Assembly (NCBI GenBank): GCA_043731355.1
Contig: JAYTJE010000079.1
Span: 9,483-73,482 of the forward strand
Source of the DNA: Nitrospirota bacterium
Lineage (GTDB): Bacteria; Nitrospirota; UBA9217
Direction of reading: 5' to 3'
Length of the DNA stretch: 64,000 nt
In this document: positions 1-64,000 of the stretch, piece by piece
How the letters are laid out: the number at the start of each line of letters is the position of its first letter
How positions within the stretch are numbered: the first letter of the stretch is position 1
Made by a program: the position numbers and the translations under genes
Notes under the pieces: model-generated
What the model saw: the letters and a program-made list of their open reading frames with translations, nothing else
The model's database searches: none
Told to the model about the DNA's origin: nothing

Positions 1-416
1 GCTATGCCAACGGCAGCGAAGTGATAAAGGAAGCCGCACACCTTATTGAAAATGCGGTCAAAGCCAAAGGAACTCCTGACGACTTCATCGGGCATGTCGG
101 CGGAGACGACTACGTAGTCATTACGGTCCCCGAGGTGATGCGGGAAGTGGCCGGTGAGATCATCGCCCAGTTCGACAAACGGATCCCCGAGTTCTACGAA
201 CCAGGCGACCGGGAAAAGGGATATATTCACGGTAAGACCAGGCAGGGCGTTGACATGAAATTCCCGCTCATGACCATATCGATCGCCATCGTCACGAATG
301 AGCGGAGAAAACTGGCCAATGCGCTGGAAGCCTCAGAGATCGCCGCGGAACTGAAGGATTATGCCAAGACCATTGCTAAAAGTGTGTATGTCGTCGATAA
401 GAGGAGAAATAATTGA
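1..416 (+). CDS. GGDEF-domain protein, C-terminal fragment (gene starts before the window); degenerate GGDDY in place of GGDEF
   Basis: The reading frame is open from base 3. 'FIGHVGGDDYVVI' followed by '...LMTISIAIVT' matches the GGDEF core 'R-GGDEF-avll ... vTvSiGia'. Confidence 0.5.
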   Translation, partial: YANGSEVIKEAAHLIENAVKAKGTPDDFIGHVGGDDYVVITVPEVMREVAGEIIAQFDKRIPEFYEPGDREKGYIHGKTRQGVDMKFPLMTISIAIVTNERRKLANALEASEIAAELKDYAKTIAKSVYVVDKRRNN

Positions 417-865
417 AAAAGATAGTACTGCTTATTCTGTGTTTTTGCACGGGCCTCGGTGGATGCGTTCGTCCACCGGCCCCGGCAATGCAGCTCTCTG
501 AGCTGCAAAATGCAGAAAACCTGTTCAATCAAAAAAAATACAACGATGCGATGACCGCATATAGAAAACTGCTGGCTGCCTCCCCTGCTCCAGCGCCCTC
601 CGAAGCAGCCAATGCGAGGTATGGCATTGCTTTTATCCTTGCGTACTATGATAACCCTCAGCGGAATTATGCGCAGGCCATTGAGGAACTTGATGAGTTC
701 CTGCGCTTGCATCCTGACAACGCCAGGGTGCGCGATGCTCAGAACTTGCGGTTCCTTCTCAAGGCTTTTATCGAGGTCAAAAAGGACAATGAACATTTGA
801 ATAAGAGCATTGAGCAGTTGAAAAAGCTTGATATCAGGCACGAGGAGCGGCGAGGGGGTAAATAA
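413..865 (+). CDS. Lipoprotein with a TPR-like helical repeat
   Basis: Signal peptide plus lipobox 'LGGC'. The start overlaps the previous stop (ATGA). Confidence 0.5.
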   Translation: MKKIVLLILCFCTGLGGCVRPPAPAMQLSELQNAENLFNQKKYNDAMTAYRKLLAASPAPAPSEAANARYGIAFILAYYDNPQRNYAQAIEELDEFLRLHPDNARVRDAQNLRFLLKAFIEVKKDNEHLNKSIEQLKKLDIRHEERRGGK

Positions 866-1124
866 CGGCCCTTGAACAAGAATGGTTCAGCGAGCAGTTT
901 TGATCGATGCGTGGCCGAAAAATGTAAGCCGCATCCGCCGGAATTTGTTGAGTTTATATCCGGATCATCCGAAAAGCACAGAATGCACAAAATCCGTTTC
1001 TTCTCTGCTGAAAACCATCGTGGAGAAAAGAAAACGAATGAACGTTTGAGTTACAGCATCGAGGAGCTGAGGCGGTTGTATGTGAACATCAGGAGCGGAG
1101 GAAAAAAGCAGGCTTGCTATGGTG

Positions 1125-2027
1125 TCATTGGCTAGTGCGCTTGAGCTGTTGCGATTCTTCTTTGTGCCTTTGAGGCAGCCCCAAGTGATCGTTCGTAGAT
1201 CGTATTATACCATTCTCCCCCAGGTAAAATGAACCATGATAAGGATCATCAGGGATATTGTCGATGACGTGCTTGTCCACAAGGTCTTCGATGCGGTGAG
1301 GCAATTTCCCGAATTTGCGACGATACCGTTCCACACTATTCTCTATATAAAACGTAGCCTCTAATGCACACAGCCGGGTTTTATATTTCCTGATCAGCAC
1401 CTTATCTTCTGTTTTTCCGATCATTTCCTTCATAAAATTGATGGCGTTTTCGGTTCTGTTTTCCCGAGCCGCCAATTTCACCGCCAAGTTCGCAAACAGT
1501 GGTTTGGCTCCAGGCCTGCGCGATGCTTCCATGAGATATTCGCTGGCGGTCTTATTATCCTTTAAAAAATAAAAATGATTGAAGCCCAGATAAAAAAGCA
1601 AATCCGCATCCCATGTTCTATGGCGGCTTCCCTTCACCAGGAGCATGTTCGCTTCCTGGACCATTCCCGCGTCCCAGGTAAGATTGGCATTGCTGAGATA
1701 ATAGGAATCCTCGAAGTAAGGATCCATATCAGTTGAAGCGTTCATAATATCAAAGAACCACTTCCATTCCACCTGCTTAACGCCGGATATTTCTGCTCGT
1801 TCCTGGGTGCCAGCAATGAACATGAGCGCTTTTATGAATAGCACGTCGGAAACAAGACCATCGAACTCGAGTGCCGTTATTTTAAGAACTGGTGTCGGCA
1901 GGACAAATGAGGGTTCGTCTGCCCGGGGAAGCGTACTCCAGGCTCTGGCAGCCTGCTGTGCTGCGACAAAATGAGCAGCAACAAGTACCATTCCAATGAC
2001 AAATATGGTCAGCAACCGATGCATCAC
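1125..2027 (-). CDS. Hypothetical exported protein, translationally coupled to the ABC-2 transporter
   Basis: N-terminal hydrophobic signal. There is a 4-nt overlap with the upstream permease gene. Confidence 0.5.
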   Translation of the reverse strand: MMHRLLTIFVIGMVLVAAHFVAAQQAARAWSTLPRADEPSFVLPTPVLKITALEFDGLVSDVLFIKALMFIAGTQERAEISGVKQVEWKWFFDIMNASTDMDPYFEDSYYLSNANLTWDAGMVQEANMLLVKGSRHRTWDADLLFYLGFNHFYFLKDNKTASEYLMEASRRPGAKPLFANLAVKLAARENRTENAINFMKEMIGKTEDKVLIRKYKTRLCALEATFYIENSVERYRRKFGKLPHRIEDLVDKHVIDNIPDDPYHGSFYLGENGIIRSTNDHLGLPQRHKEESQQLKRTSQ

Positions 2028-2836
2028 GGAAACTCCTTTTTCCGGAATATCATGGCTGCCAGAAGAATAGTCAATGATGTATAAATGACGCTATAAAACA
2101 GTGTCCAGACGATATAGGAGAACGTAACGTCCAGGCCATGTGCTGCCTGTATTTTTATGTCAAAAAGAGAAAGGTTGGGGAAGACATAATAGGCGGTCTG
2201 GACCATTTTTAGCGTGACTGGAGAAACCTCGATGCCTGCGGCCTGCGGCATCTCAACCAGATTTTTAACTTCCTGCGTGGACTGGCCGATGATATAGGCA
2301 AGTATGGTAAACACCAGCGTGATGAAGGACGAGGACGTGAACGATGCAAACAGAAAGCTCAGGGCGGACAAAAGGATCAGCATCAAGGTTGTTCCGCAGA
2401 TCGCAAGACAAACCATATAAAGAGAGATCCGGTTGAACGAATACGGGTAGATCCCTTTGAGTGCGATCAAAGAAAGGACCGTAAGAATAGTCAGCAATAC
2501 CATCATGGCGCTAATCAGAAGAATCATGCCGAAGAACTTACCGTAGATGTATTGGGACCGTGAGAGAGGACGCGACAGGATCATGTAAATGGTTTTTTTC
2601 TCCAGGTCTTTCGCCATCAGATTAATGCCGATGAACAGAACAAAGAGAAGGCCTGCGAACGATACGGTCGACAAGCTGAAGTCGACTGCCACCTTGCCGA
2701 CTTCTATCGGGATAATCTGGGCAAGAAGAAAATTTGCGGACAAGAGCATGAGAGCAAAAAGGGATATTCCGTAAATAGCCCGATTCCTGATCCCTTCTTT
2801 AAATGTTATCACTGCAATCGGCCAGAGACTCAGCAT
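2024..2836 (-). CDS. ABC-2 family transporter permease
   Basis: About six predicted TM helices. It overlaps both the ATPase gene and the downstream gene. Confidence 0.65.
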   Translation of the reverse strand: MLSLWPIAVITFKEGIRNRAIYGISLFALMLLSANFLLAQIIPIEVGKVAVDFSLSTVSFAGLLFVLFIGINLMAKDLEKKTIYMILSRPLSRSQYIYGKFFGMILLISAMMVLLTILTVLSLIALKGIYPYSFNRISLYMVCLAICGTTLMLILLSALSFLFASFTSSSFITLVFTILAYIIGQSTQEVKNLVEMPQAAGIEVSPVTLKMVQTAYYVFPNLSLFDIKIQAAHGLDVTFSYIVWTLFYSVIYTSLTILLAAMIFRKKEFP

Positions 2837-3576
2837 ATTTCGGCGCCTCCCCTGGCATCGTTCACCTCTGCCACGAAGATCTCTTCCAGCGTTTTACCCT
2901 TACCCAAAAGATCGCGAAGACGATCAACGAGCATCAGTCTACCACCGACAATAATGCCGACTCGGTCACAGAACCGTTCTATGTCGCTCAAAATGTGCGA
3001 TGAAAAGAAGACCGTTTTACCTCGTTTTTTGAGATCAATGATGATATCTCCCACCATTTTCCTGCCCATGGGGTCAAGGCCGCTCATCGGCTCATCAAGA
3101 ATGACGACATCGGGGTCGTGGATCAGGGCAAGAGCAAGTCCTACTCGCTGTACCATTCCCTTGGAATAGGTTCTGAGCTTCCTGGTGCTGACGGACCGGA
3201 GATTCACCTTCTCCAGGAGTTCCTCGCTTTTACGGTGTGTCATCTCGGACGACAAGCCCGCGGCAGTGCCGCCAAACCACAGTAGTTCCTTGGCTGAGAG
3301 ATAATCGTATAAATACGGGTTTTCCGGGAGATAACCAATATGCCTGCGTACTTCCTTATCTTTAACGTCCCTGCCCATAACGATCACACTGCCTCTATCA
3401 GGGCGGACGAGATCCATCATGATCTTGATCGTTGTGGATTTACCCGCGCCGTTCGGCCCAAGGAAACCGAAAATTTCTCCTTGCTCAACTGTCAAAGACA
3501 GGTTGCTTACCGCTTTGACTCGTTTAACGCCAATTCCTTCCTTGAATTCTTTTAAAACCTCATGAATTTCGATCAT
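2830..3576 (-). CDS. ABC transporter ATP-binding protein
   Basis: Walker A 'GPNGAGKST', a signature-like 'YSKGMVQRVGLA', and Walker B 'VVILDEP'. Confidence 0.85.
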   Translation of the reverse strand: MIEIHEVLKEFKEGIGVKRVKAVSNLSLTVEQGEIFGFLGPNGAGKSTTIKIMMDLVRPDRGSVIVMGRDVKDKEVRRHIGYLPENPYLYDYLSAKELLWFGGTAAGLSSEMTHRKSEELLEKVNLRSVSTRKLRTYSKGMVQRVGLALALIHDPDVVILDEPMSGLDPMGRKMVGDIIIDLKKRGKTVFFSSHILSDIERFCDRVGIIVGGRLMLVDRLRDLLGKGKTLEEIFVAEVNDARGGAEIC

Positions 3577-3628
3577 GGATTAGACCTCGACTGCGCCCGC
3601 GCAGCCGTACGCAAGACGATCAGCCTTC

Positions 3629-4615
3629 CTATTTTATTTCATGGAGTGCAAGCGATCTTGCACTCTTTAAATTATTAGCCAGCTCTTGATCGTTGGGATA
3701 AAGTACGACCGCTCTCTCGAAAATAGCCACGGCTTTTTCCACTTCCCCGATGCGTGCCAGGAGAATACCGGTATTGTTGAGCAGATACAGGTCAGTGTCC
3801 TTGATCTTCAGACCTTCGGCATAGATTTTGAGTGCTTTACGTGCATTTCCCTGGTCACGAAAAATGTTTCCCAGAGAAAGATATACCTTGACGTTGTCCG
3901 GCTTGTAGTCCAGTGATTTCAGGAAATGATCAATTGCGCTGCTGGTTGCACCCGTTTTTACATAGAGCATGGCCAGATTATTGTGCCCTTCAGGATATTC
4001 CGGATGTATGGCCAGCACCTTGATATACGCAGCCTCGGCTTCTTTGAATTTATTCTGGAGCGTCAGGAGATTGCCGATATTGTTATACGCCTCATAAAAA
4101 TTTGGATTGAGATCTATGGCTTTTTGGAAAGAGATGAGTGCCTGCGTTTGATTGCCAAGCTGGATATGTATCAAGCCAATATTATTATAGCTTTTGAAAT
4201 CCCTGCTGTTTAAGAAAATTGATGTATTAAATTCGTTCAGGGCTTCTGTTGGGTTGCCTAATTCCTTAAGGACTACACCCATATTATAATGGGGCGTGTG
4301 CCAGCCTTTTTTCAAATCAGAAGCTTTTCTAAAATAGAATAAAGATTGTTTGAGATCCCCCTTGAGCTTGAGCGTTGTGCCAATATTGTTGTAGGTACGA
4401 GCTTTAAACGGTGACTTAGAAAGAACATCATTCCACAGGAGGATGTCGTCGTGCCAAGTAATATTGCGGTTATAGGCAATCATCATCAGGAACGTGATGA
4501 TGATTGCGCAGCAGATATATTTGAACATAAAAATAACGGGAGGGATGTTGGCCCGATAATAAAGAGGCCACGGTCTGACCGTGGCCTCTTTTGCAGAATG
4601 AAACACAATAACCAA
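3629..4615 (-). CDS. TPR-repeat protein with an N-terminal membrane anchor
   Basis: Many 34-aa repeats of the 'YNNIG...A...F.KA..L.P' type. The start is uncertain; the internal Met 'MFKYICC' near 4525 is possible. Confidence 0.7.
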   Translation of the reverse strand: MVIVFHSAKEATVRPWPLYYRANIPPVIFMFKYICCAIIITFLMMIAYNRNITWHDDILLWNDVLSKSPFKARTYNNIGTTLKLKGDLKQSLFYFRKASDLKKGWHTPHYNMGVVLKELGNPTEALNEFNTSIFLNSRDFKSYNNIGLIHIQLGNQTQALISFQKAIDLNPNFYEAYNNIGNLLTLQNKFKEAEAAYIKVLAIHPEYPEGHNNLAMLYVKTGATSSAIDHFLKSLDYKPDNVKVYLSLGNIFRDQGNARKALKIYAEGLKIKDTDLYLLNNTGILLARIGEVEKAVAIFERAVVLYPNDQELANNLKSARSLALHEIK

Positions 4616-4629
4616 TTAAACCACAACCA

Positions 4630-5112
4630 CTATATAGCAGTAAAAGTCGTGGGCAGATCTACGCTCGTGGTTGCCGCAGCAACATCCGTGGCAGAAGGTG
4701 TAGTATAATCACCACCAGACCAGTCCCTTGCGACAAACTTGGCCTGGTCTGATTCAAAGCCATATACTTTGTTGCCGGTAACATGGGCAGTTGCTGCCGT
4801 AAAAAAAGCGCCTACAGCGCTTGTTGCGATGGTTGCGGCATAAACGCCCTTCGAAAGCTTTGCACCAGGCAAGGCGCCCATAGTCGCAGGTCCCAAAGTA
4901 ACAGTCTGTGTTGCATAAGCCAGTGTATCGGCAAAAATTGCTTCTTCAGCGGTCACCATATTCCTGATGTCAGACTGAGCAGCTGCGTTGTATCCTTTAA
5001 TACGATATGCAGCGAACTGCGGGATGGCGATTGCGGCCAGGATGGCGATGATCGCCACCACGATAAGGAGTTCGATAAGGGTAAAACCTTTTTTGATAGT
5101 TGTTTTTTTCAT
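4630..5112 (-). CDS. pilA: Type IV pilin (PilA-like major pilin)
   Basis: Class III leader 'MKKTTIKKG|FTLIELLIVVAIIAILAAIAIPQF'. A GGGAGG ribosome-binding site lies 7 nt upstream of the ATG at 5112. Confidence 0.85.
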   Translation of the reverse strand: MKKTTIKKGFTLIELLIVVAIIAILAAIAIPQFAAYRIKGYNAAAQSDIRNMVTAEEAIFADTLAYATQTVTLGPATMGALPGAKLSKGVYAATIATSAVGAFFTAATAHVTGNKVYGFESDQAKFVARDWSGGDYTTPSATDVAAATTSVDLPTTFTAI

Positions 5113-5234
5113 TGTATTTCCTCCCATAAAGTTTTTTTAGTTTTTCTATTTCAACATACTTCCAAAACTGGCTTAAGATCCCTTAATGGGTGTCACCTCC
5201 TTCCAAAGACCTCAAGCTTTTCTGGTCGTGAATA

Positions 5235-5252
5235 ATGCAGGTACTGTGCCAT
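5235..5252 (-). promoter_or_regulatory. Putative sigma-54 (-24/-12) promoter upstream of the pilin gene
   Basis: The minus strand reads TGGCAC-agtac-CTGCA, about 110 nt upstream of the pilA ATG. Confidence 0.45.
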
Positions 5253-5527
5253 AATTTACCATTGCAATATCAGTGGGTTGTGTATGCGGATTACAGATAA
5301 TTGACCTGGATTGTCATATAGTGGTGACAAAAAATGGCATGTTTACGGGAAAGGATGAGAAAAAGGACAGTTATTTTAATATCGTCAGAGAATTTGTAAC
5401 CATTCAGGCACCCAATATCCGATGTCCTCGATAGTTCTCATGGATTCCTCAAGGCATCTTCGTGATTGCTGAACCTGCGCAGGAAGTGTAAGAAAGGTTT
5501 TATCGAACGTTTTTGTTCTGCGGATCT

Positions 5528-5812
5528 TCACTTCCCGGCCTTTCGCTTACCTTTTTTTAGATCCGCGAACAGCCGCTCCGTTTCATACCCGGCGTACAAC
5601 TCGGAAACCATCCCCTCCTTTATGTCCTTCTCCGCGGATAGTTCCAGCTTTTTCCATTTCGGGGTATAAAAGTACGCCTGGGTAGTATCAATCAGGGACA
5701 AGGTTTCCTTATGTTTGACAAAACAGATAAAATCCAAAACTTCTTTTGCCTGCGATGCCGGTAGATTCTTGATCTCCCGGACGATCTCATCTTTTAACGT
5801 AGTTTGGGGCAT
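5528..5812 (-). CDS. Hypothetical small protein (the N-terminus resembles DUF2281 antitoxin-like proteins)
   Basis: 94-aa ORF with 'NLPASQAKEVLDFICFV'. No partner toxin gene is adjacent. Confidence 0.4.
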   Translation of the reverse strand: MPQTTLKDEIVREIKNLPASQAKEVLDFICFVKHKETLSLIDTTQAYFYTPKWKKLELSAEKDIKEGMVSELYAGYETERLFADLKKGKRKAGK

Positions 5813-5935
5813 TTTTTCTCCCTGCCTTTATCTGTACGTGGAGTCATGATTGATCTTTCCGATGTCCTTATGTGCCTATTATAGTTTGAATGAATCCTTG
5901 AGTCAACAACTTCGCGCATCAACATCGCATCTCTA

Positions 5936-6793
5936 TTACTCCGCATAATATTCATTCGCATGATAGGAACTTCGCACGAGCGGTCCTGCTTCGACATGTT
6001 TGAATCCCCGTGACCTTGCTTCTTCGCGGAAAACCGCAAATTCTTCCGGTGAGTAATATTTTTTAACAGGCAGGTGGCTCCTGCCAGGCTGCAGGTATTG
6101 GCCGAGCGTAAGGAGCTGGCAATCAACGTCGCGCAGATCATGCATGACCGATATCACTTCATCCCTGCTCTCCCCCAGGCCGAGCATAAGTCCGGTTTTC
6201 GTTACGACGCCAAGCTGACGGGCCCGAGACAGTAATTCAAGGGAACGGTGGTATAGCGCCTGGGGTCTCACCCGCGAATAGAGGGAAGGAGTGGTTTCCA
6301 GATTGTGATTAAGCACATCCGGTGACGCATTCAGAACGGTTTTGAGCGACTCTGCAGATCCAAGAAAATCCGGAATGAGCACCTCAACGCGGCAGTCTGG
6401 CGACGTTTCGCGTATGGCTTTGATGGTTTCCGCAAAGATTTCGGCGCCGCCGTCGGGAAGATCATCCCTCGTGACTGATGTTATTACCGCATAGTTCAGT
6501 TTGAGTTCTGCTACCGCCCTGGCAACCCGCTCCGGTTCATCCCTGTCTATGTCAGTAGGTATGCCCTTCGGCACATTGCAGAATCGGCAACCCCGGGTAC
6601 ACACGTTTCCAAGAACCATGAAGGTGGCGGTTCCGGCATTCCAGCACTCGTTCTGGTTCGGGCAGGCTGCGCTTTGACAGACCGTGTGCAGTTTGTTCGA
6701 GCGAATAAGTTTCTTGATGTTCCGATACTGTTCGCTCGTTGTAAGGCTGATCTTGAACCACGGGGGTAGTCTTCTCTTGACCTCTGCCGGCAT
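5936..6793 (-). CDS. lipA: Lipoyl synthase
   Basis: Radical-SAM cluster 'CTRGCRFC' and N-terminal cluster 'CQSAACPNQNEC'. Confidence 0.9.
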   Translation of the reverse strand: MPAEVKRRLPPWFKISLTTSEQYRNIKKLIRSNKLHTVCQSAACPNQNECWNAGTATFMVLGNVCTRGCRFCNVPKGIPTDIDRDEPERVARAVAELKLNYAVITSVTRDDLPDGGAEIFAETIKAIRETSPDCRVEVLIPDFLGSAESLKTVLNASPDVLNHNLETTPSLYSRVRPQALYHRSLELLSRARQLGVVTKTGLMLGLGESRDEVISVMHDLRDVDCQLLTLGQYLQPGRSHLPVKKYYSPEEFAVFREEARSRGFKHVEAGPLVRSSYHANEYYAE

Positions 6794-6796
6794 TTC

Positions 6797-9175
6797 TTAT
6801 CCCTTTTTACCGTTTAATGCCGCTTCAATGACCTGGTCTATGGTGTCAACAAATATGAAGTTCATCTCCTTACGCAGCTCTTCAGGCACGTCGTCAAGGT
6901 CGTTCTTGTTCTTTTCCGGCAGGATCACGGTCTTGATCCCCGCTCTTCTTGCGGCGAGCACCTTTTCCTTTAGCCCGCCGATCGGCATCACCTTGCCCCG
7001 CAGCGTTATTTCTCCGGTCATGGCCACGTCGTGTTTTGCAATTCTGCCGGTGAGCATCGACACGATCGCGGTCGTCATGGTGACGCCGGCTGACGGCCCG
7101 TCCTTGGGGATTGCGCCGGCAGGCACATGGATGTGGATGTCCGATTTTTCATAGAAGTCGCGGTTGATCCCGAAGGTTTCCGCCTGTGAACGCACGTAGG
7201 AAAGCGCGGCTTGCGCTGATTCCTTCATGACGTCACCAAGCTGACCCGTGAGCAAAAGCTGTTTATTCCCCGGCATCATCGTTGCTTCGATAAAGAGGAT
7301 GTCCCCTCCTGTCGGCGTCCAGGCTAAGCCGGTAACGACACCGGGCCGGTCTATCATGACTGCGGTTTCAGCAAAAAATTTCGGGTTGCCCAGGTAATCA
7401 TGAAGGCTTTGCACGGTGACCGTGATTGGCGTGGGTTTGCCTTCGGCCACGGCTTTAGCTACCTTGCGACAGACGTTCGCAATTTCCCGCTCCACATTTC
7501 TGACCCCCGCCTCGCGGGTGTAGTCCTTGATAATGCTCCTGAGCGCGTCGTCTTCGATCACGAGCTCTTCTGCGTTCAGCGCATTCGCCCTGATCTCTTT
7601 TGGAATAAGATATTTTATTGCGATGTTCAGCTTCTCCTGCTCGGTGTATCCGGGCAGGCGCAGCATTTCCATCCGGTCCAAGAGCGGCGCCGGGATCGTA
7701 TCGAGCTGGTTCGCCGTGGTTATGAACATTACCTGGGAGAGATCGAAGGGCACATCAAGATAATTGTCGCGAAAATCCTTGTTCTGCTCCGGGTCGAGCA
7801 CTTCAAGAAGCGCCGAGGAAGGATCTCCGCGCCAGTCCGCTCCGACCTTGTCCACTTCGTCGAGCATGATGACCGGGTCCTTGGTTTCCGCCCGTTTGAT
7901 CGCCTGAATAATGCGTCCCGGCATGGCGCCGATATACGTGCGCCGATGTCCCCGGATCTCGGCTTCATCGTGGAGGCCTCCCAGGGACATGCGCATGAAC
8001 TTCCGGTCCAAAGCCCGCGCAATGGACTGGCCCAGAGAGGTTTTACCGACGCCGGGAGGGCCGACAAAGCAGAGGATGGGCTCCCGCATCTTTGCGCCCG
8101 CTTGCGTTCCCCGGTCCTTACCCAGCTTTTTCACCGCAAGGTATTCCAGTATCCGGTCCTTCACTTTCTCCAGATCGTAATGGTCCTCGTCAAGGGTTGC
8201 CCGCGTTTTCGTGATATCTATGGGCGACGATGACGTTTTGCTCCAGGGAAGGCCGGTCATCCATTCGAGGTAGGTCCGAATGACCGAATATTCGGGCGAA
8301 GAGGCGTTGAGCTTTTCCATGCGGCCAAGCTCCCGCTTCGATTCTTTTTCCGCCTCGGGCGTCATCTTCGCTTCTTCGATCTTTTCCCGGAGGCTTTTTA
8401 TCTCGGAGCCGTCGTCGCTCTCCTCGCCGAGTTCCTTGCGAATGGCCGAGAGCTGCTGCCGCAGCAGGTACTCGCGCTCCGCTTTTTGCATCTGGTCCCG
8501 CGCCTGCCCCTGAATTTTTTTCCCCAGTTCAAGCACCTCCACCTCGCGGTTCAAATGCTGCATCAGCTTCGTGAGCTTGTCATGGACCGGGTCGGTTTCA
8601 AGGATTTCCTGCCGCTGCGCCAGGTCCAGCCGTATGTTCGTTGCGATCAGGTAGGCAAGCTGCCGGGGATTGTCGATATTGACGGCAGCGGAGGAAAGTT
8701 CTTCCGGCATGTTCGGCGTGAGCGAAACAAGCTTCTGAAAGGTCTCGGAGAGGCCGCGCATGAGCGCTTCGGTCTCAACGGTTTTGTCGATGACGTCCGG
8801 CAGCGCAACGGCCCTTGCCTTTATATAAGGTTCATTCTGGATGAGACTGAGAATCCTGATGCGTTCGACGCCCTGCACCAGGACCCGGAGCGTTCCATCG
8901 GGGACCTTGACCATCTGCAGAATGAGCGCCATCGTTCCTATCGAATAAACATCGTCAAGGGCTGCGACCTCGATGTCGGCCCTCTTCTGTGACGTAAGGG
9001 CCAGGAGCTTGTCCCCGGCGACCACCTCATGAATGAGCTTGATTGATTTTTCCTTGCCGATGACAAGCGGATAAACAGTGAGAGGGTAGACCACCGTGTC
9101 CTTCAGGGGAAGGAGCGGCAGTTCCTCGGGCACGACCAGCTTCGGTTCCTGTTCGCTGTTTTCCTTAATTTCCAT
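6797..9175 (-). CDS. lon: ATP-dependent Lon protease
   Basis: Walker A 'GPPGVGKTS' and catalytic 'PKDGPSAGVT'. An AGGAG ribosome-binding site lies 8 nt before the ATG at 9175. The longer track ORF running to 9313 is an in-frame upstream extension. Confidence 0.95.
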   Translation of the reverse strand: MEIKENSEQEPKLVVPEELPLLPLKDTVVYPLTVYPLVIGKEKSIKLIHEVVAGDKLLALTSQKRADIEVAALDDVYSIGTMALILQMVKVPDGTLRVLVQGVERIRILSLIQNEPYIKARAVALPDVIDKTVETEALMRGLSETFQKLVSLTPNMPEELSSAAVNIDNPRQLAYLIATNIRLDLAQRQEILETDPVHDKLTKLMQHLNREVEVLELGKKIQGQARDQMQKAEREYLLRQQLSAIRKELGEESDDGSEIKSLREKIEEAKMTPEAEKESKRELGRMEKLNASSPEYSVIRTYLEWMTGLPWSKTSSSPIDITKTRATLDEDHYDLEKVKDRILEYLAVKKLGKDRGTQAGAKMREPILCFVGPPGVGKTSLGQSIARALDRKFMRMSLGGLHDEAEIRGHRRTYIGAMPGRIIQAIKRAETKDPVIMLDEVDKVGADWRGDPSSALLEVLDPEQNKDFRDNYLDVPFDLSQVMFITTANQLDTIPAPLLDRMEMLRLPGYTEQEKLNIAIKYLIPKEIRANALNAEELVIEDDALRSIIKDYTREAGVRNVEREIANVCRKVAKAVAEGKPTPITVTVQSLHDYLGNPKFFAETAVMIDRPGVVTGLAWTPTGGDILFIEATMMPGNKQLLLTGQLGDVMKESAQAALSYVRSQAETFGINRDFYEKSDIHIHVPAGAIPKDGPSAGVTMTTAIVSMLTGRIAKHDVAMTGEITLRGKVMPIGGLKEKVLAARRAGIKTVILPEKNKNDLDDVPEELRKEMNFIFVDTIDQVIEAALNGKKG

Positions 9176-9456
9176 GGATTCGCTCCTGGTTGGTTTTTGT
9201 TGCCGCAAAATTTTTTTTATCAGCTCGCTGAAAGGCGTCACTGTTATTTCCTCTTCCGCAACGCACGCAAGTTCCATGACGACCAGGACCGACAGGAAGC
9301 GCACGAAACGCAACGTAACGTGATTATAGCTCGTTCACTGGTGAAAGAAAAGAACAAATCCTGAAACACCGTCAGTATTAAGGTGATAGAGGGGGGGAAT
9401 ATGGCTGCATGAAGCCATGCAGTAGGAAAACTCACTGACACCGAATATCTTTTTTC

Positions 9457-9485
9457 TTGACATGCCTCCGGCACAGGATTATATT
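9457..9485 (+). promoter_or_regulatory. Near-consensus sigma-70 promoter (TTGACA-17-TATATT) upstream of the fdn operon
   Basis: TTGACA at 9457-9462, a 17-nt spacer, then TATATT at 9480-9485. Confidence 0.4.
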
Positions 9486-9657
9486 TTTATAATAAAGCTA
9501 TTAATAGTTTTAATAATTGTTGCGGAGAATATAAACTATTCTCGTGCATTTCCACTCACTCAGCAAATCCATAGAATATCGCGAACGCGAAATGGTACTG
9601 GCCGCGCGATACCACACAAGCGAACTTCAGGCATTCAATACGAAGGGAGGATGTACA

Positions 9658-12600
9658 ATGGGTGTAACTCGACGGGAGTTCATGAAGGTTACCGGCAGTA
9701 CGGTGTTACTCGGTTCCCTTGGCGTCACAGCCGATCCAGCGAAGGCCTCGGCTGAGGAACTGAGGACCAAGGGCGCCAAAGAGACCAGGACCATCTGTCC
9801 CTATTGCGCCGTGGGCTGCGGCATCATCGTTCAGACGCTGGACGGAAAAGCAGTGAACGCGGAGGGCGACCCGGAGCATCCGATCAATGAGGGCACACTC
9901 TGCCCTAAGGGCGCATCGCTCATGCAATTAGTGAACAATCCGACGCGCGTTCTGAAGCCACGGTACCGCGCACCCGGCGCCGCGGACTGGAAAGAGGTTG
10001 AATGGGACTGGGCGCTTGACCAGATCGCTCTAAAGGTAAAAGACACCCGCGACCGCACGTTCAAACTCACTTCGAAGTCCAAGGTGAAGGAGAAGCAGCC
10101 CGACGGCACGGAGAAAGAGATCGAGAAGGACTTTACGGTCAACCGGACCGACGCCATAGCCCACGTGGGTAGCGCTGCCCTTGACAACGAGGAGTGCTAC
10201 CTGCTCCAGAAAATGCTCCGGTCCTGGGGCCTGGTATATATAGAACACCAGGCGCGCATTTGACACTCCGCAACGGTAGCGGCCCTGGGAGGGTCGTTCG
10301 GGCGCGGTGCAATGACAAACCACTGGATCGATATTAAGAATGCTGATGTTGTTCTCGTAATGGGCTCCAACCCGGCCTCAAACCATCCCATCTCCATGAA
10401 GTGGGTGATGCGGGCGCGGGAAAAAGGCGCCAAACTCATCGTGGTGGACCCCCGGTTCACCCAGACCGCTGCAAAGGCGGACCTCTACGCGCCCATGCGC
10501 TCGGGAACGGACATCGCGTTCCTCGGAGGCATGATCAAGTACATCCTCGACAACAACCTCCACTTCAACGACTACGTTGTCAACTACACCAGCGCCAGCT
10601 ATCTCGTGAACCCTGACTTTAAGGGACCGGGTGAATTGGACGGGGTTTTCTCGGGCTATGACGCGAAGGCGCGCAAGTACGACAAAAAGACCTGGGGCTA
10701 TCAGATGGGCGAGGACGGGAACCCGAAGAAGGACCCGACGCTCAAGGACCCCCACTGCGTGTTCCAGCTCCTGAAGAAGCATTATTCCCGCTACACCCTC
10801 GACAAGGTCTCGTCCATCACCGGAACGCCCAAAGAAACGCTTGAGGCTGTGTATAAACTCTACGCCTCGACCGGCAAACCGAACAAGGCGGGCACCGAGC
10901 TCTATGCCATGGGCTGGACGCAGCACACAGTCGGGACCCAGAACATCCGGGCCATGTGCATCATCCAGCTGTTGCTCGGGAACATCGGCATAGCCGGAGG
11001 TGGTGTCAACGCAATGCGAGGAGAGTCGAATGTGCAGGGCTCCACGGACCACGGCCTTCTGTTTCACCTCCTGCCGGGGTACAATGCCGTGCCGTCCGCC
11101 TCTATCACTGACCTGAACGCCTACATCGAGAAATTCACGCCCAAGACCAAGGACCCGCGCAGCGTCAACTGGTGGGCCAACCGGAACAAGTACATCACCA
11201 GCTATCTGAAGGCCATCTACGGAAAGGCCGCGACCAAAGAAAACGACTTCGGCTACGCCTGGCTCCCGAAGCTTGACGAAGGCCAGAACGGCTCCTGGCT
11301 CATGTTGTTCGATAAGATGCTTAAAGGCCAGTTTGAGGGTTTCTTCGCCTGGGGGCAGAACCCGGCCTGTTCGGGTGCGAATTCAAACAAAACGCGCGCA
11401 GCGCTCGCAAAACTCAAGTGGATGGTGAATGTCAACCTCTTCGACAACGAGACCGGCTCCTTCTGGCGCGGCCCTGGCGTGAATTCCAAGGACATCCAGA
11501 CCGAGGTCTTCCTCCTGCCCTGTGTCTCGTCTATCGAAAAGGAAGGAAGCCTTGCCAATTCCGGACGGCTTACCCAGTGGCGGTACAAGGCGATCGAGCC
11601 GCTTGGTCAGGCCAGGCCTGACGCCGAGATCATGAATGAATTGTTCACGAAGGTCCGTCAGCTTTACCGGAAGGACGGAGGCAAGTTCCCTGCGCCGATC
11701 ATGAACCTCGCCTGGAACTATGGCAGGAATATTAACACTCACGACGTTGCCAAGGAGATCAACGGCTACTACCTCGAGGATGTGTACGACAAGAAGGCCA
11801 CCCCGCCGAAATTGCTCGGGAAGAAGGGCGAACTTTGCGCTTCCTTTGTCCATCTCCAGGCTGACGGCGCCACCTCCTGCGGAAACTGGCTGTACAGCCA
11901 GAGCTATACGCAGAAGGACGGCAAGATCATCAATATGATGGCCCGCCGCGGCAAGGATGATCCCACGGGACTCGGGCTCTATTCCGGGTGGGCGTGGGCA
12001 TGGCCGGTGAACCGGCGCATCATCTACAACCGGGCCTCCGTTGACCTGAAAGGCAAGCCCTGGGACCCGAAGCGGGCGCTGCTCAAGTGGGACGCGAATA
12101 AAATTGACCCTGCGTCAAAGAAGCCGGGTATGTGGGTGGGTGACGTGCCCGACGGCCCGGCGCCGCCCATGGGTGATACGGGCAAGTATCCCTTTATCAT
12201 GATGTCGGACGGCAAGGGCGCTCTTTTTGCCGCGGGTATGAACGACGGACCGCTGCCCGAGCATTATGAGGCGCTGGAGTGCCCGCTTGAGGAAAGTCTG
12301 ATGTCCAAGCAGCGCGTCAACCCGACGATCAAGATCTTTGGTGATAAGGAGGACGCCTTCTACTCCTGCGACACGCGGTATCCCTTTGTGGCGACCACGT
12401 ACCGGGTGACGGAACACTGGCAGACGGGCGTCATGACGCGGCATAATCCCCTGCTGCTCGAGATGCAGCCGCAGCAGTTCGTCGAGCTGAGCCATGAGCT
12501 GGCAACTGAGAAAGGAATATCGGGAGGCGACCGCTTAAAAGTGAAATCCGGCCGGGGCGAGATTTTCGCGGTGGCCGTGGTGACCTCGCGGTTTAAACCC

Positions 12601-12774
12601 TTCAAAATCGGAGGGCAGACCGTCCATCAGGTGGGCCTCCCCTGGTGCTTCGGCTGGCAGTATCCCGAGGGCGGCGGCGGAGACAGCGCAAACCTGCTCA
12701 CACCAACCGTCGGCGACGCCAACACCATGATCCCTGAAACCAAGGCGTTCATGGTGAACGTCGAGAAAGCATAG
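9658..12774 (+). CDS. fdnG: Formate dehydrogenase alpha subunit, a selenoprotein with an in-frame UGA at 10261-10263
   Basis: Tat signal 'RREFMKVTGS'. The E. coli FdnG-like 'IEHQARI-U-HSATVAALGGSFGRGAMTNHW' spans the TGA. Track ORFs 9544-10263 and 10312-12774 are in the same frame. Confidence 0.9.
10278..10298 (+). promoter_or_regulatory. Putative bacterial SECIS hairpin downstream of the Sec UGA
   Basis: AGCGGCCCU-GGG-AGGGUCGUU stem-loop starting 15 nt after the UGA. The fold is hand-derived and low confidence. Confidence 0.3.
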
Positions 12775-12783
12775 GGGGACGAC

Positions 12784-13548
12784 ATGACAACATCCAAGCG
12801 AAAAGCGCTGCTCATATCACCGGAGCTCTGCATCGGCTGCCGGGGCTGCCAGACGGCATGCAAATCATGGAACCAGCTTCCCGGGCAGAACACGAAGAAC
12901 ACGGGGACGATGCAGAATCCGCCCGACATCAACGCCTCCACGTATACGATTATCCGGTTCAGCGAAGTGCCTTCGGACACGAATCCGCTCCGCTGGCTCT
13001 TCGTCAGTCGCCGGTGCATGCATTGCGACGATGCGGGCTGCATGAAGATCTGCCCCGCTCCCGGTGCTCTCTACAAAACCCCGGAAGGAGCGGTGGCGTT
13101 TAATAAGGATAAATGCATCGGTTGCAAACTCTGCGTTGCGGGATGTCCCTTCGATGTGCCCCGGTACGATGCGCAGAATAAAATCGGGAAATGCGACTTG
13201 TGCGCGGGCCGCATTGCCGAAGGGCTTATTCCCGCCTGTGCAAAAACCTGCCCTACGGGCGCGATCAGATTTGGCGACCGTGACGGTCTAATCGCCCTGG
13301 CAAAGAAAGCGGGCTATGCCAAAGTATACGGCGAAACGGATTTAGGCGGGCTCGGTTCGATCTACGCGTTCAAGGACGCGCCGAAAGTCTACGGCATGAA
13401 CGAGGACCCGGCGATCGCTGAAAGCGTCATTTTCTGGAACAACGTGCTCAAGCCCCTTGCGGTCATCGGGCTCGGCGGGGTCGTGGCGGGCGCCTTACTG
13501 CACTATGTTGCAATCGGTCCGCATAAGGACGATGAGGAGGTGAAATAA
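12784..13548 (+). CDS. fdnH: Formate dehydrogenase iron-sulfur (beta) subunit
   Basis: Four CxxCxxCxxxCP ferredoxin motifs and a C-terminal TM anchor. Confidence 0.85.
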   Translation: MTTSKRKALLISPELCIGCRGCQTACKSWNQLPGQNTKNTGTMQNPPDINASTYTIIRFSEVPSDTNPLRWLFVSRRCMHCDDAGCMKICPAPGALYKTPEGAVAFNKDKCIGCKLCVAGCPFDVPRYDAQNKIGKCDLCAGRIAEGLIPACAKTCPTGAIRFGDRDGLIALAKKAGYAKVYGETDLGGLGSIYAFKDAPKVYGMNEDPAIAESVIFWNNVLKPLAVIGLGGVVAGALLHYVAIGPHKDDEEVK

Positions 13549-13549
13549 C

Positions 13550-14158
13550 ATGGGCGAAATGGTGAGAAAAGCAAGTACGGAAGAAATCATCAACCATTGG
13601 ATGCTGGCGATCAGCTGTCTTCTGCTGATTCTCACGGGATACGCCTTCCTGTTCAAACTCCAGCCGATCGGCGCGGTGTTCGGGGGGTTCAACAGCATGA
13701 GGGCGGTGCACAACTGGGCCGGGGTGGTATTCACCGTGTCCCTCTTTGCGACGCTGTTCAACTATCTCCATGAGTCACTGACGTTTGACGCTGACGATTG
13801 GGCATGGATCAGGATGGGCGGCGGATATTTATCAAAAAGTGCGAAGAAAGCTCCGCCGATGGGGAAGTTGAATACCGGCCAGAAATTCTATTACCTCGCG
13901 ATCCTGGCGGCGGGAATTGCGATAGCGGCCTCCGGGTTTGTCATCTGGCTGATGCAGGGGACCAGGACAATCACGCTGGTTTCGCATCTGACGCACAACC
14001 TGGCGTTCATCCTGTTCGTGGTTGCCATTCCCGCCCATGCCTATTTGGGCACCCTGGCCAATCCGGGCACGTTCCGGATCATGGTCTATGGCACGGTGCC
14101 GATCGAGTGGGCCCGGAAGAAGTACCCCAAGTGGATGAAGGAGATCGGAAAACTGTAA
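13550..14158 (+). CDS. fdnI: Formate dehydrogenase cytochrome b (gamma) subunit
   Basis: Four TM helices with conserved His residues. It is the third gene of the operon. Confidence 0.75.
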   Translation: MGEMVRKASTEEIINHWMLAISCLLLILTGYAFLFKLQPIGAVFGGFNSMRAVHNWAGVVFTVSLFATLFNYLHESLTFDADDWAWIRMGGGYLSKSAKKAPPMGKLNTGQKFYYLAILAAGIAIAASGFVIWLMQGTRTITLVSHLTHNLAFILFVVAIPAHAYLGTLANPGTFRIMVYGTVPIEWARKKYPKWMKEIGKL

Positions 14159-14209
14159 CCGTGTCCTCTACCCGTCAAAAGTAATGCTCGATCACAAATA
14201 GCAAGACCA

Positions 14210-14252
14210 AGACCCGCTTTCAGGTCATCCCGAAAGCGGGTCTTATGTTTTT
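14210..14252 (+). terminator. Rho-independent terminator after fdnI
   Basis: AGACCCGCTTTC-9 nt loop-GAAAGCGGGTCT followed by TATGTTTTT. Confidence 0.6.
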
Positions 14253-14288
14253 AATTCCGCATTCCGCAATCCGCATTCCGAAATGTTT

Positions 14289-15155
14289 TTAAGTTCTTCC
14301 CCTCGCCAGCTCATTCAGCCGCTGCACCCGCTCCTCGATGGGAGGATGAGTGCTGAAAAGCTTCATCAGGCCCCCGCCGGTCAGCGGATTCACGATAAAC
14401 ATGTGCGCGGTGGCTGGTTTGGCATCGGTCATCGGTATCATTTGCGACCCCTTTTCAAGCTTCAGGAGCGCGCTTGCCAGCCCTGACGGGCTTCCTGCAA
14501 TGCCGGCGCCGCCCTTGTCCGCCTCGAACTCCCGTGCGCGGGAAATGGCCATCTGCACCATCATGGCCGCTATGGGCGCCACGATCATCATGACGATCGC
14601 CACGATGGGGCTTCCTCCTTCGTCATCATCGCTCCGGTGCCCCCCGCCAAAGATCATGGACCACTGCGCCATCTGGGCGAGCATGCTGATCGCGCCGGCG
14701 ATGGTAGCGACGATCGTGCCGGTAAGCATATCGCGGTGTTTGATATGGGCCAGTTCATGAGCAATGACGCCGGCCAGCTCTTCGCGGGAAAGGATGCGCA
14801 TGATCCCCTGCGTAACAGCCACAACCGCGTGTTCCGGGTTGCGGCCCGTTGCAAAGGCATTGGGCGTTTCATCGGGGATGATATACACGGTCGGCATGGG
14901 CATCCCTGCCTTCTGGACCAGTATGTGCACTATGGCATAGAGCTCAGGCGCTTCAGCTTCGGTAACCGGCTGGGCCTTGTACATCCTGAGAACTATTTTA
15001 TCGCTGAACCAGTACATCCCGACGTTCATTATCGTGGCTATTACAATAGCCATGACCATGCCGCCTCTCCCCCCCAGCGCTCCGCCGATAGCGACGAAGA
15101 GAACGACAAGGAAGGTCATTAAACCAACTGTTTTTACTGTGTTCATAAAATTCAT
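14289..15155 (-). CDS. htpX: Zinc metalloprotease HtpX
   Basis: '[10 protein letters not shown]' (HExxH) and TM helices. A GGAGG ribosome-binding site lies upstream. Alternative starts are at 15146 and 15245. Confidence 0.85.
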
Positions 15156-15326
15156 CAACCTCCGTTGCAATGATAATTTGGCGACTGTTGACAACTTACC
15201 ACAGTAGCCATTCCTCGTCAATACAAAGAAAGTGCTCAGGTGCACCGTTACGCCGCACCGGCCGTCGAAAGGAGCAGAACGGGACTTTTTATTTTTTCCG
15301 GTTCATCGGCACTTGGTGTTTCTTTG

Positions 15327-16220
15327 TTATTTTCCCTTCACCACCAGCACCGCGCTGGTCGCCAGCACGATCACACGCTCGGCCACGCTCCCCATGAGGA
15401 GCTTCTCAAGACCGGTCCGTCCATGGCTTCCTAAAACGATAAGGTCGGCGTTTTTTTCCTTCGCGGTCTCGATAATGGCTTCGGCGGGTTTGCCGCTCAT
15501 GACAAAGGCCTGGACCGCGACGCCTGCTTTCATGGCCGCCTCCTTCACCGCTTTGGCGTTCTTTTCCGACTCTTTCAATTCCTTTTCCGCGACAAGCTCC
15601 CGCTGCCCTATGGCCATTTCGAGGTCCGTGGGAGGCATGAGTTCCGACGGGACCACGGAAAGGACCGTCAGTTTGCTGTTGTTGAGTTTCGCGATGCCGA
15701 TGGCATCCGAGGCCGCCGCGGCGCTGTACCGGGAGCCGTCGGTGGCGATCAGGACGTTTTTAAACTCCAGATGGGCCGCCCGCGGCACCACGAGAACGCT
15801 GCACGGGGAGAGCCCGATCACCCGGGCCGTCGTACTGCCCATCACCAGCCGTTTGATTCCCTTGAGCCCCCGCCTGCCCATGACGATCATGGTGCTTTTG
15901 TTCCTGGCCGCCTCTTCAACGATATATTTGTATGAGTCCTCGCCTTCCCGGACAATGCTTCCGCAGTCTACTCCTTCTTTCCTGGCGCGCGCCTTAACAG
16001 CTTCGAGGTGCTCGCGCGCCGCTTTTTCCTTCTTTTCCATAAGCTGCGGCGCAAGGGACGCGAACTCCGGGTTCGTTTCAATCACTGATATGGCGGACAG
16101 ACTGCTCGAACACCTTTTGGCGAGCTTGATTGCCTCCCGAACAGCGCCTTCGCTGAATTCGGAACCGTCAGTGGAAAGAAAGACCTTTTCTACCTTTGTT
16201 ATGGGACAAATATCAGCCAT
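15327..16220 (-). CDS. Universal stress protein with tandem UspA domains
   Basis: Two Usp repeats, each ending 'VLVV'. An AAGGAGG ribosome-binding site lies 8 nt before the ATG at 16220. Confidence 0.8.
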   Translation of the reverse strand: MADICPITKVEKVFLSTDGSEFSEGAVREAIKLAKRCSSSLSAISVIETNPEFASLAPQLMEKKEKAAREHLEAVKARARKEGVDCGSIVREGEDSYKYIVEEAARNKSTMIVMGRRGLKGIKRLVMGSTTARVIGLSPCSVLVVPRAAHLEFKNVLIATDGSRYSAAAASDAIGIAKLNNSKLTVLSVVPSELMPPTDLEMAIGQRELVAEKELKESEKNAKAVKEAAMKAGVAVQAFVMSGKPAEAIIETAKEKNADLIVLGSHGRTGLEKLLMGSVAERVIVLATSAVLVVKGK

Positions 16221-16425
16221 GCACGTGCCCTCCTTGTATGAGATTAAGATGGTTATTGCCTGTATTGCGTGTAAACATCCCTGCAACAAATCATAGCAGC
16301 CGCGTTTCATATTGCATCAGTTTTAATGATAACTGCTATTATTCTCTCTGTCAACAGGTTATTCTGAATAAAAAAAACAGTTTGACCCGTAACCGTTATC
16401 CTCAAAAAAACAAAATACTTTTCTA

Positions 16426-16454
16426 TTGACAAGGTATGGCCACTTTGTTATATT
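16426..16454 (+). promoter_or_regulatory. Consensus sigma-70 promoter (TTGACA-17-TATATT) for the tRNA-Gly/tRNA-Cys (and possibly dnaE) transcript
   Basis: TTGACA at 16426-16431, a 17-nt spacer, then TATATT at 16449-16454. An A-rich UP-like tract lies upstream. Confidence 0.6.
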
Positions 16455-16482
16455 TGCCGAGTCAAAACGCAGGAAACAAGCT

Positions 16483-16558
16483 GCGGGTGTAGCTCAGCTG
16501 GTAGAGCGCGACCTTGCCAAGGTTGAGGTCACGGGTTCGAGTCCCGCCACCCGCTCCA
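16483..16558 (+). tRNA. tRNA-Gly (anticodon GCC)
   Basis: Hand-folded cloverleaf: 7-bp acceptor stem, anticodon loop TTGCCAA, TTCGAGT T-loop, encoded CCA. Confidence 0.9.
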
Positions 16559-16670
16559 TTTTTTCTATTCAGAGTGCTGAGTTCGGAGTTCGGAGTTTAT
16601 CAGTCACGTCTCGTCACTCTCGACTCCTGTCATCATCCTATCCCCAACTCATAACCGGTAACGTACTCGC

Positions 16671-16745
16671 GGCGGCGTAGCCAAGCGGTAAGGCAAAGGT
16701 CTGCAAAACCTTTATTCATCGGTTCAAATCCGATCGCCGCCTCCA
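16671..16745 (+). tRNA. tRNA-Cys (anticodon GCA)
   Basis: Cloverleaf with anticodon loop CTGCAAA, TTCAAAT T-loop, encoded CCA. Confidence 0.9.
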
Positions 16746-16753
16746 TTATATTT

Positions 16754-19700
16754 ATGCATCATGCCGATTTTGTCCACCTGCACCTCCACACCGAATACAG
16801 CCTGCTCGACGGCGCCAACTCTCTCGATGGATTGATAAAGAAGGCAGTTGAGCTGCATATGCCCGCTGTTGCCGTCACGGACCACGGCAATCTTTTTGCC
16901 GCGCTGGATTTCTACCTCAAGGCCACCAAAGCGGGAATCAAGCCGATCATCGGCTGCGAGCTGTATGTGGCACCCGGCTCCCGCTTCGAAAAATCGGGAA
17001 CCGCAAGCCAGCACGATGAAAGCTTTCACCACCTCATTCTTCTGGCCCGGAACAAGGATGGCTATAAGAACCTCGTTAAGCTCGTTACCAAAGCCTACCT
17101 CGAAGGATTTTACTACAAACCCCGCATCGACAAGGAACTGCTCCGCCAGCACAGCGACGGACTTATCGGCCTGTCGGCCTGTCTCTCGGGCGAGATCCCC
17201 CGGCTCTTGCTCCAGGGGCGTTATGACGATGCCAAAAAAGCGGCGCTGGAATACCTGAGCATTCTCGGAAACGAGAACTTCTATTTTGAGCTTCAGGATA
17301 ACGGCATCCCGGAGCAGGAAGTGGCAAACCGGGAACTGATACGGCTGTCGGCTGATACGGGCATTCCCCTGGTGGCAACGAATGACTGCCACTACCTGAA
17401 CAAGGAAGACCATAAATCGCATGACGCCCTGCTCTGCATCCAGACGGGCAAGACCGTGAAGGACGCGAACCGAATGAGGTTCTCGTCTGATACTTTTTAT
17501 GTTAAGTCTCCCGAGGAAATGAAAAAGTCTTTTGCCCATGTGCCTCAGGCGATTTCGAACACCATCATCATTGCCGAACGCTGCAATCTTGAAATGGAGT
17601 TTGGCAAGTATCACCTGCCCCATTTCCCGGTGCCTGAAGGCGCTACGCGCGAATCGTACATGGCGGAGCTCAGCCGCTCAGGGCTGGAAGAGCGGTTCGG
17701 GGAGATCGAGGCCGTGCGCGGCGCAGGCAGCATCGACCGCGAGGCATATAAAAAGAGGCTGGAATTTGAGATCGAAATGCTCGGCAAAATGGGTTTTGCC
17801 GGGTATTTCCTGATCGTCTGGGATTTTATCCGGTATGCAAAAGAGCACGACATCCCCGTGGGTCCGGGCCGCGGCTCCGCAGCCGGCAGTCTGGTCGCCT
17901 ATTCGCTCCGCATCACCGACCTGGACCCCATACCCTACAATCTTCTGTTCGAACGGTTCCTCAACCCCGAGCGCATCAGCATGCCTGACATCGACGTGGA
18001 CTTCTGCATGGACCGCCGCGAAGAGGTGCTTAAATATGTGACCGAAAAATACGGACAGGACCATGTGACTCAGATCATCACCTACGGCACCATGCTCGCC
18101 AAAGGCGTGCTCCGCGACGTCGGCCGGGTGCTCGACATCCCCTATTCCGAGGTGGACCGGGTCGCCAAGTTAGTGCCGAATACGCTGGGCATCACGCTGG
18201 AAAAAGCCATGGAACAGGAACCGAAGCTGCGGGACCTCAAAAAGGACCCGCGCATGGCGGAGTTGATCGAGATAGCACTCAATCTTGAAGGCCAGGTCAG
18301 ACACGCGTCGAAACACGCCGCGGGCGTCGTGATATCCGAGGAGCCGCTGACCGAGTATCTGCCCCTCTTTAAGACCCCCAAAGATGAGATCATCACCCAG
18401 TTTGACATGAAAGGCGTTGAAAAGATCGGCCTGGTCAAGTTTGACTTTCTCGGTCTGCGCACCCTTACGGTGATCCATAAGGCTGTTGAGACGATCAACC
18501 AGCGGCTGTTCAGAGCGCCCCTTGCCAAGACAGAGCAGTTCGTGATCAGCCGCATCCCCTTTGACGACGCCAAAACCTATGAGCTCCTGTCGCGCGGCGA
18601 GACCTCCGGTATTTTCCAGCTGGAATCCTCGGGTATGACCGACATTGTCGTCAAAATGAAACCTCAGTGCTTTGAGGACTTGATCGCCCTGGTCGCCCTG
18701 TATCGCCCGGGCCCCCTCCAGAGCGGCATGGTGGATGACTTTATCAAACGCAAAAAAGGATCGACCAAGATCACCTATGAACTGCCGGAGCTCGAAGCCA
18801 TCCTGAAAGACACCTATGGGGTCATCGTGTACCAGGAGCAGGTGATGCAGATCGCCCGGACCCTTGCCGGCTACTCCCTCGGCGGCGCGGACCTGCTCCG
18901 GCGCGCCATGGGAAAGAAAGACCCCGAGGTGATGGCCAAGGAAAAGGTGCCGTTTCTGAAGGGCGCCGAGAAGCTGGGAGTGAATCTCAAGAAAGCCGAA
19001 GCCATCTTCGACCTTATGGCGAAGTTCGCCGAGTACGGGTTCAACAAATCCCATAGCGCCGCCTACGCGCTGGTTTCCTACCAGACCGCCTACCTGAAGA
19101 CGCACTATCCGGTTGATTACATGGCCTCCCTGCTCACGAGTGAAGTCCAGGATACGGACAAGGTGGTCAAATATATTTATGCCGTGCGCCAGATGGGCAT
19201 TACAATCCTTCCACCGGACGTCAATCAAAGCATGTGGGACTTTACCGTTGTTGAGGCCCATGACCGGGAAAACGTCGAACCGGGCAGCACGGTCGGCTCG
19301 ATCCGATTTGGTCTTGCGGCGGTCAAGAACGTCGGCACTTCCGCGATCGAAGCCATTGTCGAAGCGAGGCGGACAAAAGGCACGTTCACTTCTCTGGCGG
19401 ATTTCTGCAAGAAGGTGGACCAGCGAAAAGTGAACCGGCGCGTGATGGAAGCGCTTATCATGTGCGGGGCCTTCGACGGTACCGGCAGCCGCCGGGCCCA
19501 GATGTTCGAAGGCCTTGATAGGGTCATTGATCAGGGCGGAAAGCATCAGGAGCAGGAGGCCATCGGCCAGTTCAGCATATTCGGATCCCTGGAAAGCCAG
19601 AACGAAATAGCGCTGCCCAATGTCCCGGAGTGGAAGGAAAGTCAGCTCCTGGCGCATGAAAAGGAAAGCGTCGGGTTCTATATCAGCGGCCACCCCCTTG

Positions 19701-20272
19701 CCGCATTCGAAGCGGACATCAAACGCTATGCCACGGCCACGACTGAAACGATAGAGAACATCCAGGACGGCAAGGAAGTGACGATCTGCGGGATCATTGC
19801 CGGAATGAAGATCAAGGTAACAAAGAAGAGCCAGGAAAAAATGGCGATCCTTGACCTGGAGGACCTTGCCGGGACTGTGGAAGTAGTCGTATTCCCGGAC
19901 CTGTATCGGTCTTCGCAGCATCTGCTTCTGACGGATACCCCGCTTATCGTTGCCGGGACGCTCGATAAGAGCGAACAGGGAAACAAGATCAAAGCCGTGC
20001 GTTTGCATCTTTTGGCCGAGGTAAAAAAACGCGGCACGACCAGAATGGATATCCGCTTCAGCGCAACGGGCCTCACGCAGGACGACCTGCTCAAAGTAAA
20101 GGAAATCCTGCTTCGCTATAACGGCACGGTCCCTGTTTTTCTCCGGCTTCAGAACCCCACGCGCAAGGATTCGCTCATCTCCGTGGGAAAAGAGGTCCGC
20201 GTGAATCCTTCCGAGCAGCTTATCAGCGAGCTCGAGGCCCTGCTGGGGGCTGGCTCGGTTTCACTGGCATAA
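16754..20272 (+). CDS. dnaE: DNA polymerase III alpha subunit
   Basis: PHP domain 'HLHLHTEYSLLDGA' and 'GFNKSHSAAYA'. The gene starts 8 nt after tRNA-Cys. Confidence 0.95.
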   Translation: MHHADFVHLHLHTEYSLLDGANSLDGLIKKAVELHMPAVAVTDHGNLFAALDFYLKATKAGIKPIIGCELYVAPGSRFEKSGTASQHDESFHHLILLARNKDGYKNLVKLVTKAYLEGFYYKPRIDKELLRQHSDGLIGLSACLSGEIPRLLLQGRYDDAKKAALEYLSILGNENFYFELQDNGIPEQEVANRELIRLSADTGIPLVATNDCHYLNKEDHKSHDALLCIQTGKTVKDANRMRFSSDTFYVKSPEEMKKSFAHVPQAISNTIIIAERCNLEMEFGKYHLPHFPVPEGATRESYMAELSRSGLEERFGEIEAVRGAGSIDREAYKKRLEFEIEMLGKMGFAGYFLIVWDFIRYAKEHDIPVGPGRGSAAGSLVAYSLRITDLDPIPYNLLFERFLNPERISMPDIDVDFCMDRREEVLKYVTEKYGQDHVTQIITYGTMLAKGVLRDVGRVLDIPYSEVDRVAKLVPNTLGITLEKAMEQEPKLRDLKKDPRMAELIEIALNLEGQVRHASKHAAGVVISEEPLTEYLPLFKTPKDEIITQFDMKGVEKIGLVKFDFLGLRTLTVIHKAVETINQRLFRAPLAKTEQFVISRIPFDDAKTYELLSRGETSGIFQLESSGMTDIVVKMKPQCFEDLIALVALYRPGPLQSGMVDDFIKRKKGSTKITYELPELEAILKDTYGVIVYQEQVMQIARTLAGYSLGGADLLRRAMGKKDPEVMAKEKVPFLKGAEKLGVNLKKAEAIFDLMAKFAEYGFNKSHSAAYALVSYQTAYLKTHYPVDYMASLLTSEVQDTDKVVKYIYAVRQMGITILPPDVNQSMWDFTVVEAHDRENVEPGSTVGSIRFGLAAVKNVGTSAIEAIVEARRTKGTFTSLADFCKKVDQRKVNRRVMEALIMCGAFDGTGSRRAQMFEGLDRVIDQGGKHQEQEAIGQFSIFGSLESQNEIALPNVPEWKESQLLAHEKESVGFYISGHPLAAFEADIKRYATATTETIENIQDGKEVTICGIIAGMKIKVTKKSQEKMAILDLEDLAGTVEVVVFPDLYRSSQHLLLTDTPLIVAGTLDKSEQGNKIKAVRLHLLAEVKKRGTTRMDIRFSATGLTQDDLLKVKEILLRYNGTVPVFLRLQNPTRKDSLISVGKEVRVNPSEQLISELEALLGAGSVSLA

Positions 20273-20282
20273 GGGAGGTTTC

Positions 20283-20930
20283 ATGAGCAGCATCAACGAA
20301 TATTTTGAGCAGTGTGCCTTGAGCTCGCTTGAAAAGCAGGACAAATTCGAGCGTCTCGTGGGAGAACATTTTGCGGAATTTGATCTCGATGAAGGCGTCC
20401 TCAGGATTAACAATGATCTCGCCCTTCCGTTCCAGGTGCTCGGCGCCCAGTCGGACAATACGCTTACGTGGCTGTGGGCATGGTCCGAGGAGCATGAGGA
20501 AGTTAAACCGGAACAGTGCACAGCGGCAATGACCCTGAAGGAATGGGGAGAGAAAAACGGCGTTGGGGCTTTCCGCATGCCCGCGGTTGATATCGTGCGC
20601 GCCGATGGCATGATGATCTCGCTGATCGCCGCCGAAGTATGCAAAGCGAGCTGCTACTACCGGGACGTCTACGAAGGAGGTGCGGCGTTCGTGCTGCTCT
20701 TCGGCGCCGCTATTGACCGCCAGCCTGCTTTCGAGCTGTCCGGATTCATGCGAGCGTTCAATGATCTTGTCTCACGCTATGACCTGGACCACCGGAACAC
20801 GGTGCTGTCCTATTTCCGGGCCAAGGGGCTTCCCTTTGTCGAGGATGGCGCCATCATCACCGGCAAGCTTGAATCGGGCGAAGAGCTCCGGATGGAATTC
20901 GATCGCAACGGCGGCATTCTGGCGAAGTAA
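20283..20930 (+). CDS. Hypothetical protein
   Basis: 215-aa ORF 10 nt after dnaE, preceded by a GGGAGG ribosome-binding site. Confidence 0.5.
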   Translation: MSSINEYFEQCALSSLEKQDKFERLVGEHFAEFDLDEGVLRINNDLALPFQVLGAQSDNTLTWLWAWSEEHEEVKPEQCTAAMTLKEWGEKNGVGAFRMPAVDIVRADGMMISLIAAEVCKASCYYRDVYEGGAAFVLLFGAAIDRQPAFELSGFMRAFNDLVSRYDLDHRNTVLSYFRAKGLPFVEDGAIITGKLESGEELRMEFDRNGGILAK

Positions 20931-20972
20931 AGACGGGTTTTGCAATGGAGGAGTATCTCTGGTGCTCCGTCT

Positions 20973-22742
20973 TCAGGACGGGGCCTGGGTGGAACTCACT
21001 GTGCGAAGCTTGACAGGATCTCCCGTCTGCGGAAAGTATATTTCAAATGCCGTCCCCTCTCCCTCCCTGCTCCGGACCAGGATATCTCCTTTATGGCTTT
21101 TTACAATGCCATATACCATGGCAAGACCGAGGCCGGTCCCTTTCCCCTCCACTTTCGTGGTAAAGAATGGAACGAAGATCTTGTCCAGCGCCTCGGGGGG
21201 AATGCCGGTTCCCGTGTCTTTGACCGTCAGCACCACATAGTGTCCGGGGTTCGGGCAGGGACAGGCCGCGGTGGCTTCAGCCACTTTTTCCCTGAGGGCA
21301 GTGGTAATGGTAATGGTGCCGCCCTTAGGCATGGCATCCACCGCGTTCATCACGAGGTTCGCGATGACCTGTTCCAGATGGATGCAGTCTCCGTCGAGGG
21401 GCGGCAGGTCCGCGTCGAGCAGCACCTGTACGTTGCAATTCCGGTCGAGCAGCGCCGGGCCGAGCAGCTCAGCGGTGTCCATGACAACAGCGTTTAAATC
21501 CGTCGGGACCAGCATGAGGCTCTTCTTCCGGGCAAAGCTGAGCAGTTTTGACACCATCTGCCCCGCGCGCAAGGCAGCTTCCTCTATGGTCTTGATCCTG
21601 CGTTTCCCGAACTCGTCGGTGACCACATGCCGCCGCAGCACTTCCGTGTGGCCGAGAATGGCGGTAAGCACGTTATTGAAATCATGAGCGATGCCGCCTG
21701 CAAGCACGCCCAGTGACTCCATCTTCTGCGACTGCAGCACCTGCTCCTGCAATTTTATCTTCTCGGTAATGTCCCGGTAAAAGGATTGAATATGAGGAGT
21801 CCCGCCGATGCTGATCGCCCGCGAGCTGACCTCGAGCAGGATTTTGCTTCCATCCTTGCGGTAATGCTCCGCTTCGTAGACAAGGGATTCGTTATTCAGC
21901 ATCTTTCTGAAACGCTCATCGAGTTCACCACGGGCCTTCTCAAGCTCAATGAGCCGGATGCTGGTCCCGAGGACCGCGTCCTGCTGAAAGCCGTGGAGCT
22001 CGCAAAAACGAAGGTTCACATCGGTTATGTTCCCGTTCTGATCGAGCACGGCGATCCCATCGTTGGCATTATCGAAGAAGGCCCGGTATTTCTGCTCTGA
22101 TATTTCCAGTGCCCCCGTTTTTTCAGCGACCTGGTCCTTCAGGCCGCGGGAATACAACTCGAGGGTGCGTTTGTCGTCGGAGAGCTCCGCCCGGAGCTGC
22201 AGTTCCGTGCCGATCAATTGCTGATTGTAATATCTGAGGAGAAGGCCAATGGCAAAGGTGGAGATCAGAAACGCATTATTGCTCACGAACACCCCGCTGG
22301 TGATCTTTTCCGTGAGCATGATCGGCACGAGATAGATACCATAGATGATCCCAACGAGGACGAACGAGAGCGATACACTGAAGGGCACAAAACTGAGACA
22401 GCAGACCGCCAGGACGAGCATGGCGGCATAGTACGGTGAGCTCTGTCCGCCGCTCTGCAGGACAGCGAGTTCGACGGTAAAGGCGCACAAGGCCGTGCCG
22501 ATTATGGCGATGCTGTACTGGTAGGCCTTGTTCTGTTTCAGCCGGTTTAGATAGTAGAGAATGATCAGGACAGCTGATACAGCGAGCCGGTAGGTCATGA
22601 ATCGCTGGAAATTACCGATAGAGATGAAGTAGTCCATGAATTCCAGGACCGGAAAGAGAATGGCGCCTATGATGAGCACCGTGCCAATCCAGTCCTGCGT
22701 CAGTTTTAAGAGGTGCTTCTCCGGTGAAAAGCGCTCGTCCAT
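20973..22742 (-). CDS. Membrane-bound PAS sensor histidine kinase
   Basis: N-terminal polytopic domain, a PAS domain, H-box 'HDFNNVLTAILGHTEVL', and an HATPase 'DTGTGI' motif. Confidence 0.85.
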   Translation of the reverse strand: MDERFSPEKHLLKLTQDWIGTVLIIGAILFPVLEFMDYFISIGNFQRFMTYRLAVSAVLIILYYLNRLKQNKAYQYSIAIIGTALCAFTVELAVLQSGGQSSPYYAAMLVLAVCCLSFVPFSVSLSFVLVGIIYGIYLVPIMLTEKITSGVFVSNNAFLISTFAIGLLLRYYNQQLIGTELQLRAELSDDKRTLELYSRGLKDQVAEKTGALEISEQKYRAFFDNANDGIAVLDQNGNITDVNLRFCELHGFQQDAVLGTSIRLIELEKARGELDERFRKMLNNESLVYEAEHYRKDGSKILLEVSSRAISIGGTPHIQSFYRDITEKIKLQEQVLQSQKMESLGVLAGGIAHDFNNVLTAILGHTEVLRRHVVTDEFGKRRIKTIEEAALRAGQMVSKLLSFARKKSLMLVPTDLNAVVMDTAELLGPALLDRNCNVQVLLDADLPPLDGDCIHLEQVIANLVMNAVDAMPKGGTITITTALREKVAEATAACPCPNPGHYVVLTVKDTGTGIPPEALDKIFVPFFTTKVEGKGTGLGLAMVYGIVKSHKGDILVRSREGEGTAFEIYFPQTGDPVKLRTVSSTQAPS

Positions 22743-22838
22743 GGGAAAGAGTATATCACTGAATTAACGCCAATATATAAACAATTTTAACGCCTTTGAG
22801 CGCCCGGTCTCCGTTGCTCACCTGTCCTCCTTGACAAC

Positions 22839-23687
22839 ATGAGCTCTTCACGGTATTCTGCGATCATTCCATCTATGCTTATTGAGGAGTCACCCGATAT
22901 GCAGCTGCTTGCTACGCTTGAAAGAAAATTCCGCCGTTATGCAGTTCCGAACATGACTGTCTATCTCATCGCCGGCCAAGTCCTGTTTTTTATGTTCGCC
23001 GTGTCAGGCAGGTTCATCCTCGAGCGAGTTGTCCTTATCCCTGAACTGGTCATGGAGGGTGAATGGTGGCGGCTCATCACCTTTTTATTCATTCCTCCGG
23101 TGACGAATCCGATCTTCGCTTTTTTCGCCTGGTATTTGTTCTATCTCATGGGCGGCGCTCTGGAAGGTCATTGGGGCGCTTTCCGGTACAATCTTTTTCT
23201 GCTGGTCGGGTATGTCGTGACCGTTGCCGCATCGTTTCTCATGCCGATGTTCCCGGCAACAAACGTATTCATCGGCGGTTCCGTGTTCCTTGCATTCGCA
23301 TTTCTCTATCCCGACTTTGTTTTATATATTTTATTAATTCTCCCGGTAAAGATCAAATGGCTGGCGCTGCTGACCTGGATCGGCTATGCCTATCAAATTC
23401 TGTTCGGGAGCTGGTCAACACGGCTGTTCGTGCTTGCTTCGATCAGCAACTTTCTTCTGTTCTTCGGCAAGGACATTTACTGGAGGATGAAAACGGGGAA
23501 AAAGATCATGGCCTCGCAGGTCAAGGCATATTCCGGTAAAAAAGAAGCCTTTCATACCTGCGCGGTCTGCGGCATCACCGATCTTTCCCATCCGGCCATG
23601 GAGTTCCGCTATTGCTCCGAGTGCGGCGGACAGGGATACTGCACGGACCATATCTTCCATCACGAACACGTGAACAAAAAACAATAG
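22839..23687 (+). CDS. Rhomboid-like polytopic membrane protein with a C-terminal zinc ribbon
   Basis: Six or seven TM helices and 'EGEWWRLITFLF...GGALEGHWG'. The C-terminus has 'CAVCG...CSECG'. The rhomboid catalytic Ser/His pair is not clear. Confidence 0.45.
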   Translation: MSSSRYSAIIPSMLIEESPDMQLLATLERKFRRYAVPNMTVYLIAGQVLFFMFAVSGRFILERVVLIPELVMEGEWWRLITFLFIPPVTNPIFAFFAWYLFYLMGGALEGHWGAFRYNLFLLVGYVVTVAASFLMPMFPATNVFIGGSVFLAFAFLYPDFVLYILLILPVKIKWLALLTWIGYAYQILFGSWSTRLFVLASISNFLLFFGKDIYWRMKTGKKIMASQVKAYSGKKEAFHTCAVCGITDLSHPAMEFRYCSECGGQGYCTDHIFHHEHVNKKQ

Positions 23688-23743
23688 CGCGGGAGTCTCC
23701 TCCAGCGCCAGAATATGAAAAACCGTATGCAAGCAGCCCGTTG

Positions 23744-24196
23744 CTACTGCACGGTAAATGAGGCTGTTTTGAGCAGCGCACCCTTGCCGTCCAGCACATC
23801 AACCTTCCATTCGCCCTTCATGCCGAAGATGGTTTTATTTGCCCAGGTCCTGAACAGGGGGAACCGCCTTACCGGCAACGTCACCCTTTCCATCTCCATT
23901 TGACCGAGCGTCCATACGACGACCACGGAAGTTTCCTGCGCTGCTCCGCCGAACTCCAGAAAGCAGTAAACCTTTTCCTGACTTTGCGGGAAATGGTCCG
24001 CAACGCCCATTGGTTGGCGGTTGTTCACGGTTGAGCAGATTTCCATACGGGTAAGCGTAAGAACGGGCGCGGTGACAGAGGCTGCTATGGCGTGTGTTGA
24101 AGGAACGACCGTGGCGGTTGGCGTGGTTTGCTGCGCTGAAGCGACTCCTGAAACAACCAGAAACCCCGTGCATAATAAAAATGCAACTCTTCGCAT
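23744..24196 (-). CDS. Secreted DUF2914-like protein
   Basis: Signal peptide followed by a conserved 'VYCFLEF' beta-rich domain. Confidence 0.5.
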   Translation of the reverse strand: MRRVAFLLCTGFLVVSGVASAQQTTPTATVVPSTHAIAASVTAPVLTLTRMEICSTVNNRQPMGVADHFPQSQEKVYCFLEFGGAAQETSVVVVWTLGQMEMERVTLPVRRFPLFRTWANKTIFGMKGEWKVDVLDGKGALLKTASFTVQ

Positions 24197-24330
24197 ATCG
24201 CACCCCCTCAATGCTGAAATGGCAATGCCTGGTCAGTCTGAGTCTGAAAATCGGGAGGAATTCTCCGAGTATGAATCAGGGAAAAAAGTAAAACAGTCTG
24301 AAAGCTCTCTCAGGAAATACCTGGAGTCGA

Positions 24331-25737
24331 TCAGGCTGAATTCTTCACCGGGATTTTGAGCCGCTGTCCGATCCTGAGCAGTTTTCCGCGCCGCAGGTTG
24401 TTCGCTTCCATGATGCGTTCCGTGCTTGTGCGGTAACGGAGCGCCAGAAGCGACAGGGTCTCACCGCGTCTCACGCGATGCACGACATATTCTATCCGCG
24501 GCGGTGACCATTTAGGCATTTTGTCGAGGCTGGCGAGCAGCGCTTCGCCTTTGCCGGGAGGAACGCGCAGCGCATAACTCGTATTCGGTGTCGCATCGCG
24601 CCGCAGTTCCGGGTTCAGTGCGGCGAGATCGCCGGGCTCAATGGCGAGTTTCGCGGCCATGGCGCTTAAGTGGACCGGCCGTTCGATCGTCACTGTTTCG
24701 TAAGGCAGCGGCTGGTCAAGTTCTGTCAGCGAAAAGCCATACTGCGCCGGGTCGTTGATGATGGTCAGCACTGCAAGGAAACGGGGGAAATAGCGGGCCG
24801 TCTCGCGCGGCAGCCGCTCATAGAAGTCCCAGAAATTATCGAGATAATTGACCTTCTGGTTCCGGATAACCCGTGCCACTGATCCTTCCCCGCAATTATA
24901 CGCGGCGAGAACGGTGGCCCAGTCTCCGAACATCTGATGAAGCTCTTTGAAGTAAGCGATGGCCGCTGCCGTGGATTTATCCGGATCGAGCCGTTCGTCG
25001 ATCCATGCATTCCTTTTCAGGCCGAACTTGTATCCGGTGGAAGGGATGAACTGCCAGAGGCCGAAAGCGCGGGAACGGGACAAAGCCCTGAGCTTGAACC
25101 CGCTTTCGATGAGCGGCAGCCAGGACAGCTCTTCGGGCATACCAGCTGCCCGCAAGGCCTGTGCCATTTCGTTGCGATATCTGCCGGAGCGCTTATAGGA
25201 TTCAAGAAAGTACTCACGTTCCACGGTCTGGAAAGACTGGATCTCGCGCTTTACATGATCGTTCATCACCATGGGGATGGCATTATAGCTCCCCTTGACC
25301 GAGGTCTGCCGGGAAGCATACATTTCCATGATCCTTTTGGAGATCATGAACCGGAGGTCTTCTTTTTGCTGGGTGACCTTCTGATTGTTGGGGACCTTTA
25401 AAATGAGCGCATAGGCCTGATCAAGGGATTCGATCGCCTGGTCCATATCGTCGTCTTCCCAGTACTCCTGGGCGGTTTCGGTGAGTTCCAGCGCCGTATC
25501 AAGGAGGCACTGGTCGTCATCCGGCGCAACCGCAACTTTATCTTCAGGCGCAGCCGGCAATGCCTCTGTATGGGCGATATCGATTTTAGCCTCTGCCGAC
25601 TGATGACCGTCCTGTTCCAGGGCGACCAGTGCCGGCGGGCTATCCAAGGCCGCGGTGCCGGGCGACTTTTGGGCTGCGCAGCCGAAGATGCTTATGCAAA
25701 GAGATAGTATTAAGATACGGCGAAAGAGTATATTCAT
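24331..25737 (-). CDS. mltD: Membrane-bound lytic murein transglycosylase D-like (SLT domain plus LysM)
   Basis: Lipoprotein signal, SLT 'GLWQFIPSTG', and C-terminal LysM domains. Confidence 0.8.
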   Translation of the reverse strand: MNILFRRILILSLCISIFGCAAQKSPGTAALDSPPALVALEQDGHQSAEAKIDIAHTEALPAAPEDKVAVAPDDDQCLLDTALELTETAQEYWEDDDMDQAIESLDQAYALILKVPNNQKVTQQKEDLRFMISKRIMEMYASRQTSVKGSYNAIPMVMNDHVKREIQSFQTVEREYFLESYKRSGRYRNEMAQALRAAGMPEELSWLPLIESGFKLRALSRSRAFGLWQFIPSTGYKFGLKRNAWIDERLDPDKSTAAAIAYFKELHQMFGDWATVLAAYNCGEGSVARVIRNQKVNYLDNFWDFYERLPRETARYFPRFLAVLTIINDPAQYGFSLTELDQPLPYETVTIERPVHLSAMAAKLAIEPGDLAALNPELRRDATPNTSYALRVPPGKGEALLASLDKMPKWSPPRIEYVVHRVRRGETLSLLALRYRTSTERIMEANNLRRGKLLRIGQRLKIPVKNSA

Positions 25738-25881
25738 TAGTTAGCGATAGTAAACCATGATGATCGAAAATGCAACCAGTATTTGATCGGGCCTTGATAA
25801 AATACGGGTATTGTCGTATAAAGAATGTAACTGCCAGGGGCGGGAGTATGATCTTATCAAAAAAATGTCAGGGTGGTTGCG

Positions 25882-26496
25882 ATGAAAAGAATTGACTTTC
25901 GTGATCGGTCAGCCGGGTTCATGTTGGTTGTTCTGATAGGCGCAGCTTTCGCGGCCTGTCATGCGCCACTATCCGCCCGCTCCCCCGCTCTTTCCCCCGG
26001 TGACAGCCGGTCGAGGCCGGAGATACGTGCAGTAGAGCTTGAAAAGCGCATTCATTTCCTGATCAATGGAGAACGGAAAAAGCATGGCCTTTCTTCGCTT
26101 GCATGGAATGATACGCTCAGCAGTATTGCGCGTACACACAGCAGTGACATGGCCAAGCGTGCGTATTTCAGCCATGTTTCTCCTGACGGACATGATTTTT
26201 CATATCGGTACAAACAGGATGGATATCAGTGTGAAGTTCGCGGCCCGGGGAATGTTTACTATACCGGCGGGGAAAATATCTTTCAAAATAATCTTTATAA
26301 CCGGGTCATGATCAGCAACGGCGTCAGGCAGTATGACTGGAACTCTGTCGACCGGATCGCCGAGTCGACCGTTGACGGATGGATGAAAAGCCCGGGTCAC
26401 CGGAAAAATATCCTGATGCCCTACTGGGTCAGCGAAGGAATTGGTGTTTCGGTCTCACCTGATGATAAAGTGTATATCACGCAGAATTTCTGCTGA
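25882..26496 (+). CDS. CAP/SCP (YkwD-like) domain secreted protein
   Basis: 'HSSDMAKRAYFSHVSPDG' and 'GGENIF'. The track ORF begins at an upstream GTG at 25873. Confidence 0.7.
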   Translation: MKRIDFRDRSAGFMLVVLIGAAFAACHAPLSARSPALSPGDSRSRPEIRAVELEKRIHFLINGERKKHGLSSLAWNDTLSSIARTHSSDMAKRAYFSHVSPDGHDFSYRYKQDGYQCEVRGPGNVYYTGGENIFQNNLYNRVMISNGVRQYDWNSVDRIAESTVDGWMKSPGHRKNILMPYWVSEGIGVSVSPDDKVYITQNFC

Positions 26497-26561
26497 TACC
26501 CATCAGCAATATTTCGTAAGAAACTTTTCTTCTGCATAGATACTTCTGTCCAAGAATGTAC

Positions 26562-26945
26562 TTATTCCGGAGATTTCGATTGATTACCTTCCTGGAGCAC
26601 TTTGCTCATGACATCTTTTAGCAACCGTTGCAGCTCATTGAACGATATGTCTTCACGTTCCGTTTTCGGATAGAGCGTGAGCATATGCAGCGCTGCCGGT
26701 TTATTCTCGTCAAAGTAAAAGATCAGCCGAAACCCGCCGCTCTTGCCGCGCTGCTGATCAGAGCTTTTCATCCTGACCTTCCATAGCCTGCGCTCAAAGC
26801 CTGGGATAGCAAATGCCTGCACCAAGGGCGCGGCCAGAAACTCCTTGTAGAAACTCTGCAGATCATTTTCGATGTGGCGATATTTGCGGCTGAGACGCTT
26901 GACTTCGTCCTGGAATCACGGACGCTCAACAAGGGCGGGAATCAT
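26562..26945 (-). pseudogene. RelE/ParE-family toxin gene interrupted by an in-frame TGA at codon 10 (26916-26918)
   Basis: The ATG at 26945 overlaps the stop of the upstream ORF (ATGA). Reading through the TGA gives 'FQDEVKRLSRKY...GFERRLWKVRMKSS...GFRLIFYF'. No ATG, GTG or TTG occurs after the TGA until the TTG at 26825. Confidence 0.5.
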
Positions 26946-27373
26946 TTAGCGGCGAACTCGATCTTTTCTACTTCTCCTGCAAGAAATGCCTCGTTTTTGA
27001 GCGCGAATGAAATGGAGTCGAGCTGCTCATCCAGCTCGTCTATGATCGTGTCGATTTTCCCCTTGAAAAGACTGACCGGACGGTAGCCCTTCATGGCGTA
27101 ATAATACAGGGAAAAGATGTCCCGCAGCATGGAGATGGACTTTCTGTCCTTCAGATACGGGAGCGCGGGCAGGATAACGCTCAGGTGCTTCTTGAATATG
27201 AACGGCACGAACTGAGCAAGGATCGCGTAGGCAACAAAAAAGAACGGGGCCGCAAGCAGCCAGGCGACACCCTTTCCAACGGTCTTCGCCGACTGGATCA
27301 TGGCAAAGCTCATGTCCTGCTGTGCCAAGCCCATAAATTGATTGAATGTTGCATTTGCGTTCATCGTGGTCAT
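26942..27373 (-). CDS. Hypothetical membrane protein, translationally coupled to the toxin gene (possible antitoxin-like C-terminus)
   Basis: Two TM helices and an acidic helical C-terminus 'IDELDEQLDSISFALKNEAFLAGE'. Confidence 0.4.
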   Translation of the reverse strand: MTTMNANATFNQFMGLAQQDMSFAMIQSAKTVGKGVAWLLAAPFFFVAYAILAQFVPFIFKKHLSVILPALPYLKDRKSISMLRDIFSLYYYAMKGYRPVSLFKGKIDTIIDELDEQLDSISFALKNEAFLAGEVEKIEFAAK

Positions 27374-27442
27374 GTATTTATCATAGTCAAACAGAGAGAA
27401 GATGTCAAGAAAATCAGTAGTAGTCTCGGAGGTACGCTCCAG

Positions 27443-28282
27443 TTATGCCTTATCAAAATACGCAACGATCGCTTTGCATTTGGGATAGGTTGAACAGCCC
27501 CAAAAAGGTTCATTCGTGTGCGCTCCCTTTTTTGCGACTCTCACAACCATAGGTGCCCCGCAGTCCGGGCACCTTTTACTTTTTTGATTGGAAGCGGGAG
27601 CGGCGCTTACTGCTGATCCGGCCATCTCAGAAGCAACCGGCACATCCACCGTTTTCAGATACTCCATCAACCTGCTGCCGTCAATCGCCTCAATCGCGTT
27701 TTCCTCGGCGAATTTTCTCGCATCAAGCGTAAACGTGCCCGTGGTAACGAAAAAGCTGGAATTGGTATTTGCCTGGGAAGAGATAGCGCCGTAAAAATCC
27801 CGCATCATCGAAAGCGTCACCTGATTCTCTCGATATTTTTTGCACTGCACGTAAGACGCTTTTCCATTCTTCCTGACGATCAAATCTATCCCGCCATCTC
27901 TTAAGCCGCCTGTGACTTCGACGGAGTAACGCTGCTTTTCAAAAAACGTCCCGACAAAATGCTCGAACTCTTTCCAAGACATTTGCTTTAATGACATCAG
28001 AGTTTTCTTGGATTCAAAGAATTCAAGCCGCTGTTTTTTACCGACCTTATTCTTGACGTAACCGATGGCGGAGAAAACGGCTGCAAATGCCGAAAGGCCG
28101 TAACAGAAATATGCGAACATCTTATTGAACCCACTGAACACGGCACCAGCCGGACCGCCTGGGCCATGAGAGAAGGTGAGATAAAACCCGGCACAAAGGA
28201 AAATGACGCTCGCAACAACACCGAGTACGGGATGTTTGAGACTGTTCTCTGCGATATCTTCTAACATGGTTTTCTTTGGCAT
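27443..28282 (-). CDS. Membrane-anchored Mrr-family (PD-(D/E)xK) restriction endonuclease domain protein with a C-terminal topoisomerase-type C4 zinc ribbon
   Basis: Two or three N-terminal TM helices. Mrr catalytic core 'DGGIDLIV...YVQCKKY'. Zinc ribbon 'CPDCGAPMVVRVAKKG...FWGCSTYPKCK'. Confidence 0.75.
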   Translation of the reverse strand: MPKKTMLEDIAENSLKHPVLGVVASVIFLCAGFYLTFSHGPGGPAGAVFSGFNKMFAYFCYGLSAFAAVFSAIGYVKNKVGKKQRLEFFESKKTLMSLKQMSWKEFEHFVGTFFEKQRYSVEVTGGLRDGGIDLIVRKNGKASYVQCKKYRENQVTLSMMRDFYGAISSQANTNSSFFVTTGTFTLDARKFAEENAIEAIDGSRLMEYLKTVDVPVASEMAGSAVSAAPASNQKSKRCPDCGAPMVVRVAKKGAHTNEPFWGCSTYPKCKAIVAYFDKA

Positions 28283-28303
28283 TTCAATCTTCCCTTCTGC
28301 AGA

Positions 28304-30760
28304 TTAGCGACCACAACAGCGTTTATATTTACGACTGCTACCACATGGGCATGTCTCGTTTCTACCGACTTCCTTTTGCGAAGTCTCCTTTAAATGGGTT
28401 GTGATGAAATGCTTTCTCTGTCTTTCCGATTCTTTTTCAATTTCCATTCTATGCGCTTCAGGCACATCGTTTAAGGTCAAATATTCGTGATCAACATCAA
28501 AGAGGCTGTGGTTCTCATCGAAGTACAGATTTAACAGCATTCGCTCGTTATCTCTTGATCTCAACAGAGTAGCCAACACATAATCACGTTTCCAAGCTTC
28601 ATCGTGCGAAGCAATCCCACGTTGCTCACAATAAATGCTTATCGGCAGGCTACCAAACAAGCTAAACGGAATGATGTGACCTTTCTTTTCCTGCCTTGAC
28701 AGAACGTCCTTAATGGAGGCATCGAATTTATTTCGCATGTCGCCAGCCATATCGAGTAAATCACGGGCTATTTTGCAGCGTCCAGGCTTCCCCTTCGCTC
28801 CTAATATTTTGATGATCTCGGACAACTTTGAAGGCAGCGTTTGAGCCGGTTTTTTCGCCTTACCGTCAGCTAGCATTTTGTCATGATAATATTGATCCAA
28901 GTCATCACGATAGCCAACCCAGCGAGGCGCTTCAGACTCATAATAGTCCTCAGCGTAACTGACGTATCTATTATGCTTCAGGTATAAACATAAGTGATCT
29001 AATTCGTCAGTCGCTTTTAAAGCGGGCGATTGAAATGCTCGTTGTCGTTCTTCCAGAAAATGAGTAAAAGCTAAAGGCGAATCAAAGATATCTGCGTAAA
29101 CTCGCAAATCATCCAGTGATACAGGCCAAATTGGAAATCCATATAAATCTGTTCCGATTGGCCGCAGGCTTTCTGCTTGAGCCGCGAGTGTTGTAAACTG
29201 ATCAAGCGTAACACAGCATGCTGTTATATGACGAAACTGTGATTGCCTCAGCTTCGCTATTGGTGTGTGATCCTCATCGTAAACGACAACCTCGTCCTTA
29301 CTTTTCAAGTATTCTGTGAAACGCTTTGCCTGAGTCGCAGGTTTCAATACCAAGTCTTTAATTGAAGACATATAAGCAGGAAAATCGGTTGCTGGCGGCG
29401 AATGTGTAAAAGCGCCGGCCTTGATTTCGACAATCAGCAAGTGATCATCGAATATAATTAATCCGTCGGTCTCACACCAGTTCATCTCACCGTTTTTGCC
29501 AGTGGCCCACTGATGATAGACAGAACGATAAGTTGTGGCGTTCGGCAGCAGTTTTGTAAGAAGTTTAAGAGGTAATTCCTCAGATATTTGTTTCTGTCGA
29601 ATATTCCATTTCTCTTTATACTCAGGCTGTAATCGGATAATTGCGCGTTGCAGAACACGATATATATTATCCATCAAATTCAACAGATCAAAACAGTAGT
29701 ATCGCCCATTAATACGTAGAAACGGACGTACTTGAACGGGCAGAAGCCGAAGCGGCCAACCTGCATATTCACCGGGGCCAAAGAATTTATCATCCTGCCC
29801 TGGTGCCCAGGATAGCTCATTAAGCAGACTGTCAGGAAAGCCGGTTATTTTTTGCACATCATGAAGATCAAATTCGCGCAAACGACCCATAATGGAATCT
29901 AGCCACTCTTGCCAATTATTCTCCCTAACCACCTCACTCATCAGCTCAGGCAAACTCTTTTCCGGATCAGCACCACTATGCAGCTTCTCACGAACTGCAT
30001 TTGTCGATACCTCTTGGAATTGATGAAACTCTTCAGTAACCTTCGGAAGCCCCTCCGAAAGGGTTTTCTGGATCAGCTCCATCCCCATGATAAACTCATC
30101 GCTTGTAATGCCGAACAGATCCTTAAGAACGTCACTGTGCACTGTAAGCAGATCACGCAAATGCGGAATGTGATAGTACGTATATCTATCGCCGCGTACA
30201 TTCGCCCACAACACTTGAGCTTTCACGTAATAGGAATCATACTCAGCATCATATTCTTTTTGCGTCGTCCTCAAATGAGCCGTATGGTAAATATGAAAAG
30301 TCAGTTGCTCTGAGTATAACTTTTTGATCTCCATGAACAGTTCATCCCATGTCTTCTGATCGAAGTCTCCTTTCCGTGATGCATCAGGCGGCGTTGACAC
30401 AACTACACTTTGAATATAATCGATCATTCTCATCGCCATTGAGGTGTCCTGATCAGCTTTGAATGTTGACTTGTTTTCACGAAAAGACTGGAAGAGATTG
30501 AAGAAGCCGCACTGAAGAAGTCGGAGGGGATCAAAAGTCTTAACTAATTCGCGTATCCTGCTTATGCGATTGTCAAAATCAGCGCAGACCTCAGGAAACC
30601 GTTGTGCAGCACGTTCTATGAACTTCTTGTGCTCTTCGTCTGTTGCAAAATTCTTCATCACAGCAAACTTGCCAAATCGCGCTATGCCTATCGGGCCAAA
30701 ACGGTAAACTTCGTCCGGCTTCGTATGTTTCTTCGCCTTTTTGTTCTTCTTCTTTGCCAT
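28304..30760 (-). CDS. Large uncharacterised protein (818 aa) with a central PD-(D/E)xK-like motif and a C-terminal SEC-C metal-binding motif; candidate defence protein
   Basis: Central 'ETDGLIIFDDHLLIVEIKAG' and C-terminal 'CPCGSSRKYKRCCG'. Lys-rich N-terminus. About 40% GC. It sits 6 nt from the RM gene and 21 nt from the Mrr gene. Confidence 0.6.
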   Translation of the reverse strand: MAKKKNKKAKKHTKPDEVYRFGPIGIARFGKFAVMKNFATDEEHKKFIERAAQRFPEVCADFDNRISRIRELVKTFDPLRLLQCGFFNLFQSFRENKSTFKADQDTSMAMRMIDYIQSVVVSTPPDASRKGDFDQKTWDELFMEIKKLYSEQLTFHIYHTAHLRTTQKEYDAEYDSYYVKAQVLWANVRGDRYTYYHIPHLRDLLTVHSDVLKDLFGITSDEFIMGMELIQKTLSEGLPKVTEEFHQFQEVSTNAVREKLHSGADPEKSLPELMSEVVRENNWQEWLDSIMGRLREFDLHDVQKITGFPDSLLNELSWAPGQDDKFFGPGEYAGWPLRLLPVQVRPFLRINGRYYCFDLLNLMDNIYRVLQRAIIRLQPEYKEKWNIRQKQISEELPLKLLTKLLPNATTYRSVYHQWATGKNGEMNWCETDGLIIFDDHLLIVEIKAGAFTHSPPATDFPAYMSSIKDLVLKPATQAKRFTEYLKSKDEVVVYDEDHTPIAKLRQSQFRHITACCVTLDQFTTLAAQAESLRPIGTDLYGFPIWPVSLDDLRVYADIFDSPLAFTHFLEERQRAFQSPALKATDELDHLCLYLKHNRYVSYAEDYYESEAPRWVGYRDDLDQYYHDKMLADGKAKKPAQTLPSKLSEIIKILGAKGKPGRCKIARDLLDMAGDMRNKFDASIKDVLSRQEKKGHIIPFSLFGSLPISIYCEQRGIASHDEAWKRDYVLATLLRSRDNERMLLNLYFDENHSLFDVDHEYLTLNDVPEAHRMEIEKESERQRKHFITTHLKETSQKEVGRNETCPCGSSRKYKRCCGR

Positions 30761-30766
30761 GGCCGG

Positions 30767-33700
30767 TCATGTGCTCTTTATTATCTTCTGCTCCTGATCA
30801 GTCACGCCATACAACTCATACACCAATTGGTCAATCTGCACATCGACGGCATCGATCTGACGCAGAATAGCGGTTTTTTCGTGATCGGTCTTGGTGGCAG
30901 GTAGTTGCTTGTTGAGCGAAAGCATTTGGTCAACGAGGGAAACGATTTTGTCATGACGGATTTTATCGTGAGCCTCGTTGAAGTTTATCGGACGAAACGG
31001 CAACCGCTCTATTGCCTGTTTGTTCACCGCAAAATAGCCGCCACGAAAAGCATTGGTCATTTGACGGATAAAGTTATCCAACAACTTTGAATTCAGCAAG
31101 CCGAGAATATACTTTAGGTCGTGATCTTCTGCATTCTCGAAGCGAAGACCATAGCCACCTGTCGTTATATTCACAAAAAATAGATCATTATCCTCATCAA
31201 GATCGGCCCGAAGACGTGTAGTCATGTAAGGTAAAAGTAATTTTCTGCCAATAAACGTCGCTATGTTTTGACCGCGAGCATAAGCATACCAATCCGGCCG
31301 AGAACTCCAAGTGCCGCGATCACGATCACCGAGAACCTGCTTTATTGATTTGAAATATGCCCATGTGAGAGGATAATCATTCTGTAGTACGTCGGAAGCG
31401 ATAAGCTTGGCTTGGCCGTTTGAATCAACAGAGTAAGGATAAATAATATACAGCTGTGCTGATCTATCTGTGACATAACGCTTAACATGCTCACCCTTGA
31501 CAACCGGTCGCAATATTGCCTGCTCAATTTCTATTGTCTCATTAAGGCCATTTGTTACTTTGCAAATATTGCCCTTCTTTGACTGACGCGTCACCATGTA
31601 TAATTTATCAGCGCTCGTTTTTAGGCCCTGAAAACAGTGTGGCCCAATACTATTCAGTAACGGTAATTCGGACTGCAATCTTGTAAGTAGATTGCCGCCT
31701 GCTCCCACAGCAATTGTCCAGCGTTGCCCACCGTGAGCAAGCTCAATTGGATCAAAATCGAAACTACCGTCATCCAGCATCTGCGATAGCCCTCTGGTTC
31801 CTTCGCTTTTGTATATCGCCCCTAAGTGAGCATAGCGGCAAATCGGGCTATCCTTGCGCTTCTGCAGCAAGAGTAAATTGGTATAAGTACCTGCCCCCTT
31901 AAATATTTGAGCATCTTCAAAATCTACGATATGATCAATGAGATTATTATCTGTAAGCAAGCCGCGCAGACCTTCTCCATAATCTGTCGTAAAGAACTTA
32001 TTGGGAAGAATATATCCGAGCCTTCCCTTATCTTTTAAAAGAGAAACTCCTCTTTCAACAAACAAAACATAAATATCATACGTAGCAGTCGCGGTACGAT
32101 AGTCTTGCGAATAATATTTTCGCATTTCTTCGCCTAATGATTGACTGCGGATATACGGCGGATTCCCTATCACTGCATCGAATCCGCCAGCCTTCGTGAT
32201 CTCGGAAAACTCTTTATCCCAATCAAAGACATTGACTCGATAACGTTCTTCATCATCCAGCATGGTCTGCTGCCGGTAAAAGTCAGGACCAACGAGCGAA
32301 TTGCCGCACTTGATGTTATCGCCAAGGTCGGGCAGCGCCCGTTCGTGGAACATGCGGAGCTGATTCGCAAGGGTCTGGTTGCTCTCGCCTTCGAGCACCT
32401 TCAGGAGCAACGACAGCTTTGTCACTTCCACAGCCTGGGAGTCGATGTCAACGCCGTAGATGTTATTCAGGAGGATACGTTTTTTCTCGGCTGTCGTTAG
32501 ATGCCAATTCGGAGTATTAGGATCAGGCGACGGGCCTTGATAAATTGAGGGCTGTTTGACCTTGGCCCACTTTTCAGGTTCGTTTTCGATATACCATTTT
32601 AAATGCCAGTCGAGAAGATATTGATAGGCGCCGAGAAGGAATGAGCCGGACCCGCAGGCAGGATCGAGGATGCGGAGTTTTGACGCTTCTTTTGGTGTAA
32701 TGCTGTTTCCCCCTTTGACAAAGGGGGATTGAGGGGGATTTACATCTGAGGCTTTAAATCCCCCCTTGCCCCCCTTTTCTAAAGGGGGGTTGAGTAAATT
32801 CCCCACGGTATTCTTGACGATGTAATCAACAATGTACTTCGGCGTGTAATAGACGCCGCCTGCTTTTCTGACCTCGGGCTTCTCCTCCACCTTCGCCTGA
32901 TGTCCTGCCGTGAGGCGAATGACCTTACCGAGGAACTGCTCATACACCTGGCCGAGAATATCAGCAGAGAGGACGGAGAATTCATACGGACTTTCGGGAT
33001 AGTAGAGCCGATTGATGATGTCTTTAAGCGGCTTATCGTCAATGGAGATGTTCGGGGTAAGCTTATCCGGCTCCTCGTGACGTTCCTTTTCCCGCTGGAA
33101 ATGGAACAGACCGGAGTTGTACCGGTCGTCAGCCTGGCTGAAGAGCTGCACAAGCCTTTTATATACGTTCGTGCCATTCAACTGCATCTGGAGCCTGCCG
33201 TATTCCTCAATACCCCGGTCTTCACAGATTCTCAGGAATACGATGCGGTCAATAGTGCGCTGCACCGCGAAATTCAGCTCGCGTGGGGATAGGCCCGTGT
33301 TTCGGATCGCGATGTTCCGCGCAAGGAGGTCGCGCCAGCCTTCGATCTCAGTCAAAAAAGCGTCGTCAACCGTTGCCGTTCCCTTCTTGAGCTTCGAAGA
33401 CTCGGCATACCTATCAAAGGAGCCCTTTTGTACGGACGTTGGTGAAAATATGGAAACGAGTTCGTCCCATTTAGCAGGATAATCTTTATACGTGAAGTAG
33501 AGTATGCGACCGGTGGAGGCCTTGTCGGTCTGGACGGGTTTTATGCGGCAATCGTAGACAGCGAATTCTTCAAAGTCGGTGAGGATGCTGAGCGGCAGTT
33601 TTGCGGACCAGGCATAGCGCCTGAGTTGAAAGGCTGGACTGACATCGTCCTTGAGATTGACTGAGGGCTTTTTCGCTTCAACAAAGAACTTCTTTACGCC

Positions 33701-33952
33701 GCCGATGCGAAAGCAGTAATCCGGGGCCTTGGTTGCGCCTCCGATCTTGATCGCGTCTTCGTGGATCACATCCCGGTATGCTTCGGCATAGCCCGCTTTG
33801 TTGGCCATGTCCCAACCAAGAGCGCCAAGAAACGGGTTGAGAAAATCTTGGCGAAGCTGCGCTTCGTTGTACTGACCGCCCTTGTAATTATCAAGGTTCC
33901 GGTCAAAGCGTTCGATCAGCTCGGCGATTTCATTCGGCAGCCCCATCAGCAC
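30767..33952 (-). CDS. Type IIG (MmeI-like) restriction-modification fusion enzyme: N-terminal PD-(D/E)xK nuclease plus N6-adenine methyltransferase plus target-recognition domain
   Basis: Nuclease 'PDYCFRIGG...FVEAKKP'. Methyltransferase motif I 'DPACGSGSFL' and motif IV 'NPPY'. 1061 aa, AT-rich. Confidence 0.8.
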   Translation of the reverse strand: MLMGLPNEIAELIERFDRNLDNYKGGQYNEAQLRQDFLNPFLGALGWDMANKAGYAEAYRDVIHEDAIKIGGATKAPDYCFRIGGVKKFFVEAKKPSVNLKDDVSPAFQLRRYAWSAKLPLSILTDFEEFAVYDCRIKPVQTDKASTGRILYFTYKDYPAKWDELVSIFSPTSVQKGSFDRYAESSKLKKGTATVDDAFLTEIEGWRDLLARNIAIRNTGLSPRELNFAVQRTIDRIVFLRICEDRGIEEYGRLQMQLNGTNVYKRLVQLFSQADDRYNSGLFHFQREKERHEEPDKLTPNISIDDKPLKDIINRLYYPESPYEFSVLSADILGQVYEQFLGKVIRLTAGHQAKVEEKPEVRKAGGVYYTPKYIVDYIVKNTVGNLLNPPLEKGGKGGFKASDVNPPQSPFVKGGNSITPKEASKLRILDPACGSGSFLLGAYQYLLDWHLKWYIENEPEKWAKVKQPSIYQGPSPDPNTPNWHLTTAEKKRILLNNIYGVDIDSQAVEVTKLSLLLKVLEGESNQTLANQLRMFHERALPDLGDNIKCGNSLVGPDFYRQQTMLDDEERYRVNVFDWDKEFSEITKAGGFDAVIGNPPYIRSQSLGEEMRKYYSQDYRTATATYDIYVLFVERGVSLLKDKGRLGYILPNKFFTTDYGEGLRGLLTDNNLIDHIVDFEDAQIFKGAGTYTNLLLLQKRKDSPICRYAHLGAIYKSEGTRGLSQMLDDGSFDFDPIELAHGGQRWTIAVGAGGNLLTRLQSELPLLNSIGPHCFQGLKTSADKLYMVTRQSKKGNICKVTNGLNETIEIEQAILRPVVKGEHVKRYVTDRSAQLYIIYPYSVDSNGQAKLIASDVLQNDYPLTWAYFKSIKQVLGDRDRGTWSSRPDWYAYARGQNIATFIGRKLLLPYMTTRLRADLDEDNDLFFVNITTGGYGLRFENAEDHDLKYILGLLNSKLLDNFIRQMTNAFRGGYFAVNKQAIERLPFRPINFNEAHDKIRHDKIVSLVDQMLSLNKQLPATKTDHEKTAILRQIDAVDVQIDQLVYELYGVTDQEQKIIKST
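32705..32800. repeat. Cluster of three G/C-rich hairpins (C5-6 ... G5-6 inverted repeats) inserted in-frame in the RM gene
   Basis: CCCCCTTTGACAAAGGGGG, GGGGGATTTA..TAAATCCCCCC and CCCCCCTTTTCTAAAGGGGGG. The insert encodes a KGG-rich peptide between methyltransferase motifs. Confidence 0.6.
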
Positions 33953-34096
33953 TCCACAGTCCTTGGACAGTATTTTTTATTCTCGAAAACACTACTACAA
34001 GTGGCTGGAATTGTCCAGAAAAGAGATGGGTGCTGCCTTGCGGCAGCTCAGAACGACATGTTACCTGGATAAGCCTATGCTCGACTAAAGGGGCAC

Positions 34097-34480
34097 CTAC
34101 CCCTTGCAGGCAATAAAATCTATCTCAATGGCGACATCCCTGGGAAGGCGCGAAACTTCGACCGTGGCGCGCGCCGGAGGATCGACCGGAAAATAACTTC
34201 CATACACCTCGTTCACCGCGGCAAAATCAGACATGTTCTTCAGGTATATCGTCGCCTTCACCATGTCGGACATGGCGCAGCCTGCCGCGGTAATGATGCC
34301 CTTGGCGTTCTCCATGACCAGTTTTGTCTGGGTTTTTATGTCTCCCTGGGCCACCATGCCTGTCTTCGCATCGATCGGTATCTGGCCCGACACAAAGACC
34401 ATGCCGCCGGCCTTCACTGCCTGTGAATAAGAACCGATCGCCTTGGGAGCGCCACCTGTTATAATGATTTCTCGTGCCAA
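34097..34480 (-). CDS. ridA: RidA/YjgF family enamine/imine deaminase
   Basis: 'ITGGAPKAIGSYSQAV...VFVSGQIP'. The start is TTG at 34480, 6 nt after a GGAGG; 34492 and 34495 are alternatives. Confidence 0.85.
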   Translation of the reverse strand: MAREIIITGGAPKAIGSYSQAVKAGGMVFVSGQIPIDAKTGMVAQGDIKTQTKLVMENAKGIITAAGCAMSDMVKATIYLKNMSDFAAVNEVYGSYFPVDPPARATVEVSRLPRDVAIEIDFIACKG

Positions 34481-34609
34481 ATTAGCCTCCATCAATTGTT
34501 TAACATATATCTATAAATCATTGATAAATGACGATTATTATAATATTAAGTAAACTATTACCATAAAAAGCATCTGACACGGAAGGGTCGGATTAACGTC
34601 TGATAAAAG

Positions 34610-34703
34610 CGGATAAATTCCAAAGCAAGACATTCACCTTTTGGGTGGATATTTGGTAAAAGAAATTTCCGCCGTTATCCGTGACTTATCCGATTTTATC
34701 CGT
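34610..34703. promoter_or_regulatory. Array of CGGATAA/TTATCCG heptamers in the rel-ridA intergenic region: three direct copies at 11-bp spacing plus one inverted copy
   Basis: TTATCCG at 34675, 34686 and 34697; CGGATAA at 34610. Confidence 0.4.
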
Positions 34704-34786
34704 GTCCAAATGCCTTTTTCAGGACTATGGGTCATGATTCAGAAAGTTCTGCCCCACTTAAGCATTGCCCTCTGCGAGGTCTGGTC

Positions 34787-36943
34787 CTATCCTGATTTTA
34801 CTCGTTTTACATCTATCACGCCTTTGATGCCTTCGATATTCTTAATGACCTTGTTCAGGTGTTCCACATCCTTGATGGCCAGCGTAAAATTAAGCGTCGC
34901 CCCTTTGTCCTCGTCCGTTATCGCTTCAGCGTGAGTGATATTCGCTTCCAGCGCGCTGATCGACGAAGAAACGCTTGCCAGAAGGCCGGGTTTGTCAATG
35001 GTGCGGACCGTTATCTTTACCGTGTGCGCGGTGGTATGGAAATCGCCCCAGGTAACTTCGACCAAGCGGTCCTTATCGAAGGTCAGCTCCCCCACGTTCG
35101 TACAATCAGTGGTATGCACGGAGACCCCCCTGCCCCGGGTGATGAACCCGACCACCTTGTCGCCCGGAACGGGGTTGCAGCATTTTGACAGGTGGATCAT
35201 CATATTATCCAGGCCGCTGATCCGCATGCCCCCGCTCCCGTCGTCAGCGGGTTTTTCGTGTTTGGGCGGAGGTTTTTTAACCAACGGTTCTTCAAACTGC
35301 TTGTCCGGCGCAAGCCTGTTCGCTACCATCAGGGGAGAAACCTTGCCATAGCCGATGGCCGCAAGCAGGTCGTCGATCGTGTTATGCGACAGCTCGACTG
35401 CCGCCTGGGATAGTTCCTCCGATTTGAGCGCCTTGGCGGGGTTCAACTCGCGCTTGCGAAGCTCCTTTTCGAGCAGCTCCTTGCCAAGCAAAATGCTTCT
35501 CCTGCGTTCTTCGATCTTGAGCCAGGCTTTGATCCTGGTGCGCGCTTTTGAGGTTTTGACGAATTTGAGCCAGTCCCGGCTCGGCGTATGGCCCGCCTGG
35601 GTGGCGACCTCTACCTTGTCCCCATTGCGGAGCTGGTGCTTGAGCGGGACGATCTTGCCGTTTACCTTGCCGCCCACGCAGGCGTGGCCGATGTCCGTAT
35701 GAATGCTATACGCGAAATCGACCGGCGTAGAACCCTGTGGCAGCTCCCTCACATCGCCCCGCGGGGTAAAGACGTAGACCACTTCAGGAAAAAGGTCGCC
35801 TTTGACCGTGTCCATGAACTCTTTCGCGTCAGGAAGGTCCCGCTGCCACTCCATCAGCTGCCGGAGCCAGGCAAACTGCTGTTCCTCACGCTGGCTTACC
35901 GGGGCTTTTTCCTTATACCGCCAGTGTGCGGCAATGCCCTCTTCAGCAAGGCGGTTCATCTCCTCGGTCCGGATCTGGAACTCCACCCGCTCTCCCTTGG
36001 GGCCGATGACCGTGGTATGGAGCGACTGGTAGAGGTTCGACTTGGGTACGCCGATGAAATCCTTGAACCGGCCGGGGACCGGCGTCCAGAGCGAATGGAT
36101 GAGGCCAAGGATGGCGTAGCAATTGGCCTTGGTATCGGTGATGATCCGGATCGCGATCAGGTCATAGACGTCGTCAAAAGCGATCCCCTGTTTCTGCATC
36201 TTCTGATAGATGCTGTAGAAATGCTTGGGCCGGCCTTTCACCTCGCCAGGGTACCCCTGCTCGGCAAGCTGGTCCCGCATGGTCGCCATAAGCTCGTTCA
36301 CATAGGATTCGCGCTCGATCCGGCGCTGCGAGACCTTTTGCAGGACCTCCTGATAGGCTTCGGGGTTGAGATACCTGAACGAAAGGTCTTCGAGCTCGAT
36401 CTTGATCTTGGAGATTCCGAGGCGGTTGGCGAGGGGCGCGTAAATATCGAGCGTTTCCTGAGCAATGCGCCGCTGTTTTTCGGGAGAGAGCGAACTCAGC
36501 GTACGCATGTTGTGGAGCCGGTCGGCCAGCTTGATCAGAATGACCCTGATGTCCTTGGCCATGGCCACGACCATCTTGCGAAAATTATCCGCTTCACGCT
36601 GCTCCCGGCTCTGGAGCTCCATGCGACTCAGCTTGGTCATGCCGTCGACCAGCATGCCGATTTCTTCGCCAAAAACCCCCTTGATCTCCTCCAGGGAGGA
36701 GGTCGTATCCTCGATCGTGTCGTGGAGCAGGCCGGTGGCAACGGTGGCGACGTCGAGTTTGAGGCTGGTGAGAATGGCCGCGACTTCGATGGGATGGATC
36801 AGGTAGGATTCCCCGGAGAGGCGCATCTGCCCTTGATGGGCCTTGGCTGAGAAGATGTAGGCGCGCCTCAGCACGTCCACATCCGCATCGGGATGATAGC
36901 TCTGCATGCGATCTACGATGTCTTCGAGACGAACAACGGACAT
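34787..36943 (-). CDS. rel: Bifunctional (p)ppGpp synthetase/hydrolase (RelA/SpoT homologue)
   Basis: HD domain 'HPIEVAAIL...HDTIEDT', synthetase domain, and TGS and ACT regions. 718 aa. Confidence 0.9.
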   Translation of the reverse strand: MSVVRLEDIVDRMQSYHPDADVDVLRRAYIFSAKAHQGQMRLSGESYLIHPIEVAAILTSLKLDVATVATGLLHDTIEDTTSSLEEIKGVFGEEIGMLVDGMTKLSRMELQSREQREADNFRKMVVAMAKDIRVILIKLADRLHNMRTLSSLSPEKQRRIAQETLDIYAPLANRLGISKIKIELEDLSFRYLNPEAYQEVLQKVSQRRIERESYVNELMATMRDQLAEQGYPGEVKGRPKHFYSIYQKMQKQGIAFDDVYDLIAIRIITDTKANCYAILGLIHSLWTPVPGRFKDFIGVPKSNLYQSLHTTVIGPKGERVEFQIRTEEMNRLAEEGIAAHWRYKEKAPVSQREEQQFAWLRQLMEWQRDLPDAKEFMDTVKGDLFPEVVYVFTPRGDVRELPQGSTPVDFAYSIHTDIGHACVGGKVNGKIVPLKHQLRNGDKVEVATQAGHTPSRDWLKFVKTSKARTRIKAWLKIEERRRSILLGKELLEKELRKRELNPAKALKSEELSQAAVELSHNTIDDLLAAIGYGKVSPLMVANRLAPDKQFEEPLVKKPPPKHEKPADDGSGGMRISGLDNMMIHLSKCCNPVPGDKVVGFITRGRGVSVHTTDCTNVGELTFDKDRLVEVTWGDFHTTAHTVKITVRTIDKPGLLASVSSSISALEANITHAEAITDEDKGATLNFTLAIKDVEHLNKVIKNIEGIKGVIDVKRVKSG

Positions 36944-37026
36944 AGGCTTCCTGAAATTCCTCAGTTAGGAAGGTAAGACGGAAGGAAGGTAAGAAACAGC
37001 GGGTGTATCTGCCTTCTTTCTTAACA

Positions 37027-38808
37027 TCATACCTTCTTACCCTCGGACGAATCTATCTTGACGTCCCTGAGCTCAAGTTCAACAGCAGTTTTACCGTTCC
37101 ATGCATTGATGCGCGGCGTGAAAACAATCGCAACTTTTGAGCCTTCGAGCACGGTCTTGCACGGTCTCCCGCCCCGGCTGAACAGAATCGCGCCGAACGG
37201 GCCGCCCCCCTGCTGTCGGAGCTGAAGCTTCAGGTGGTTGTTCCGCACGGCTCTTGAGGAGAGGACCGTAATCCCGCGGGCGCCCAGACGAGGTTCGGGA
37301 TTTCCCAGGCCAAAGGGCGCCATGCGCTCGAGCTCATGCATAAGTTCCAGGGTCAGCTCATCGAGCGTCACCGCCCCATCCACGGCCAGGGTCCGCACAA
37401 AACCCTGGGGACCCATCTGTTGCAGGACGATCGAACCGAGACGTTCCCGAAGTTCGGGGATCCGGTCCTCGGCAATGGTGAAGCCGGCGGCATATTGGTG
37501 GCCGCCGAAGCCCAGCAGCAGGTCTGAACAGGCGGACAGGCCCTGGAACAGGTCAAACCCAGGGATGCTCCGCGCCGAGCCTTTGCCTATGCCGTCCTTC
37601 ACGGAAATGAGCGCCGCGGGCCGGTAGAATTCTTCCGCGATGCGCGAAGCCACGATCCCGATGACGCCGGGGTGCCAGTCCGTGGAGGCAAGAACGAGCG
37701 CCCCGGTCCTGGTGAGATCCAGCGACGCGCAGAGGCTTCTTGCCGCTTCCCTGATGAGCTCTTCCACGGCCTGGCGCTCCCTGTTTATGTCATCGAGCAT
37801 GGTCGCCAGTTCCCGTGCTTCTTCAGGAGACTCCGTGGTAAGCAGTTTAAATGCGGTATCGGCGCTGCTCAGCCGCCCGCTGGCATTGATCCGGGGGGCA
37901 AGGGAAAACCCAACAGCGCCCACGCCGATCTTCTTTCCCGCAAGACCGGCAACTTCTTTGAGCGCTGCCACGCCCTTTCGCTGCGAGCCGTTGTCCGTTG
38001 ACAGGTCCGCAAGGCCATGTTTCACCAAGATCCGGTTCTCTCCAATGATCGCGCCCACGTCAGCGATCGTACCGAGGGCCACCAGGTCGAGGTATCGCCT
38101 TATCCGTTCGTCCTCCACCGGAGCGTCCAGGATGGCCTGCGCCAGCTTGAACGCCATGCCGACCCCGGTCAGCCCTGCCACGTCTTTTTTGACGCGCTCC
38201 GGCGTTTTTTCAGAGACCAGCCTTGGGTGAAGAACAGCGAATGCATCAGGAAGCACGATAGCCGTGCCGGAAGCGTCGGTTTGCCTGCTAAACTCATGGT
38301 GATCGGTAACGATGAGGTCCAATGCCAGCGAGCGGGCGGTGTTCGCCTGATCAAGAGCGCCGATGCCGCAATCAGCGGTGATGACCAGCGAAACGCCGGC
38401 AGCCTTGAGCGAATTCAGCGCGGGACTATGCAGGCCATAGCCTTCGGTTATGCGGTCAGGGATGTAGGAAATAACATCCGCATTTAGGCTTTTGAGCGCC
38501 AGAAAAAGGAGCGTCGCGCCGGTCACCCCATCGACATCATAGTCGCCATACACCGCGATCTTCTCATGCGCGGAAAGCGCGGCCCGGATCCTGGCTACGG
38601 CTTTTTCCATTCCAATGAATATTTCCGGTCCGGACAGGGCCGCGAGTTCGCAGGAGAGAAAGGCCCGTACGTCAGCGGGGTCCGTCATCCCCCTGCTGGA
38701 CATCAGCCTGGCGATGAGCGGATGGACCCCTGTCTGCCCCGTGAGCGCGGCCGCAGCAGCCGCATCGGATTCCGTAAGGACCCACTTTATCGGGGCAGCG
38801 ACGGTCAA
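37027..38808 (-). CDS. recJ: Single-stranded-DNA-specific exonuclease RecJ
   Basis: DHH motif 'VITDHH' and a DHHA1 domain. The TTG start follows the tatA stop immediately. Confidence 0.9.
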   Translation of the reverse strand: MTVAAPIKWVLTESDAAAAAALTGQTGVHPLIARLMSSRGMTDPADVRAFLSCELAALSGPEIFIGMEKAVARIRAALSAHEKIAVYGDYDVDGVTGATLLFLALKSLNADVISYIPDRITEGYGLHSPALNSLKAAGVSLVITADCGIGALDQANTARSLALDLIVTDHHEFSRQTDASGTAIVLPDAFAVLHPRLVSEKTPERVKKDVAGLTGVGMAFKLAQAILDAPVEDERIRRYLDLVALGTIADVGAIIGENRILVKHGLADLSTDNGSQRKGVAALKEVAGLAGKKIGVGAVGFSLAPRINASGRLSSADTAFKLLTTESPEEARELATMLDDINRERQAVEELIREAARSLCASLDLTRTGALVLASTDWHPGVIGIVASRIAEEFYRPAALISVKDGIGKGSARSIPGFDLFQGLSACSDLLLGFGGHQYAAGFTIAEDRIPELRERLGSIVLQQMGPQGFVRTLAVDGAVTLDELTLELMHELERMAPFGLGNPEPRLGARGITVLSSRAVRNNHLKLQLRQQGGGPFGAILFSRGGRPCKTVLEGSKVAIVFTPRINAWNGKTAVELELRDVKIDSSEGKKV

Positions 38809-38997
38809 TTAACCCTTATTCTCTTTCTTGGCTGCTTCTGAATTGCTGTCCTGCGCAGGCGCGTCGGAAATCCCCTTTTTAAAGCCCTTGATGGCCTTTC
38901 CGAGCCCCTCGCCGAGCTGGGGAAGTCGGTTCGCGCCGAAGATCACGAGCACGATGACCAGGATTACGAGCAGTTCCGGCATTCCGAGTCCAAACAT
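38809..38997 (-). CDS. tatA: Twin-arginine translocase subunit TatA/E
   Basis: '[21 protein letters not shown]' TM helix followed by an amphipathic helix. 62 aa. Confidence 0.85.
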
Positions 38998-39560
38998 GTT
39001 GCCTCCTTGTATTGCTGCGGGGTATTGAGATTGATGAACGATCGCCGCTCCGGATCAAAACGGCTGATTTCTTTTTCAGTAACATAGCGTACGTTCGCGC
39101 GTCCGAAGATGCCCTGCAACCGGCGGTCATCTTCGCGTATCCTTTTCTCTATCACGGGCAGCAGGCCCTTGCTGTACACGGCATGGAGCGGTTCGGCCCG
39201 TCCTTCAAAAGCAGGGACCACCGCATCGTATCCGGGCGCCAGTTCCATCAGGTATGCAAGAAGACCCGCGTTCAGAAATGGCATGTCGCAGGCGACCACA
39301 ATATTATATTCACTCTCGGAAATGGAGAGGCCGGAATATATTCCCGTCAACGGGCCCCGCTGGTCCAGCCTGTCCGTGACGACCCTGGCCTCGTAAGCGA
39401 GGTAGCGCTCCGGTGAATTTGTTACGATAATGATGCGGTGAACAATAGACCCGAACGCCCGCAGAACATGCTCTATGATGGGCGAGCCCGCCACCTCCAG
39501 AAAAGCTTTATCAACGCCCATGCGTTTATTTTCACCACCAGCAAGAATGATACCAGTCAT
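38964..39560 (-). CDS. mobA: Molybdenum cofactor guanylyltransferase
   Basis: '[21 protein letters not shown]'. The gene overlaps tatA by 34 nt. Confidence 0.8.
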
Positions 39561-39759
39561 AATTAAAACTACAGTATTTACAATGAGGTGTCAATAAGGA
39601 ACTTTCTCTCCCATCAGGATGTTATGAAGCCGGCGATGATGTTATTGATTTACGGCCCGCGCGGGCGGGCACTTTAATAATCGGCCGCACACGTTCTCAA
39701 ATTTCTCAAATTTTAATTTTACGTTGACAACGTCAGATCAATTGCCTTATAGTGCGCGC

Positions 39760-40044
39760 ATGAGATGGCAATCTATCATAGTGCTTCTGGCGATAGCTCT
39801 CAGCATTGTTGCGCCGCCCTCGCTGCCTGCCCTGGCAGCCCAGGGGGGGCAAACCGAGATAGGAACCTTTGATGTCTGCCACTCGACAACACCCGCACTG
39901 TCATCGAACGGTGAAATGCCCTGTATCAATGAATGTATGAACCTGCCCCTTCCCCAGGGGACCAGTAATGCTTCCGCAGCGTTAACTCTTCGATTCAAAC
40001 CACTCTGTATCGCCTTTCAAGACGAACGTCCTCCAAAAAGCTAA
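39760..40044 (+). CDS. Small secreted Cys-containing protein, possibly leaderless
   Basis: Signal peptide 'MRWQSIIVLLAIALSIVAPPSLPALAAQ'. TTGACA-17/18-TATAGT ends 6 nt before the ATG. Confidence 0.35.
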   Translation: MRWQSIIVLLAIALSIVAPPSLPALAAQGGQTEIGTFDVCHSTTPALSSNGEMPCINECMNLPLPQGTSNASAALTLRFKPLCIAFQDERPPKS

Positions 40045-40116
40045 GCAGCGCCACCAGACCGAAGATATGAGTATTCCTCCCCGGAATAGGTATGCGCGTG
40101 TCCGCGTATGCCAATA

Positions 40117-40182
40117 AGCTCGGCTCCGCTTCGGCACTATCCGTTATGATTGTGCATTATTTGGTATTTGCGAAGCGGAGCT
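40117..40182 (+). other. Long hairpin (11-bp perfect stem, 37-nt loop) followed by UAUUUUU; terminator or attenuator between the small ORF and the tlpA-like gene
   Basis: GCTCCGCTTCG ... CGAAGCGGAGC, then TATTTTT. Confidence 0.35.
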
Positions 40183-40211
40183 ATTTTTAAAGCTTCTCCG
40201 GTTGCGGTTAG

Positions 40212-40724
40212 TTGTCCCGGCTATGGAGCATCGTGAACAGATTAATTGTCATTGCATTCCTCCTGATAACGATTGCACCTGTTCATGCCTTTTCAGGCCA
40301 GGTCGGCGCAAAGGCACCATCATTCGTACTTGTTGACTCGAACGGAGCGATGATTTCACTGGAGCACTTTAAGGGAAAGGTGGTGTTCCTGGATTTCTGG
40401 GCGCCCTGGTGCATCCCGTGCAGACAGGAGCTGCCGGAGCTCGATGCATTGTATAAGAAATACGGCAGCGATCGCTTTGAAGTCATCGCCGTCAGCATGG
40501 ATCCTTCTGAAAAAAACACAGCGGCGTTTTTACGAAAGTTTCCGTTGAGCGTTCATGTCGTTGTCGATGTTAGGAACGAGGTTTCCGACGCCTATCGCGT
40601 TACCAGTCTGCCGACCGGGTTCATTATCGGAAGAGACGGTGTTATCAAGTACCAGCACAAGGGTTTCCAAAGTGAAGACCGCGTCGTCTATGAAAAAGAG
40701 ATCGACGAATTATTGAAGCAATAA
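40212..40724 (+). CDS. TlpA/ResA-like periplasmic thiol:disulfide oxidoreductase
   Basis: Signal peptide and 'WAPWCIPC' thioredoxin motif. Confidence 0.8.
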   Translation: MSRLWSIVNRLIVIAFLLITIAPVHAFSGQVGAKAPSFVLVDSNGAMISLEHFKGKVVFLDFWAPWCIPCRQELPELDALYKKYGSDRFEVIAVSMDPSEKNTAAFLRKFPLSVHVVVDVRNEVSDAYRVTSLPTGFIIGRDGVIKYQHKGFQSEDRVVYEKEIDELLKQ

Positions 40725-40761
40725 CTGCATTATGAGACAACAATAACCTTAAAAGGAGAAT

Positions 40762-41667
40762 TTGAAAATGATGAAACACAGCTGGAATACAGGGAATGCG
40801 CTCGTTGGTATATTCGCGCTGGTGATGTTGTTCGGGTGCGGTGAAACGACAAAAACTGAGATCGTGACCGTGAAGGAATCTTTGCCTGCAAGCACCTACT
40901 TAGTCGAGTATATCACGGGAATGATGCCTGCGGCTGAGGGCAAGACCGAGTTCACACTTCGCATTGCGAAGCGAAGCGATGGTTCGCTGGTAACAGGACT
41001 TACCTCAACAGGCCTTTCAATAAAGCCAATGATGTATATGATCAAACCGACGGGCGTCGATAGCCATTCAACGCCTGTAGACAGCATCGTGGACAACGGA
41101 GACGGCACATATTCCTGCGCGGTGTACTATCTCATGCCCACGATGAGTGGTTATTGGGAGTTGAAGGTCAATATCGGGTCTGAAGCTGCTGTCTTTTACC
41201 CTTATGTCAATATGGCTATGGGCACCGATACGATCAAAGCAAAATTGTATGGAGCCGATGATGTTGTAAGTTCAATGTCCGGGACACAATACAATAGATA
41301 CTATCTGTTCAGCGATGGTCCGGTCAGTGCTGCAACTTCGACTTTCAGTCTGTTCATCGCCCATGGTGAAGACATGAATATGAATTTCAAACCCGCATAT
41401 GTTGGGGCGACAATGAGCAGTCCAACGGGGTTGGTCACTTCTATGACCGTTACCGCATCTCAGGATACCGCATTTACAATCCCACTTTCCGCCGTGCATA
41501 GTGGAAACGGCCATTGGACCGTGTCAGGCCTGATCGGTCTCATGTCCTCGAAAACGACGACGATCTATGTAAAAATGGCTTTGAACGGACAGGACAAAAC
41601 TATTGACGGCATGGTTTCATCGCCGACGAGTACAAATTACGCTACGTTCTTTGTAACTCCGCAGTAG
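40762..41667 (+). CDS. Lipoprotein with two Met-rich YtkA/FixH-like repeats (putative periplasmic metal binding)
   Basis: Lipobox 'LFGC'. The repeated units are 'FTLRIAKRSDG..PMMYM' and 'FSLFIAHGEDMNMNF'. Confidence 0.45.
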   Translation: MKMMKHSWNTGNALVGIFALVMLFGCGETTKTEIVTVKESLPASTYLVEYITGMMPAAEGKTEFTLRIAKRSDGSLVTGLTSTGLSIKPMMYMIKPTGVDSHSTPVDSIVDNGDGTYSCAVYYLMPTMSGYWELKVNIGSEAAVFYPYVNMAMGTDTIKAKLYGADDVVSSMSGTQYNRYYLFSDGPVSAATSTFSLFIAHGEDMNMNFKPAYVGATMSSPTGLVTSMTVTASQDTAFTIPLSAVHSGNGHWTVSGLIGLMSSKTTTIYVKMALNGQDKTIDGMVSSPTSTNYATFFVTPQ

Positions 41668-41681
41668 CGGAAAAGGGTAAA

Positions 41682-42662
41682 ATGAATAGATATGCGATAA
41701 CGATTACCTGTGCGGCCCTCCTCGCGGGGGCCGCGCTTTTCTCTCCCCTCCCGGCCTACGCCGGATCCTGCTGCGGCGGCGGGGGCGGCGCCGGACTTAT
41801 CCTGCCGAAATTCTATTCGAGCATGCTCGATCTGTCCTTTGAGCTTGAAAAATACAACGGCTACTGGGACCAGCGGGGCGTCCACCGCGCCGATCCCGAG
41901 GGGTCGGACCTGCGGCAATACCGGCTGAACCTGGGTTATGGACAACGCTTGTCCCCTCGCTGGCAGGCGAGCCTTGTCGTGCCGTATATATGGAACAGCA
42001 ATGGTTATTCCGGCTTCTCTTCCCGCACTGACGGCTTGGGCGACACGACCATGAATCTCTGGTACGAAGCGCTGAGCGATGAATCGGCCTGGAAAGTGCG
42101 GGACCTCAAGGATATGGCCCCCTCGGTCATGATCGGCCCGTCGCTGGTAATTCCGACAGGAATTTCTCCCTACGATGACGTAAACAGCAGTTTCGACGTT
42201 ACCGGCCGCGGCTTCTACCGGCTCGACGGGAACGTCATTGTCTCGAAAACCATCCATCCCTGGACCGCATCCCTTTCTCTTGCCTATGGGACCTATTTCG
42301 AGCGAGCGGTCAACCGGGAATACGGCAACTATGTCGAGCCTTACCATAAAGAACTCGGCGACCGGACTTCGGCCGCCTTGTCCCTAAGCTATATCTATTA
42401 CCTCGGGACCGGCGGCGATACGCTCACGGGCACTGCGTCTCTGTCGCAGCTCCGGGAGGCAGATGCGACGATCAACGGCGCAAAAGACACGTCCAGCGGG
42501 TTTAAAAAAGACGCCCTGGGCCTTGCCCTAACATACTCCAGCACCGACAGCGACTGGAGCGTCCGCATGGGCTGGAACCATGCGATCATGTTTGACGGCT
42601 GGGGAGAGAACTTCCCTACTACGGACGTTTACACACTGGGGGTCGGCTATGGGTTCCGTTAA
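41682..42662 (+). CDS. Putative outer-membrane beta-barrel protein
   Basis: Signal peptide, then 'GSCCGGGGGAG', and alternating beta-strand patterning. Confidence 0.5.
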   Translation: MNRYAITITCAALLAGAALFSPLPAYAGSCCGGGGGAGLILPKFYSSMLDLSFELEKYNGYWDQRGVHRADPEGSDLRQYRLNLGYGQRLSPRWQASLVVPYIWNSNGYSGFSSRTDGLGDTTMNLWYEALSDESAWKVRDLKDMAPSVMIGPSLVIPTGISPYDDVNSSFDVTGRGFYRLDGNVIVSKTIHPWTASLSLAYGTYFERAVNREYGNYVEPYHKELGDRTSAALSLSYIYYLGTGGDTLTGTASLSQLREADATINGAKDTSSGFKKDALGLALTYSSTDSDWSVRMGWNHAIMFDGWGENFPTTDVYTLGVGYGFR

Positions 42663-42663
42663 G

Positions 42664-43215
42664 ATGACCAGGATGACACACCTTTGCCTGCTGCTGTTTC
42701 TTCTCTTCGGTTGCGGCGGCACGATGAATGACCTCGCCCCCTCGAACAAGGACAAGCGCCCCGGTGTTCTATGCGGCATTACCGGGCCGGAAGTATGTCA
42801 GGCAGCGCCGGACTTCACACTTTCTGATACTCAGGGAAACATGGTTACCCTTTCCTCTGTCGTGTCTTCCCCCGGCGTCAGGGGCACGGTCATCTATTTC
42901 ACCATGTGGTGCCCGATATGCGATACGCATATGAGCAACATACGGTCTTACATCCTTCCAAACTATCCCGCGGTGCGTTTTTTCATTGTTGATTATGTCT
43001 CAGGCAGCGTTTCCGCGGCGAGGGACGAAGAAGTCAATAACGGTTATTCCGGTTCGGGGTTCACGGTACTCGCCGATACACACCAGACGGTCCTTAACCG
43101 TTTTCATGCCACGATGGGGACAACGATCGTTATCGACTCGAACGGCATTGTCCGTTTGAATGAGGATTTCAAAGACGGTTCACGGCTAAGCTCGGCGTTG
43201 TCCAAGCTGCCCTGA
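42664..43215 (+). CDS. Thioredoxin-fold lipoprotein (CxxC)
   Basis: Lipobox 'LFGC' and 'WCPIC'. The ATG sits 1 nt after the upstream stop. The track ORF starts earlier, at 42580. Confidence 0.6.
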   Translation: MTRMTHLCLLLFLLFGCGGTMNDLAPSNKDKRPGVLCGITGPEVCQAAPDFTLSDTQGNMVTLSSVVSSPGVRGTVIYFTMWCPICDTHMSNIRSYILPNYPAVRFFIVDYVSGSVSAARDEEVNNGYSGSGFTVLADTHQTVLNRFHATMGTTIVIDSNGIVRLNEDFKDGSRLSSALSKLP

Positions 43216-43242
43216 CCGGCAATAAAAATAGAGGAGATAATC

Positions 43243-43716
43243 GTGAAAACGATACAACACTATGCTGGTAGCGTGGTTCTCTTGATAATGATGGTTTTTG
43301 TCGGCATTACCACTCAGGCAGGCGGACCTGACAATGACATTGACCATCACCGTTCATGCGGCAATTGCGGCATGGACCGAAAAGCCTATGGGTTCAGCCG
43401 GATGCTGGTGCAGTATGAGGACGGGACCGTGGTGGGAACCTGCAGCCTGCACTGTGCGGTCATTGAGCTTGATGCGAATCCGGGGAAAACCGTCAAGACT
43501 TTGCTCGTTGCCGACCGCGAAACCCGGACACTGCTGGAGGCTGAAAAAGCGGTATGGGTCATGGGCGGCAAAAAGCGAGGGGTGATGACTGAACAGCCAA
43601 AGTGGGCCTTTCAGTCAAAAGAAGGCGCTGAAGCGTTCATAAAGGTAAATGGCGGAACGAGCTCGACCTGGGCGGAGGCGCTTGCAGCCGCACGGGAGGA
43701 AATAAAACAGCATTGA
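43243..43716 (+). CDS. NosL-like copper-binding protein
   Basis: 'CGNCGMDRKAYGFSRMLV...GTCSLHCAV' resembles the NosL metal site. It has an N-terminal TM helix or signal. Confidence 0.4.
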   Translation: MKTIQHYAGSVVLLIMMVFVGITTQAGGPDNDIDHHRSCGNCGMDRKAYGFSRMLVQYEDGTVVGTCSLHCAVIELDANPGKTVKTLLVADRETRTLLEAEKAVWVMGGKKRGVMTEQPKWAFQSKEGAEAFIKVNGGTSSTWAEALAAAREEIKQH

Positions 43717-43793
43717 CAATAATCGTATTGTGGCAAGAGAGAGGTGAATGGACTTTACTTTCCGTCAACAGCGCGTTATCATGTTAAACAATT

Positions 43794-44252
43794 ATGAGAA
43801 GAATAAAAGCGCATAACCATACCATGAGCGCCCTGCTCATCACCTTACTGTTGGCAAGCCTTGCCGGTTCCGCCTGTGCCAGCCGACATACCTATGCCGC
43901 CCCGGCCATCGTCGGCGCAAACGCCGTCATCGACATATCCTCACTGAAAACAGCAACGCCGTTTTTCCTCACCTATCGCTATCAAGGCAAACAGATCAAC
44001 TTCTTTGTTTTGCGGCTGGACTCCGGCGTTCAATCCTACCTCGACGCCTGCGCAAGCTGCTATCATCACAAGCAGGGATACCGGCCCGGGGACGGCGCGG
44101 TTACGTGCCGATACTGCAATATAAAATTTTCCGTATATAAACTGGAAAAAGGCCTGGGAAGCTGTTACCCGATCAAGCTCAAGGGAAAGACCGAAGCGGG
44201 GAACTACCTGATCTCACGCGCCGCTCTGGAAAACGCCGCTACGCTGTTCTAA
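43794..44252 (+). CDS. DUF2318-like Cys-rich membrane protein
   Basis: 'CASCYHHKQGYRPGDGAVTCRYCNIKF' zinc-ribbon-like motif and a signal or TM segment. Confidence 0.45.
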   Translation: MRRIKAHNHTMSALLITLLLASLAGSACASRHTYAAPAIVGANAVIDISSLKTATPFFLTYRYQGKQINFFVLRLDSGVQSYLDACASCYHHKQGYRPGDGAVTCRYCNIKFSVYKLEKGLGSCYPIKLKGKTEAGNYLISRAALENAATLF

Positions 44253-44263
44253 CACGAAGACCG

Positions 44264-45472
44264 CTATTCATACCTGAGCGCCTGTATCGGGTCCTGCATT
44301 GCCGCCTTCCGCGCGGGATACACGCCGAAGAAGATCCCCACCGCGGCTGAAAAAAAGAACGCCATCAGGATGGACCAGAGCGAAACGCTCGTCGGCAGCA
44401 CATCAACGAATACCGGGATGAGCAGCGCCAGGCCTACGCCGAGCATGATGCCGATGATGCCGCCCGCGCCGGAGAGCGTGATGGCCTCGATCATGAACTG
44501 GGCCAGAATGTCTTTGTTCCTCGCTCCGAGCGCCTTCCGGATGCCGATCTCCCTCGTTCGTTCGCGCACCGAGACCAGCATGATGTTCATGATCCCGATG
44601 CCGCCGACCAGCAGCGATATCCCCGCGATGCCGCCGAGCACGGCGGTCAGCACACCGAGGACCGTATTCATCATTTCCAGCATCGCCCCCTGCGTTTGAA
44701 TGGTGAAATCCTCTTTATGGGCATGCCGTTTTATCAGCACGTCCTTGATCTGGGCAATGGCGCGGTCCACATCTTCCGCCCGCGGCGTTGACGCGATGAG
44801 CTCAAAAAGCGAGTCGGTATCAAAGAGCTCCTGGCCGCTGGTCACGGGAATATACACGATGTCGTCGATATCCATACCCATGCTCGTGCCTTTTTTCCGC
44901 ATGACCCCGACCACCCGATAGCGCGCATCAGAGAGGACCACGACTTTGCCGAGGGCGTTCTCCGTGCCGAAAAGCTCCTCTTTTACCTTGGCGCCGAGAA
45001 CGACGACCTTGGTTTTGGAATCGACATCGCTTTGTGAAATATAACTTCCCGTGTCCACAAAAAGATTGCGGACCCGCTGAAATTCGGGCGTGGTGCCGAT
45101 GATCATGACGTCCCGGCCCATGTTATGATACTTGAGTTTTCCCGTTCCGAACACCAGCGGGACCGCGTCGGTCAGAAGCCAGGCGCGCCGCCTGAGCGCC
45201 TGGGCGTCATCATAGGTCAGCTTGCGCACCGTGCCCGCGGAGGGAGGATGAAAGCCGCCGCTGGTGGAAGTCTTCCCGGGCGTGATGATGAGCAGGTTCG
45301 TTCCGAGGCCGGTCATTTCCCTGGTGATGTAAACCTGCGCCCCTTCGCCGATGGAAATGAGGAGAATAACGGCCATGACCCCGATTATGACCCCGAGCAT
45401 CGTCAGTGCCGACCGGATCTTGTTTGAGAGCAGCGCCTCGAAAGCAACGCGGAACGTTTCAATAAAGTTCAT
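44264..45472 (-). CDS. ABC transporter permease, FtsX/MacB family
   Basis: One TM helix, a large periplasmic domain, then three TM helices. The ATG at 45472 overlaps the ATPase stop (ATGA). Confidence 0.85.
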   Translation of the reverse strand: MNFIETFRVAFEALLSNKIRSALTMLGVIIGVMAVILLISIGEGAQVYITREMTGLGTNLLIITPGKTSTSGGFHPPSAGTVRKLTYDDAQALRRRAWLLTDAVPLVFGTGKLKYHNMGRDVMIIGTTPEFQRVRNLFVDTGSYISQSDVDSKTKVVVLGAKVKEELFGTENALGKVVVLSDARYRVVGVMRKKGTSMGMDIDDIVYIPVTSGQELFDTDSLFELIASTPRAEDVDRAIAQIKDVLIKRHAHKEDFTIQTQGAMLEMMNTVLGVLTAVLGGIAGISLLVGGIGIMNIMLVSVRERTREIGIRKALGARNKDILAQFMIEAITLSGAGGIIGIMLGVGLALLIPVFVDVLPTSVSLWSILMAFFFSAAVGIFFGVYPARKAAMQDPIQALRYE

Positions 45473-46146
45473 GCGCGCACCTGGTCGTCGATGAGCCTTC
45501 CGTCTTTTACCGTAATGGTCCGTTTGCATCGGTCCGCCACGCTCCGGTCATGGGTAACAATGACGATCGTGACCCCTTCCTTGTTCAGCCCGGTCAGGAG
45601 GTCCAGGATCTCCTCGCCGGAACGGCTGTCGAGATTTCCCGTGGGCTCGTCTGCAAGAAGGAGCGGCGGATGATTGACGAGTGCCCGGGCAATTGCGACG
45701 CGCTGCTGTTGTCCTCCCGAAAGTTCCGTGGGTTTGTGGTGCATGCGTTCGGAAAGACCTACCTGCTGAAGCATGGGAATGGCGCGCTCTCTGCGAACCC
45801 GGGCCGGCACACCGCTGTAGATAAGCGGCACCTCCACATTTTTTAACGCGGTAAAACGAGGGAGCAGGTTGAAGGTCTGGAACACGAAGCCGATCTTGAC
45901 GTTCCGGATCGAAGCGAGTTCGTCATCCGTCATGGCGCTGATCTCCCGGTCCTCGAAGCGGTAGGAACCGCTGGTGGGGCGATCCAGGCACCCGAGAATA
46001 TTCATGATCGTTGATTTCCCGGAACCCGAGGGCCCCATGATGGCGATGAGCTCCCCCTGCTGAACGCTTAAGGAAACGTCCGTCAGAACGGTTATATCCA
46101 CCGCGCCCATGCGATAGGTTTTTGTTACCTTAATGAGTTCGATCAT
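45469..46146 (-). CDS. ABC transporter ATP-binding protein (MacB/LolD type)
   Basis: 'GPSGSGKST', 'LSGGQQQRVAIARAL' and 'LLLADEPTGNLD'. Confidence 0.9.
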   Translation of the reverse strand: MIELIKVTKTYRMGAVDITVLTDVSLSVQQGELIAIMGPSGSGKSTIMNILGCLDRPTSGSYRFEDREISAMTDDELASIRNVKIGFVFQTFNLLPRFTALKNVEVPLIYSGVPARVRRERAIPMLQQVGLSERMHHKPTELSGGQQQRVAIARALVNHPPLLLADEPTGNLDSRSGEEILDLLTGLNKEGVTIVIVTHDRSVADRCKRTITVKDGRLIDDQVRA

Positions 46147-46159
46147 GTTTTTAAACCGG

Positions 46160-47254
46160 TTACTCCAAAACCACCTTCACGCCATCGTTCAAGCCTGTTG
46201 CCTCCGGCGTGGTGATCACAAAGTCTCCTGGGGACAGACCTTTGGTCACCTGGGTTGAAACCCAGTTGGTCTCTCCGAGATCAATGGAGACCAGCTTCGC
46301 AACGGCTGTCGCTCCGGGCTTGAGCGCGCTCCCGGTCAAACGGAACACCTGTTTTTTGCCGGCCCGCTCGATGACCGCCTGGGATGGCACGGAAAGAACA
46401 TTGGGAAGCGTCGTGACCAGGATCTCGACATCAGCCGACATTCCCGGCTTGATCTTCGGGTATTTCCTGTCAAAATAGATCCAGACGTCGGCAGTACGGG
46501 TTTCGAGCTTTCCCCCGCTTATGATCGGCGATACCTGCCTGATCGCTCCCGGAAATTGCTCGCCAGGAAAGGCATCGACGGTTGTTGTGACAGGCTGTCC
46601 CAGCCGCAATCTTCCCACATCCACCTCGTCGATGGTGGCGAGAACATAGATCTTATCGGGATTGACCAGCGTTACGATCTGCTTTCCCGGCAATACCAGT
46701 TCCCCCACCTCGGCATACTTTTTCGATATCACTCCGTTAAATGGCGCCCGAATGACCGAATAATCGCCTTTTATCTTGCTATCCTCCGCAGCAGCTTCAT
46801 ACTGTGCTTTTGCGACCTCATAGGCCCTGCGGGCTCCATCGAGGTCCTGCTGGGCGACCATGCCTTTTTCAAACAGGTCCTTCATGCGATTGAGGTTTTT
46901 TTCGGATTCCACAAAGGTGGCCTTGCTCTGCGCCAGCGCATTCCCGGTCTGTACGGATTCCTCCGTCAAATCAAGTTGGGCAATGAGCGCTCCCGCTTTT
47001 ACCACGTCACCCTCTTTGAGCGGGAGCTTGATCACCCTGCCGGTACGCTGCGCCGAGAGCGTAACTTCGGTCTCGGACTTCACCGTTGAGGTCGTTGTTG
47101 CGTTCAGGATAACGCGCAGCTCACCGGGCTTCAGTTCAATGGCTTTTACCGACACTGGTTTCTTCCCGCTGAGGGCGATAAACAGGACAACAACCAACGC
47201 GATGACGCCGGTCCAAAACAGCTTGGTTTTCAGGATGCTTCCTAATTTTGACAT
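46160..47254 (-). CDS. HlyD/MacA-family periplasmic adaptor
   Basis: N-terminal TM helix, lipoyl-like and coiled-coil segments, and a beta-barrel domain. Confidence 0.85.
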   Translation of the reverse strand: MSKLGSILKTKLFWTGVIALVVVLFIALSGKKPVSVKAIELKPGELRVILNATTTSTVKSETEVTLSAQRTGRVIKLPLKEGDVVKAGALIAQLDLTEESVQTGNALAQSKATFVESEKNLNRMKDLFEKGMVAQQDLDGARRAYEVAKAQYEAAAEDSKIKGDYSVIRAPFNGVISKKYAEVGELVLPGKQIVTLVNPDKIYVLATIDEVDVGRLRLGQPVTTTVDAFPGEQFPGAIRQVSPIISGGKLETRTADVWIYFDRKYPKIKPGMSADVEILVTTLPNVLSVPSQAVIERAGKKQVFRLTGSALKPGATAVAKLVSIDLGETNWVSTQVTKGLSPGDFVITTPEATGLNDGVKVVLE

Positions 47255-47265
47255 TTTAGCGACCT

Positions 47266-47712
47266 CTACGATTCATTTGCATGGTACTCAAGGCGTTCTT
47301 TGATGGCCTTCATAAAGCCGCGGGTCAATTCTCCCAGTTTATCGGCAACGACCACCTCCTGGAGAAAGCTGAAGTGTCCGTTCACGTGGCCTTCCAGGTG
47401 GTAGGTGATCTCTGTTTCATCATCGGATATTTTTCTGAAGGTGGTTGTTCCGGTGGTTATGAGGTGTTCATGAGTTGCGGTCCATGCTATTTTCTCATAC
47501 TCGATCAGTTCGTCCGTATGGGCATGCATCTCAACCATTCGCGTGAAAGGGCCAAGCGACATTCTGATGTTCCAGATGGAATCGAGGTCGTTCAGGATCT
47601 CCACGCCCTTGCACCCGGGAAAAAGGCAGCCCACCTCTTTCCGGTCGATCATAAAGGACCATACGCTTCTGATCGGCAGCTTGACGGTAAAAGTGACCTC
47701 TCTCGTCGGCAT
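47266..47712 (-). CDS. SRPBCC (CoxG/polyketide-cyclase-like) protein
   Basis: 148 aa. An AGGAG ribosome-binding site lies 6 nt before the ATG at 47712. It sits inside the efflux operon. Confidence 0.55.
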   Translation of the reverse strand: MPTREVTFTVKLPIRSVWSFMIDRKEVGCLFPGCKGVEILNDLDSIWNIRMSLGPFTRMVEMHAHTDELIEYEKIAWTATHEHLITTGTTTFRKISDDETEITYHLEGHVNGHFSFLQEVVVADKLGELTRGFMKAIKERLEYHANES

Positions 47713-47756
47713 TATATTCTCCTGACACACCGTTCAATAAACCAGCCGTACCCCGT

Positions 47757-47790
47757 ATCTTGAATCTTGAATCTTAAATTTTAAATCTTG
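47757..47790. repeat. About five tandem copies of the heptamer ATCTTGA/ATCTTAA
   Basis: atcttgaatcttgaatcttaaattttaaatcttg, read directly from the sequence. Confidence 0.4.
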
Positions 47791-47792
47791 CT

Positions 47793-49094
47793 TTACGCTT
47801 CTACTCGTCCCATCGCTTTAAAGAACCGTGCCGCGGCAAGCTGGTAATCATAGAGCGCCTGAACGTGGTCGGTCTCGGCATTGACCGAAGCGACCTGTGC
47901 ATCGGTAATTTCGATATAGGCGCCGACGCCGGCGGCGTATCTGCCCTGGGCAAGTTCAAGGCTCTCGCCCGCTTTTTTGAGCAGGGACTCCATCACCGCT
48001 ATCCGGGCCGCCGCGCTTTCGATATCCGCGAAAGCCTGGTTTAATTCTATAAGGACCGATCGTCGAAAGGTCTGGCCCTGCGCCTCGAGAGCGCGCAGGT
48101 CCGCCCGGGCCTCGCCCACCTTCCCTTGCGTGAGCCCTCCCTCGAAAAGCGGCACAGACAGCAGTATGCCGGCATTCCAGTTGTCCTGGGTGTTTATCTG
48201 GATCGTGCCCATACTGGTGCTGCCGCTTGCCCAGTTGTACGAGCCGTGCGCGGAGAGCGTGGGAAAATAGTTCGCTTCTTCCGCACTGATCCTTGCGCGC
48301 GCAGCCTGAATATCAGCGTCGGCTTTCAGCAGCTCAGGACGGTTCTTGAGCGCTTCAGTCATTGCCTGTTCCATCGTGGGAATGGAAACCGGGGCCGAAA
48401 GGACATCCTCGAGCTCCACGTCCCCTCCCGGATCGATGCCCATGGCGTTATAGAGGCCGATCGTCCGGAGCCGGACATTATTCTTCGCATTGATCATGCT
48501 CAGTTTGGCGTTGTTCACTTCCACTTCAACCCTGGTCACTTCGAATCTCGGTTTGGACCCTGAGCGGAAAAAAGCTTCAGCCTGCTTCAGATGGCTCTCC
48601 GCCTGTTCTGAAGTTTTCCGCGACAGGAGCACGAGCTTCCGGGCGGCCAGGAGCGCATAATAAGCCTGCTTCACGTTGAGGACCGTATCCTGTACCACGC
48701 GCTGTTCATCAAATTCAGCCGCTCGCAAAGCCGAGCGCGCCGCGTCACGCGTATTTCCGGTCCTGCCGAAATCATACAGCACCTGGTTGACCGAAAGCGA
48801 GGTCGTGTTGCTCCGGGAGATGCTTTGCACCTGGCCGCCGACCCCATGACTTTCTTCATGGCCGGTGCTGGCGGTTATTCGCGGGAGATAGGGCGACGTA
48901 GCCTGCGTCATGCGCCCCTGACCGGCGTTCACATTCTCCCGTGCGGACGTGATCGCCGGCTGGTTCTTGAGCGCGGTTTCAATGCAGTTCCGGAGCGTAA
49001 GCGTAGTCGGTTCGGCACTCAGAGCTTGAAAGACCGCAAAGAGCTGGATCGCAATCAGACCGCCCAAAAAGCTTTTTATTCCCGGTTTTATCAT
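47793..49094 (-). CDS. TolC-family outer-membrane efflux protein
   Basis: Signal peptide and two OEP repeats. It is the first gene of the tolC-macA-macB operon. Confidence 0.8.
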   Translation of the reverse strand: MIKPGIKSFLGGLIAIQLFAVFQALSAEPTTLTLRNCIETALKNQPAITSARENVNAGQGRMTQATSPYLPRITASTGHEESHGVGGQVQSISRSNTTSLSVNQVLYDFGRTGNTRDAARSALRAAEFDEQRVVQDTVLNVKQAYYALLAARKLVLLSRKTSEQAESHLKQAEAFFRSGSKPRFEVTRVEVEVNNAKLSMINAKNNVRLRTIGLYNAMGIDPGGDVELEDVLSAPVSIPTMEQAMTEALKNRPELLKADADIQAARARISAEEANYFPTLSAHGSYNWASGSTSMGTIQINTQDNWNAGILLSVPLFEGGLTQGKVGEARADLRALEAQGQTFRRSVLIELNQAFADIESAAARIAVMESLLKKAGESLELAQGRYAAGVGAYIEITDAQVASVNAETDHVQALYDYQLAAARFFKAMGRVEA

Positions 49095-49144
49095 CGTTAG
49101 TAACTAAGAAGTCAAATTCCACACAAAATGACAGGAATATTTAC

Positions 49145-49237
49145 CACGAAGAGCACGAAGTTCACGAAGATTAAATACTGAGCTCATTCGTTAAAAAACA
49201 AGAAATTAATTCCTTCGTGCTCATCGTGTCCTTCGTG
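49145..49237. promoter_or_regulatory. Cluster of CACGAAG heptamers upstream of the tolC-like gene: three direct copies at 9-bp pitch plus two inverted copies
   Basis: CACGAAG at 49145, 49154 and 49163; CTTCGTG at 49213 and 49231. The cluster is 50-145 nt upstream of the ATG at 49094. Confidence 0.4.
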
Positions 49238-49268
49238 GTTGCAAGGTTTTGGTCCCGGCTTGTCCGGG

Positions 49269-49853
49269 TTAGGATAACCATTGCGTAAAAAAATTCATGG
49301 CCGCGCCCGATACGATCGGGATGGTAAAGTTATCATTGCCAATGGGGATTAGTTCGACGGCCGCAGCGGTCACGGCGCCTGCAACGATGACCACGGGAGG
49401 GACCCGCACCCCGGCCGCGGGCAGAAGGACCAGCCCAACGAACAATCCCGCCATGATGAAAGCCGCCGAGCCTTCGAGGCTCTTGGCCCCGATCTTGGTC
49501 TTTCCATATCGTTCTCCGATCGTTGTTGCCGCGACATCGCCGAAGGCGAGAAAGCAAATGGCCGCCGACGCAAGGTTCGCGGGAAAAGCGTAGAGGGACA
49601 AGCCTATGCCGAGGATATACGGCGCCGTGCCGGTAAGCTTCTGTTTTTCGTTGTTCCTGATAAAGCTGCCGAATTTTGTATAGACAAATTGGTTTATTGC
49701 AGGCAGTTTCAGCCGTGCAACGTCGAGGACTATGACGATAGTAAATAAAACGGCGTAGGTGAGGAGCGCCTGGTTCCTGCCCAGGACAAAATAAAGAGCA
49801 AGGAGCCCTGTTCCGCCGACAAGGTGATAAAATTTTCTTCCGAGGTGTTTCAT
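49269..49853 (-). CDS. Polytopic membrane protein of the dolichol-kinase / CTP-transferase (DGK1/Sec59-like) family
   Basis: Six TM helices and 'AFGDVAATTIGERYG'. Confidence 0.45.
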   Translation of the reverse strand: MKHLGRKFYHLVGGTGLLALYFVLGRNQALLTYAVLFTIVIVLDVARLKLPAINQFVYTKFGSFIRNNEKQKLTGTAPYILGIGLSLYAFPANLASAAICFLAFGDVAATTIGERYGKTKIGAKSLEGSAAFIMAGLFVGLVLLPAAGVRVPPVVIVAGAVTAAAVELIPIGNDNFTIPIVSGAAMNFFTQWLS

Positions 49854-50929
49854 AAACCTTGCCCCTCCGGGGGAATGCCCGAGCTCGATGAAAGCTCACG
49901 TGAATCTGGCGAAGGAAGCAGGCAGGTAAGCCGGCATTCGGCGTTCTCGTTGCATCGCTCACATTCAAGCTGGATGGTGCTGTGGCCAATTTTGAACTTA
50001 TTCGAAAGGAGCTCCCTGATCTCGTCAAGCAGTTCCCTGCTGCGGCTGACGAGCTGATCATCGATGATCACATGAGCGCTCATGGCATGGACCCCGGAGG
50101 TGATGGTCCATACATGGATGTGGTAGGCTTCACGGACCCCGGCAAGTTTCGCGATCTCGGTTGCCACCGTATCAATATCAATATGTGAGGGCACCGATTC
50201 AAGCAGGATGCTCACCGATTCTTTGACCAGCGCCCAGGCGCCGAAGATGATCACGAAGGATATTAGAATACTGAGGATCGGATCGATCAGGTACCAGCCG
50301 GTCTGGAGAATGATGATGCCTCCGACCACCACCCCGACCGAGGACAAGGCATCACCGATAATATGCAGGTAAGCGCTGCGAATGTTCAGGTTGGCATGGC
50401 TATGCTTGGTCAGGACCATCGCGCCGATGATGTTGGCGACCAGGCCGATGATGGCCACAACGAGCATGAGCGTCCCCTGCACCGGCTGCGGGTGCAGGAT
50501 GCGCAGGTATGCCTCGTAGATGATGTAGAGAGAGAGCAGAACGAGAATAACGCCGTTGATGAAAGCCGCCAGGATCTCGAGCCGGTAGAACCCGAAGGTC
50601 CTCCGGTCGGTGGCCGGCATGGTGGCGAACTTCATGGCGAAGAAGGACAACAGCAGCGCCAGGTTGTCGGTCAGCATATGTCCGGCGTCGGACAAGAGCG
50701 CCAGGCTGTTCGAAAGCAGTCCGCCGACTATTTCGGCGACCATCATCAGGACCGTGATGGCGAGCGCGATAAGCAGTCCCTGTCGTCCTCCGGCAGCCGC
50801 CGGATTCAGGCTGTGGGCGTGGCCATGGCCCTCCTCATGCCCGTGTTCATGATGTTCATGGTCATGCGCTTCATCATGGTCGTGATCATGCTGTTCGTGC
50901 TGCCCGCTCTGTCTCTGGGGGATGGTCAT
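49850..50929 (-). CDS. czcD: Cation diffusion facilitator (CzcD-like) with a His-rich N-terminus
   Basis: 'HDHDHDEAHDHEHHEHGHEEGHGHAHS', six TM helices, and 'LLSDAGHMLTD'. A Cys-rich C-terminal tail is present. Confidence 0.85.
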   Translation of the reverse strand: MTIPQRQSGQHEQHDHDHDEAHDHEHHEHGHEEGHGHAHSLNPAAAGGRQGLLIALAITVLMMVAEIVGGLLSNSLALLSDAGHMLTDNLALLLSFFAMKFATMPATDRRTFGFYRLEILAAFINGVILVLLSLYIIYEAYLRILHPQPVQGTLMLVVAIIGLVANIIGAMVLTKHSHANLNIRSAYLHIIGDALSSVGVVVGGIIILQTGWYLIDPILSILISFVIIFGAWALVKESVSILLESVPSHIDIDTVATEIAKLAGVREAYHIHVWTITSGVHAMSAHVIIDDQLVSRSRELLDEIRELLSNKFKIGHSTIQLECERCNENAECRLTCLLPSPDSRELSSSSGIPPEGQGL

Positions 50930-51035
50930 GGTTTAGCAAGCTCCGATTTCCGCAGATAAAAACTTAGGATTTTCAGGACGAAAGTCTTTTCTTTTACGGA
51001 TTTATCCTGTTATCCTGTCAAAGCATGTATTCGGG

Positions 51036-51854
51036 TCAGGGTTCGCTCCAGAACCTGAGTTCCTTGACCGGTTTCACAGCCCCGAGTTCCGCGGCATATC
51101 CGTAATAGGTCATCAGCCCTTTTTGCTCCTGAGGCCCGAAATCGAAGCTGAAGGAATTCCAGTATTCAAGCAGCATCGGCGCCGGTATTCCGAAACGGCC
51201 GGCGTGTTCCCGCGCCAGCTCCGGAAGATGCGAGAGCCCGTAGGCTTTCGATTCCCGAAGGATAGAATAGAGCGAAGAGAGGTCTTTATCAAGGTTTTTT
51301 TTGTAATTGATCTGCCAGAGGGCGAAAACGAACGGAAGACCGGTGAACTCGTGCCAGAGGCCGCCCAGGTCATATTCGTGGTCAAACCCCGCGACCCGCG
51401 GACGTTTCAGCGCATGATCGCCGATCAGGAGCACGGCGTCGGCCCGGTCATACGGGTTGTCCTTCCCCTGCACAAAGTGCGTATAGTCGGGACTGACGCG
51501 GTTTTTGAGCTCAAGCAATATCCTGAGCAGCACCACCGAGGTCGCCGAAGCGGTGGTCAGTGCAACCGTCTTTCCGTTCAGCTGGTCCAAGGGCAGGCGG
51601 CTCTGGAGAACGATGCTCATGGCGTTGTTCCTGGAGGTAATGGAAAAGCCGGGCATGATCAGATAGCGGCCGGGATGGGAGGCGAATTCGATGGATGATG
51701 ACGGCGATACATCCAGCCCGCCCTCGCTGAGGAGGCGGTTCAATTCCGTTGGAATGCCTTCCACGAGCGTAAAGGGGAATTTGACCTTGCCGGTGAGTAT
51801 CCCGGCATGGACGGGCACGGTGTTCGAATAGACGATATGGCCGAGTTTAAGCAT
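51036..51854 (-). CDS. mqnA: Futalosine-pathway menaquinone biosynthesis protein MqnA/MqnD family
   Basis: 'MLKLGHIVYSNTVP' N-terminus and a periplasmic-binding-protein-like fold. The track ORF extends to 51920. Confidence 0.55.
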   Translation of the reverse strand: MLKLGHIVYSNTVPVHAGILTGKVKFPFTLVEGIPTELNRLLSEGGLDVSPSSSIEFASHPGRYLIMPGFSITSRNNAMSIVLQSRLPLDQLNGKTVALTTASATSVVLLRILLELKNRVSPDYTHFVQGKDNPYDRADAVLLIGDHALKRPRVAGFDHEYDLGGLWHEFTGLPFVFALWQINYKKNLDKDLSSLYSILRESKAYGLSHLPELAREHAGRFGIPAPMLLEYWNSFSFDFGPQEQKGLMTYYGYAAELGAVKPVKELRFWSEP

Positions 51855-51879
51855 AAGATGATGATCGGGCAGAAGAAAA

Positions 51880-54800
51880 CTACCCGGTCTTCTTTTTGGT
51901 AAAGAAATTCTCCACATCATCCACGATCGTGTACACGACCGGGACCACGATCAGCGTGAGCAGCGTGGAAGTTATGAGTCCGCCGATAACGGCAATGGCC
52001 ATGGGGGCGCGGGTCTCCGCGCCTTCTCCGAGCTTTAATGCGGTCGGAAGCATGCCGAAGACCATGGCTGCCGTGGTCATGATGATCGGTCTGAGTCTGA
52101 CCGGTCCGGCCTTGAGCAGCGCTTCTTCACGGGTCATGCCGCGATGCCGGAGGGTGATCGTATAATCGACCAGCAGGATCGCATTCTTGGTCACCAGCCC
52201 CATGAGCATGATCACGCCGATGAGGCTGAAAATCTGTATGCGCTCCCCCGTAAGGAGCAGCAGCCCCATGGCCCCGATAAGGCTTACCGGCAGCGAGAAC
52301 ATGATCGTAAAGGGATGAACAAAGCTCTCGAATTGGGCCGCCAGGATCATGTAAACCATGATGACGGCAATGATCAGCGCAAAAGAAATGTTTTTGAACG
52401 AATCCAGCATCGCATCCGCCATGCCGACATAGCGGGTCGAAATATCCGCTGAAATGTTCTTTGCCACGATCGCGTTCAGCTCGTTCATTGCCTCGCCCAT
52501 GGGTTTGGTCTTGTCCGTGCCGGCAAAGATCGTGGCCGCCCGCTGTCGATTGTAATGCATGATGACCGTGGGACCCTTGCCGGACTGGATCGACGAGACC
52601 TCGTTCAGGCGCACCAGCTCTCCTGTTGAGGAACGGACCAGGAGCGCGTTGATGTCGGTCGGTTTGTCGCGTTCGTTGGCGAACAACCGAGCGGTTATAT
52701 CATAGCGTTCGCCCTCTTTTTCGTCCTTGTACTTTCCGACGATCTCGCCTCCGATCATGGTGTTGACCGTGCCGCCGATGGACGCCGCGCTCACACCGAG
52801 GTTGGCGGCCTTTTCACGATCGATCCTGATGCGCACTTCCGGTTTGCCGATCTCGATCGAGGTGTCGGCATCGACAATGCCGGGAAGCTTCGCGAACTCA
52901 TTCTTAATCGCCAGGGTCCGCTTGTTCAGATCTTCGAGCTCCCGCCCCTGGATCATCAGCTGGATCGGCGTTGAACGCATGCCGCCGCCGACCATGGCGA
53001 TCATCTCCACCGACGACTTAAACTCAGGCTGCGCGGAGAGCTTATCACGGACCTGTTTCATGGAATCGATCTGGATGATATGCCGGTCTTTCCGTTCCTT
53101 CAAGTTGACGTAGATCCTGCTTTTATTGACATCCGGCGTCAGGTCCGAGCCGGTGACATAGAAGGTGCTCGCTATCTCCGGTCTCTGACGAAGCTCTTCG
53201 TCGACCTTTTTCATGACCGAATCGGATCGGTTTAACGCATAGTCTATGGGAGTTTCAAGCCTCACCATATACCGTCCCTGGTCCTCGGCGGGCATGAATT
53301 CCTTGCCCAGTATGACGAAGAAAACCAGGCCAATGATGACACTGGCGGCGGCAAGAGCGATGACCTTCCAGCGGTTTCGCAAGGCCAGGGCAAGGAGCGG
53401 ATTGTACAGGCCGAAAACTGTATCGAACCCCTTTTCCAGGAACATATAGACCTTGCCATGCTTTTTCCGGTAGCTCAGAAAACGCGACGTCATCATGGGC
53501 GTGAGCGTCAGCGAGACAAAGAGCGAAATGAGGACGGCGATCGTCACGGTGATGCCGAACTCGAAGAAGAACTTCCCTACAATGCCCTTCATGAACGCAA
53601 CGGGTATGAAGACGGCAACAATGGACAAGGTGGTTGCCATGACCGCCAACCCGATCTCCGAAGCTCCCTCGCGGGATGCCTGCTCCGGCGCTTCCCCTTC
53701 TTCCATCCTCCGGTAGATATTCTCAAGCACCACGATCGAGTCGTCGATCAGGATGCCGATCGAGAGCGACAGCCCGAGCATGGTCATGATGTTCAGGGTA
53801 AAGCCGAAGGACTGAATGAACGCAAAGGTGGCAATGACCGACGTGGGCAGGGCGACAGCGCTGATCAGGGTGCTTCTGACGCTTCTGAGGAAAACAAAGA
53901 TGATCAGTATGGCCAGGATGGCGCCGAGCCAAAGAGATATCTCCACATCTTCGATGGACCGGCGGATGAATTTGGACTGGTCGAAGGTTATGTCGAGCCG
54001 CATCCCTTCCGGAGGCTTTATCTTTGCAACGGTCGCCTTCACCCGTTCGGCAACCGCAACGGTATTTTCACCGGACTGGCGCTTGACCGACAGGCCGACC
54101 GCGAGCTTGCCGTTGAAACGGGTAAGTGACCGTTCATCTTCAAGCCCGTCCTCGGCCTTTCCGATATCCCGCAGCTTGATCAGGCTGCCGTGGCGATAGG
54201 CGATCACCATGTCGTTGAAGGCCTCAGGCGTTTCGAATTCGCCCTTGGTTTTTACGATATATTCAGTCTGGGAATTTTCGACCCGTCCACCCGGGAGCTC
54301 GCGGTGCTCCCGCCCTAAAGCCGATTTGATATCATCGGCCGTCAGGGAAGCGGCGTTCATTTTTGCGGCGTCGATCCAGATGCGGACCTGACGGTTCCGT
54401 CCGCCGCTGATCGTAACCGACCCCACCCCGGAGATCTTTTCGATGTCGCGTTTGAGGACCTTGTCGGCGTAGTGGGTCAGTTCCTTGATCGTGCGGTCCC
54501 CGGAAACCGCGATCCAGACGATCGGCTGGTCATCGGGGCTTATCTTTTCAATGATCGGCGCATCGGTGTCTTTCGGCAGCCGGTTTCTGACAGCGGCGAC
54601 TTTGTCCCTGACATCCTGGGCCGCCTGTTCCAGATTCCGTTCGAGATAAAACTCCACGGTGACGATGGAGTATTCTTCCATGCTGCGCGACGTGATGGCC
54701 TTGACCCCGCTGATCGTGTTCACCGCTTCTTCCAGAACATCGGTGACGTCGACTTCCATGATCTCGGGGCTTGCGCCCACCAGCTTCGTGGTGATGTTCA

Positions 54801-54933
54801 CCACCGGGAAGTCGATCTTGGGAAAGAGATCGAGCGCGAGGCGCGGGAACGATACGATGCCGAATACGATCAGCGCGACGCCGATCATGGTGACGAAGAC
54901 GGGACGTTTGATCGCTATTTCAGGAAGACGCAT
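51880..54933 (-). CDS. RND efflux transporter (AcrB/CzcA superfamily)
   Basis: Twelve TM helices and two large periplasmic loops. The ATG at 54933 follows a GAGGG ribosome-binding site. Confidence 0.9.
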   Translation of the reverse strand: MRLPEIAIKRPVFVTMIGVALIVFGIVSFPRLALDLFPKIDFPVVNITTKLVGASPEIMEVDVTDVLEEAVNTISGVKAITSRSMEEYSIVTVEFYLERNLEQAAQDVRDKVAAVRNRLPKDTDAPIIEKISPDDQPIVWIAVSGDRTIKELTHYADKVLKRDIEKISGVGSVTISGGRNRQVRIWIDAAKMNAASLTADDIKSALGREHRELPGGRVENSQTEYIVKTKGEFETPEAFNDMVIAYRHGSLIKLRDIGKAEDGLEDERSLTRFNGKLAVGLSVKRQSGENTVAVAERVKATVAKIKPPEGMRLDITFDQSKFIRRSIEDVEISLWLGAILAILIIFVFLRSVRSTLISAVALPTSVIATFAFIQSFGFTLNIMTMLGLSLSIGILIDDSIVVLENIYRRMEEGEAPEQASREGASEIGLAVMATTLSIVAVFIPVAFMKGIVGKFFFEFGITVTIAVLISLFVSLTLTPMMTSRFLSYRKKHGKVYMFLEKGFDTVFGLYNPLLALALRNRWKVIALAAASVIIGLVFFVILGKEFMPAEDQGRYMVRLETPIDYALNRSDSVMKKVDEELRQRPEIASTFYVTGSDLTPDVNKSRIYVNLKERKDRHIIQIDSMKQVRDKLSAQPEFKSSVEMIAMVGGGMRSTPIQLMIQGRELEDLNKRTLAIKNEFAKLPGIVDADTSIEIGKPEVRIRIDREKAANLGVSAASIGGTVNTMIGGEIVGKYKDEKEGERYDITARLFANERDKPTDINALLVRSSTGELVRLNEVSSIQSGKGPTVIMHYNRQRAATIFAGTDKTKPMGEAMNELNAIVAKNISADISTRYVGMADAMLDSFKNISFALIIAVIMVYMILAAQFESFVHPFTIMFSLPVSLIGAMGLLLLTGERIQIFSLIGVIMLMGLVTKNAILLVDYTITLRHRGMTREEALLKAGPVRLRPIIMTTAAMVFGMLPTALKLGEGAETRAPMAIAVIGGLITSTLLTLIVVPVVYTIVDDVENFFTKKKTG

Positions 54934-56254
54934 GAGAGCCCTCGTTCGTGAGTTCCGGTTTGCCGAGCATACCGGTGCTTTTCTTAAGCCGCAGGATGGC
55001 GAGCTCTCGGTCATAGGTGGCGTTCATCAGCTCCAGTTCGGCCATGCTCAGACCTTGTTCCGCATCGATGAGCGACAAACTTGACACCAAACCCTCGGAA
55101 TAAAGTCCTTCAACAGCGGTAAAATTGTCTCTGGCATAGGACATCTGGAGCTTTGCGGCTTCCAGAACGGAAGCCACCGTCTGAAGGCCCACGTATGCGG
55201 CCAGCACGTCCGATTCAATGGATTGGCGAAGAAAGTCCGTGGAAAGCTCCGCCTGGCGCACTTTCGACCGGGCTTCCGACACTTCGGCCTTCATCAGGCC
55301 TCCTTCGAAGAGCGGTATCTGCAGCCGCAGGCCGCCGTAATAGGTTGTAGCATCCATGGGTGTGTTTGGCCGAGAGCCGAGATACTGGAGGCCTGCTTCG
55401 GCATAAAGCTGCGGATAGTGCGCGCCCTTCACGATCGTAACATACTCCGCCGCGATGCTCTTGTTCTGGTTCGATGCGGCATAGTCGTCACGGTTCTTCA
55501 AGGCCGAGGCTTTCAGTTCTTCAAGGCTCGCCGTCTGCTGGTCAAAAGGCCGGGGGTCCGCAAGCACGGCTTCGGGAGGCATCTTGGTGAAAAGGCCCAG
55601 TTTGTCCTTCGCCACCCTGACCCCGTCCTGGGCGCGGATAAGATTGATCTTCGCCTGACTCACCAGCATATTCACCCGGAGGAGCGCTGAACTGTTGGCC
55701 TTGGTGCTGCGGGTCGCCGCAACCCGCTCTGTAACTTTTCTGCTTCGCTCCATGCGTTCAAGAGACTGCTGACTGATGATGACCGATTTCTGGGCCTTGA
55801 GCACGCCGTAATAAGCCTCGGAAACCCTGAGCAGGACATCCTGTTTGGCGCCAGACAGGCCGCTGGCGCTTGCGCCCTTCATTTTTTGCGCGGTGCGCAG
55901 GGCCGCGAAGGTCCTGCCGCCGGTATAGAGCGGCTGGGTCAGGATGAGCGCTGCCCTGAACTGCTCAGTCGGCTGAAAATATGCGCCGCCGGTTGCGGGA
56001 AGCGTCTTGGGAAGCGTGTCGTTGTAGGCCGTATAAGCGGACTGTGCCACAAGGCGCGGGTAAAGATAGGTCCAGGCCTGGTCAATGCGGTCCTCCGACT
56101 GCAGAAGGCCTTCCTCGGCGATCTTCACTAATTCATTCGATTCAAGGGCGGCCTGGTATGCGTCATCGATCGTGTAGACCCTGTCCGCGGCGAAGGCGGT
56201 CATTGCAAGACATATCAGGAATACGGTGATAATGGCGGTTAGTACTTTTTTCAT
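54920..56254 (-). CDS. Outer-membrane efflux protein (TolC/OprM family)
   Basis: Signal peptide and two OEP repeats. Confidence 0.8.
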   Translation of the reverse strand: MKKVLTAIITVFLICLAMTAFAADRVYTIDDAYQAALESNELVKIAEEGLLQSEDRIDQAWTYLYPRLVAQSAYTAYNDTLPKTLPATGGAYFQPTEQFRAALILTQPLYTGGRTFAALRTAQKMKGASASGLSGAKQDVLLRVSEAYYGVLKAQKSVIISQQSLERMERSRKVTERVAATRSTKANSSALLRVNMLVSQAKINLIRAQDGVRVAKDKLGLFTKMPPEAVLADPRPFDQQTASLEELKASALKNRDDYAASNQNKSIAAEYVTIVKGAHYPQLYAEAGLQYLGSRPNTPMDATTYYGGLRLQIPLFEGGLMKAEVSEARSKVRQAELSTDFLRQSIESDVLAAYVGLQTVASVLEAAKLQMSYARDNFTAVEGLYSEGLVSSLSLIDAEQGLSMAELELMNATYDRELAILRLKKSTGMLGKPELTNEGSHASS

Positions 56255-56283
56255 AGAGAGGCATCCTTCCGGGGAGTCAGCGG

Positions 56284-56955
56284 CTATTTTTTACCCGGTA
56301 TCTTCTGTCCCAATCCATCAAAGAAAACCCCGGTCACAAAAGCGGCGAAGTGATCAATAGTCAGGTCCAGCTTCTTTCCGGTAACGTATTCAGCTATGGG
56401 ACGGTTAATGAAGCTCTGGATGACCATGCCGGTCAGGACCGAGATCGCGGTGGTCAAATCGACTTTTTTAAGTTCGCCCTTTTTTATGCCGTGCTTAAGG
56501 ATCTTGGCAAGATGTGCATGGCTGTGATGGAAAAAGTTATCCGCGAGCCACTTGAGGTTCTTGCCGCAGCAGGCGAATTCCATGGAAATGATCCTGCGGA
56601 TTTCCTCGTTGTTCTGCTGGAAGCGGATCATTTCTTCAACATACTTCTGTATCTTTTTACGGGCCGGCGCGTCCGTGGTGAAGAGCTCATGCTCCCAGAT
56701 GCGGTTGAACTCTTCAAAGGAATCGGCCAGAACTGCCCGGTACATCTCGACCTTGTCCGTAAAATGATAGTAGATCATGGCGTTGTTCACGCCCGCGGCT
56801 TCCGCCACCTCACGGACCGTTGCGCCCTCCAGGCCGCGCTGGGCAAAGAGACTGCGTGCAGCGTCAATGATCGACGAGCGTGTGCAGCACGCGGCCTGTT
56901 TTGATGCCGGGCGGCGTCCTGCTGTTTTTCTCTTTGGGGTCGTTTTTGTCGGCAT
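56284..56955 (-). CDS. TetR/AcrR-family transcriptional regulator
   Basis: Helix-turn-helix 'ATVREVAEAAGVNNAMIYYHF'. It is the first gene of the efflux operon. Confidence 0.85.
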   Translation of the reverse strand: MPTKTTPKRKTAGRRPASKQAACCTRSSIIDAARSLFAQRGLEGATVREVAEAAGVNNAMIYYHFTDKVEMYRAVLADSFEEFNRIWEHELFTTDAPARKKIQKYVEEMIRFQQNNEEIRRIISMEFACCGKNLKWLADNFFHHSHAHLAKILKHGIKKGELKKVDLTTAISVLTGMVIQSFINRPIAEYVTGKKLDLTIDHFAAFVTGVFFDGLGQKIPGKK

Positions 56956-57036
56956 GATTCTATTTAACTAACTGCTTAATTAATTGAAGCCGCATGATAC
57001 TGTGGGGAGGGTTTGTTGTCAAGAAAAAATTAGCGG

Positions 57037-57708
57037 TTAGTGTGCAGAAAGATGCATAGCCACAGCGTCAAAGGACCGGTAGCGATAGCCGATGGTCCCG
57101 ATGATCGGAACACCCGAGATTTCCTGTATGACGGCCGGACTGGTGGCCTCTGCGAGTCCCTTTCGCCCCTCTTGCCCGTCATTGATAACGACGCCGGCGA
57201 TAGTGATCCCCCGGTTTCGGAGCGCTTCGATCGTCAGGAGCGTATGGTTGATCGTCCCGAGGCCCGGCCGTGCGACGATCACCACCGGCAGGCCCATTGC
57301 TTCCGCCAGATCGAGGAAAAGATAGCCCTCTGCAAGCGGGACCATGATACCTCCTGCGCCTTCAACGATCATGAACTCGTGACGTTGAGATAGCGTTTTG
57401 AACGATTTGAGGATTTTCTCGGGATCGATCGGCTTCCGTTCAATTGCCGATGCCACAGAAGGCGCAACAGGAGATCTGAAGCGATAGGGATTGACCAGGG
57501 ACAGCGAATCGCGGACCGCGGCTGCGCGGACGAGAGCTGCCGCGTCGCGTGGTATGAGTTTGCCTGAACGCGATCCACAGCCGGTTTCCGCGGGCTTCAT
57601 GACACCTACTGCAACACCTGCTGAACGCAAGGCCTTTGCTATGCCGGTAGCGACATAGGTCTTTCCCACGCCAGTATCGGTCCCGGTGATAAATACGCCT
57701 TTAATCAT
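57037..57708 (-). CDS. bioD: Dethiobiotin synthetase
   Basis: 'GTDTGVGKT' P-loop. 223 aa. Confidence 0.85.
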   Translation of the reverse strand: MIKGVFITGTDTGVGKTYVATGIAKALRSAGVAVGVMKPAETGCGSRSGKLIPRDAAALVRAAAVRDSLSLVNPYRFRSPVAPSVASAIERKPIDPEKILKSFKTLSQRHEFMIVEGAGGIMVPLAEGYLFLDLAEAMGLPVVIVARPGLGTINHTLLTIEALRNRGITIAGVVINDGQEGRKGLAEATSPAVIQEISGVPIIGTIGYRYRSFDAVAMHLSAH

Positions 57709-57812
57709 TTGAGTAAGCCCTTACGTATAACAAATCGAAACCTTTCTCTTGGCGCGCTGCCATTGACGCGTCGCTGTGGTTGGTTGAAAGACACTGTGTC
57801 GGGAGAGATATC

Positions 57813-57840
57813 TTGACAAAAATTCGGCTCCACGTATAAT
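57813..57840 (+). promoter_or_regulatory. Consensus sigma-70 promoter (TTGACA-16-TATAAT) driving the small plus-strand ORF
   Basis: TTGACA at 57813-57818 and TATAAT at 57835-57840. An AAGGAG ribosome-binding site lies 9 nt before the ATG at 57874. Confidence 0.55.
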
Positions 57841-57873
57841 ATTCAAGCATCCATAAAGAAGGAGATTGGAATC

Positions 57874-58179
57874 ATGGAGATTACCGAGAATAAATTAAGA
57901 GAAATCCTTACTGAACAGCGAACTGAATTTCAGCATGTCGTCGGTATCTTTAAGGAAGATCTCGGATCAAAGATCAATCTCATTGCCGAGCAATACCAGG
58001 AAATAAAAACAACTCAAAAGATACAGACCGAAATGATCGGGTCCCTGATGGAGGACGTACAAATTATCAAGTCCGACGTTCAGTTTCTTAAAGTCGAGCT
58101 GAAAAGAAAAGTAGATTACGATGAATTCGACGCTCTCACTAAACGTGTTTCATTGCTCAAAGCAAAAAGCGGAAAATAA
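57874..58179 (+). CDS. Small coiled-coil protein of unknown function (101 aa), AT-rich, antisense to the biotin operon
   Basis: Strong promoter and ribosome-binding site, with a heptad-rich sequence. Confidence 0.5.
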   Translation: MEITENKLREILTEQRTEFQHVVGIFKEDLGSKINLIAEQYQEIKTTQKIQTEMIGSLMEDVQIIKSDVQFLKVELKRKVDYDEFDALTKRVSLLKAKSGK

Positions 58180-58196
58180 ACTCTAATCCGCTCCTG

Positions 58197-58493
58197 TTAT
58201 TGTTCGGGCTCTTCTTTCCCCATCTCTCGCCAGAGACGCAAGGTCTGCCTATCACCCGATTCGGCCAAACCACTTTCCAGCAGAAAGGCGAAAGCGCTGT
58301 CAGCTAAATTTTGCATCAGTTCGAGATACTCGTCCTGAGCAGCTTCGAAGGGCTTCGCGGTCTGTCCTTCTCTGTAGGCTGCGACGCTCAATTGAGGTAA
58401 AGCTAAAACTTCCGGACACCCTTCCAGACAGGGGAAATCACTTCCCTTAAGCGGCAGCTTATCAGTAAGGGTGAGCTTGGTCGTGACCGACAT
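58197..58493 (-). CDS. Hypothetical protein (98 aa) within the biotin cluster
   Basis: ORF only, with no recognisable motifs. It may be overlapped by the antisense transcript from the 57813 promoter. Confidence 0.3.
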   Translation of the reverse strand: MSVTTKLTLTDKLPLKGSDFPCLEGCPEVLALPQLSVAAYREGQTAKPFEAAQDEYLELMQNLADSAFAFLLESGLAESGDRQTLRLWREMGKEEPEQ

Positions 58494-58541
58494 TGCGGGT
58501 TTTCCTGCTGCATTTCATTAGTTCAAATTTTCGCATTCTCA

Positions 58542-58561
58542 CGGCGCGAAGCGCCGCTTTT
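58542..58561 (+). terminator. Short GC hairpin plus a T-tract (possible plus-strand terminator)
   Basis: CGGCGC-GAA-GCGCCG followed by CTTTT. Confidence 0.3.
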
Positions 58562-58668
58562 GGCGAGTCGTCGAGCCGAAGGTTGAACAAGTCATTATAG
58601 GTCCGAAATACAGTAGCATGGATTGTAGAGGTGGTCAATGCATTTACGATAGAAAGGCTGTCCTGAAA

Positions 58669-59409
58669 CTAAATCACCCTGCTGTCCAGATTGAACACCT
58701 GTCCGGATACATTGCGCATGAGCGAAAGGTGGTAGATAAAATCAGCGGTTTCTTGCGGGTCGGAGAACCTGCCGAGCGTATGCTCGCGTAGTATACGATC
58801 GTGTATCGCACCAGATATTGCAATTCCCATATCCGTCGGAAGATAGCCGGGCAGAACAGCGTTCACCTTGATGTTCTGAGCGCCGAGTTCCATTGCGCAG
58901 GACTTTGTCAGGCCGATAAGGCCTGCCTTGGATGCGGAATAGTTCGCCTGCCCTTCCCTGCCTTGCAGCCCAACAATGGACGCAATATTAATGATATGAC
59001 CGCCTGCTTTATTGTTGATGTGCGGCGCCGCTTCCCGGATACAGTGAAATACTCCGGTAAGGTTCGTCTCGACAACCCGGTCCCACTGTTCTTCCGACAT
59101 GCGAAGCAGCAGCCCGTCCTGGGCCACGCCTGCATTGTTCACGAGCACATCAACGGCTCCCCATTGTTTGAGCGTTTGCTCCACCATGGCTGTGACGTCC
59201 TGGGAGACCCGCACATCCGCTTTGATAATGCAGGCCTCGCCCCCCAGGGACCTGATCTCGTCACCGACCGCGTTGGCGGCCCGTTCGTTCTCGCGAAAGG
59301 CCACGACAACGCGGCATCCTGCTCTGCCAAAGGTCAGGGCGATGGCTTTCCCGAGTCCTCGAGAAGCGCCGGTAACGATAATGACCCGCTTGTCAATTGG
59401 CAGGGTCAT
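58669..59409 (-). CDS. SDR-family oxidoreductase (FabG-like 3-oxoacyl-ACP reductase)
   Basis: 'TGASRGLGKAIA' Rossmann motif and catalytic 'YSASKAG'. Confidence 0.85.
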   Translation of the reverse strand: MTLPIDKRVIIVTGASRGLGKAIALTFGRAGCRVVVAFRENERAANAVGDEIRSLGGEACIIKADVRVSQDVTAMVEQTLKQWGAVDVLVNNAGVAQDGLLLRMSEEQWDRVVETNLTGVFHCIREAAPHINNKAGGHIINIASIVGLQGREGQANYSASKAGLIGLTKSCAMELGAQNIKVNAVLPGYLPTDMGIAISGAIHDRILREHTLGRFSDPQETADFIYHLSLMRNVSGQVFNLDSRVI

Positions 59410-60566
59410 CCGGTGAACCCCTTCTGTTTCAGTTCGGCAAAAGCTGCCAGAGCAGCATCTATGTCAGCGGTGGAATGCGCGGCAGTTACCGTTGTCCTGA
59501 TCCGGGCCGCGCCTTCCGCCACGGTCGGCGGCCGTATGGCGGTTGCGAACACTTTGGAATCAAGAAGCGATGAAGAGGCCTGCATCGCTTTTTCAGAGGC
59601 TCCGATCATGATCGGAATGATCGGGGTTTCCGAGTCACGGGTATCGATGCCCATGGTTTTCAAGCCCTGGACGAACCGGGTCCTGTTCACCCAGAGCTTG
59701 TTTCTGCGCTCCGGTTCCTGCTCGACAATGTCGAGTGCCGCGAGAGACGCCGCGCAGACCGCGGGCGGCAAGGCAGTGCTGAAGATAAAACTGCGCGCGC
59801 TGTTCAGCAGGAAATCGATCAGGGTCTTGTCGCCCGAGATATATGCTCCAAAGGAGCCAAGCGCTTTGCCGAGTGTGCCCATCTGGATCGCGACACGGCC
59901 TTTGAGACCGAAATGCTCCACCGTCCCTCGACCTCCGGGACCAAGCACGCCGGTGGCATGGGCATCGTCCACCATCAGCATTGCATCATAGCGCTCGGCA
60001 AGCAGCACCAGGTCCGGCAGCGGGGCAATATCACCGTCCATGCTGAAAACGCCGTCTGTTACGATCAGCCTGCGGCGGGCAGGTGCGCTCTTTTTGAGAA
60101 GCTCTTCAAGATGATCAGCGTCCCGGTGCCGGTAAACATGCACCCGCGCCTTGCTCAGACGGCATCCGTCGATGATGCTGGCGTGATTCAGGCGGTCGCT
60201 CAGGATCACGTCGCCGGTTGTCGCCACGGCCGAAATGACGCCCGTGTTCGCGGCATAGCCTGAATTGAACAGGAGCGCGGCTTCTGTTCCTTTAAATTTC
60301 GCCAAACGTTCTTCCAACTGGCAATGGAGCGGCCCCGTGCCTGAAACGAGCCGGGAGGCGCCTGATCCAAAACCGTATTGCTCCATGGCAGCGGTTGCCG
60401 CCTGTTTTAATGCGGAGTGATTGGCGAGGCCGAGGTAGTCGTTTGAGCACATGAGGAGAACGCGCTGGTCATTGATGATCACATGAGCGCCGTCATCAGG
60501 ATTGGCAATCACAAGCCGTCTGCGAAGACCCTGCTGATCTATGTACGAAAGTTCCGGTTCAAACAT
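59406..60566 (-). CDS. bioF: 8-amino-7-oxononanoate synthase
   Basis: PLP-dependent class-II aminotransferase fold, 'SNDYLGL' and 'FSTAL'. 386 aa. Confidence 0.85.
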   Translation of the reverse strand: MFEPELSYIDQQGLRRRLVIANPDDGAHVIINDQRVLLMCSNDYLGLANHSALKQAATAAMEQYGFGSGASRLVSGTGPLHCQLEERLAKFKGTEAALLFNSGYAANTGVISAVATTGDVILSDRLNHASIIDGCRLSKARVHVYRHRDADHLEELLKKSAPARRRLIVTDGVFSMDGDIAPLPDLVLLAERYDAMLMVDDAHATGVLGPGGRGTVEHFGLKGRVAIQMGTLGKALGSFGAYISGDKTLIDFLLNSARSFIFSTALPPAVCAASLAALDIVEQEPERRNKLWVNRTRFVQGLKTMGIDTRDSETPIIPIMIGASEKAMQASSSLLDSKVFATAIRPPTVAEGAARIRTTVTAAHSTADIDAALAAFAELKQKGFTG

Positions 60567-61392
60567 GCGTATTCACACTCTTACGAATAAAAAGTTCCGG
60601 ATCCATGGACGCTGAACAGATGCCGACCCTGTCAATCAGCACACTCGATTTTTCAAGATAAAGAGTCAAGGCGTCCAGGCCAGGCTGCTCATGGTTCACA
60701 AAAAAAGCCCTTCCACCATGCATGTCGCCCTTTTGTTTCAAAAAAGGAAAACGCACATAGCCAAGGCCCGGCGCGGCAACATACCCGGCACTATAATCAG
60801 GTTCATCGGACCAGCAGAGCTCAGCCACCATTCCCGGCGCATGGGCCACTTTGGTCGCGAGAGCAAGCGCCTCCGTTGTCCGGTGATGGGTAAGCCCCAG
60901 AGCAGTGAGTTGCCGCATCGCGCTTTGCAGGGCTTCCCCGGTCCAATCGAACCGGGAGGCACGGATACCGCGCTCCTGGTCAGGTTCAAGCCGTTCTCCG
61001 GTCTCCGCATCCATGATCATGGCGCCGCGCATGTTCGCGCCCGAAGGTGCTGCGCCTGTGCTGATGAGTTTCAGAGCAACAGCAATGGCCTGGTCTGAAA
61101 CCCCTGCGAGATGAAGGACCCGGGCGGCATACTCCCTTCCGGATCGATGATCGGGTGCTTCCAGGGTTGTAACCTCAAGGCTGGTGAGGTATCCGATCGA
61201 AGCAGGGTCAAGGACATCGACGCTCACGACGATCCGGGCCGGCTCGCATTCCCGGTCCCGCGCCCGTGCAACGAGTTCGCGCACCGTCGCATCGATCCGG
61301 TCGTGTGAAACGATCCGCTCTGCGCCGGAAATATGGCGTTCCCGCAACGAGGCGCGCATACGGATGCTGTACAGGCTGTTCTGGTTGTTCAT
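60559..61392 (-). CDS. bioW: 6-carboxyhexanoate-CoA ligase (pimeloyl-CoA synthetase)
   Basis: 'YSIRMRAS...HISGAERI' and 'EALALATKVAHAPGMVAELCWSDEPDYSAGYVA' track the B. subtilis BioW sequence as I recall it. Confidence 0.8.
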   Translation of the reverse strand: MNNQNSLYSIRMRASLRERHISGAERIVSHDRIDATVRELVARARDRECEPARIVVSVDVLDPASIGYLTSLEVTTLEAPDHRSGREYAARVLHLAGVSDQAIAVALKLISTGAAPSGANMRGAMIMDAETGERLEPDQERGIRASRFDWTGEALQSAMRQLTALGLTHHRTTEALALATKVAHAPGMVAELCWSDEPDYSAGYVAAPGLGYVRFPFLKQKGDMHGGRAFFVNHEQPGLDALTLYLEKSSVLIDRVGICSASMDPELFIRKSVNTHV

Positions 61393-61396
61393 GGGG

Positions 61397-62380
61397 TCAG
61401 GGATGCAGTCCGAGGTCTTTAAGCATTTGCAGATCGTCAGCGGGGTCCAGGCCGGTTGTGGTGAGGTAATTGCCGATCAGAAAACCATCAGCTCCGGCCA
61501 GGAATATAAGCGGATGAAGCGATCGCAAAGCCGTTCCCCTGCCTGCGCAGATGCGTATCTGTTTGGCAGGCAGCAGCAGCCTGAACAAGGCGATAGAAAG
61601 GAGCGCCTCCCTGGGCGTAATGGCCGTGACCTTCTCCATCGGCGTGCCCACGATCGGCATGAGGAAGTTAAGCGGCACGGAATCCACATCAGCCTCCCTG
61701 AGTGCCAGCGCCATTCTGATCCGGTCCTCCATGGTCTCGCCCATGCCGAGTATGCCGCCGCTGCAGAGGGACAGTCCTAACGCGCGCCCCTGCTGGAGGA
61801 GCTCGATCCGTTCGTCAAAGGTATGGCTGGTGCAGATGCGAGGAAAAAACTCGCGTGAGGTCTCGATATTGTGATGGTAGCGGTGCAAACCAGCGCTTTT
61901 CAGATACGCGAGCTGCTGTTTTGACAGTGTGCCGAGCGTGGCGCAGGGTGAAAGGCCGGCATCACGCACCCGTCCGATGCCCAGAGCGATGTTTTTGAGG
62001 TCCTCGTCCGTATCTATCCCGCGGCCGCTTGTGACAATGCAGAAGCGCTTGGCGCCGTTTTTCTTTGCGCTCTCCGCGGCTTTGCCCATCTGGTCAACGG
62101 AGATGAGCGGATAGACCGGAGCGTCCGTGGAATGATGCGATGATTGAGCGCAGAAAGAGCAGTTCTCGCCGCAGGCTCCGGATTTGGCGTTCACAATAGA
62201 ACAGATGTCAACGTCGTCGCCATGAAAGCGTTCGCGCACCCGGGTGGCTGTTGCGAAAAGGTCCGCGAGATCCCCGCTTGAGGCCTGGGAAAGCGTCACC
62301 GCATCATGATAGTCGACGGATTCTGCTTTTAATGCCACGGCTCCCGCACGGGCAAGGGTTTCTTTGAAGGAAGTTTCCAT
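61397..62380 (-). CDS. bioB: Biotin synthase
   Basis: Radical-SAM motif 'CGENCSFCAQS' and the downstream Fe-S Cys residues. Confidence 0.9.
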   Translation of the reverse strand: METSFKETLARAGAVALKAESVDYHDAVTLSQASSGDLADLFATATRVRERFHGDDVDICSIVNAKSGACGENCSFCAQSSHHSTDAPVYPLISVDQMGKAAESAKKNGAKRFCIVTSGRGIDTDEDLKNIALGIGRVRDAGLSPCATLGTLSKQQLAYLKSAGLHRYHHNIETSREFFPRICTSHTFDERIELLQQGRALGLSLCSGGILGMGETMEDRIRMALALREADVDSVPLNFLMPIVGTPMEKVTAITPREALLSIALFRLLLPAKQIRICAGRGTALRSLHPLIFLAGADGFLIGNYLTTTGLDPADDLQMLKDLGLHP

Positions 62381-62408
62381 GGAAGGGTTTTACCTTAATG
62401 AAGGGTCA

Positions 62409-62441
62409 TTGTCAACCGAAATGTGGAAAACAGGTTGACAA
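62409..62441. promoter_or_regulatory. BirA operator (bioO): TTGTCAACC-N15-GGTTGACAA
   Basis: Perfect 9-bp inverted repeat 29 nt upstream of the bioB ATG. It matches the bacterial BirA-box consensus TTGTAAACC-N14/15-GGTTTACAA. Confidence 0.65.
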
Positions 62442-62506
62442 GAGGGAAAGGCAGGAGATAAGGCAGGTGTTTAGGCTGAAGACTGAAGGGTAATACTACT
62501 TCAACT

Positions 62507-63361
62507 TCAGCCTTCAGCCTTCCCACCTTCTACCTGCCTAATATTAATCCCCTGCTTGCAGACCGGCTCTTTATTCGCGATGCGCCGCTTGAGGATGGCA
62601 AGATTGTGCTGATATTTCGTATTGTCAAAGCTCCAGGACGATTTATGCCAGAGGTGAAAAATAATGGCCAGTCCCCGCACGGAGCGCAAACGCTTTCCCT
62701 GATTCAGCGCGCGGATGCCGATATCATTATCTTCGATGGAGCCGTCGAGGAACTCTTCATCACATCCGTTGATGGCGATAAACAGCTCTTTGTACAGGCT
62801 GAAGTTGCATCCCCATACCCCGTCATTGTAGATCCGGTCCCGATGCATTGCCTGCCTGAACCAGGGATTCTTTATCTGGATCGATTCAGCGACCCTGCGC
62901 GACTGTTTTCTGGCGGAGTCCCACAAAAGGCGGAAATTGAAACGGTCCATGACTTTTCCGCGTTCCAGCAGTTTTGCAGTAAGGTGTTCCCCGATCTCGA
63001 CGCGTTTGCCGCTCAAGACCTTATCCGGATCGCTGTAATCGCGGTGGGCTTTGACAAAATGGCGGTGGGCCATGCAGTCGCCGTCAATGAAGATCAGATA
63101 GTCGCCCGTGGCCTGGCGGACCGTTTCATTCAGGATCCGGGGTTTTCTGAAGCCGATATCTTCCTGCCACACGTGCTTGATGGGGAAACGATCTTTGAGC
63201 GAGGCCTGGAGTTCATGCACCATGTCCCTCGTCTCCTGGCCGCTGCCGTCGTCGGCAATCAGCACTTCCGTGGGCAGAACGCTCTGTTTGGCAAGGCTCA
63301 AGAGACAAAGTTTCAGCGCCTTGGGGCGGTTATAGGTCGGTACGATAACAGATATGTTCAT
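62507..63361 (-). CDS. Family-2 glycosyltransferase
   Basis: 'MNISVIVPTYNRP' and 'DDGS' ... 'DGD' motifs. The track ORF starts earlier, at 63439. Confidence 0.8.
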   Translation of the reverse strand: MNISVIVPTYNRPKALKLCLLSLAKQSVLPTEVLIADDGSGQETRDMVHELQASLKDRFPIKHVWQEDIGFRKPRILNETVRQATGDYLIFIDGDCMAHRHFVKAHRDYSDPDKVLSGKRVEIGEHLTAKLLERGKVMDRFNFRLLWDSARKQSRRVAESIQIKNPWFRQAMHRDRIYNDGVWGCNFSLYKELFIAINGCDEEFLDGSIEDNDIGIRALNQGKRLRSVRGLAIIFHLWHKSSWSFDNTKYQHNLAILKRRIANKEPVCKQGINIRQVEGGKAEG

Positions 63362-63544
63362 CAGGGTCTCCCGGTTCACGTGTGCGCTAAAAGCGCATAT
63401 ATCCGCTTCTCCGCTGAACAGCAGGGCCATTTTACCCATAGTATCCGGAAAGTCAAGACGTTTGGATGCCGGAGCAAGAGCGGAAAACGGTTTATTCCAA
63501 CAAAAGCATTTACATTTATAGCCATGCTATCCTATAATCTGCTT

Positions 63545-64000
63545 ATGTACATAATGCGCAATTTATATATACTCGCTTTTCTGGCAATCCTTTCCTGCTC
63601 CAACGCCATCCTCCTTCCCGCGAGCGTTCTTGCAACACCCGACTATGCAAAACAGACGGGTTTTGAATGCGCCACGTGCCATGTCGATGCTGTCGGCGGA
63701 GGGAAGCTCTCGCCAACGGGAGAGCAGTTTCTGTCGGACCTGAAGACAAAGGGCCGCTATCGCCAGTTGACGACCACGCAGCGCACGGTACGGCTTTTCA
63801 TCGGCTATTTCCACCTGCTGGCGGCCATTGTCTGGTTCGGGACCATCATCTACGTCCACGTTCTGCTTAAGCCCGCCTATGCTTCAAAAGGCCTGCCCAA
63901 GGGTGAGCTCCGGCTCGGCATGCTGTCCATGATCGTCATCCTCGTGACCGGTATCCTGCTGACCATTGCGCGCATGCCGAATCTTGATTCCTTTTACACC
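63545..64000 (+). CDS. Putative membrane-bound c-type cytochrome (N-terminal fragment; the ORF runs off the window end)
   Basis: Translation gives a signal peptide, heme motif 'CATCH', and two TM helices. It is absent from the ORF track because it has no stop within the window. Confidence 0.45.
   Translation, partial: MYIMRNLYILAFLAILSCSNAILLPASVLATPDYAKQTGFECATCHVDAVGGGKLSPTGEQFLSDLKTKGRYRQLTTTQRTVRLFIGYFHLLAAIVWFGTIIYVHVLLKPAYASKGLPKGELRLGMLSMIVILVTGILLTIARMPNLDSFYT

Follow-up and report, generated by a model that had tools for sequence, protein, structure and literature searches.

A candidate single-gene defence nuclease with a SEC-C tail in a low-G+C island of a Nitrospirota bacterium

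The island and its genes

The window, the whole 64,000-nucleotide stretch of Nitrospirota DNA that was analysed, carries an accessory island between two core genes, with the following features:

25873-26496, + strand, core gene CAP, island flank
26497..34096, accessory island, 7.6 kb, between core genes CAP and RidA
26562..26945, − strand, RelE/ParE-like toxin pseudogene, in-frame TGA at codon 10 (26916-26918)
26942..27373, − strand, 143-aa single-TM protein, unknown family, TM segment at residues 34-52
27380..27408, − strand, sigma-70-like promoter match, TTGACA-17-TATGAT, 11/12, in the 69-nt Mrr/143-aa gap
27443..28282, − strand, membrane-anchored Mrr-type (type IV-like) nuclease, 279 aa, C-terminal topoisomerase-type zinc ribbon
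28304..30760, − strand, 818-aa protein, SEC-C the only Pfam match above threshold (residues 800-818)
28307..28363, − strand, SEC-C metal-binding knuckle, RNETCPCGSSRKYKRCCGR, PF02810 32.1 bits vs. a 20.4-bit cut-off
29081..29620, − strand, predicted nuclease core, residues 381-560, alpha-beta-beta-beta-alpha-beta order
29420-29467, − strand, predicted catalytic hairpin within the nuclease core, encoding DGLIIFDDHLLIVEIK
30767..33952, − strand, type IIG RM enzyme, 1061 aa, Eco57I, N6_Mtase and TaqI_C, PADLOC type IIG
32709..32788, MITE-like palindromic element in the IIG gene, in frame (84 nt, 28 aa)
34097-34495, − strand, core gene RidA, island flank

A first-pass annotation had described five minus-strand open reading frames, all of which are present at the coordinates given, and had called the locus an AT-rich defence island. 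The results bear this out: G+C is 0.44-0.46 over 28000-32000 vs. 0.56-0.61 in the flanks, and a related genome has no such block between RidA and CAP. In that genome, represented by a Nitrospirota contig (L098) whose SpoT is 83% identical, the gene order is RecJ-SpoT-[IS]-RidA-CAP, and window segments 34450-34099 and 26492-26136 match adjoining L098 segments by blastn. Because RidA and CAP lie only ~335 nt apart in L098, we conclude that, as judged by sequence comparison, the 7.6-kb block is an insertion of foreign, horizontally acquired low-G+C DNA, a defence island. Direct repeats flanking the island were looked for, and none was found. The cargo is a three-nuclease cassette, in the order type IIG RM enzyme, 818-aa protein, TM-anchored Mrr.

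The five genes had been proposed to form a single transcription unit with spacings of 6-21 nt or overlaps. Three junctions agree with this description: 6 nt between the IIG and 818-aa genes, 21 nt between the 818-aa and Mrr genes, and a 4-nt overlap, ATGA, in which the stop codon of the 143-aa gene lies over the RelE-like start. The Mrr/143-aa junction does not: it measures 69 nt and contains the top sigma-70-like match within 26300-34700 (this is no more than a match to consensus, and such matches are not more numerous over the region than shuffling predicts). Because this gap, with its near-consensus promoter-like site, precedes the 143-aa gene and sets the last two genes apart, two transcription units appear likelier than one; the IIG, 818-aa and Mrr genes are probably co-transcribed. 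The 143-aa protein has no match in Pfam, PADLOC or NCBIfam, and no homologue of it adjoins any other member of the 818-aa family examined. The RelE-like gene, listed as an open reading frame at 26562-26825, has its true frame start at the ATG at 26945 and reads MIPALVERP*FQDEVKRLSRKY...; the in-frame TGA confirms that it is a pseudogene, and the frame scores 20.3 bits against PF06296, under the 27-bit Pfam cut-off.

The type IIG enzyme has a PD..EAK nuclease at its N-terminus, together with an N6-adenine methyltransferase of the gamma class and a target-recognition domain of TaqI_C type (Pfam: Eco57I 6.6e-50, N6_Mtase 4.2e-18, HSDR_N 1.5e-09, TaqI_C 3.9e-07; PADLOC REase_MTase_IIG 7.6e-254), and its nuclease motif is intact, with 'APDY...FVEAKK' readable in the translation. 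Translation likely starts at the ATG at 33946, which is preceded by GGAG, rather than at the GTG at 33952. The MITE-like insertion sits between methyltransferase motifs X and I and contains two CCCCCTTT-N-AAAGGGGG palindromes (chance expectation none), which make 34-nt inverted arms; it is missing from the homologue at locus L087 and from the 89%-identical DNA of L099. The Mrr fusion has two predicted TM helices, hydrophobic 19-mers at residues 14-32 and 55-73, and a readable 'GGIDL...VQCK' motif (Pfam: Mrr_cat 1.5e-28, Zn_ribbon_Top1 8.7e-10; PADLOC: PDC-S02 2.5e-13, mREase_IV 3.8e-10). The PADLOC run on the island that had been proposed thus matched type IIG, PDC-S02 and mREase_IV, and reached the 818-aa protein only via its SEC-C tail.

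The 818-aa protein and its family

As the first-pass annotation had stated, the 818-aa protein belongs to no nameable family: no curated family covers it, no PADLOC v2.0 model fits its family beyond the SEC-C tail, and literature searches found no paper on the family. The structure search proposed for it points to a PD-(D/E)xK nuclease core. The AlphaFold model (pLDDT 85.8, pTM 0.83) begins with a disordered, basic tip at the N-terminus and continues through a helical N-domain (~40-315) and a conserved linker (321-405) to the central PD-(D/E)xK core (~381-560); after this come a C-domain of helical plus alpha/beta structure (562-795) and the SEC-C motif (800-818). Upx is the sole significant Foldseek match (E 9.4e-4, probability 1.0, 585 aligned columns), and in structure comparison the nuclease core is similar to the cleavage domains of FokI and BspD6I. 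Weak matches to NERD (PF08378) fall over the core in 16 of 34 family members (best E 2.6e-4; residues 398-488 in the window protein, which scores 13.2 bits, under the 22.1-bit cut-off), and a Lactococcus homologue is annotated by NCBI as a NERD-domain protein. ZwsA offers the precedent that NERD-type cores can cut RNA.

The model places E394 on a helix, D432 on beta-2, and E445-x-K447 on beta-3. Across 34 sequences 39-77% identical to the window protein, E394, E430, D432, D439 and E445 are invariant; K447, the Lys of ExK, is kept in the family consensus and is absent from the lists of invariant and 90%-conserved columns. The large domains that flank the core on either side are conserved as well. 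The D...D-x5-EIK motif reported earlier translates exactly, but D432, on strand beta-2, is the likelier catalytic Asp; D439, too, is invariant. The C-terminal SEC-C motif, of Cys4 type, also translates exactly, with PF02810 above cut-off; C804, C806 and C815 are invariant, C816 is nearly so, and the sequence resembles the zinc knuckles of PDB SecA and YchJ. The confident model, the Upx match, the conserved E...D...ExK site and the weak NERD matches support the prediction of a SEC-C-tailed PD-(D/E)xK nuclease.

The family is large and unnamed (at least 1012 clusters at 50% identity, E <= 1e-30). The gene is present in 247 of 185,579 species genomes (0.13%), in Nitrospirota, Planctomycetota, Desulfobacterota, Bacillota, Pseudomonadota, Bacteroidota, Acidobacteriota, Actinomycetota and CPR; 13 plasmids bear a match, and 50,697 phage records contain no homologue. 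Its neighbours, taken as raw counts, include integrases, IS elements, PIN, RM, Shedu, DrmD, PDC models, AbiEii, MazE-PIN, NgoFVII, Mrr, OLD-like and Ppl-like genes, type I RM with a Zeta toxin, TIR, HsdR with Mrr, and a Lit-family protein; one plasmid copy is IS30-disrupted, with AbiEi/Eii nearby. Several family loci have ordinary metabolic neighbours, and RM or Mrr genes lie near only ~7 of ~80 distant loci (own HMMs). The patchy spread among phyla, the plasmids, and the RM, TA, TIR, Lit and integrase neighbours support a reading in terms of mobility and defence, and the earlier view of the protein as a defence candidate stands, since relatives recur in defence and mobile-element contexts.

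Clustering of neighbours over the ~80 distant loci yields no conserved neighbour, the largest cluster comprising 8 loci at variable positions, which argues that the gene is autonomous; median intergenic gaps of family loci are ~165 nt upstream and ~176 nt downstream. We conclude that the 818-aa protein most likely acts by itself and does not depend obligately on the neighbouring genes, and we assign a probability of about 0.6 to the reading that it is a self-contained Mg2+-dependent PD-(D/E)xK nuclease acting as a single-protein anti-phage or anti-plasmid effector in the manner of Upx. Against this reading, no phenotype is reported for any family member, RM or Mrr genes are near few of the distant loci, some loci have metabolic neighbours, NERD-type cores can cut RNA, and the likeness to Upx is in fold only, the core being central here and C-terminal there. 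By analogy with the middle domain of Upx, the N- and C-terminal domains would hold the nuclease silent until an infection cue, and the SEC-C knuckle may serve for docking to a partner, be it the ribosome, SecB, some other protein or nucleic acid. The cassette would probably provide layered, complementary restriction, in which unmodified DNA is the target of the IIG enzyme and foreign-modified DNA that of Mrr, and in which the 818-aa nuclease forms a further layer.

Neighbouring genes and alternative readings

The proposed analysis of neighbourhood conservation gave a divided answer: no partner is conserved over the ~80 distant loci, but RM genes recur upstream in the window's clade (9 distinct loci whose proteins share at least 53% identity with that of the window). 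In 7 of these 9 loci an RM system lies directly upstream on the same strand, and gaps from the 818-aa homologue to the preceding gene in clade loci are 0-25 nt. The RM system is type IIG in the window, L099, L090/91, L086, L092 and L087/88, and is type I, HsdR-HsdM-HsdS, in place of IIG in L089. The 818-aa protein is 64-93% identical where the IIG partner falls to 36-40%, and L099 has a wholly different IIG target-recognition domain from that of the window. Because type I stands in for IIG in L089, the RM link survives partner turnover; in this clade it is stronger than the Mrr link, and the first-pass annotation had not foreseen it. These results are those expected if the 818-aa protein works with the upstream RM enzyme as an accessory nuclease or guard, either degrading DNA from ends made by the IIG or type I enzyme or firing when a phage anti-restriction protein blocks RM, as PrrC does with EcoprrI. 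We nevertheless consider such coupling unlikely: the link is missing at the 58% Nitrospirae loci, at L093 and L094, and at most of the ~80 distant loci; in L086 and L090 the IIG gene is separated from the homologue by two unrelated genes; a mobile cassette that kept its gene order, together with the usual clustering of defence islands, could account for the pattern; and the IIG enzyme needs no helper because its own nuclease motif is intact.

The weak NERD affinity of the core, a D-to-E spacing in ZwsA of 13 residues, the same as D432-E445, and the binding of SecB and ribosomes by the SecA-type metal-binding domain (bioRxiv 10.1101/613315) fit a stand-alone effector that cuts phage or host RNA as ZwsA does, or that is tethered through SEC-C to ribosomes as SecA is. 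This reading is improbable: the top structural matches are DNA restriction and DNA-directed defence nucleases, profile search detects no S4, VHS or other RNA-binding domain, SEC-C-type knuckles are also found in YchJ, a DNA-binding regulator, and the RM and Mrr company is directed at DNA. A similarly low probability attaches to a role outside defence, in host DNA repair or in serving the carrying mobile elements (maintenance, recombination, homing, addiction). Such a role is consistent with plasmid copies near relaxase, ParA, recombinase and IS genes, with integrases and transposases among the commonest neighbours, and with the lack of a conserved partner or reported phenotype. However, position is not fixed relative to integrases or replication/transfer modules, the phage records lack homologues, occurrence is too sporadic for a repair gene, the IS-disrupted plasmid copy is typical of dispensable, costly genes, and the closest structures are restriction or defence nucleases.

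The first-pass suggestion that the 818-aa and Mrr-fusion genes may act as a pair, taken here as an obligate two-gene system, is likewise improbable. Its partner type does recur in three phyla, since the window, L087 and L092 each have a two-TM Mrr_cat gene as the next gene downstream, Paenibacillus (L004) has a one-TM Mrr on the upstream side, and in Colwellia (L079) the homologue is adjoined by a TM-NERD-like-Zn-ribbon gene; but TM-anchored Mrr or NERD neighbours occur at only ~5 of ~100 loci (upstream in two, downstream in three) and are non-orthologous (the L087 and L092 Mrr proteins share 37% identity with that of the window, and the L079 neighbour carries a different domain), Mrr is missing from L086 and L090 (77-79% identical), the nearest relatives whose downstream DNA can be read, Mrr_cat falls outside the top 25 neighbour families, and the TM-Mrr architecture fits PDC-S02, a PADLOC stand-alone candidate. 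The first-pass interpretation as a whole is partly supported. The 818-aa protein makes a good candidate for a defence nuclease of a new, single-gene kind, from a family that is widespread yet unstudied.

Comparison with known systems

Secondary defences linked to RM include PrrC within EcoprrI, and type IV enzymes and BrxU beside BREX or RM. The 818-aa gene resembles these in lying in or just after an RM operon with an exchangeable partner, IIG or type I, which suggests a layered or guard relationship; the protein has no ABC-ATPase or anticodon-nuclease domain, and the link is confined to one clade of the family. FokI, N.BspD6I and R.BspD6I are type IIS nucleases with sequence-specific DNA-recognition domains and partner methyltransferases, whereas the 818-aa protein, 9-14% identical to them, shows nothing recognisable of that sort.

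The CxC...CC knuckle is of the same type (PF02810) as those of SecA, YecA, YchJ and Rugutis, the last a SEC-C-bearing single-gene antiphage protein of 359 aa (PMC11381338), and SEC-C tails are present in PADLOC models PDC-S12 and E2. The likeness to SecA, YecA and YchJ, which are not nucleases, extends over only ~20 residues, and in Rugutis the motif is N-terminal and the rest unrelated. ZwsA is a stand-alone 82-kDa NERD-domain RNA endonuclease of RNA-phage defence that has an E...D...ExK site and VHS, DUF647 and S4 domains, has no SEC-C tail, and cuts RNA (bioRxiv 10.64898/2026.04.06.716636). The 818-aa protein is likewise predicted to be a stand-alone multidomain effector with an E/D/ExK site, but VHS, DUF647 and S4 are not detected in it and a SEC-C tail is present.

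Upx, from Gao et al. 2020, is a single PD-(D/E)xK protein of 1272 aa with a validated role as a defence nuclease (cryo-EM structure 9wuf); it is subject to domain-mediated autoinhibition, which a phage protein relieves. Its core sits at the very C-terminal end (D1161/E1176/K1178), and a second nuclease, of atypical kind, is in its N-terminal domain (PMC13099982). In sequence, no PDB profile match to Upx is obtained at E <= 10, and no Upx model appears among the PADLOC matches of 34 members. The 818-aa protein differs from Upx in its central core, in having no evident second active site, and in its SEC-C tail, which is absent from Upx. Like Upx, it is a large single polypeptide found in defence islands without a partner gene, with a FokI-like D...ExK core set within big accessory domains.

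A predicted nuclease family with a SEC-C tail

The first-pass annotation had read a nuclease-like motif and a C-terminal SEC-C motif in the 818-aa protein, and both are present in the translation exactly as quoted. An AlphaFold2 model of the protein is confident (pLDDT 85.8, pTM 0.83) and lays out a helical N-domain, a nuclease core, a helical plus alpha/beta C-domain, and a zinc knuckle. The modelled core has the alpha-beta-beta-beta-alpha-beta arrangement of PD-(D/E)xK nucleases, with D432 on beta-2 and E445-x-K447 on beta-3. In an alignment of 34 family sequences, 39-77% identical to the window protein, E394, E430, D432, D439, and E445 are invariant, K447 is kept in the family consensus and falls outside the invariant and 90%-conserved columns, and a 'GWPLR..P...RPF' loop and a 'DELDHLxLY' helix are also conserved. 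The SEC-C motif (PF02810) scores 32.1 bits vs. a cut-off of 20.4 and is present in 34/34 members; three of its cysteines (C804, C806, C815) are invariant, and the fourth, C816, is conserved to at least 90%. Whether run with the single protein or the 34-sequence profile, searches of PDB, Pfam, NCBIfam, and PADLOC returned nothing beyond the SEC-C tail and weak NERD matches.

A word-indexed search returned 234 relatives, nearly all of 805-825 aa with a terminal SEC-C motif, and at E <= 1e-30 an exhaustive profile search gave a family of 1012 clusters (50% identity). When each species was represented by one genome, the gene turned up in 247 of 185,579 species. The family spans more than ten phyla, with carriers in Nitrospirota, Planctomycetota, Desulfobacterota, Bacillota, and Alpha-, Beta-, and Gammaproteobacteria, and further carriers in Bacteroidota, Acidobacteriota, Actinomycetota, and one CPR lineage. 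Relatives occur on 13 plasmids, and there are 0 homologues among 50,697 phage records. A metagenome scan with the single protein returned one true relative, on contig L099. This rare, patchy distribution points to horizontal transfer. Literature searches found no publication on the family. Our firmest conclusion is that the 818-aa protein is a predicted active PD-(D/E)xK nuclease of a new, widespread, and mobile family.

On Lactococcus plasmid pUCCL637D (locus L096, 5358-8718), IS30 has cut a 30%-identical family member in two, leaving pieces of 640 aa and 146 aa that NCBI annotates as 'NERD domain-containing protein' and 'SEC-C metal-binding domain-containing protein', respectively. Near this copy are recA and genes for AbiEi/AbiEii and a Y-family polymerase. 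The plasmid comes from the collection that served the discovery of lactococcal antiphage systems, and the paper on those systems makes no mention of its family member.

An inserted island and its genes

Five minus-strand open reading frames, placed correctly by the first-pass annotation, occupy the island:

Genes of the island
30767-33952, minus strand: type IIG restriction-modification (RM) enzyme, 1061 aa, by Pfam and PADLOC matches
28304-30760, minus strand: the 818-aa protein
27443-28282, minus strand: TM-Mrr-zinc-ribbon protein, 279 aa, with two predicted N-terminal TM helices, Mrr_cat (1.5e-28), and a topoisomerase-type zinc ribbon
26942-27373, minus strand: 143-aa protein with one TM segment
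26562-26945, minus strand: RelE-like frame (PF06296, 20.3 bits, below the cut-off of 27)

The low G+C content noted previously also holds (0.44-0.46 in 28-32 kb vs. 0.56-0.61 in the flanks). The flanks are housekeeping in character, with histidine kinase, SLT/LysM, and CAP genes on one side and RidA, SpoT, and RecJ genes on the other, and the window SpoT matches, at 83% identity, proteins that carry a Nitrospirae or Nitrospirota label. On L098, a 535-kb contig of a relative, the order RecJ-SpoT-RidA-CAP is kept, and the RidA-CAP spacing is ~335 nt vs. 7.6 kb in the window. We conclude that the island is an insertion between RidA and CAP. No direct repeats or att-like sites were found flanking the island. 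Genes for tRNA-Gly(GCC) and tRNA-Cys(GCA) at window 16483-16745 lie ~10 kb away and, since they do not flank the island, are not its integration site. The relative, too, has a hot spot around RidA and CAP (L098:12298-22148): an insertion sequence (DDE_Tnp_1) separates SpoT from RidA, and just past CAP comes an integrase/excisionase/TrwC-relaxase element.

The five genes had been described as having gaps of 6-21 nt or overlaps and as probably forming one transcription unit. At 69 nt, the junction between the Mrr and 143-aa genes is longer, and it contains the region's best sigma-70-like match (11/12, 27380-27408), which makes two transcription units more likely, one probably comprising IIG-818-Mrr and the other the 143-aa gene and the RelE remnant.

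The 1061-aa product matches Eco57I (6.6e-50), N6_Mtase, HSDR_N, and TaqI_C in Pfam and REase_MTase_IIG in PADLOC (7.6e-254). It is predicted to be a single chain in which a gamma-class N6-A methyltransferase and a target-recognition domain follow an N-terminal PD-ExK nuclease, with APDY..VEAKK (its own nuclease), GVYYTP, and ILDPACGSGSF motifs visible. An 84-nt, MITE-like palindromic element lies in frame within its gene (window 32709-32788); the element consists of two CCCCCTTT-N-AAAGGGGG hairpins and has inverted arms of 34 nt. The 28 aa that it adds (PPLEKGGKGGFKASDVNPPQSPFVKGGN) fall between motifs X and I of the methyltransferase. Neither L099, where the DNA is 89% identical, nor L087, another contig carrying a homologue, has the element. 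The 279-aa product is a predicted Mrr-type, type IV-like restriction nuclease (Mrr_cat, 99.7 bits vs. a cut-off of 21; GIDL...VQCK present). The 143-aa protein has no match in Pfam, NCBIfam, or PADLOC, antitoxin families included. The RelE-like frame is a pseudogene, as first annotated: it has an in-frame TGA at codon 10, and its ATG start overlaps the preceding stop (ATGA). A functional RelE/ParE toxin was rejected on the basis of the broken frame, the sub-threshold score, and an adjacent protein that matches no antitoxin family; the two genes may be what is left of an unusual toxin-antitoxin pair in which one partner is a membrane protein.

Gene neighbourhoods of close and distant relatives

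The first-pass annotation had proposed conservation of gene neighbourhood as a check on a defence role, and the outcome differs with distance: association with RM is seen in 7 of 9 close loci, whereas a conserved partner is missing from ~80 distant loci.

The distant set comprises ~80 genome loci with homologues at <= 58% identity. All-against-all clustering of the neighbouring open reading frames at these loci yielded no conserved partner. The median intergenic gap is ~170 nt on either side, and co-oriented neighbours within 50 nt number just 12 upstream and 9 downstream. The immediate neighbours fall into 172 Pfam families, the commonest being HTH regulators, phage integrases, IstB, PIN, and other SEC-C proteins, with N6_Mtase, NERD, and rve next in frequency; PADLOC identifies among them type I and IIG RM, Shedu, DrmD, and several PDC candidates. 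By raw co-occurrence, annotated loci mostly hold defence, toxin-antitoxin, or RM genes:

Neighbours of distant homologues at annotated loci
Nitrospirae loci: AbiEii, PIF1/WYL helicase, MazE-PIN
Paenibacillus: NgoFVII, Mrr, OLD-like, Ppl-like
Further annotated locus: TIR protein
Further annotated locus: integrase with HsdR and Mrr
Aliarcobacter plasmid: Lit-family protein
Shewanella plasmid: HsdS and integrase

The window Mrr, IIG, 143-aa, and RelE-like proteins, used as phmmer queries against neighbours in 84 loci, gave almost no matches. Home-made two-round HMMs for Mrr, gamma-class methyltransferase, and HsdR added few loci and place RM or Mrr near only ~7 of the ~80. The lack of a conserved partner, the wide gaps, and the variable neighbours together establish that the 818-aa gene is an autonomous unit in variable, mobile-element-rich, partly defence-rich DNA. 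A role outside defence, with the protein serving mobile elements, is a reading that we regard as quite improbable.

At one distant locus, in Colwellia (L079:9206-9997), the homologue abuts a gene whose product combines a TM helix with a NERD-like D-H...ExK core and a Top1-type zinc ribbon; this product shares the architecture of the window TM-Mrr-zinc-ribbon protein but has a different nuclease domain.

The close set comprises nine distinct loci on metagenome contigs, at >= 53% identity. At seven of these an RM system lies upstream and co-oriented, with 0-25 nt separating the homologue from the preceding gene:

RM systems upstream of close homologues
Type IIG directly upstream: window, L099 (93%), L092 (66%), L087/88 (64%)
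Type IIG, then two small unknown genes, then the homologue: L090/91 (79%), L086 (77%)
Complete type I HsdR-M-S operon upstream: L089 (53%)

The 58% Nitrospirae loci and L093 depart from this pattern; L094, at 49% identity, has no upstream RM system either. Identity is 64-66% for the 818-aa protein vs. 36-40% for its RM partner. Between the window and L099 (L099:1842-4718) the homologue is 93% identical and IIG residues 1-677 are 82% identical, whereas residues ~678-944, the target-recognition domain, do not align; an unalignable recognition domain between otherwise near-identical cassettes indicates a recent specificity swap, as judged from the sequences. The clade-specific linkage would fit functional coupling of the 818-aa protein to RM, as an end-processing nuclease or a guard, but retained synteny fits the same data equally, and we consider coupling unlikely. 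The first-pass proposal that the 818-aa and Mrr genes may act as a pair is weakly supported, and we hold it to be improbable: a two-TM Mrr follows the homologue in the window, L087, and L092, at only 37% identity to the window Mrr in the latter two, and is absent in L086 and L090.

The two small genes between the IIG gene and the homologue (L086:1466-2959, L090:1103-2619) encode proteins of 224-232 and 257-259 aa, are 64% and 86% identical between the two loci, have no Pfam or PADLOC match, and may be another defence-associated pair. In L089, the type I RM system and homologue are followed downstream by a gene (L089:10221-12227) whose 668-aa product joins a GHKL-ATPase (HATPase_c_3) to an HSDR_N_2 nuclease-like domain, and then by a Zeta-toxin-like gene.

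Function and relation to known single-protein defence nucleases

We assign a probability of roughly 0.6 to the best-supported reading, in which the 818-aa protein acts on its own as an immune nuclease in the manner of Upx. Upx has been validated as a defence nuclease that consists of one protein; its core is FokI-like, flanking domains control its activity, and a phage protein lifts the inhibition (PMC13099982). By analogy, the conserved N- and C-domains of the 818-aa protein would gate its nuclease core.

SEC-C knuckles have precedents of several kinds: the SecA knuckle binds SecB and ribosomes (bioRxiv 10.1101/613315), YchJ, with a similar knuckle, is a DNA-binding, ROS-responsive regulator (PMC13377102), and Rugutis, a single-gene antiphage protein, carries SEC-C (PMC11381338). 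The tail is also present in the PADLOC models PDC-S12 and E2. A more elaborate reading would join these elements into an infection-triggered nuclease class with a SEC-C sensor or tether, an RM guard, and an integrated three-layer cassette. The knuckle would anchor the enzyme to ribosomes or SecB, or else respond to redox state or metal; within the clade of the window, the 818-aa protein would guard the upstream RM system and fire once phage anti-restriction proteins disable it; and IIG, 818, and TM-Mrr would form an integrated system rather than being three mere neighbours. We regard this joint reading as improbable.

Single-protein PD-(D/E)xK nucleases are a growing class in bacterial immunity, of which Upx and ZwsA are recent examples and in which most candidate families are unnamed. 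The domain arrangement of the 818-aa protein, including its SecA-type zinc knuckle, is missing from current defence catalogues; together with the large family, the confident fold, and the invariant active site, this makes the protein a concrete target that would be cheap to validate. If active, it would provide a new defence gene for annotation pipelines and, because the same tail occurs in Rugutis, PDC-S12, and E2-type defence proteins, a handle on the role of SEC-C tails in immune proteins. The clade-specific tie to a fast-evolving RM system offers a natural test case for layered or guard cooperation between restriction and secondary effectors. Conceptual surprise is limited to the case that the SEC-C tether or RM-guard idea holds; otherwise the protein is a solid, testable candidate.

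Comparison with known systems sets the family apart. The window protein matches NERD (PF08378) at 13.2 bits (E 0.14), below the Pfam gathering cut-off of 22.1 bits; 16 of the 34 members give weak, sub-threshold matches (best E 2.6e-4), and NCBI labels the 30%-identical Lactococcus homologue NERD. The 818-aa protein is, at best, a divergent NERD protein. The sequence of the Upx structure 9wuf has no match to the family (A1) profile at E <= 10. No PADLOC model, in a v2.0 release that we take to include an Upx model, matched the 34 members except through carriers of the SEC-C tail. Unlike the 818-aa protein, Upx has its canonical nuclease core at the C-terminus, an additional, atypical nuclease at the N-terminus, and a middle domain that regulates; membership in the Upx family was rejected on both sequence and architecture. 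ZwsA (Zowangsin), a stand-alone NERD-domain RNA endonuclease active in RNA-phage defence, is a precedent for an RNA-directed variant of the stand-alone nuclease, which we nonetheless hold to be rather improbable. ZwsA membership was rejected from its domain description, VHS - DUF647 - NERD - S4; VHS, DUF647, and S4 are absent from all 34 members at E <= 1. A single-protein PD-(D/E)xK nuclease in a defence island is an already known kind, exemplified by Upx; the 818-aa family, its domain arrangement, and its SEC-C fusion are not catalogued.

Follow-up and report, generated by a model that had tools for sequence, protein, structure and literature searches.

What would be expected of an Mrr-family nuclease that carries hydrophobic helices at its N-terminus and a topoisomerase-type zinc ribbon at its C-terminus, and where in the cell would such an enzyme act? 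This question is raised by a minus-strand open reading frame (ORF) in the window, i.e., the whole 64,000-nucleotide stretch of DNA that we analysed. The ORF opens with an ATG that has a Shine-Dalgarno-like AAGGGA 7 nt on its 5' side, starts 21 nt past the stop codon of the preceding gene, and encodes a protein of 279 residues (referred to here as TM-Mrr):

27443..28282, minus strand: whole gene, encoding a predicted membrane-anchored Mrr_cat nuclease of 279 aa with a C-terminal zinc ribbon (from the ORF, its domains, and dN/dS)

A preliminary description of this gene quoted the strings 'DGGIDLIV...YVQCKKY' and 'CPDCG...FWGCSTYPKCK' from the translation; both are present, and the gene lies exactly where it had been placed. 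Read from its N-terminus, the protein consists of two hydrophobic helices, an Mrr_cat core, a disordered linker, and a C4 zinc ribbon. An AlphaFold2 (AF2) model produced with an alignment of 98 homologues (mean pLDDT 80.6) contained helices at residues 6-16, 18-37, and 44-91, an alpha/beta core at 103-212, and a three-stranded ribbon at 244-274. In that alignment, which reaches down to ~30% identity, E107, D133, Q146, K148, C238, C241, C263, and C269 are invariant, as are F260, G262, and P267, leaving both the active site and the zinc site intact. Comparison with five orthologues yielded a dN/dS of ~0.13 for the whole gene (range 0.12-0.14); by module, the value was lowest in the nuclease (0.06-0.08) and amounted to 0.11-0.22 in the transmembrane (TM) module and 0.10-0.29 in the ribbon, indicating that all three modules are kept by purifying selection. 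The complete TM-Mrr-ribbon architecture had no match among solved structures when we searched the PDB with Foldseek and with a profile against PDB sequences.

The central module is the nuclease, for which the following features were assigned:

27659..27991, minus strand: Mrr_cat PD-(D/E)xK nuclease core, aa 98-208 (Pfam, invariant residues, Foldseek)
27962-27964, minus strand: catalytic codon E107 (coordinates verified, as for the next three)
27884-27886, minus strand: catalytic codon D133
27845-27847, minus strand: catalytic codon Q146
27839-27841, minus strand: catalytic codon K148

Residues 98-208 matched Pfam Mrr_cat (PF04471) at E=1.5e-28 over profile positions 1-114 of 115, scoring 99.7 bits where the cut-off is 21, and PADLOC reported mREase_IV at E=3.8e-10. 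The residues E107, D133, Q146, and K148 form a PD-(D/E)xK site of the 'D-QxK' variant found in Mrr. The AF2 core has the restriction-endonuclease-like alpha/beta fold, and in the Foldseek comparison of the model with the PDB it was the core alone that found matches, the best being AF1548 (1Y88; E=2.3e-5), along with MspJI, AspBHI, Cdn1/Can2, and NucS. A profile match to NA-iREase1 (PF22722, the NACHT-associated inactive REase; 38.8 bits) overlaps the Mrr_cat match; we ruled out this identity, as the tetrad is intact and invariant and a NACHT domain is present neither in the protein nor in the operon. The invariant tetrad, together with the lowest dN/dS being that of the core, fits an active enzyme and does not fit an inactivated sensor domain. 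Judged from its residues, the nuclease is most likely catalytically competent, and the suggestion that the protein is a sensor of incoming DNA is disfavoured by the same invariance and by the nuclease dN/dS of 0.06-0.08. The Mrr_N winged helix had no match in Pfam or NCBIfam, and residues 1-95 hold the TM hairpin instead. The absence of this DNA-reading domain sets TM-Mrr apart from the classical type IV Mrr, which makes the preliminary view that we are not dealing with a classical cytoplasmic type IV enzyme a reasonable one.

The nuclease is followed by a linker and the ribbon:

27575..27646, minus strand: flexible Ala/Ser-rich linker, aa 213-236 (pLDDT, alignment, dN/dS)
27470..27574, minus strand: topoisomerase-I-type C4 zinc ribbon, aa 237-271, with C238, C241, C263, and C269 (Pfam, invariant Cys, AF2)

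Within the linker, residues 215-232 are disordered in the AF2 model (pLDDT <50); its length and sequence vary across the alignment, and its dN/dS is the highest among the modules. The ribbon matched Pfam Zn_ribbon_Top1 (PF01396) at aa 237-271 with E=8.7e-10 and a score of 38.7 bits (cut-off 32), so that the Mrr nuclease core and the topoisomerase-I-type ribbon named in the preliminary description both clear their Pfam thresholds. Its zinc ligands (C238, C241, C263, and C269) follow the CxxC...C(x5)C pattern. In NCBIfam the ribbon alone was recognised, by the zinc-finger region at the C-terminal end of topoisomerase I models, and the profile search of PDB sequences aligned it with residues 590-636 of E. 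coli TopA (4RUL) and also with Topo III-alpha. In topoisomerase I, zinc ribbons of this type bind single-stranded DNA.

The assignment of the N-terminal module to the membrane was based on Kyte-Doolittle (KD) hydropathy, the AF2 helices, the family-wide conservation of hydrophobic segments, and the positive-inside rule, and gave the following features:

28235..28267, minus strand: N-terminal helix, predicted to be cytoplasmic, aa 6-16 (MLEDIAENSLK), with a conserved 'ED-I-E' motif (AF2, alignment)
28172..28234, minus strand: predicted TM helix 1, aa 17-37 (KD peak 2.29; AF2 helix 18-37)
28121..28171, minus strand: short loop, predicted to be periplasmic, aa 38-54, with one K/R and zero acidic residues (hydropathy, charge)
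28055..28120, minus strand: predicted TM helix 2, aa 55-76 (KD peak 1.71; inside the continuous AF2 helix 44-91)
27998..28054, minus strand: basic juxtamembrane helix, aa 77-95 (KNKVGKKQR...), predicted to lie on the cytoplasmic side (charge, positive-inside statistics)

Hydropathy thus resolved two hydrophobic stretches, at ~17-37 and 55-76. From the 'two or three hydrophobic helices' counted earlier, two remain and the third falls away; the short AF2 helix at 6-16 accounts for the earlier 'or three'. TM helix 1 opens with a near-invariant P18..G21, in which the P and the G are kept in at least 90% of aligned sequences, and proteobacterial homologues share a 'PWW' motif at this position. The protein contains 8 K/R in aa 77-100, after TM2, vs. 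1 in the 17-residue loop. This asymmetry recurs in the family: in 165 homologues with two TM helices, mean K+R was 2.3 before TM1, 1.39 in the loop of ~20 aa, and 4.22 in the 15 aa past TM2, and in 79 homologues with one TM helix it was 1.0 ahead of the helix and 4.4 past it. The pattern obeys the positive-inside rule, which assigns the nuclease domain to the cytoplasm, and is consistent with a predicted N-in/C-in hairpin. The sequence conservation of the TM module and the purifying selection on it suggest that it is more than a mere anchor. Residues 1-95 matched zero PHROGs families, and the whole protein matched no holin in Pfam or PHROGs (E<=0.1); a holin or other known family as the N-terminal module was ruled out on these grounds.

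How the gene is embedded in its chromosome bears on what it may do. The window is chromosomal: on one side, the locus is flanked by DnaE, RecJ, RelA/SpoT, and RidA, and on the opposite side by an SLT transglycosylase and a CAP-domain protein. The segment between the genes for RidA (34097-34495) and the CAP-domain protein (25873-26496) has a G+C content of 0.44-0.49, whereas the rest of the window is mostly at 0.50-0.59. All genes of the segment, i.e., those for a type IIG enzyme, an 818-aa SEC-C protein, TM-Mrr, and a 143-aa membrane protein as well as a RelE-like ORF, are on the minus strand:

30767..33952, minus strand: Eco57I/MmeI-like type IIG restriction-modification gene, 1061 aa, first in the co-directional array (Pfam, PADLOC)
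28304..30760, minus strand: variable 'cargo' gene, 818 aa, in which a C-terminal SEC-C motif alone was recognised (Pfam)
27380..27408, minus strand: promoter-like site TTGACA-17-TATGAT, 11/12, just past the TM-Mrr stop codon (a consensus match)
26942-27373, minus strand: next gene downstream, encoding the 143-aa membrane protein and having a separate promoter-like site

The type IIG assignment derives from Pfam Eco57I (E=6.6e-50) and PADLOC REase_MTase_IIG (E=7.6e-254). The gene carries an in-frame insertion of a 28-aa palindromic element at 32709-32788. A type IIG enzyme devoid of a nuclease and borrowing that of TM-Mrr was ruled out, as its N-terminal PD...EAK motif is intact and HSDR_N was matched. 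The promoter-like site past the TM-Mrr stop codon suggests that TM-Mrr ends the operon and that the 143-aa gene is transcribed separately. A toxin-antitoxin or other two-gene system formed with the 143-aa protein was also ruled out, given that the counterpart at this position in L003 is unrelated, that downstream genes vary, and that the 143-aa gene has a promoter-like site of its own. A functional pair of TM-Mrr and the 818-aa SEC-C protein met the same fate: the two occur together only in the identical contig L001, and other close relatives differ at this position.

We then compared these surroundings with those of homologues, using contigs that encode the exact homologue proteins, which gave the following arrangements:

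92% identical homologue: KAP NTPase, type IIG, caspase, unknown, SNIPE/T5orf172, TM-Mrr
88% identical homologue: Eco57I-type methylase, T5orf172-ResIII, DUF2321, TPR, HEPN, HEPN_LA2681, TM-Mrr
Other 88% identical homologue (Nitrospirota class UBA9217): two ThsB-TIR, type IIG, HEPN, HEPN_LA2681, TM-Mrr
82% identical homologue: type IIG, PIN_4, GIY-YIG/RAMA, TM-Mrr
80% identical homologue, between RecQ and LolA: MNT/HepT, type IIG, unknown 436-aa protein, TM-Mrr
54% identical homologue: upstream, a PLD-helicase-DUF3427 protein, HNH, MazG, HNH
~53% identical homologues: type III Mod-Res directly upstream, with Shedu and SLFN or CBASS further upstream
45-49% identical homologues: the first on an integrative element, beside DISARM-like genes; the second in an integrase island, along with SNase and Hxs genes
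45-49% identical homologue P0032: among housekeeping lipid-A genes, adjoining a patatin gene only

In 14 taxonomically distant genomes, the neighbours included Fic, TIR, AbiEii-like ATPases, STAND NTPases, type I/II restriction-modification, and McrB-like genes, along with integrases, a Tn3 transposase, and ICE genes (DUF4400, DUF2895), mixed with housekeeping genes; toxin-antitoxin pairs and integrases were also seen among homologue neighbours. Defence islands or mobile elements make up the majority of the contexts sampled. Across these contexts we found no partner gene conserved family-wide, the downstream gene being different in every context, and TM-Mrr behaves like a self-contained module riding in such islands and elements.

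Within the clade of at least 80% identity, the arrangement is more regular. All six arrangements with enough upstream sequence start with an Eco57I-type methylase or type IIG gene, which is followed by 1-8 unrelated cargo genes, and in all six TM-Mrr is the last co-directional gene. The type IIG genes of five arrangements are mutually related, the enzyme of the window being 58-90% identical in amino acid sequence to the other four, and the outer flanks vary between arrangements. When the window was compared with L002 or L009, DNA similarity was limited to the bodies of the type IIG and TM-Mrr genes, and that of TM-Mrr began at the start codon and stopped within 1-8 nt of the stop codon. Shared gene bodies around a differing interior suggest that the type IIG and TM-Mrr genes move as a pair and that cargo is turned over in the interval which they enclose. 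No recombination sites or repeats were found flanking the cargo, where we detected only the short two-copy matches expected by chance.

The preliminary description had called the architecture unusual, a view overturned by the size of the family. A database of proteins clustered at 90% identity contained 1,218 matches to the 279-aa protein; among the 120 matches listed, nearly all had both PF04471 and PF01396, and the names, where given, were 'restriction endonuclease' or 'restriction system protein'. A family-profile search of 1.84 billion representatives at 50% identity returned 2,882 clusters at E<=1e-30, the best 150 of which all had E <1e-62 and were, for the most part, aligned across most of the profile. 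At least one N-terminal hydrophobic helix and the zinc ribbon were present in 242 of 270 sampled homologues carrying the nuclease motif. A scan of species-representative genomes, which was seeded on the zinc-ribbon motif and gave at least 80 loci (most of them similar in the ribbon region only; ~15 usable), revealed the same architecture in Opitutales, Desulfuromonadales, Burkholderiales, Paraglaciecola, Paenibacillus, Bacillus, and Patescibacteria. By tblastn, 561 plasmid records gave matches, 283 of them conjugative, in hosts that include Klebsiella, E. coli, Citrobacter, Serratia, Aeromonas, and Nitrosococcus; among the plasmid matches listed, most were annotated 'restriction endonuclease'. 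In two plasmid homologues that we looked at individually, Mrr_cat and the ribbon accompany 2-4 TM helices. The homologue of Klebsiella and E. coli plasmids is WP_171879735.1. Plasmid homologues were found inside conjugative-transfer regions, one directly after traN and another near traA and parB. Phage genomes yielded nearly none (five weak records). The family is therefore very large and already annotated, and its architecture is common. Our literature search found no paper on the combination of Mrr, topoisomerase-type ribbon, and TM helices, or on a membrane-anchored nuclease of such design.

The reading that we prefer, with a probability of roughly 0.55, is that TM-Mrr is a stand-alone, membrane-tethered Mrr_cat defence endonuclease acting on DNA at the inner membrane. 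The two-helix hairpin would fix the nuclease permanently at the cytoplasmic face of this membrane, and the zinc ribbon, on its flexible tether of ~25 residues, would capture DNA near the membrane and pass it to the nuclease; by extrapolation from Topo I, the ribbon may prefer single-stranded or distorted DNA. Cleavage would be confined to DNA at the membrane, be it phage, plasmid, or other entering DNA, with the nucleoid out of reach. With no modification-reading domain in the protein, it would be mainly geometry that spares the chromosome. In the window, TM-Mrr would close a defence operon that opens with the type IIG gene. A role at the membrane, as proposed earlier, explains the anatomy and the defence-island context most economically; we infer from there that the substrate is DNA, that the enzyme acts on DNA as it enters, that self is spared by location, and that the role is one in defence. 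Counting against this model, homologue P0032 lies among housekeeping genes, and chromosomal DNA also touches the membrane.

Alternatively, TM-Mrr could be an abortive-infection effector of the 'holin-like' kind, as for Epona (see below), in which the TM hairpin would sense or cause a perturbation of the membrane and oligomerise, host and phage DNA would both be degraded, and the cell would die. Such a role would fit the TM module, conserved at P18 and G21 or as 'PWW' and under purifying selection, and also the many neighbours of abortive-infection type, e.g., HEPN, TIR, caspase, and CBASS. We nevertheless consider it unlikely, as the N-terminal 95 residues match neither a holin nor any other family in Pfam and PHROGs, no antitoxin or immunity partner is conserved and the downstream gene varies by context, and an active site that is constitutively on, in a protein where no regulatory domain can be recognised, would be likely to cause uncontrolled toxicity.

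Still less probable, in our estimate, is a classical type IV modification-dependent enzyme that is membrane-bound by chance and cuts foreign-methylated or hypermodified DNA as E. coli Mrr does. With no Mrr_N, SRA, or other modification reader, the sole DNA-binding module is the generic topoisomerase-type ribbon, and the host operon itself encodes an m6A-type IIG methylase. The Mrr-family core with the same D-QxK variant and the PADLOC mREase_IV match do speak for this reading, and the nearest structures include the modification-dependent MspJI and AspBHI, but these two matches are limited to the catalytic domain. The position of the gene beside restriction-modification genes also resembles that of mrr, which adjoins hsd in E. 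coli K-12. Plasmid homologues within conjugative-transfer regions could indicate a role in DNA transfer rather than defence, i.e., that of an accessory of conjugation or natural transformation that acts at the membrane, where it would process or exclude single-stranded DNA, by analogy with EndA and NucA, which are membrane nucleases of competent Gram-positive bacteria. The 561 plasmid records, 283 of them conjugative, the homologues by traN, traA, and parB, the ICE-type DUF4400 and DUF2895 among the neighbours, and the binding of single-stranded DNA by this ribbon type in Topo I all point that way. Set against these, the window and all close relatives are free of transfer genes and have chromosomal defence neighbours, and the nuclease folds of EndA and NucA differ from Mrr_cat; we regard such an accessory as the least probable of these possibilities.

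Taken by itself, the TM-Mrr gene is ordinary, a further addition to a very large family annotated 'restriction endonuclease'. The interest lies at the level of the family, which comprises thousands of clusters and occurs on plasmids of clinical Enterobacteriaceae, with only the loosely similar Epona having been tested. If our reading is true, a tethered nuclease that restricts incoming DNA with no modification reader would represent a simple spatial discrimination between self and non-self. The type IIG-cargo-TM-Mrr arrangement offers a cheap harvest of candidate defence genes, e.g., that of the 818-aa SEC-C protein, and this arrangement and the question of the family are somewhat more interesting than the single gene. 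A bolder proposal, which we hold to be unlikely, is that the TM-Mrr family constitutes a widespread innate-immunity nuclease that tells self from non-self by position instead of by modification and would cut solely DNA passing through or located at the inner membrane. In this lineage TM-Mrr could, with the type IIG gene, also form a pair of conserved brackets between which homologous recombination would exchange cargo genes, so that the operon as a whole would serve for the exchange of defence cassettes.

Among known systems, the closest tested analogue of TM-Mrr, as far as the likeness carries, is Epona, a single-gene Mrr_cat protein with two TM helices encoded by a cassette of the Vibrio cholerae superintegron (Darracq et al., bioRxiv 10.1101/2024.07.02.601686), for which anti-phage activity was demonstrated in E. 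coli (bioRxiv 10.1101/2024.07.02.601686). The two proteins, which we compared by description only, share Mrr_cat and two N-terminal TM helices in one polypeptide; they differ in that no zinc ribbon is mentioned for Epona, that Epona is an integron cassette whereas the TM-Mrr gene ends a type IIG operon, and that homologues of Epona are reported to be almost restricted to V. cholerae whereas the TM-Mrr-ribbon family spans many phyla. E. coli Mrr and AF1548 (1Y88) belong to the same catalytic family with the D...(Q/E)xK variant, and AF1548 is the best structural match; E. coli Mrr, however, is cytoplasmic and reads modified DNA through its Mrr_N winged helix, in place of which TM-Mrr has a hairpin and a C-terminal ribbon. 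The TM-NERD-zinc-ribbon proteins of Vibrio loci L043 and L062 resemble TM-Mrr in having an N-terminal helix, a PD-(D/E)xK-superfamily domain, and a topoisomerase-type C4 ribbon (FWGCSxFPKC), but their nuclease domain is NERD and not Mrr_cat. E. coli topoisomerase I (4RUL) has a ribbon of the same C4 family, the profile aligning to TopA 590-636, but carries an array of ribbons on a topoisomerase core, whereas TM-Mrr has a single copy on a nuclease. In Zorya, nucleases are recruited to the inner membrane at the site of infection (PMC11890865). As proposed for TM-Mrr, nuclease activity (Mrr-like in ZorD) is thereby gathered where phage DNA enters, but Zorya (ZorAB with ZorD or ZorE) is a multi-protein system whose soluble nuclease is recruited by a MotAB-like sensor, whereas TM-Mrr is one polypeptide with no recognisable sensor, its nuclease joined to its own predicted membrane hairpin.

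The type IIG restriction-modification gene and the membrane-tethered Mrr gene (TM-Mrr) enclose a variable set of defence genes, and this arrangement, together with the features discussed alongside it, lies in the window as follows:

27443-33952 (-), type IIG - cargo - TM-Mrr bracket
28304-30760 (-), SEC-C protein, 818 aa
32709-32788, in-frame insertion at aa ~387-416 of the type IIG enzyme
26562-27373 (-), region downstream of TM-Mrr: a 143-aa membrane protein, then an 87-aa ORF

Comparison of the window with the loci of close relatives (TM-Mrr at least 80% identical; L002, L003-L006, L009/L010, L104 and L106) revealed a conserved order, in which an Eco57I/MmeI-type restriction-modification gene comes first, the cargo follows and TM-Mrr comes last. 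The cargo comprises 1-8 unrelated defence genes, for example a SEC-C protein, a caspase with SNIPE, PIN_4 with GIY-YIG, or a HEPN pair. DNA similarity is restricted to the bodies of the two bracket genes, and the outer flanks are not alike among these relatives.

In the window, the variable cargo position is filled by the 818-aa protein, in which nothing was recognised except a SEC-C motif at the C-terminus; a stretch, 'DGLIIFDDHLLIVEIKAG', resembles PD-(D/E)xK. Its family (members of ~815 aa, ~40% identity over the full length), with relatives in Paenibacillus, Bacillus, Photobacterium, Labrenzia and others, is annotated solely as 'SEC-C metal-binding domain-containing protein'. Since it is placed in a variable defence-cargo slot, we consider it a candidate single-gene defence protein.

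The insertion in the type IIG gene (NPPLEKGGKGGFKASDVNPPQSPFVKGGNS; 28 aa) is composed of two palindromic units, CCCCCTTTnnnnAAAGGGGG, and separates the YYTP motif from the LDPACGSGSF motif, which binds AdoMet. The orthologues at L002 and L009 lack it, and no further copies of the units were found within the window. It has the look of a miniature palindromic element that was accommodated in a loop.

Downstream of TM-Mrr there is a putative, near-consensus sigma-70-like promoter (27380-27408). The 143-aa membrane protein matched no family, the 87-aa ORF beyond it gave a weak, below-threshold RelE-like match (Pfam E=7e-4), and neither is kept beside TM-Mrr homologues.

Homologues of TM-Mrr are also carried by two plasmids:

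L097:4923-5717, Aeromonas plasmid
L096:6620-7642, Klebsiella pneumoniae MOBH/MPF_F plasmid

Both proteins combine Mrr_cat and the ribbon with 2-4 TM helices, and both genes are housed in conjugative-transfer regions, one immediately preceded by traN and the other near lepB, parB and traA.

TM-NERD-zinc-ribbon proteins are encoded in Vibrio:

L043:18-572, Vibrio mimicus
L062:9593-10384, Vibrio sp.

Their C-terminal ribbon, FWGCSxFPKC, is the same as that of TM-Mrr. The two architectures are parallel, the nuclease having a membrane helix on one side and a Topo-type ribbon on the other, but the Vibrio proteins carry a different nuclease of the PD-(D/E)xK superfamily, NERD.

Follow-up and report, generated by a model that had tools for sequence, protein, structure and literature searches.

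A conserved envelope gene cluster of Nitrospirota and its possible role in Cu(I) trafficking

To begin with, the cluster was delimited in the window, that is, the whole 64,000-nt stretch of Nitrospirota DNA that was analysed. On the plus strand, a sigma-70-type promoter (39724–39753) is followed by the gene of a 94-aa protein (39760–40044), by two stable hairpins and a U-run (40088–40188), and by the genes of a TlpA/ResA-class thiol-disulfide oxidoreductase (40233–40724), a YtkA/CopC-like lipoprotein (40762/40768–41667), a COG4313/FapF-class beta-barrel (41682–42662), a thioredoxin-fold lipoprotein (42649–43215), a NosL-type Cu(I) chaperone (43243–43716) and a DUF2318 (FtrD-like) Cys-rich lipoprotein (43794–44252, with an alternative start at 43824 used by a gene caller). 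All the genes named in an earlier sequence-only reading were found on this strand of the ORF list where that reading had placed them, including the barrel with its SCCGGGGG segment, and none fell into unrelated families, as profiles agreed directly for Redoxin/TlpA, NosL and DUF2318 and through relatives for YtkA. In contrast, the limits then given (40212–45472) did not hold, as the operon starts upstream with the promoter and the 94-aa gene, and position 45472 is the 5′ end of a convergent permease gene. The plus-strand operon probably spans 39.72–44.25 kb, with the permease gene outside the unit.

The comparison then drew on about 45 related loci belonging to three lineages, namely MAGs of Nitrospirota, of Geobacteraceae type and of Gammaproteobacteria. 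The matching gene order recurred in 39 genome loci and in further contigs, so the arrangement is not due to chance, and the conserved co-occurrence on which the sequence-only reading depended was found in all three lineages. Wherever a locus was long enough to reveal the order, the YtkA/CopC-like lipoprotein (core gene 1), the barrel (core gene 2) and the thioredoxin-fold lipoprotein (core gene 3) followed one another. This core trio is invariant, while TlpA, NosL, DUF2318 and the 94-aa protein are lineage-specific additions. All the homologues found came from MAGs or metagenomes, and those carrying a name are called hypothetical.

Neither the lipoprotein of core gene 1 (lipobox LFGC) nor the barrel of the window had a Pfam or NCBIfam match above threshold, and their families were taken from relatives and predicted folds, the structure models resting on shallow alignments. 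For the lipoprotein, YtkA profile matches were obtained in 10 of 26 relatives; the window protein is a short form, most relatives having about 230 aa more at the N-terminus. Its AF2 model (pLDDT 81) comprised two Ig-like beta-sandwich domains, with the copper chaperone CrdA as best structural match. The YtkA-like character proposed earlier was borne out through these relatives, but not the tandem Met-rich repeat, since the two domains had no detectable similarity (hhalign probability of 5.6%) and domain 1 alone is YtkA-like and holds the invariant Met and His residues. These residues (M91, M93, H102, M125, M151 and M153) form a Met5His cluster that was invariant in 42 of 42 sequences. CtaK/YtkA, itself a lipoprotein, has conserved His and Met residues and works with Sco in CuA assembly (PMC9145763, PMC13344008).

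The barrel, modelled as a probably 12-stranded outer-membrane channel, has an AxA signal-peptidase site followed by the mature N-terminus GSCCGGGGG, which appeared as [GA]SCCGGG across loci. The Cys pair was present in 79 of 84 representatives of the family, the rare substitutes being Cys-His or CxxC; these replacements also chelate metals, which favours a copper reading of the arm. Apart from this pair and a near-invariant His300, the lining of the barrel had no conserved Met, His or Cys. The arm was modelled with low confidence (pLDDT <50); in COG4313-type channels, the lumen is filled at its periplasmic end by an N-terminal segment (PMC4493636). Lipoprotein genes lie on both sides of the barrel gene, which overlaps that of the thioredoxin-fold lipoprotein by 14 nt, an overlap that was identical in seven other loci (L002, L003, L043, L044 and L046–L048).

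Regarding the thioredoxin-fold proteins, core gene 3 (motif MWCPIC, lipobox LFGC) matched AhpC-TSA (8e−11) and, weakly, ResA (2.5e−4). Its gene was always directly 3′ of the barrel gene in the loci compared, and the motif YFTMWCP[IV]C was kept in 37 sequences. The TlpA/ResA-like protein, which is membrane-anchored or secreted, carries FWAPWCIPC and matched AhpC-TSA (1e−26), Redoxin (2e−24), the ResA subfamily (4e−36) and TlpA (2e−21), with ResA (8.5e−27) and TlpA (4e−15) as nearest solved structures. Its ORF opens at TTG 40212, and the start chosen, GTG 40233, has GGAG 4 nt upstream. The gene preceded the core in 10 Nitrospirota loci and followed it in eight gammaproteobacterial loci. Sco and CoxB have Cys ligands that TlpA-class proteins are known to reduce (PMC9145763).

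NosL was recognized by PF05573 (34.4 bits, cut-off 24) and has the motif CGNCGM and a signal peptide without lipobox. Its residues C39, C42, M44, C67, C71 and M115, conserved in 24 homologues, map onto the SdNosL ligands C59, C62, M64, C88, D92 and M145, so that the Cu(I) ligands Cys, Met, Met and the Zn-site cysteines are kept (PMC8457098). NosL was linked to the core downstream in Nitrospirota and Geobacteraceae loci and upstream in L021 and L032. The DUF2318 protein (PF10080, 1e−15, 58 bits, cut-off 26.3) has the motifs DACxxC, CRxC and GxC, with cysteines conserved in 12 homologues, and was linked to the core in Nitrospirota loci only. Moreover, copper genes appeared within the same-strand cluster in a few relatives: L008 had NosL, a second outer-membrane protein, CopC (8.8e−20), CopD (7.2e−17) and DUF2318, L007 had NosL, SCO1/SenC (6.3e−23, CTTICP motif), then FtsX/ABC and DUF2318, and on the P0166 contig SCO1 lay just upstream of the cluster.

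A role in mobilising sulfane or elemental sulfur was also weighed, in which the Cys-Cys-polyGly arm would attack extracellular S8 or polysulfide and bring persulfide inward like the SoxY arm, the thioredoxin-fold proteins restoring the thiols. The Gly-flanked cysteines of the barrel resemble the GGCGG arm of SoxY, and Sox systems use thioredoxins. The hosts (Nitrospirota, Geobacteraceae/Desulfuromonadaceae and Chromatiales/Thiohalomonadales) belong to typical sulfur-cycling groups. Furthermore, a role in S8 activation has long been postulated for outer-membrane proteins with thiols (PMC3440390), and the substrates of COG4313 channels are believed to be hydrophobic (PMC4493636). However, this proposal leaves the Met5His cluster, the NosL Cu(I) ligands and the in-cluster CopC, CopD and Sco1 unexplained, the Cys-His and CxxC substitutes suit metal chelation more than sulfur carriage, and the neighbours scanned included no sox, dsr or sqr genes; it is regarded as improbable.

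Upstream of these genes, the promoter (TTGACA-18-TATAGT) agreed with 11 of 12 consensus positions, the top match of a 10-kb scan. The first ATG lies 6 nt past the −10 hexamer, implying a leaderless mRNA, and 15 Nitrospirota loci kept both hexamers, the −10-to-ATG distance and an AAyTTTAy stretch that precedes the −35. No conserved operator dyad was seen at the promoter across the Nitrospirota loci compared, and the best Fur-box match (13/19) was equalled in about 5% of shuffles and was not conserved. Neither a regulator nor an operator responsive to copper was found for the cluster, whose promoter looks constitutive. The 94-aa gene had homologues at the matching position in 17 loci, all of Nitrospirota, while Geobacteraceae loci had an extremely Cys/His-rich small membrane protein in its place, a point in favour of copper handling. 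Of four pairs of the 94-aa gene tested, the three more divergent gave dN/dS values of 0.23–0.37, and the closest, with few accumulated changes, gave 0.80. The protein had no Pfam or NCBIfam match and carries the motifs LDVCHSxTPALSSNG[DE]MPC and ERPPK behind an N-terminal hydrophobic segment, which is probably a membrane anchor, as the AxA signal-peptidase site is not conserved. Between this gene and tlpA, the hairpin region (40040–40215) folded at −65.4 kcal/mol (z = −3.8; 0 of 200 shuffles as stable) with no Rfam family match, and it is a candidate partial terminator or mRNA-stabilising element.

A strong promoter of its own with terminator-like hairpins behind is typical of genes for abundant subunits, and the barrel gene stands between two lipoprotein genes; a FapF-like barrel could accordingly secrete the 94-aa protein or bring a flanking lipoprotein to the surface, with the thioredoxins handling substrate cysteines. 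Such export is highly improbable, given that the 94-aa gene is missing from Geobacteraceae and gammaproteobacterial loci that keep the trio, that there are no other fap-like genes, that the 94-aa protein lacks amyloid-type repeats, and that the universally conserved Cys-Cys arm and the Met/His site would be left unexplained.

On the minus strand, a MacB-type FtsX permease gene (44264–45475; MacB_PCD 6e−45, FtsX 6e−22), with its stop codon 11 nt away from that of DUF2318, is accompanied by genes for an ABC ATPase of a MacB-type exporter (45469–46146; orthologues with PF00005 ABC_tran), a periplasmic adaptor (membrane fusion protein) (46160–47254; RND_mfp TIGR01730 2e−61, HlyD_D23 8e−25), a COXG/SRPBCC-fold protein inside the exporter operon (47266–47712; PF06240, 3e−6, 27.4 bits, cut-off 22.2) and a TolC-family outer-membrane factor (47793–49094; orthologues with PF02321 OEP). 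Orthologues were 75–86% identical for the ATPase and 59–76% for TolC, and the COXG/SRPBCC gene was kept with the exporter in L003, L005, L006, L008, L011, L012 and L044. The sequence-only reading had placed this exporter next to the cluster; it adjoins the cluster only in close Nitrospirota relatives also retaining RecJ-TatA-MobA synteny, and is absent after it in L004, L007/L009 and L043, so it is not taken as part of the system and is probably an independent module.

The likeness to Campylobacter had been drawn accurately, in that FetA is DUF2318+YHS, FetBCD an FtsX-type ABC transporter and FetEF thioredoxins, for which a reducing-power relay has been proposed (PMC10783030). No Ftr1/P19 genes were seen here, and the FtsX-ABC module of the window is not conserved with the core. 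From this parallel, a thiol-redox relay for another envelope machine was considered, which would bring reducing power to the outer membrane without transporting metal itself and could benefit extracellular-electron-transfer cytochromes or outer-membrane protein folding. Two thioredoxin-fold proteins and DUF2318 mirror FetE/F and FetA, and L007 and L009 had an in-cluster FtsX permease, an ABC ATPase and a multi-TM Cys-rich protein beside DUF2318. Moreover, in 10 gammaproteobacterial loci the trio adjoined homologous multihaem-cytochrome/porin clusters in three different arrangements, which the copper model does not predict and which was counted against it, and a monohaem cytochrome c lay within the operon in six. 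This relay is nevertheless unlikely, as the ABC transporter of the window is of the MacAB-TolC type, multihaem cytochromes are missing from all the Nitrospirota and Geobacteraceae loci compared, and the Met/His lipoprotein, NosL, CopCD and Sco1 all indicate a metal cargo. The Campylobacter accessory genes, too, may act in loading P19 with copper.

As for the cargo, it would be Cu(I), although a different soft, thiophilic metal is possible. The same architecture could handle or detoxify Hg(II), Ag(I) or Cd(II), or export Cu(I). Vicinal Cys pairs hand over Hg(II) in MerT, MerF and MerA, and a CDF transporter and an RND pump occur nearby in the window. Met/His sites of the CusF kind bind both Ag(I) and Cu(I), CrdA, the structural neighbour, is a determinant of resistance (PMC9182242), and PcoB/CopB-type barrels with metal-binding N-termini are tied to resistance (PMC7558416). 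However, the cluster was not linked to any mer, cus, copA or multicopper-oxidase gene or to a metal-sensing regulator, the promoter appears constitutive, and NosL, Sco1 and CopCD, its linked partners, serve supply or import, which makes such a cargo or direction quite unlikely. No cuproenzyme gene was seen in the 64-kb window, a point against the copper reading.

Overall, an envelope Cu(I)-trafficking system is considered moderately probable on the strength of sequence comparisons and predicted folds, in line with the earlier suggestion of envelope metal trafficking with copper as the likely metal, because of the CopC-CopD and Sco1 genes of sister loci, the NosL Cu(I) ligands, the Met/His residues of the lipoprotein and its match to CrdA. 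Since all linked partners act in supply or import and neither an efflux ATPase nor a Cus system or multicopper oxidase accompanies them, uptake and supply are somewhat favoured over disposal. From the gene identities, conservation, synteny, predicted folds and ligand residues, we infer the metal, the order of hand-over and its direction as follows. Copper would enter the channel, where Cu(I) would be ligated by the vicinal thiolates of the flexible N-terminal Cys-Cys-polyGly arm and passed to the Met/His site of the lipoprotein. In Nitrospirota, the metal would then reach NosL, and in sister genomes Sco1 or CopC/CopD, and from these the cuproenzymes or the cytoplasm. The thioredoxin-fold lipoprotein, its gene presumably coupled translationally to that of the channel, would keep the Cys pair and the cysteines of the chaperones in the reduced state, with the TlpA/ResA-like reductase behind it, while the DUF2318 lipoprotein and the 94-aa protein would be accessories specific to Nitrospirota. 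A small channel with a Cys-pair tip, combined with two lipoproteins that resemble a copper chaperone and a thioredoxin, was previously undescribed, and the operon encoding these proteins is widely conserved among uncultured bacteria.

On the + strand between 39.7 and 44.3 kb, the ORF survey of the window recovered seven closely packed genes. The first encodes a 94-aa protein (39760-40044), followed by a TlpA/ResA-class thiol-disulfide oxidoreductase with a WCIPC motif (40233-40724; AhpC-TSA 1e-26, Redoxin 2e-24, ResA subfamily 4e-36), a lipoprotein (40768-41667), a 326-aa secreted protein read as a barrel (41682-42662), a thioredoxin-fold lipoprotein with the motif MWCPIC (42649-43215; AhpC-TSA 8e-11), a NosL homologue (43243-43716; PF05573, 34.4 bits with the gathering cut-off at 24, aligned over positions 3-125 of the 131-position profile) and a DUF2318 (FtrD-like) lipoprotein of ~150 aa (43794-44252; PF10080 1e-15). 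The TlpA/ResA-class protein shows both the WCIPC motif and an N-terminal hydrophobic segment in its translation, as proteins of this class do, and its closest solved structures were ResA (8.5e-27) and TlpA (4e-15). The lipoprotein and the 326-aa barrel of the window had no Pfam or NCBIfam match by themselves, and an NCBIfam search of the unknown proteins returned no matches. Convergent to these genes, a MacB-type permease, an ABC ATPase, a membrane-fusion protein (MFP), a COXG/SRPBCC protein and TolC are encoded as a putative exporter (44264-49094, -), with the stop codons of the DUF2318 and permease genes only 11 nt apart. The ORFs and profile searches bore out the gene inventory of the sequence-only reading, which had proposed a periplasmic cluster handling a metal, probably copper; its observation was confirmed and its interpretation supported, with the corrections given below.

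One of these corrections concerns the operon start, which lies further upstream than had been proposed, at the promoter of the 94-aa gene. The best sigma-70-type promoter of the region (TTGACA-18-TATAGT, 39724-39753, 11 of 12 positions) was found before this gene, and both hexamers, an AAyTTTAy element 5′ of the -35 and a gap of ~6 nt from the -10 to the ATG were kept in 15 related loci. Since the ATG lies ~6 nt past the TATAGT hexamer, the mRNA of the 94-aa gene appears to be leaderless. Purifying selection acts on the protein, with dN/dS values of 0.23-0.37 in three more divergent pairs and 0.80 in the closest pair, in which few changes have accumulated, and it keeps the motifs LDVCHSxTPALSSNG[DE]MPC and ERPPK. 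Moreover, two stable hairpins and a U-run (z = -3.8) follow the gene, which suggests that the 94-aa protein may be made in excess over the products of the downstream genes. Homology to a Cys-rich small protein occupying the same position in Geobacteraceae was rejected (hhalign probability 0.9%). With regard to regulation, no credible RNA family was found in an Rfam/riboswitch search of 38.5-50 kb, and neither a conserved operator of the Fur, CueR or CsoR types nor a credible Fur box was found in the promoter region and the related loci. The best match to a Fur box (13/19) was equalled by ~5% of shuffles and fell in a non-conserved stretch, while a 6-1-6 palindrome across the -35 hexamer was discarded as an operator for not being conserved. 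The promoter spacer was variable.

A profile of the lipoprotein family was then searched against a species-representative genome collection, which yielded 39 loci, all of them in MAGs, with extra contigs added by look-up. The 39 loci came from Nitrospirota, Geobacteraceae/Desulfuromonadaceae/delta and Gammaproteobacteria (Chromatiales, Thiohalomonadales, and vent and sediment bins). After mapping the window proteins onto all of them, the order lipoprotein-barrel-thioredoxin lipoprotein (hereafter, the trio) was found in every locus long enough, the barrel being the most conserved gene (43-76% identity across lineages). An overlap of exactly 14 nt between the barrel and thioredoxin genes is shared by the window and the related loci L002, L003, L043, L044 and L046-L048. 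NosL is linked to the trio as well, downstream in the Nitrospirota and Geobacteraceae loci and upstream in L021 and L032, and a TlpA-like gene precedes the trio in 10 Nitrospirota loci and follows it in 8 gammaproteobacterial ones. Only Nitrospirota loci carried the DUF2318 and 94-aa genes. The exporter adjoined only those Nitrospirota loci sharing RecJ-TatA-MobA upstream and was absent 3′ of the cluster in L004, L007/L009 and L043; because this adjacency is limited to close relatives, with no conservation outside them, the exporter was considered a neighbour and rejected as a component of the system. Among the loci compared, an in-operon FtsX and ABC module was present only in L002/L009, L007 and L018.

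Other features of the window were recorded in passing. The COXG/SRPBCC gene of the exporter (47266-47712, -) is kept inside the MacB-MFP-TolC operon in several Nitrospirota MAGs, which hints at a hydrophobic ligand for the pump. Downstream of the exporter (49850-56955, -) are genes for a CDF transporter whose N-terminus is very rich in His, an MqnA-like protein of the menaquinone (futalosine) pathway, an RND pump with its OEP gene and a TetR regulator. At 9544-12774 (+), two same-frame ORFs with Molybdopterin and Molydop_binding domains are joined by an in-frame stop (10261-10263, within EHQARI*HSATVAALG), and the pair looks like a selenocysteine-containing formate dehydrogenase alpha subunit. 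Finally, the stretch 26000-34000 is of low GC content (0.44-0.50 vs. ~0.55 elsewhere). An Eco57I/MmeI-type restriction-modification fusion (30767-33952), an 818-aa SEC-C-motif protein and an Mrr-type endonuclease (27443-28282) are encoded there, and the stretch is probably a mobile defence island.

The mature form of the barrel begins with [GA]SCCGGG in 39 of 39 loci, following an AxA-type signal-peptidase site (N-terminal CC peptide: GSCCGGGGGAGLILPK). Because of this AxA-type site and a long, Pro-containing c-region, the barrel was read as cleaved by SPase I and not lipidated; a lipidated form with AGSC as the lipobox was rejected on the same c-region and on the -3/-1 positions, which fit the AxA site kept in the 39 loci. 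An exhaustive HMMER search of 1.84 billion representatives showed a compact family, with 208 representatives (50% identity) at E <= 1e-3 and 21 at E <= 1e-30. Among 84 full-length representatives, with identities as low as 23%, 79 had the CC pair straight after the signal peptide, while the five exceptions had Cys-His or CxxC at that position. The family is thus marked out by its vicinal Cys pair, and the few pairs that replace it are metal chelators too. One rival reading is a sulfane-sulfur carrier, the kind of thiol-bearing outer-membrane protein long postulated for S8 (PMC3440390); this explanation accounts for fewer observations, and the Cys-His and CxxC substitutions are among those hardest for it. 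Neither sulfur nor copper genes were found among the housekeeping neighbours of the gammaproteobacterial loci L034 and L035.

Besides the CC pair, the motifs PTGxSPYD and DVTGRGFYR characterize the barrel subfamily. The window barrel did not match Phenol_MetA_deg (PF13557), while 6 of 25 close relatives did (best, 5.9e-7) and 2 of 10 remote relatives scored above the 22-bit cut-off. In the channel Pput2725, the N-terminal ~14 residues enter the lumen from the periplasm and are folded inside it (PMC4493636). Compared with the COG4313 (PF13557) channels and FapF, the barrel constitutes a distinct, compact subfamily with CC straight after the signal peptide, and its context is one of metal and thiol proteins, not of aromatic catabolism or fap genes. 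In particular, a FapF-like export channel explains fewer of the observations: neither fapA-E nor an amyloid substrate accompanies the barrel, whose neighbours are thioredoxin-fold, YtkA-like, NosL and DUF2318 proteins, and the 94-aa protein is repeat-free and lineage-restricted. Searches from the window barrel and from a gammaproteobacterial-type barrel gave roughly 800-970 clusters each at 90% identity. Those from the window barrel were all from MAGs or metagenomes, as were the best 120 matches of the gammaproteobacterial-type query, with which a cultured carrier was sought; in both searches, the ones bearing a name were almost all 'hypothetical', with no meaningful functional name. A second putative outer-membrane protein of ~320 aa, devoid of the CC pair, is associated with the cluster in L007 (7585-8553), L009 (7741-8688) and L008 (13018-13989, directly before CopC-CopD); it had no family match and only marginal similarity to the CC-barrel.

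The lipoprotein family comprised ~100 clusters with no functional name except for one distant 'FixH family protein'. The window lipoprotein did not match YtkA (PF13115) at E <= 0.1, while 10 of the 26 aligned family members did (best, 9e-9), and the long-form homologue of L021 reached 28.3 bits, above the gathering score (cut-off 25.9). Against PDB sequences, the family profile gave chance matches only (lipase B, E >= 0.035). The AF2 model (pLDDT 81) consists of two beta-sandwich domains which are unlike each other (hhalign probability of domain 1 vs. domain 2, 5.6%), so the internal repeat was rejected and the two tandem repeats that had been described from the sequence were not upheld. The window protein is a short form, as most relatives (~520-600 aa) add an N-terminal Ig-like and helical region of ~230 aa. 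The lipobox Cys26 is invariant in the family, and M91, M93, H102, M125, M151 and M153 were invariant in 42 of 42 sequences. For comparison, the Cu(I) chaperone CrdA is CopC-like and rich in Met (PMC9182242), and the CtaK/YtkA lipoprotein has conserved His and Met residues and works with Sco in CuA assembly (PMC9145763, PMC13344008).

The linked genes provide ties to copper. Residues C42, M44 and M115 of the NosL homologue, kept in 24 homologues, correspond to Cys62, Met64 and Met145, which bind Cu(I) in S. denitrificans NosL, and C39, C67 and C71 to its Zn-site residues C59, C88 and D92; this mapping was made by eye on the motifs, with spacing in agreement with SdNosL (PMC8457098). The homologue shares Pfam membership, the Cys/Met/Met Cu(I) ligands and the Zn-site cysteines with canonical NosL. 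However, it differs from the NosL of nitrous oxide reductase clusters in not being a lipoprotein (ITTQAGGPD after the hydrophobic segment, no lipobox) and in having a predicted Cys4 rather than Cys3Asp Zn site; nosZ and nosDFY were not found in the window. Furthermore, NosL and DUF2318 are separated in L008 by same-strand genes for a second barrel, CopC (8.8e-20, His at the mature N-terminus) and CopD (7.2e-17), the last of which ends in a soluble beta domain like that of B. subtilis YcnJ. A SCO1/SenC gene (6.3e-23, CTTICP motif) follows NosL in L007, and SCO1 precedes the cluster on the looked-up contig P0166. A RegB/PrrB-like sensor kinase (GGxxNPF) adjoins the trio in the gammaproteobacterial loci L028, L031, L033 and L035, recalling the regB-senC linkage in Rhodobacter.

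Two further small proteins were observed next to the trio. A 160-220-aa, extremely Cys/His-rich membrane-anchored protein (GECSGDCxxxGCSxERxxxHTCCCW..., ending in DPPxPPP; no Pfam or NCBIfam match) lies directly upstream of the lipoprotein gene in the Geobacteraceae/Desulfuromonadaceae loci L014, L016, L018 and L019, where it takes the place that the non-homologous 94-aa gene has in Nitrospirota. A secreted 168-aa protein, with no Pfam or NCBIfam match, is encoded just upstream of the trio in L037 (874-1377), L038 (8368-8871) and L040 (8179-8682); its predicted mature N-terminal His (LQA|HETREG) may indicate a histidine-brace-type copper protein.

Taken together, on the sequences and models it is rather probable that the cluster handles copper. 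Since every partner linked to the cluster acts in supply or import, and neither an efflux ATPase nor a Cus system, a multicopper oxidase or a metal sensor was among them, uptake and supply are tentatively favoured over export. Another soft metal, or copper export, would explain fewer observations. For this and the other rivals considered, the invariant Met/His cluster, the NosL ligands, CopCD/Sco1 and the Cys-His/CxxC substitutions are the hardest to accommodate. One set of observations was not predicted by the copper model: in 10 gammaproteobacterial MAG loci (L023, L025-L027, L037, L038, L040, L041, L047 and L048), the trio lies beside a homologous multihaem-cytochrome set and a putative porin, in three relative arrangements. 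These cytochromes have 6-12 CxxCH motifs each and include MtrC/F-like domains, a 12-haem NHL-repeat protein and a GlyGly-CTERM cytochrome of ~1000 aa. Along with the monohaem cytochrome c encoded inside the operon in six loci, they suggest a link to extracellular electron transfer.

Four known systems, canonical NosL among them, share parts of this arrangement. The CtaK (YtkA)/PCuAC-Sco-TlpA relay likewise combines a YtkA-type Met/His lipoprotein with a thioredoxin-fold partner and a TlpA/ResA-class reductase, and Sco1 itself belongs to the cluster of L007 and is also encoded on contig P0166. In contrast to that relay, an outer-membrane barrel is obligatory here and linked cytochrome oxidase genes are lacking; CPxC takes the place of the CxxxC...H of Sco in the thioredoxin lipoprotein, and the Met/His lipoprotein is extended by a second Ig-like domain and, in most relatives, by the ~230-aa N-terminal region. 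A barrel is also paired with a Met-rich chaperone in CopB/PcoB with CopC/PcoC (and CopD) and in H. pylori CrdA/CrdB. The resemblance to the iron-uptake accessory genes of Campylobacter that had been noted from the sequence held in part. As in FetMP-FetABCDEF of C. jejuni, there are a DUF2318 domain, two thioredoxin-fold proteins and a CxxC(G)M metal-binding domain (YHS in FetA, NosL in the cluster) (PMC10783030), to which L007 and L009 add, inside the cluster, an ABC transporter of the FtsX type and a multi-TM protein. However, Ftr1 (FetM) and P19 (FetP) are missing, the DUF2318 protein is a ~150-aa lipoprotein without the 8 TM helices and YHS of FetA (PMC10783030), the ABC module of the window is convergent and of the MacAB-TolC type with an MFP, whereas FetBCD has neither adaptor nor TolC, and Fet has nothing that corresponds to the barrel and the YtkA-like lipoprotein. 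A purely thiol-redox relay of the kind put forward for Fet (PMC10783030) explains fewer observations and has particular difficulty with the invariant Met/His cluster of the lipoprotein. As read from the sequences and models, the system would be a hitherto unknown variation on copper trafficking in the envelope, founded on a 'CC-barrel' that has not been described before.

In the proposed mechanism, copper would reach the channel, where the thiolates of the flexible CC arm at the barrel N-terminus would ligate it as Cu(I); the arm would then pass the metal to the lipoprotein anchored in the outer membrane, at its Met/His site. The next acceptor would be NosL or, elsewhere, Sco1 or CopC/CopD, with cuproenzymes or the cytoplasm as the destination. 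The TlpA/ResA-like reductase and the thioredoxin lipoprotein, whose translation would be coupled to that of the barrel, would hold the cysteines reduced, much as TlpA keeps the Sco and CoxB cysteines reduced (PMC9145763). The copper routes across the outer membrane considered in a 2020 review were only general porins, the TonB-dependent NosA/OprC and chalkophores (PMC7558416). The role proposed for the barrel is likewise copper passage, and OprC also has a Cys-containing Cu(I) site (CxxxM-HxM) (PMC7558416), but the barrel is small, TonB-independent and provided with a terminal Cys pair, and would work with dedicated outer-membrane-anchored chaperone and thioredoxin lipoproteins. With clearly less confidence, and only tentatively, the trio could represent a fourth, unrecognised route, consisting of a TonB-independent barrel with a CC 'swinging arm', a reducing thioredoxin and a Met/His chaperone.

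The crossing of the outer membrane by copper is poorly understood. The barrels form a compact and highly conserved family of ~1,000 clusters at 90% identity, none of them with a meaningful functional name, and copper chaperones and thiol reductases are its gene partners. If the proposed mechanism holds, the CC-barrels would receive their first function, the enigmatic DUF2318/thioredoxin (Fet-type) accessory genes would gain a concrete partner set, and the system would account for the Cu(I) supply of anaerobes and microaerophiles in sulfidic or metal-rich habitats. On the more tentative reading as a fourth route, the CC-barrel family, with its 208 representatives (50% identity), would form a class of its own among metal channels, new and thiol-gated, and in some Gammaproteobacteria the module may be functionally coupled to extracellular-electron-transfer cytochromes that could reduce or mobilise mineral-bound copper at the surface of the cell. 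As the carriers are all uncultured, much of envelope metal biology is invisible in model organisms.
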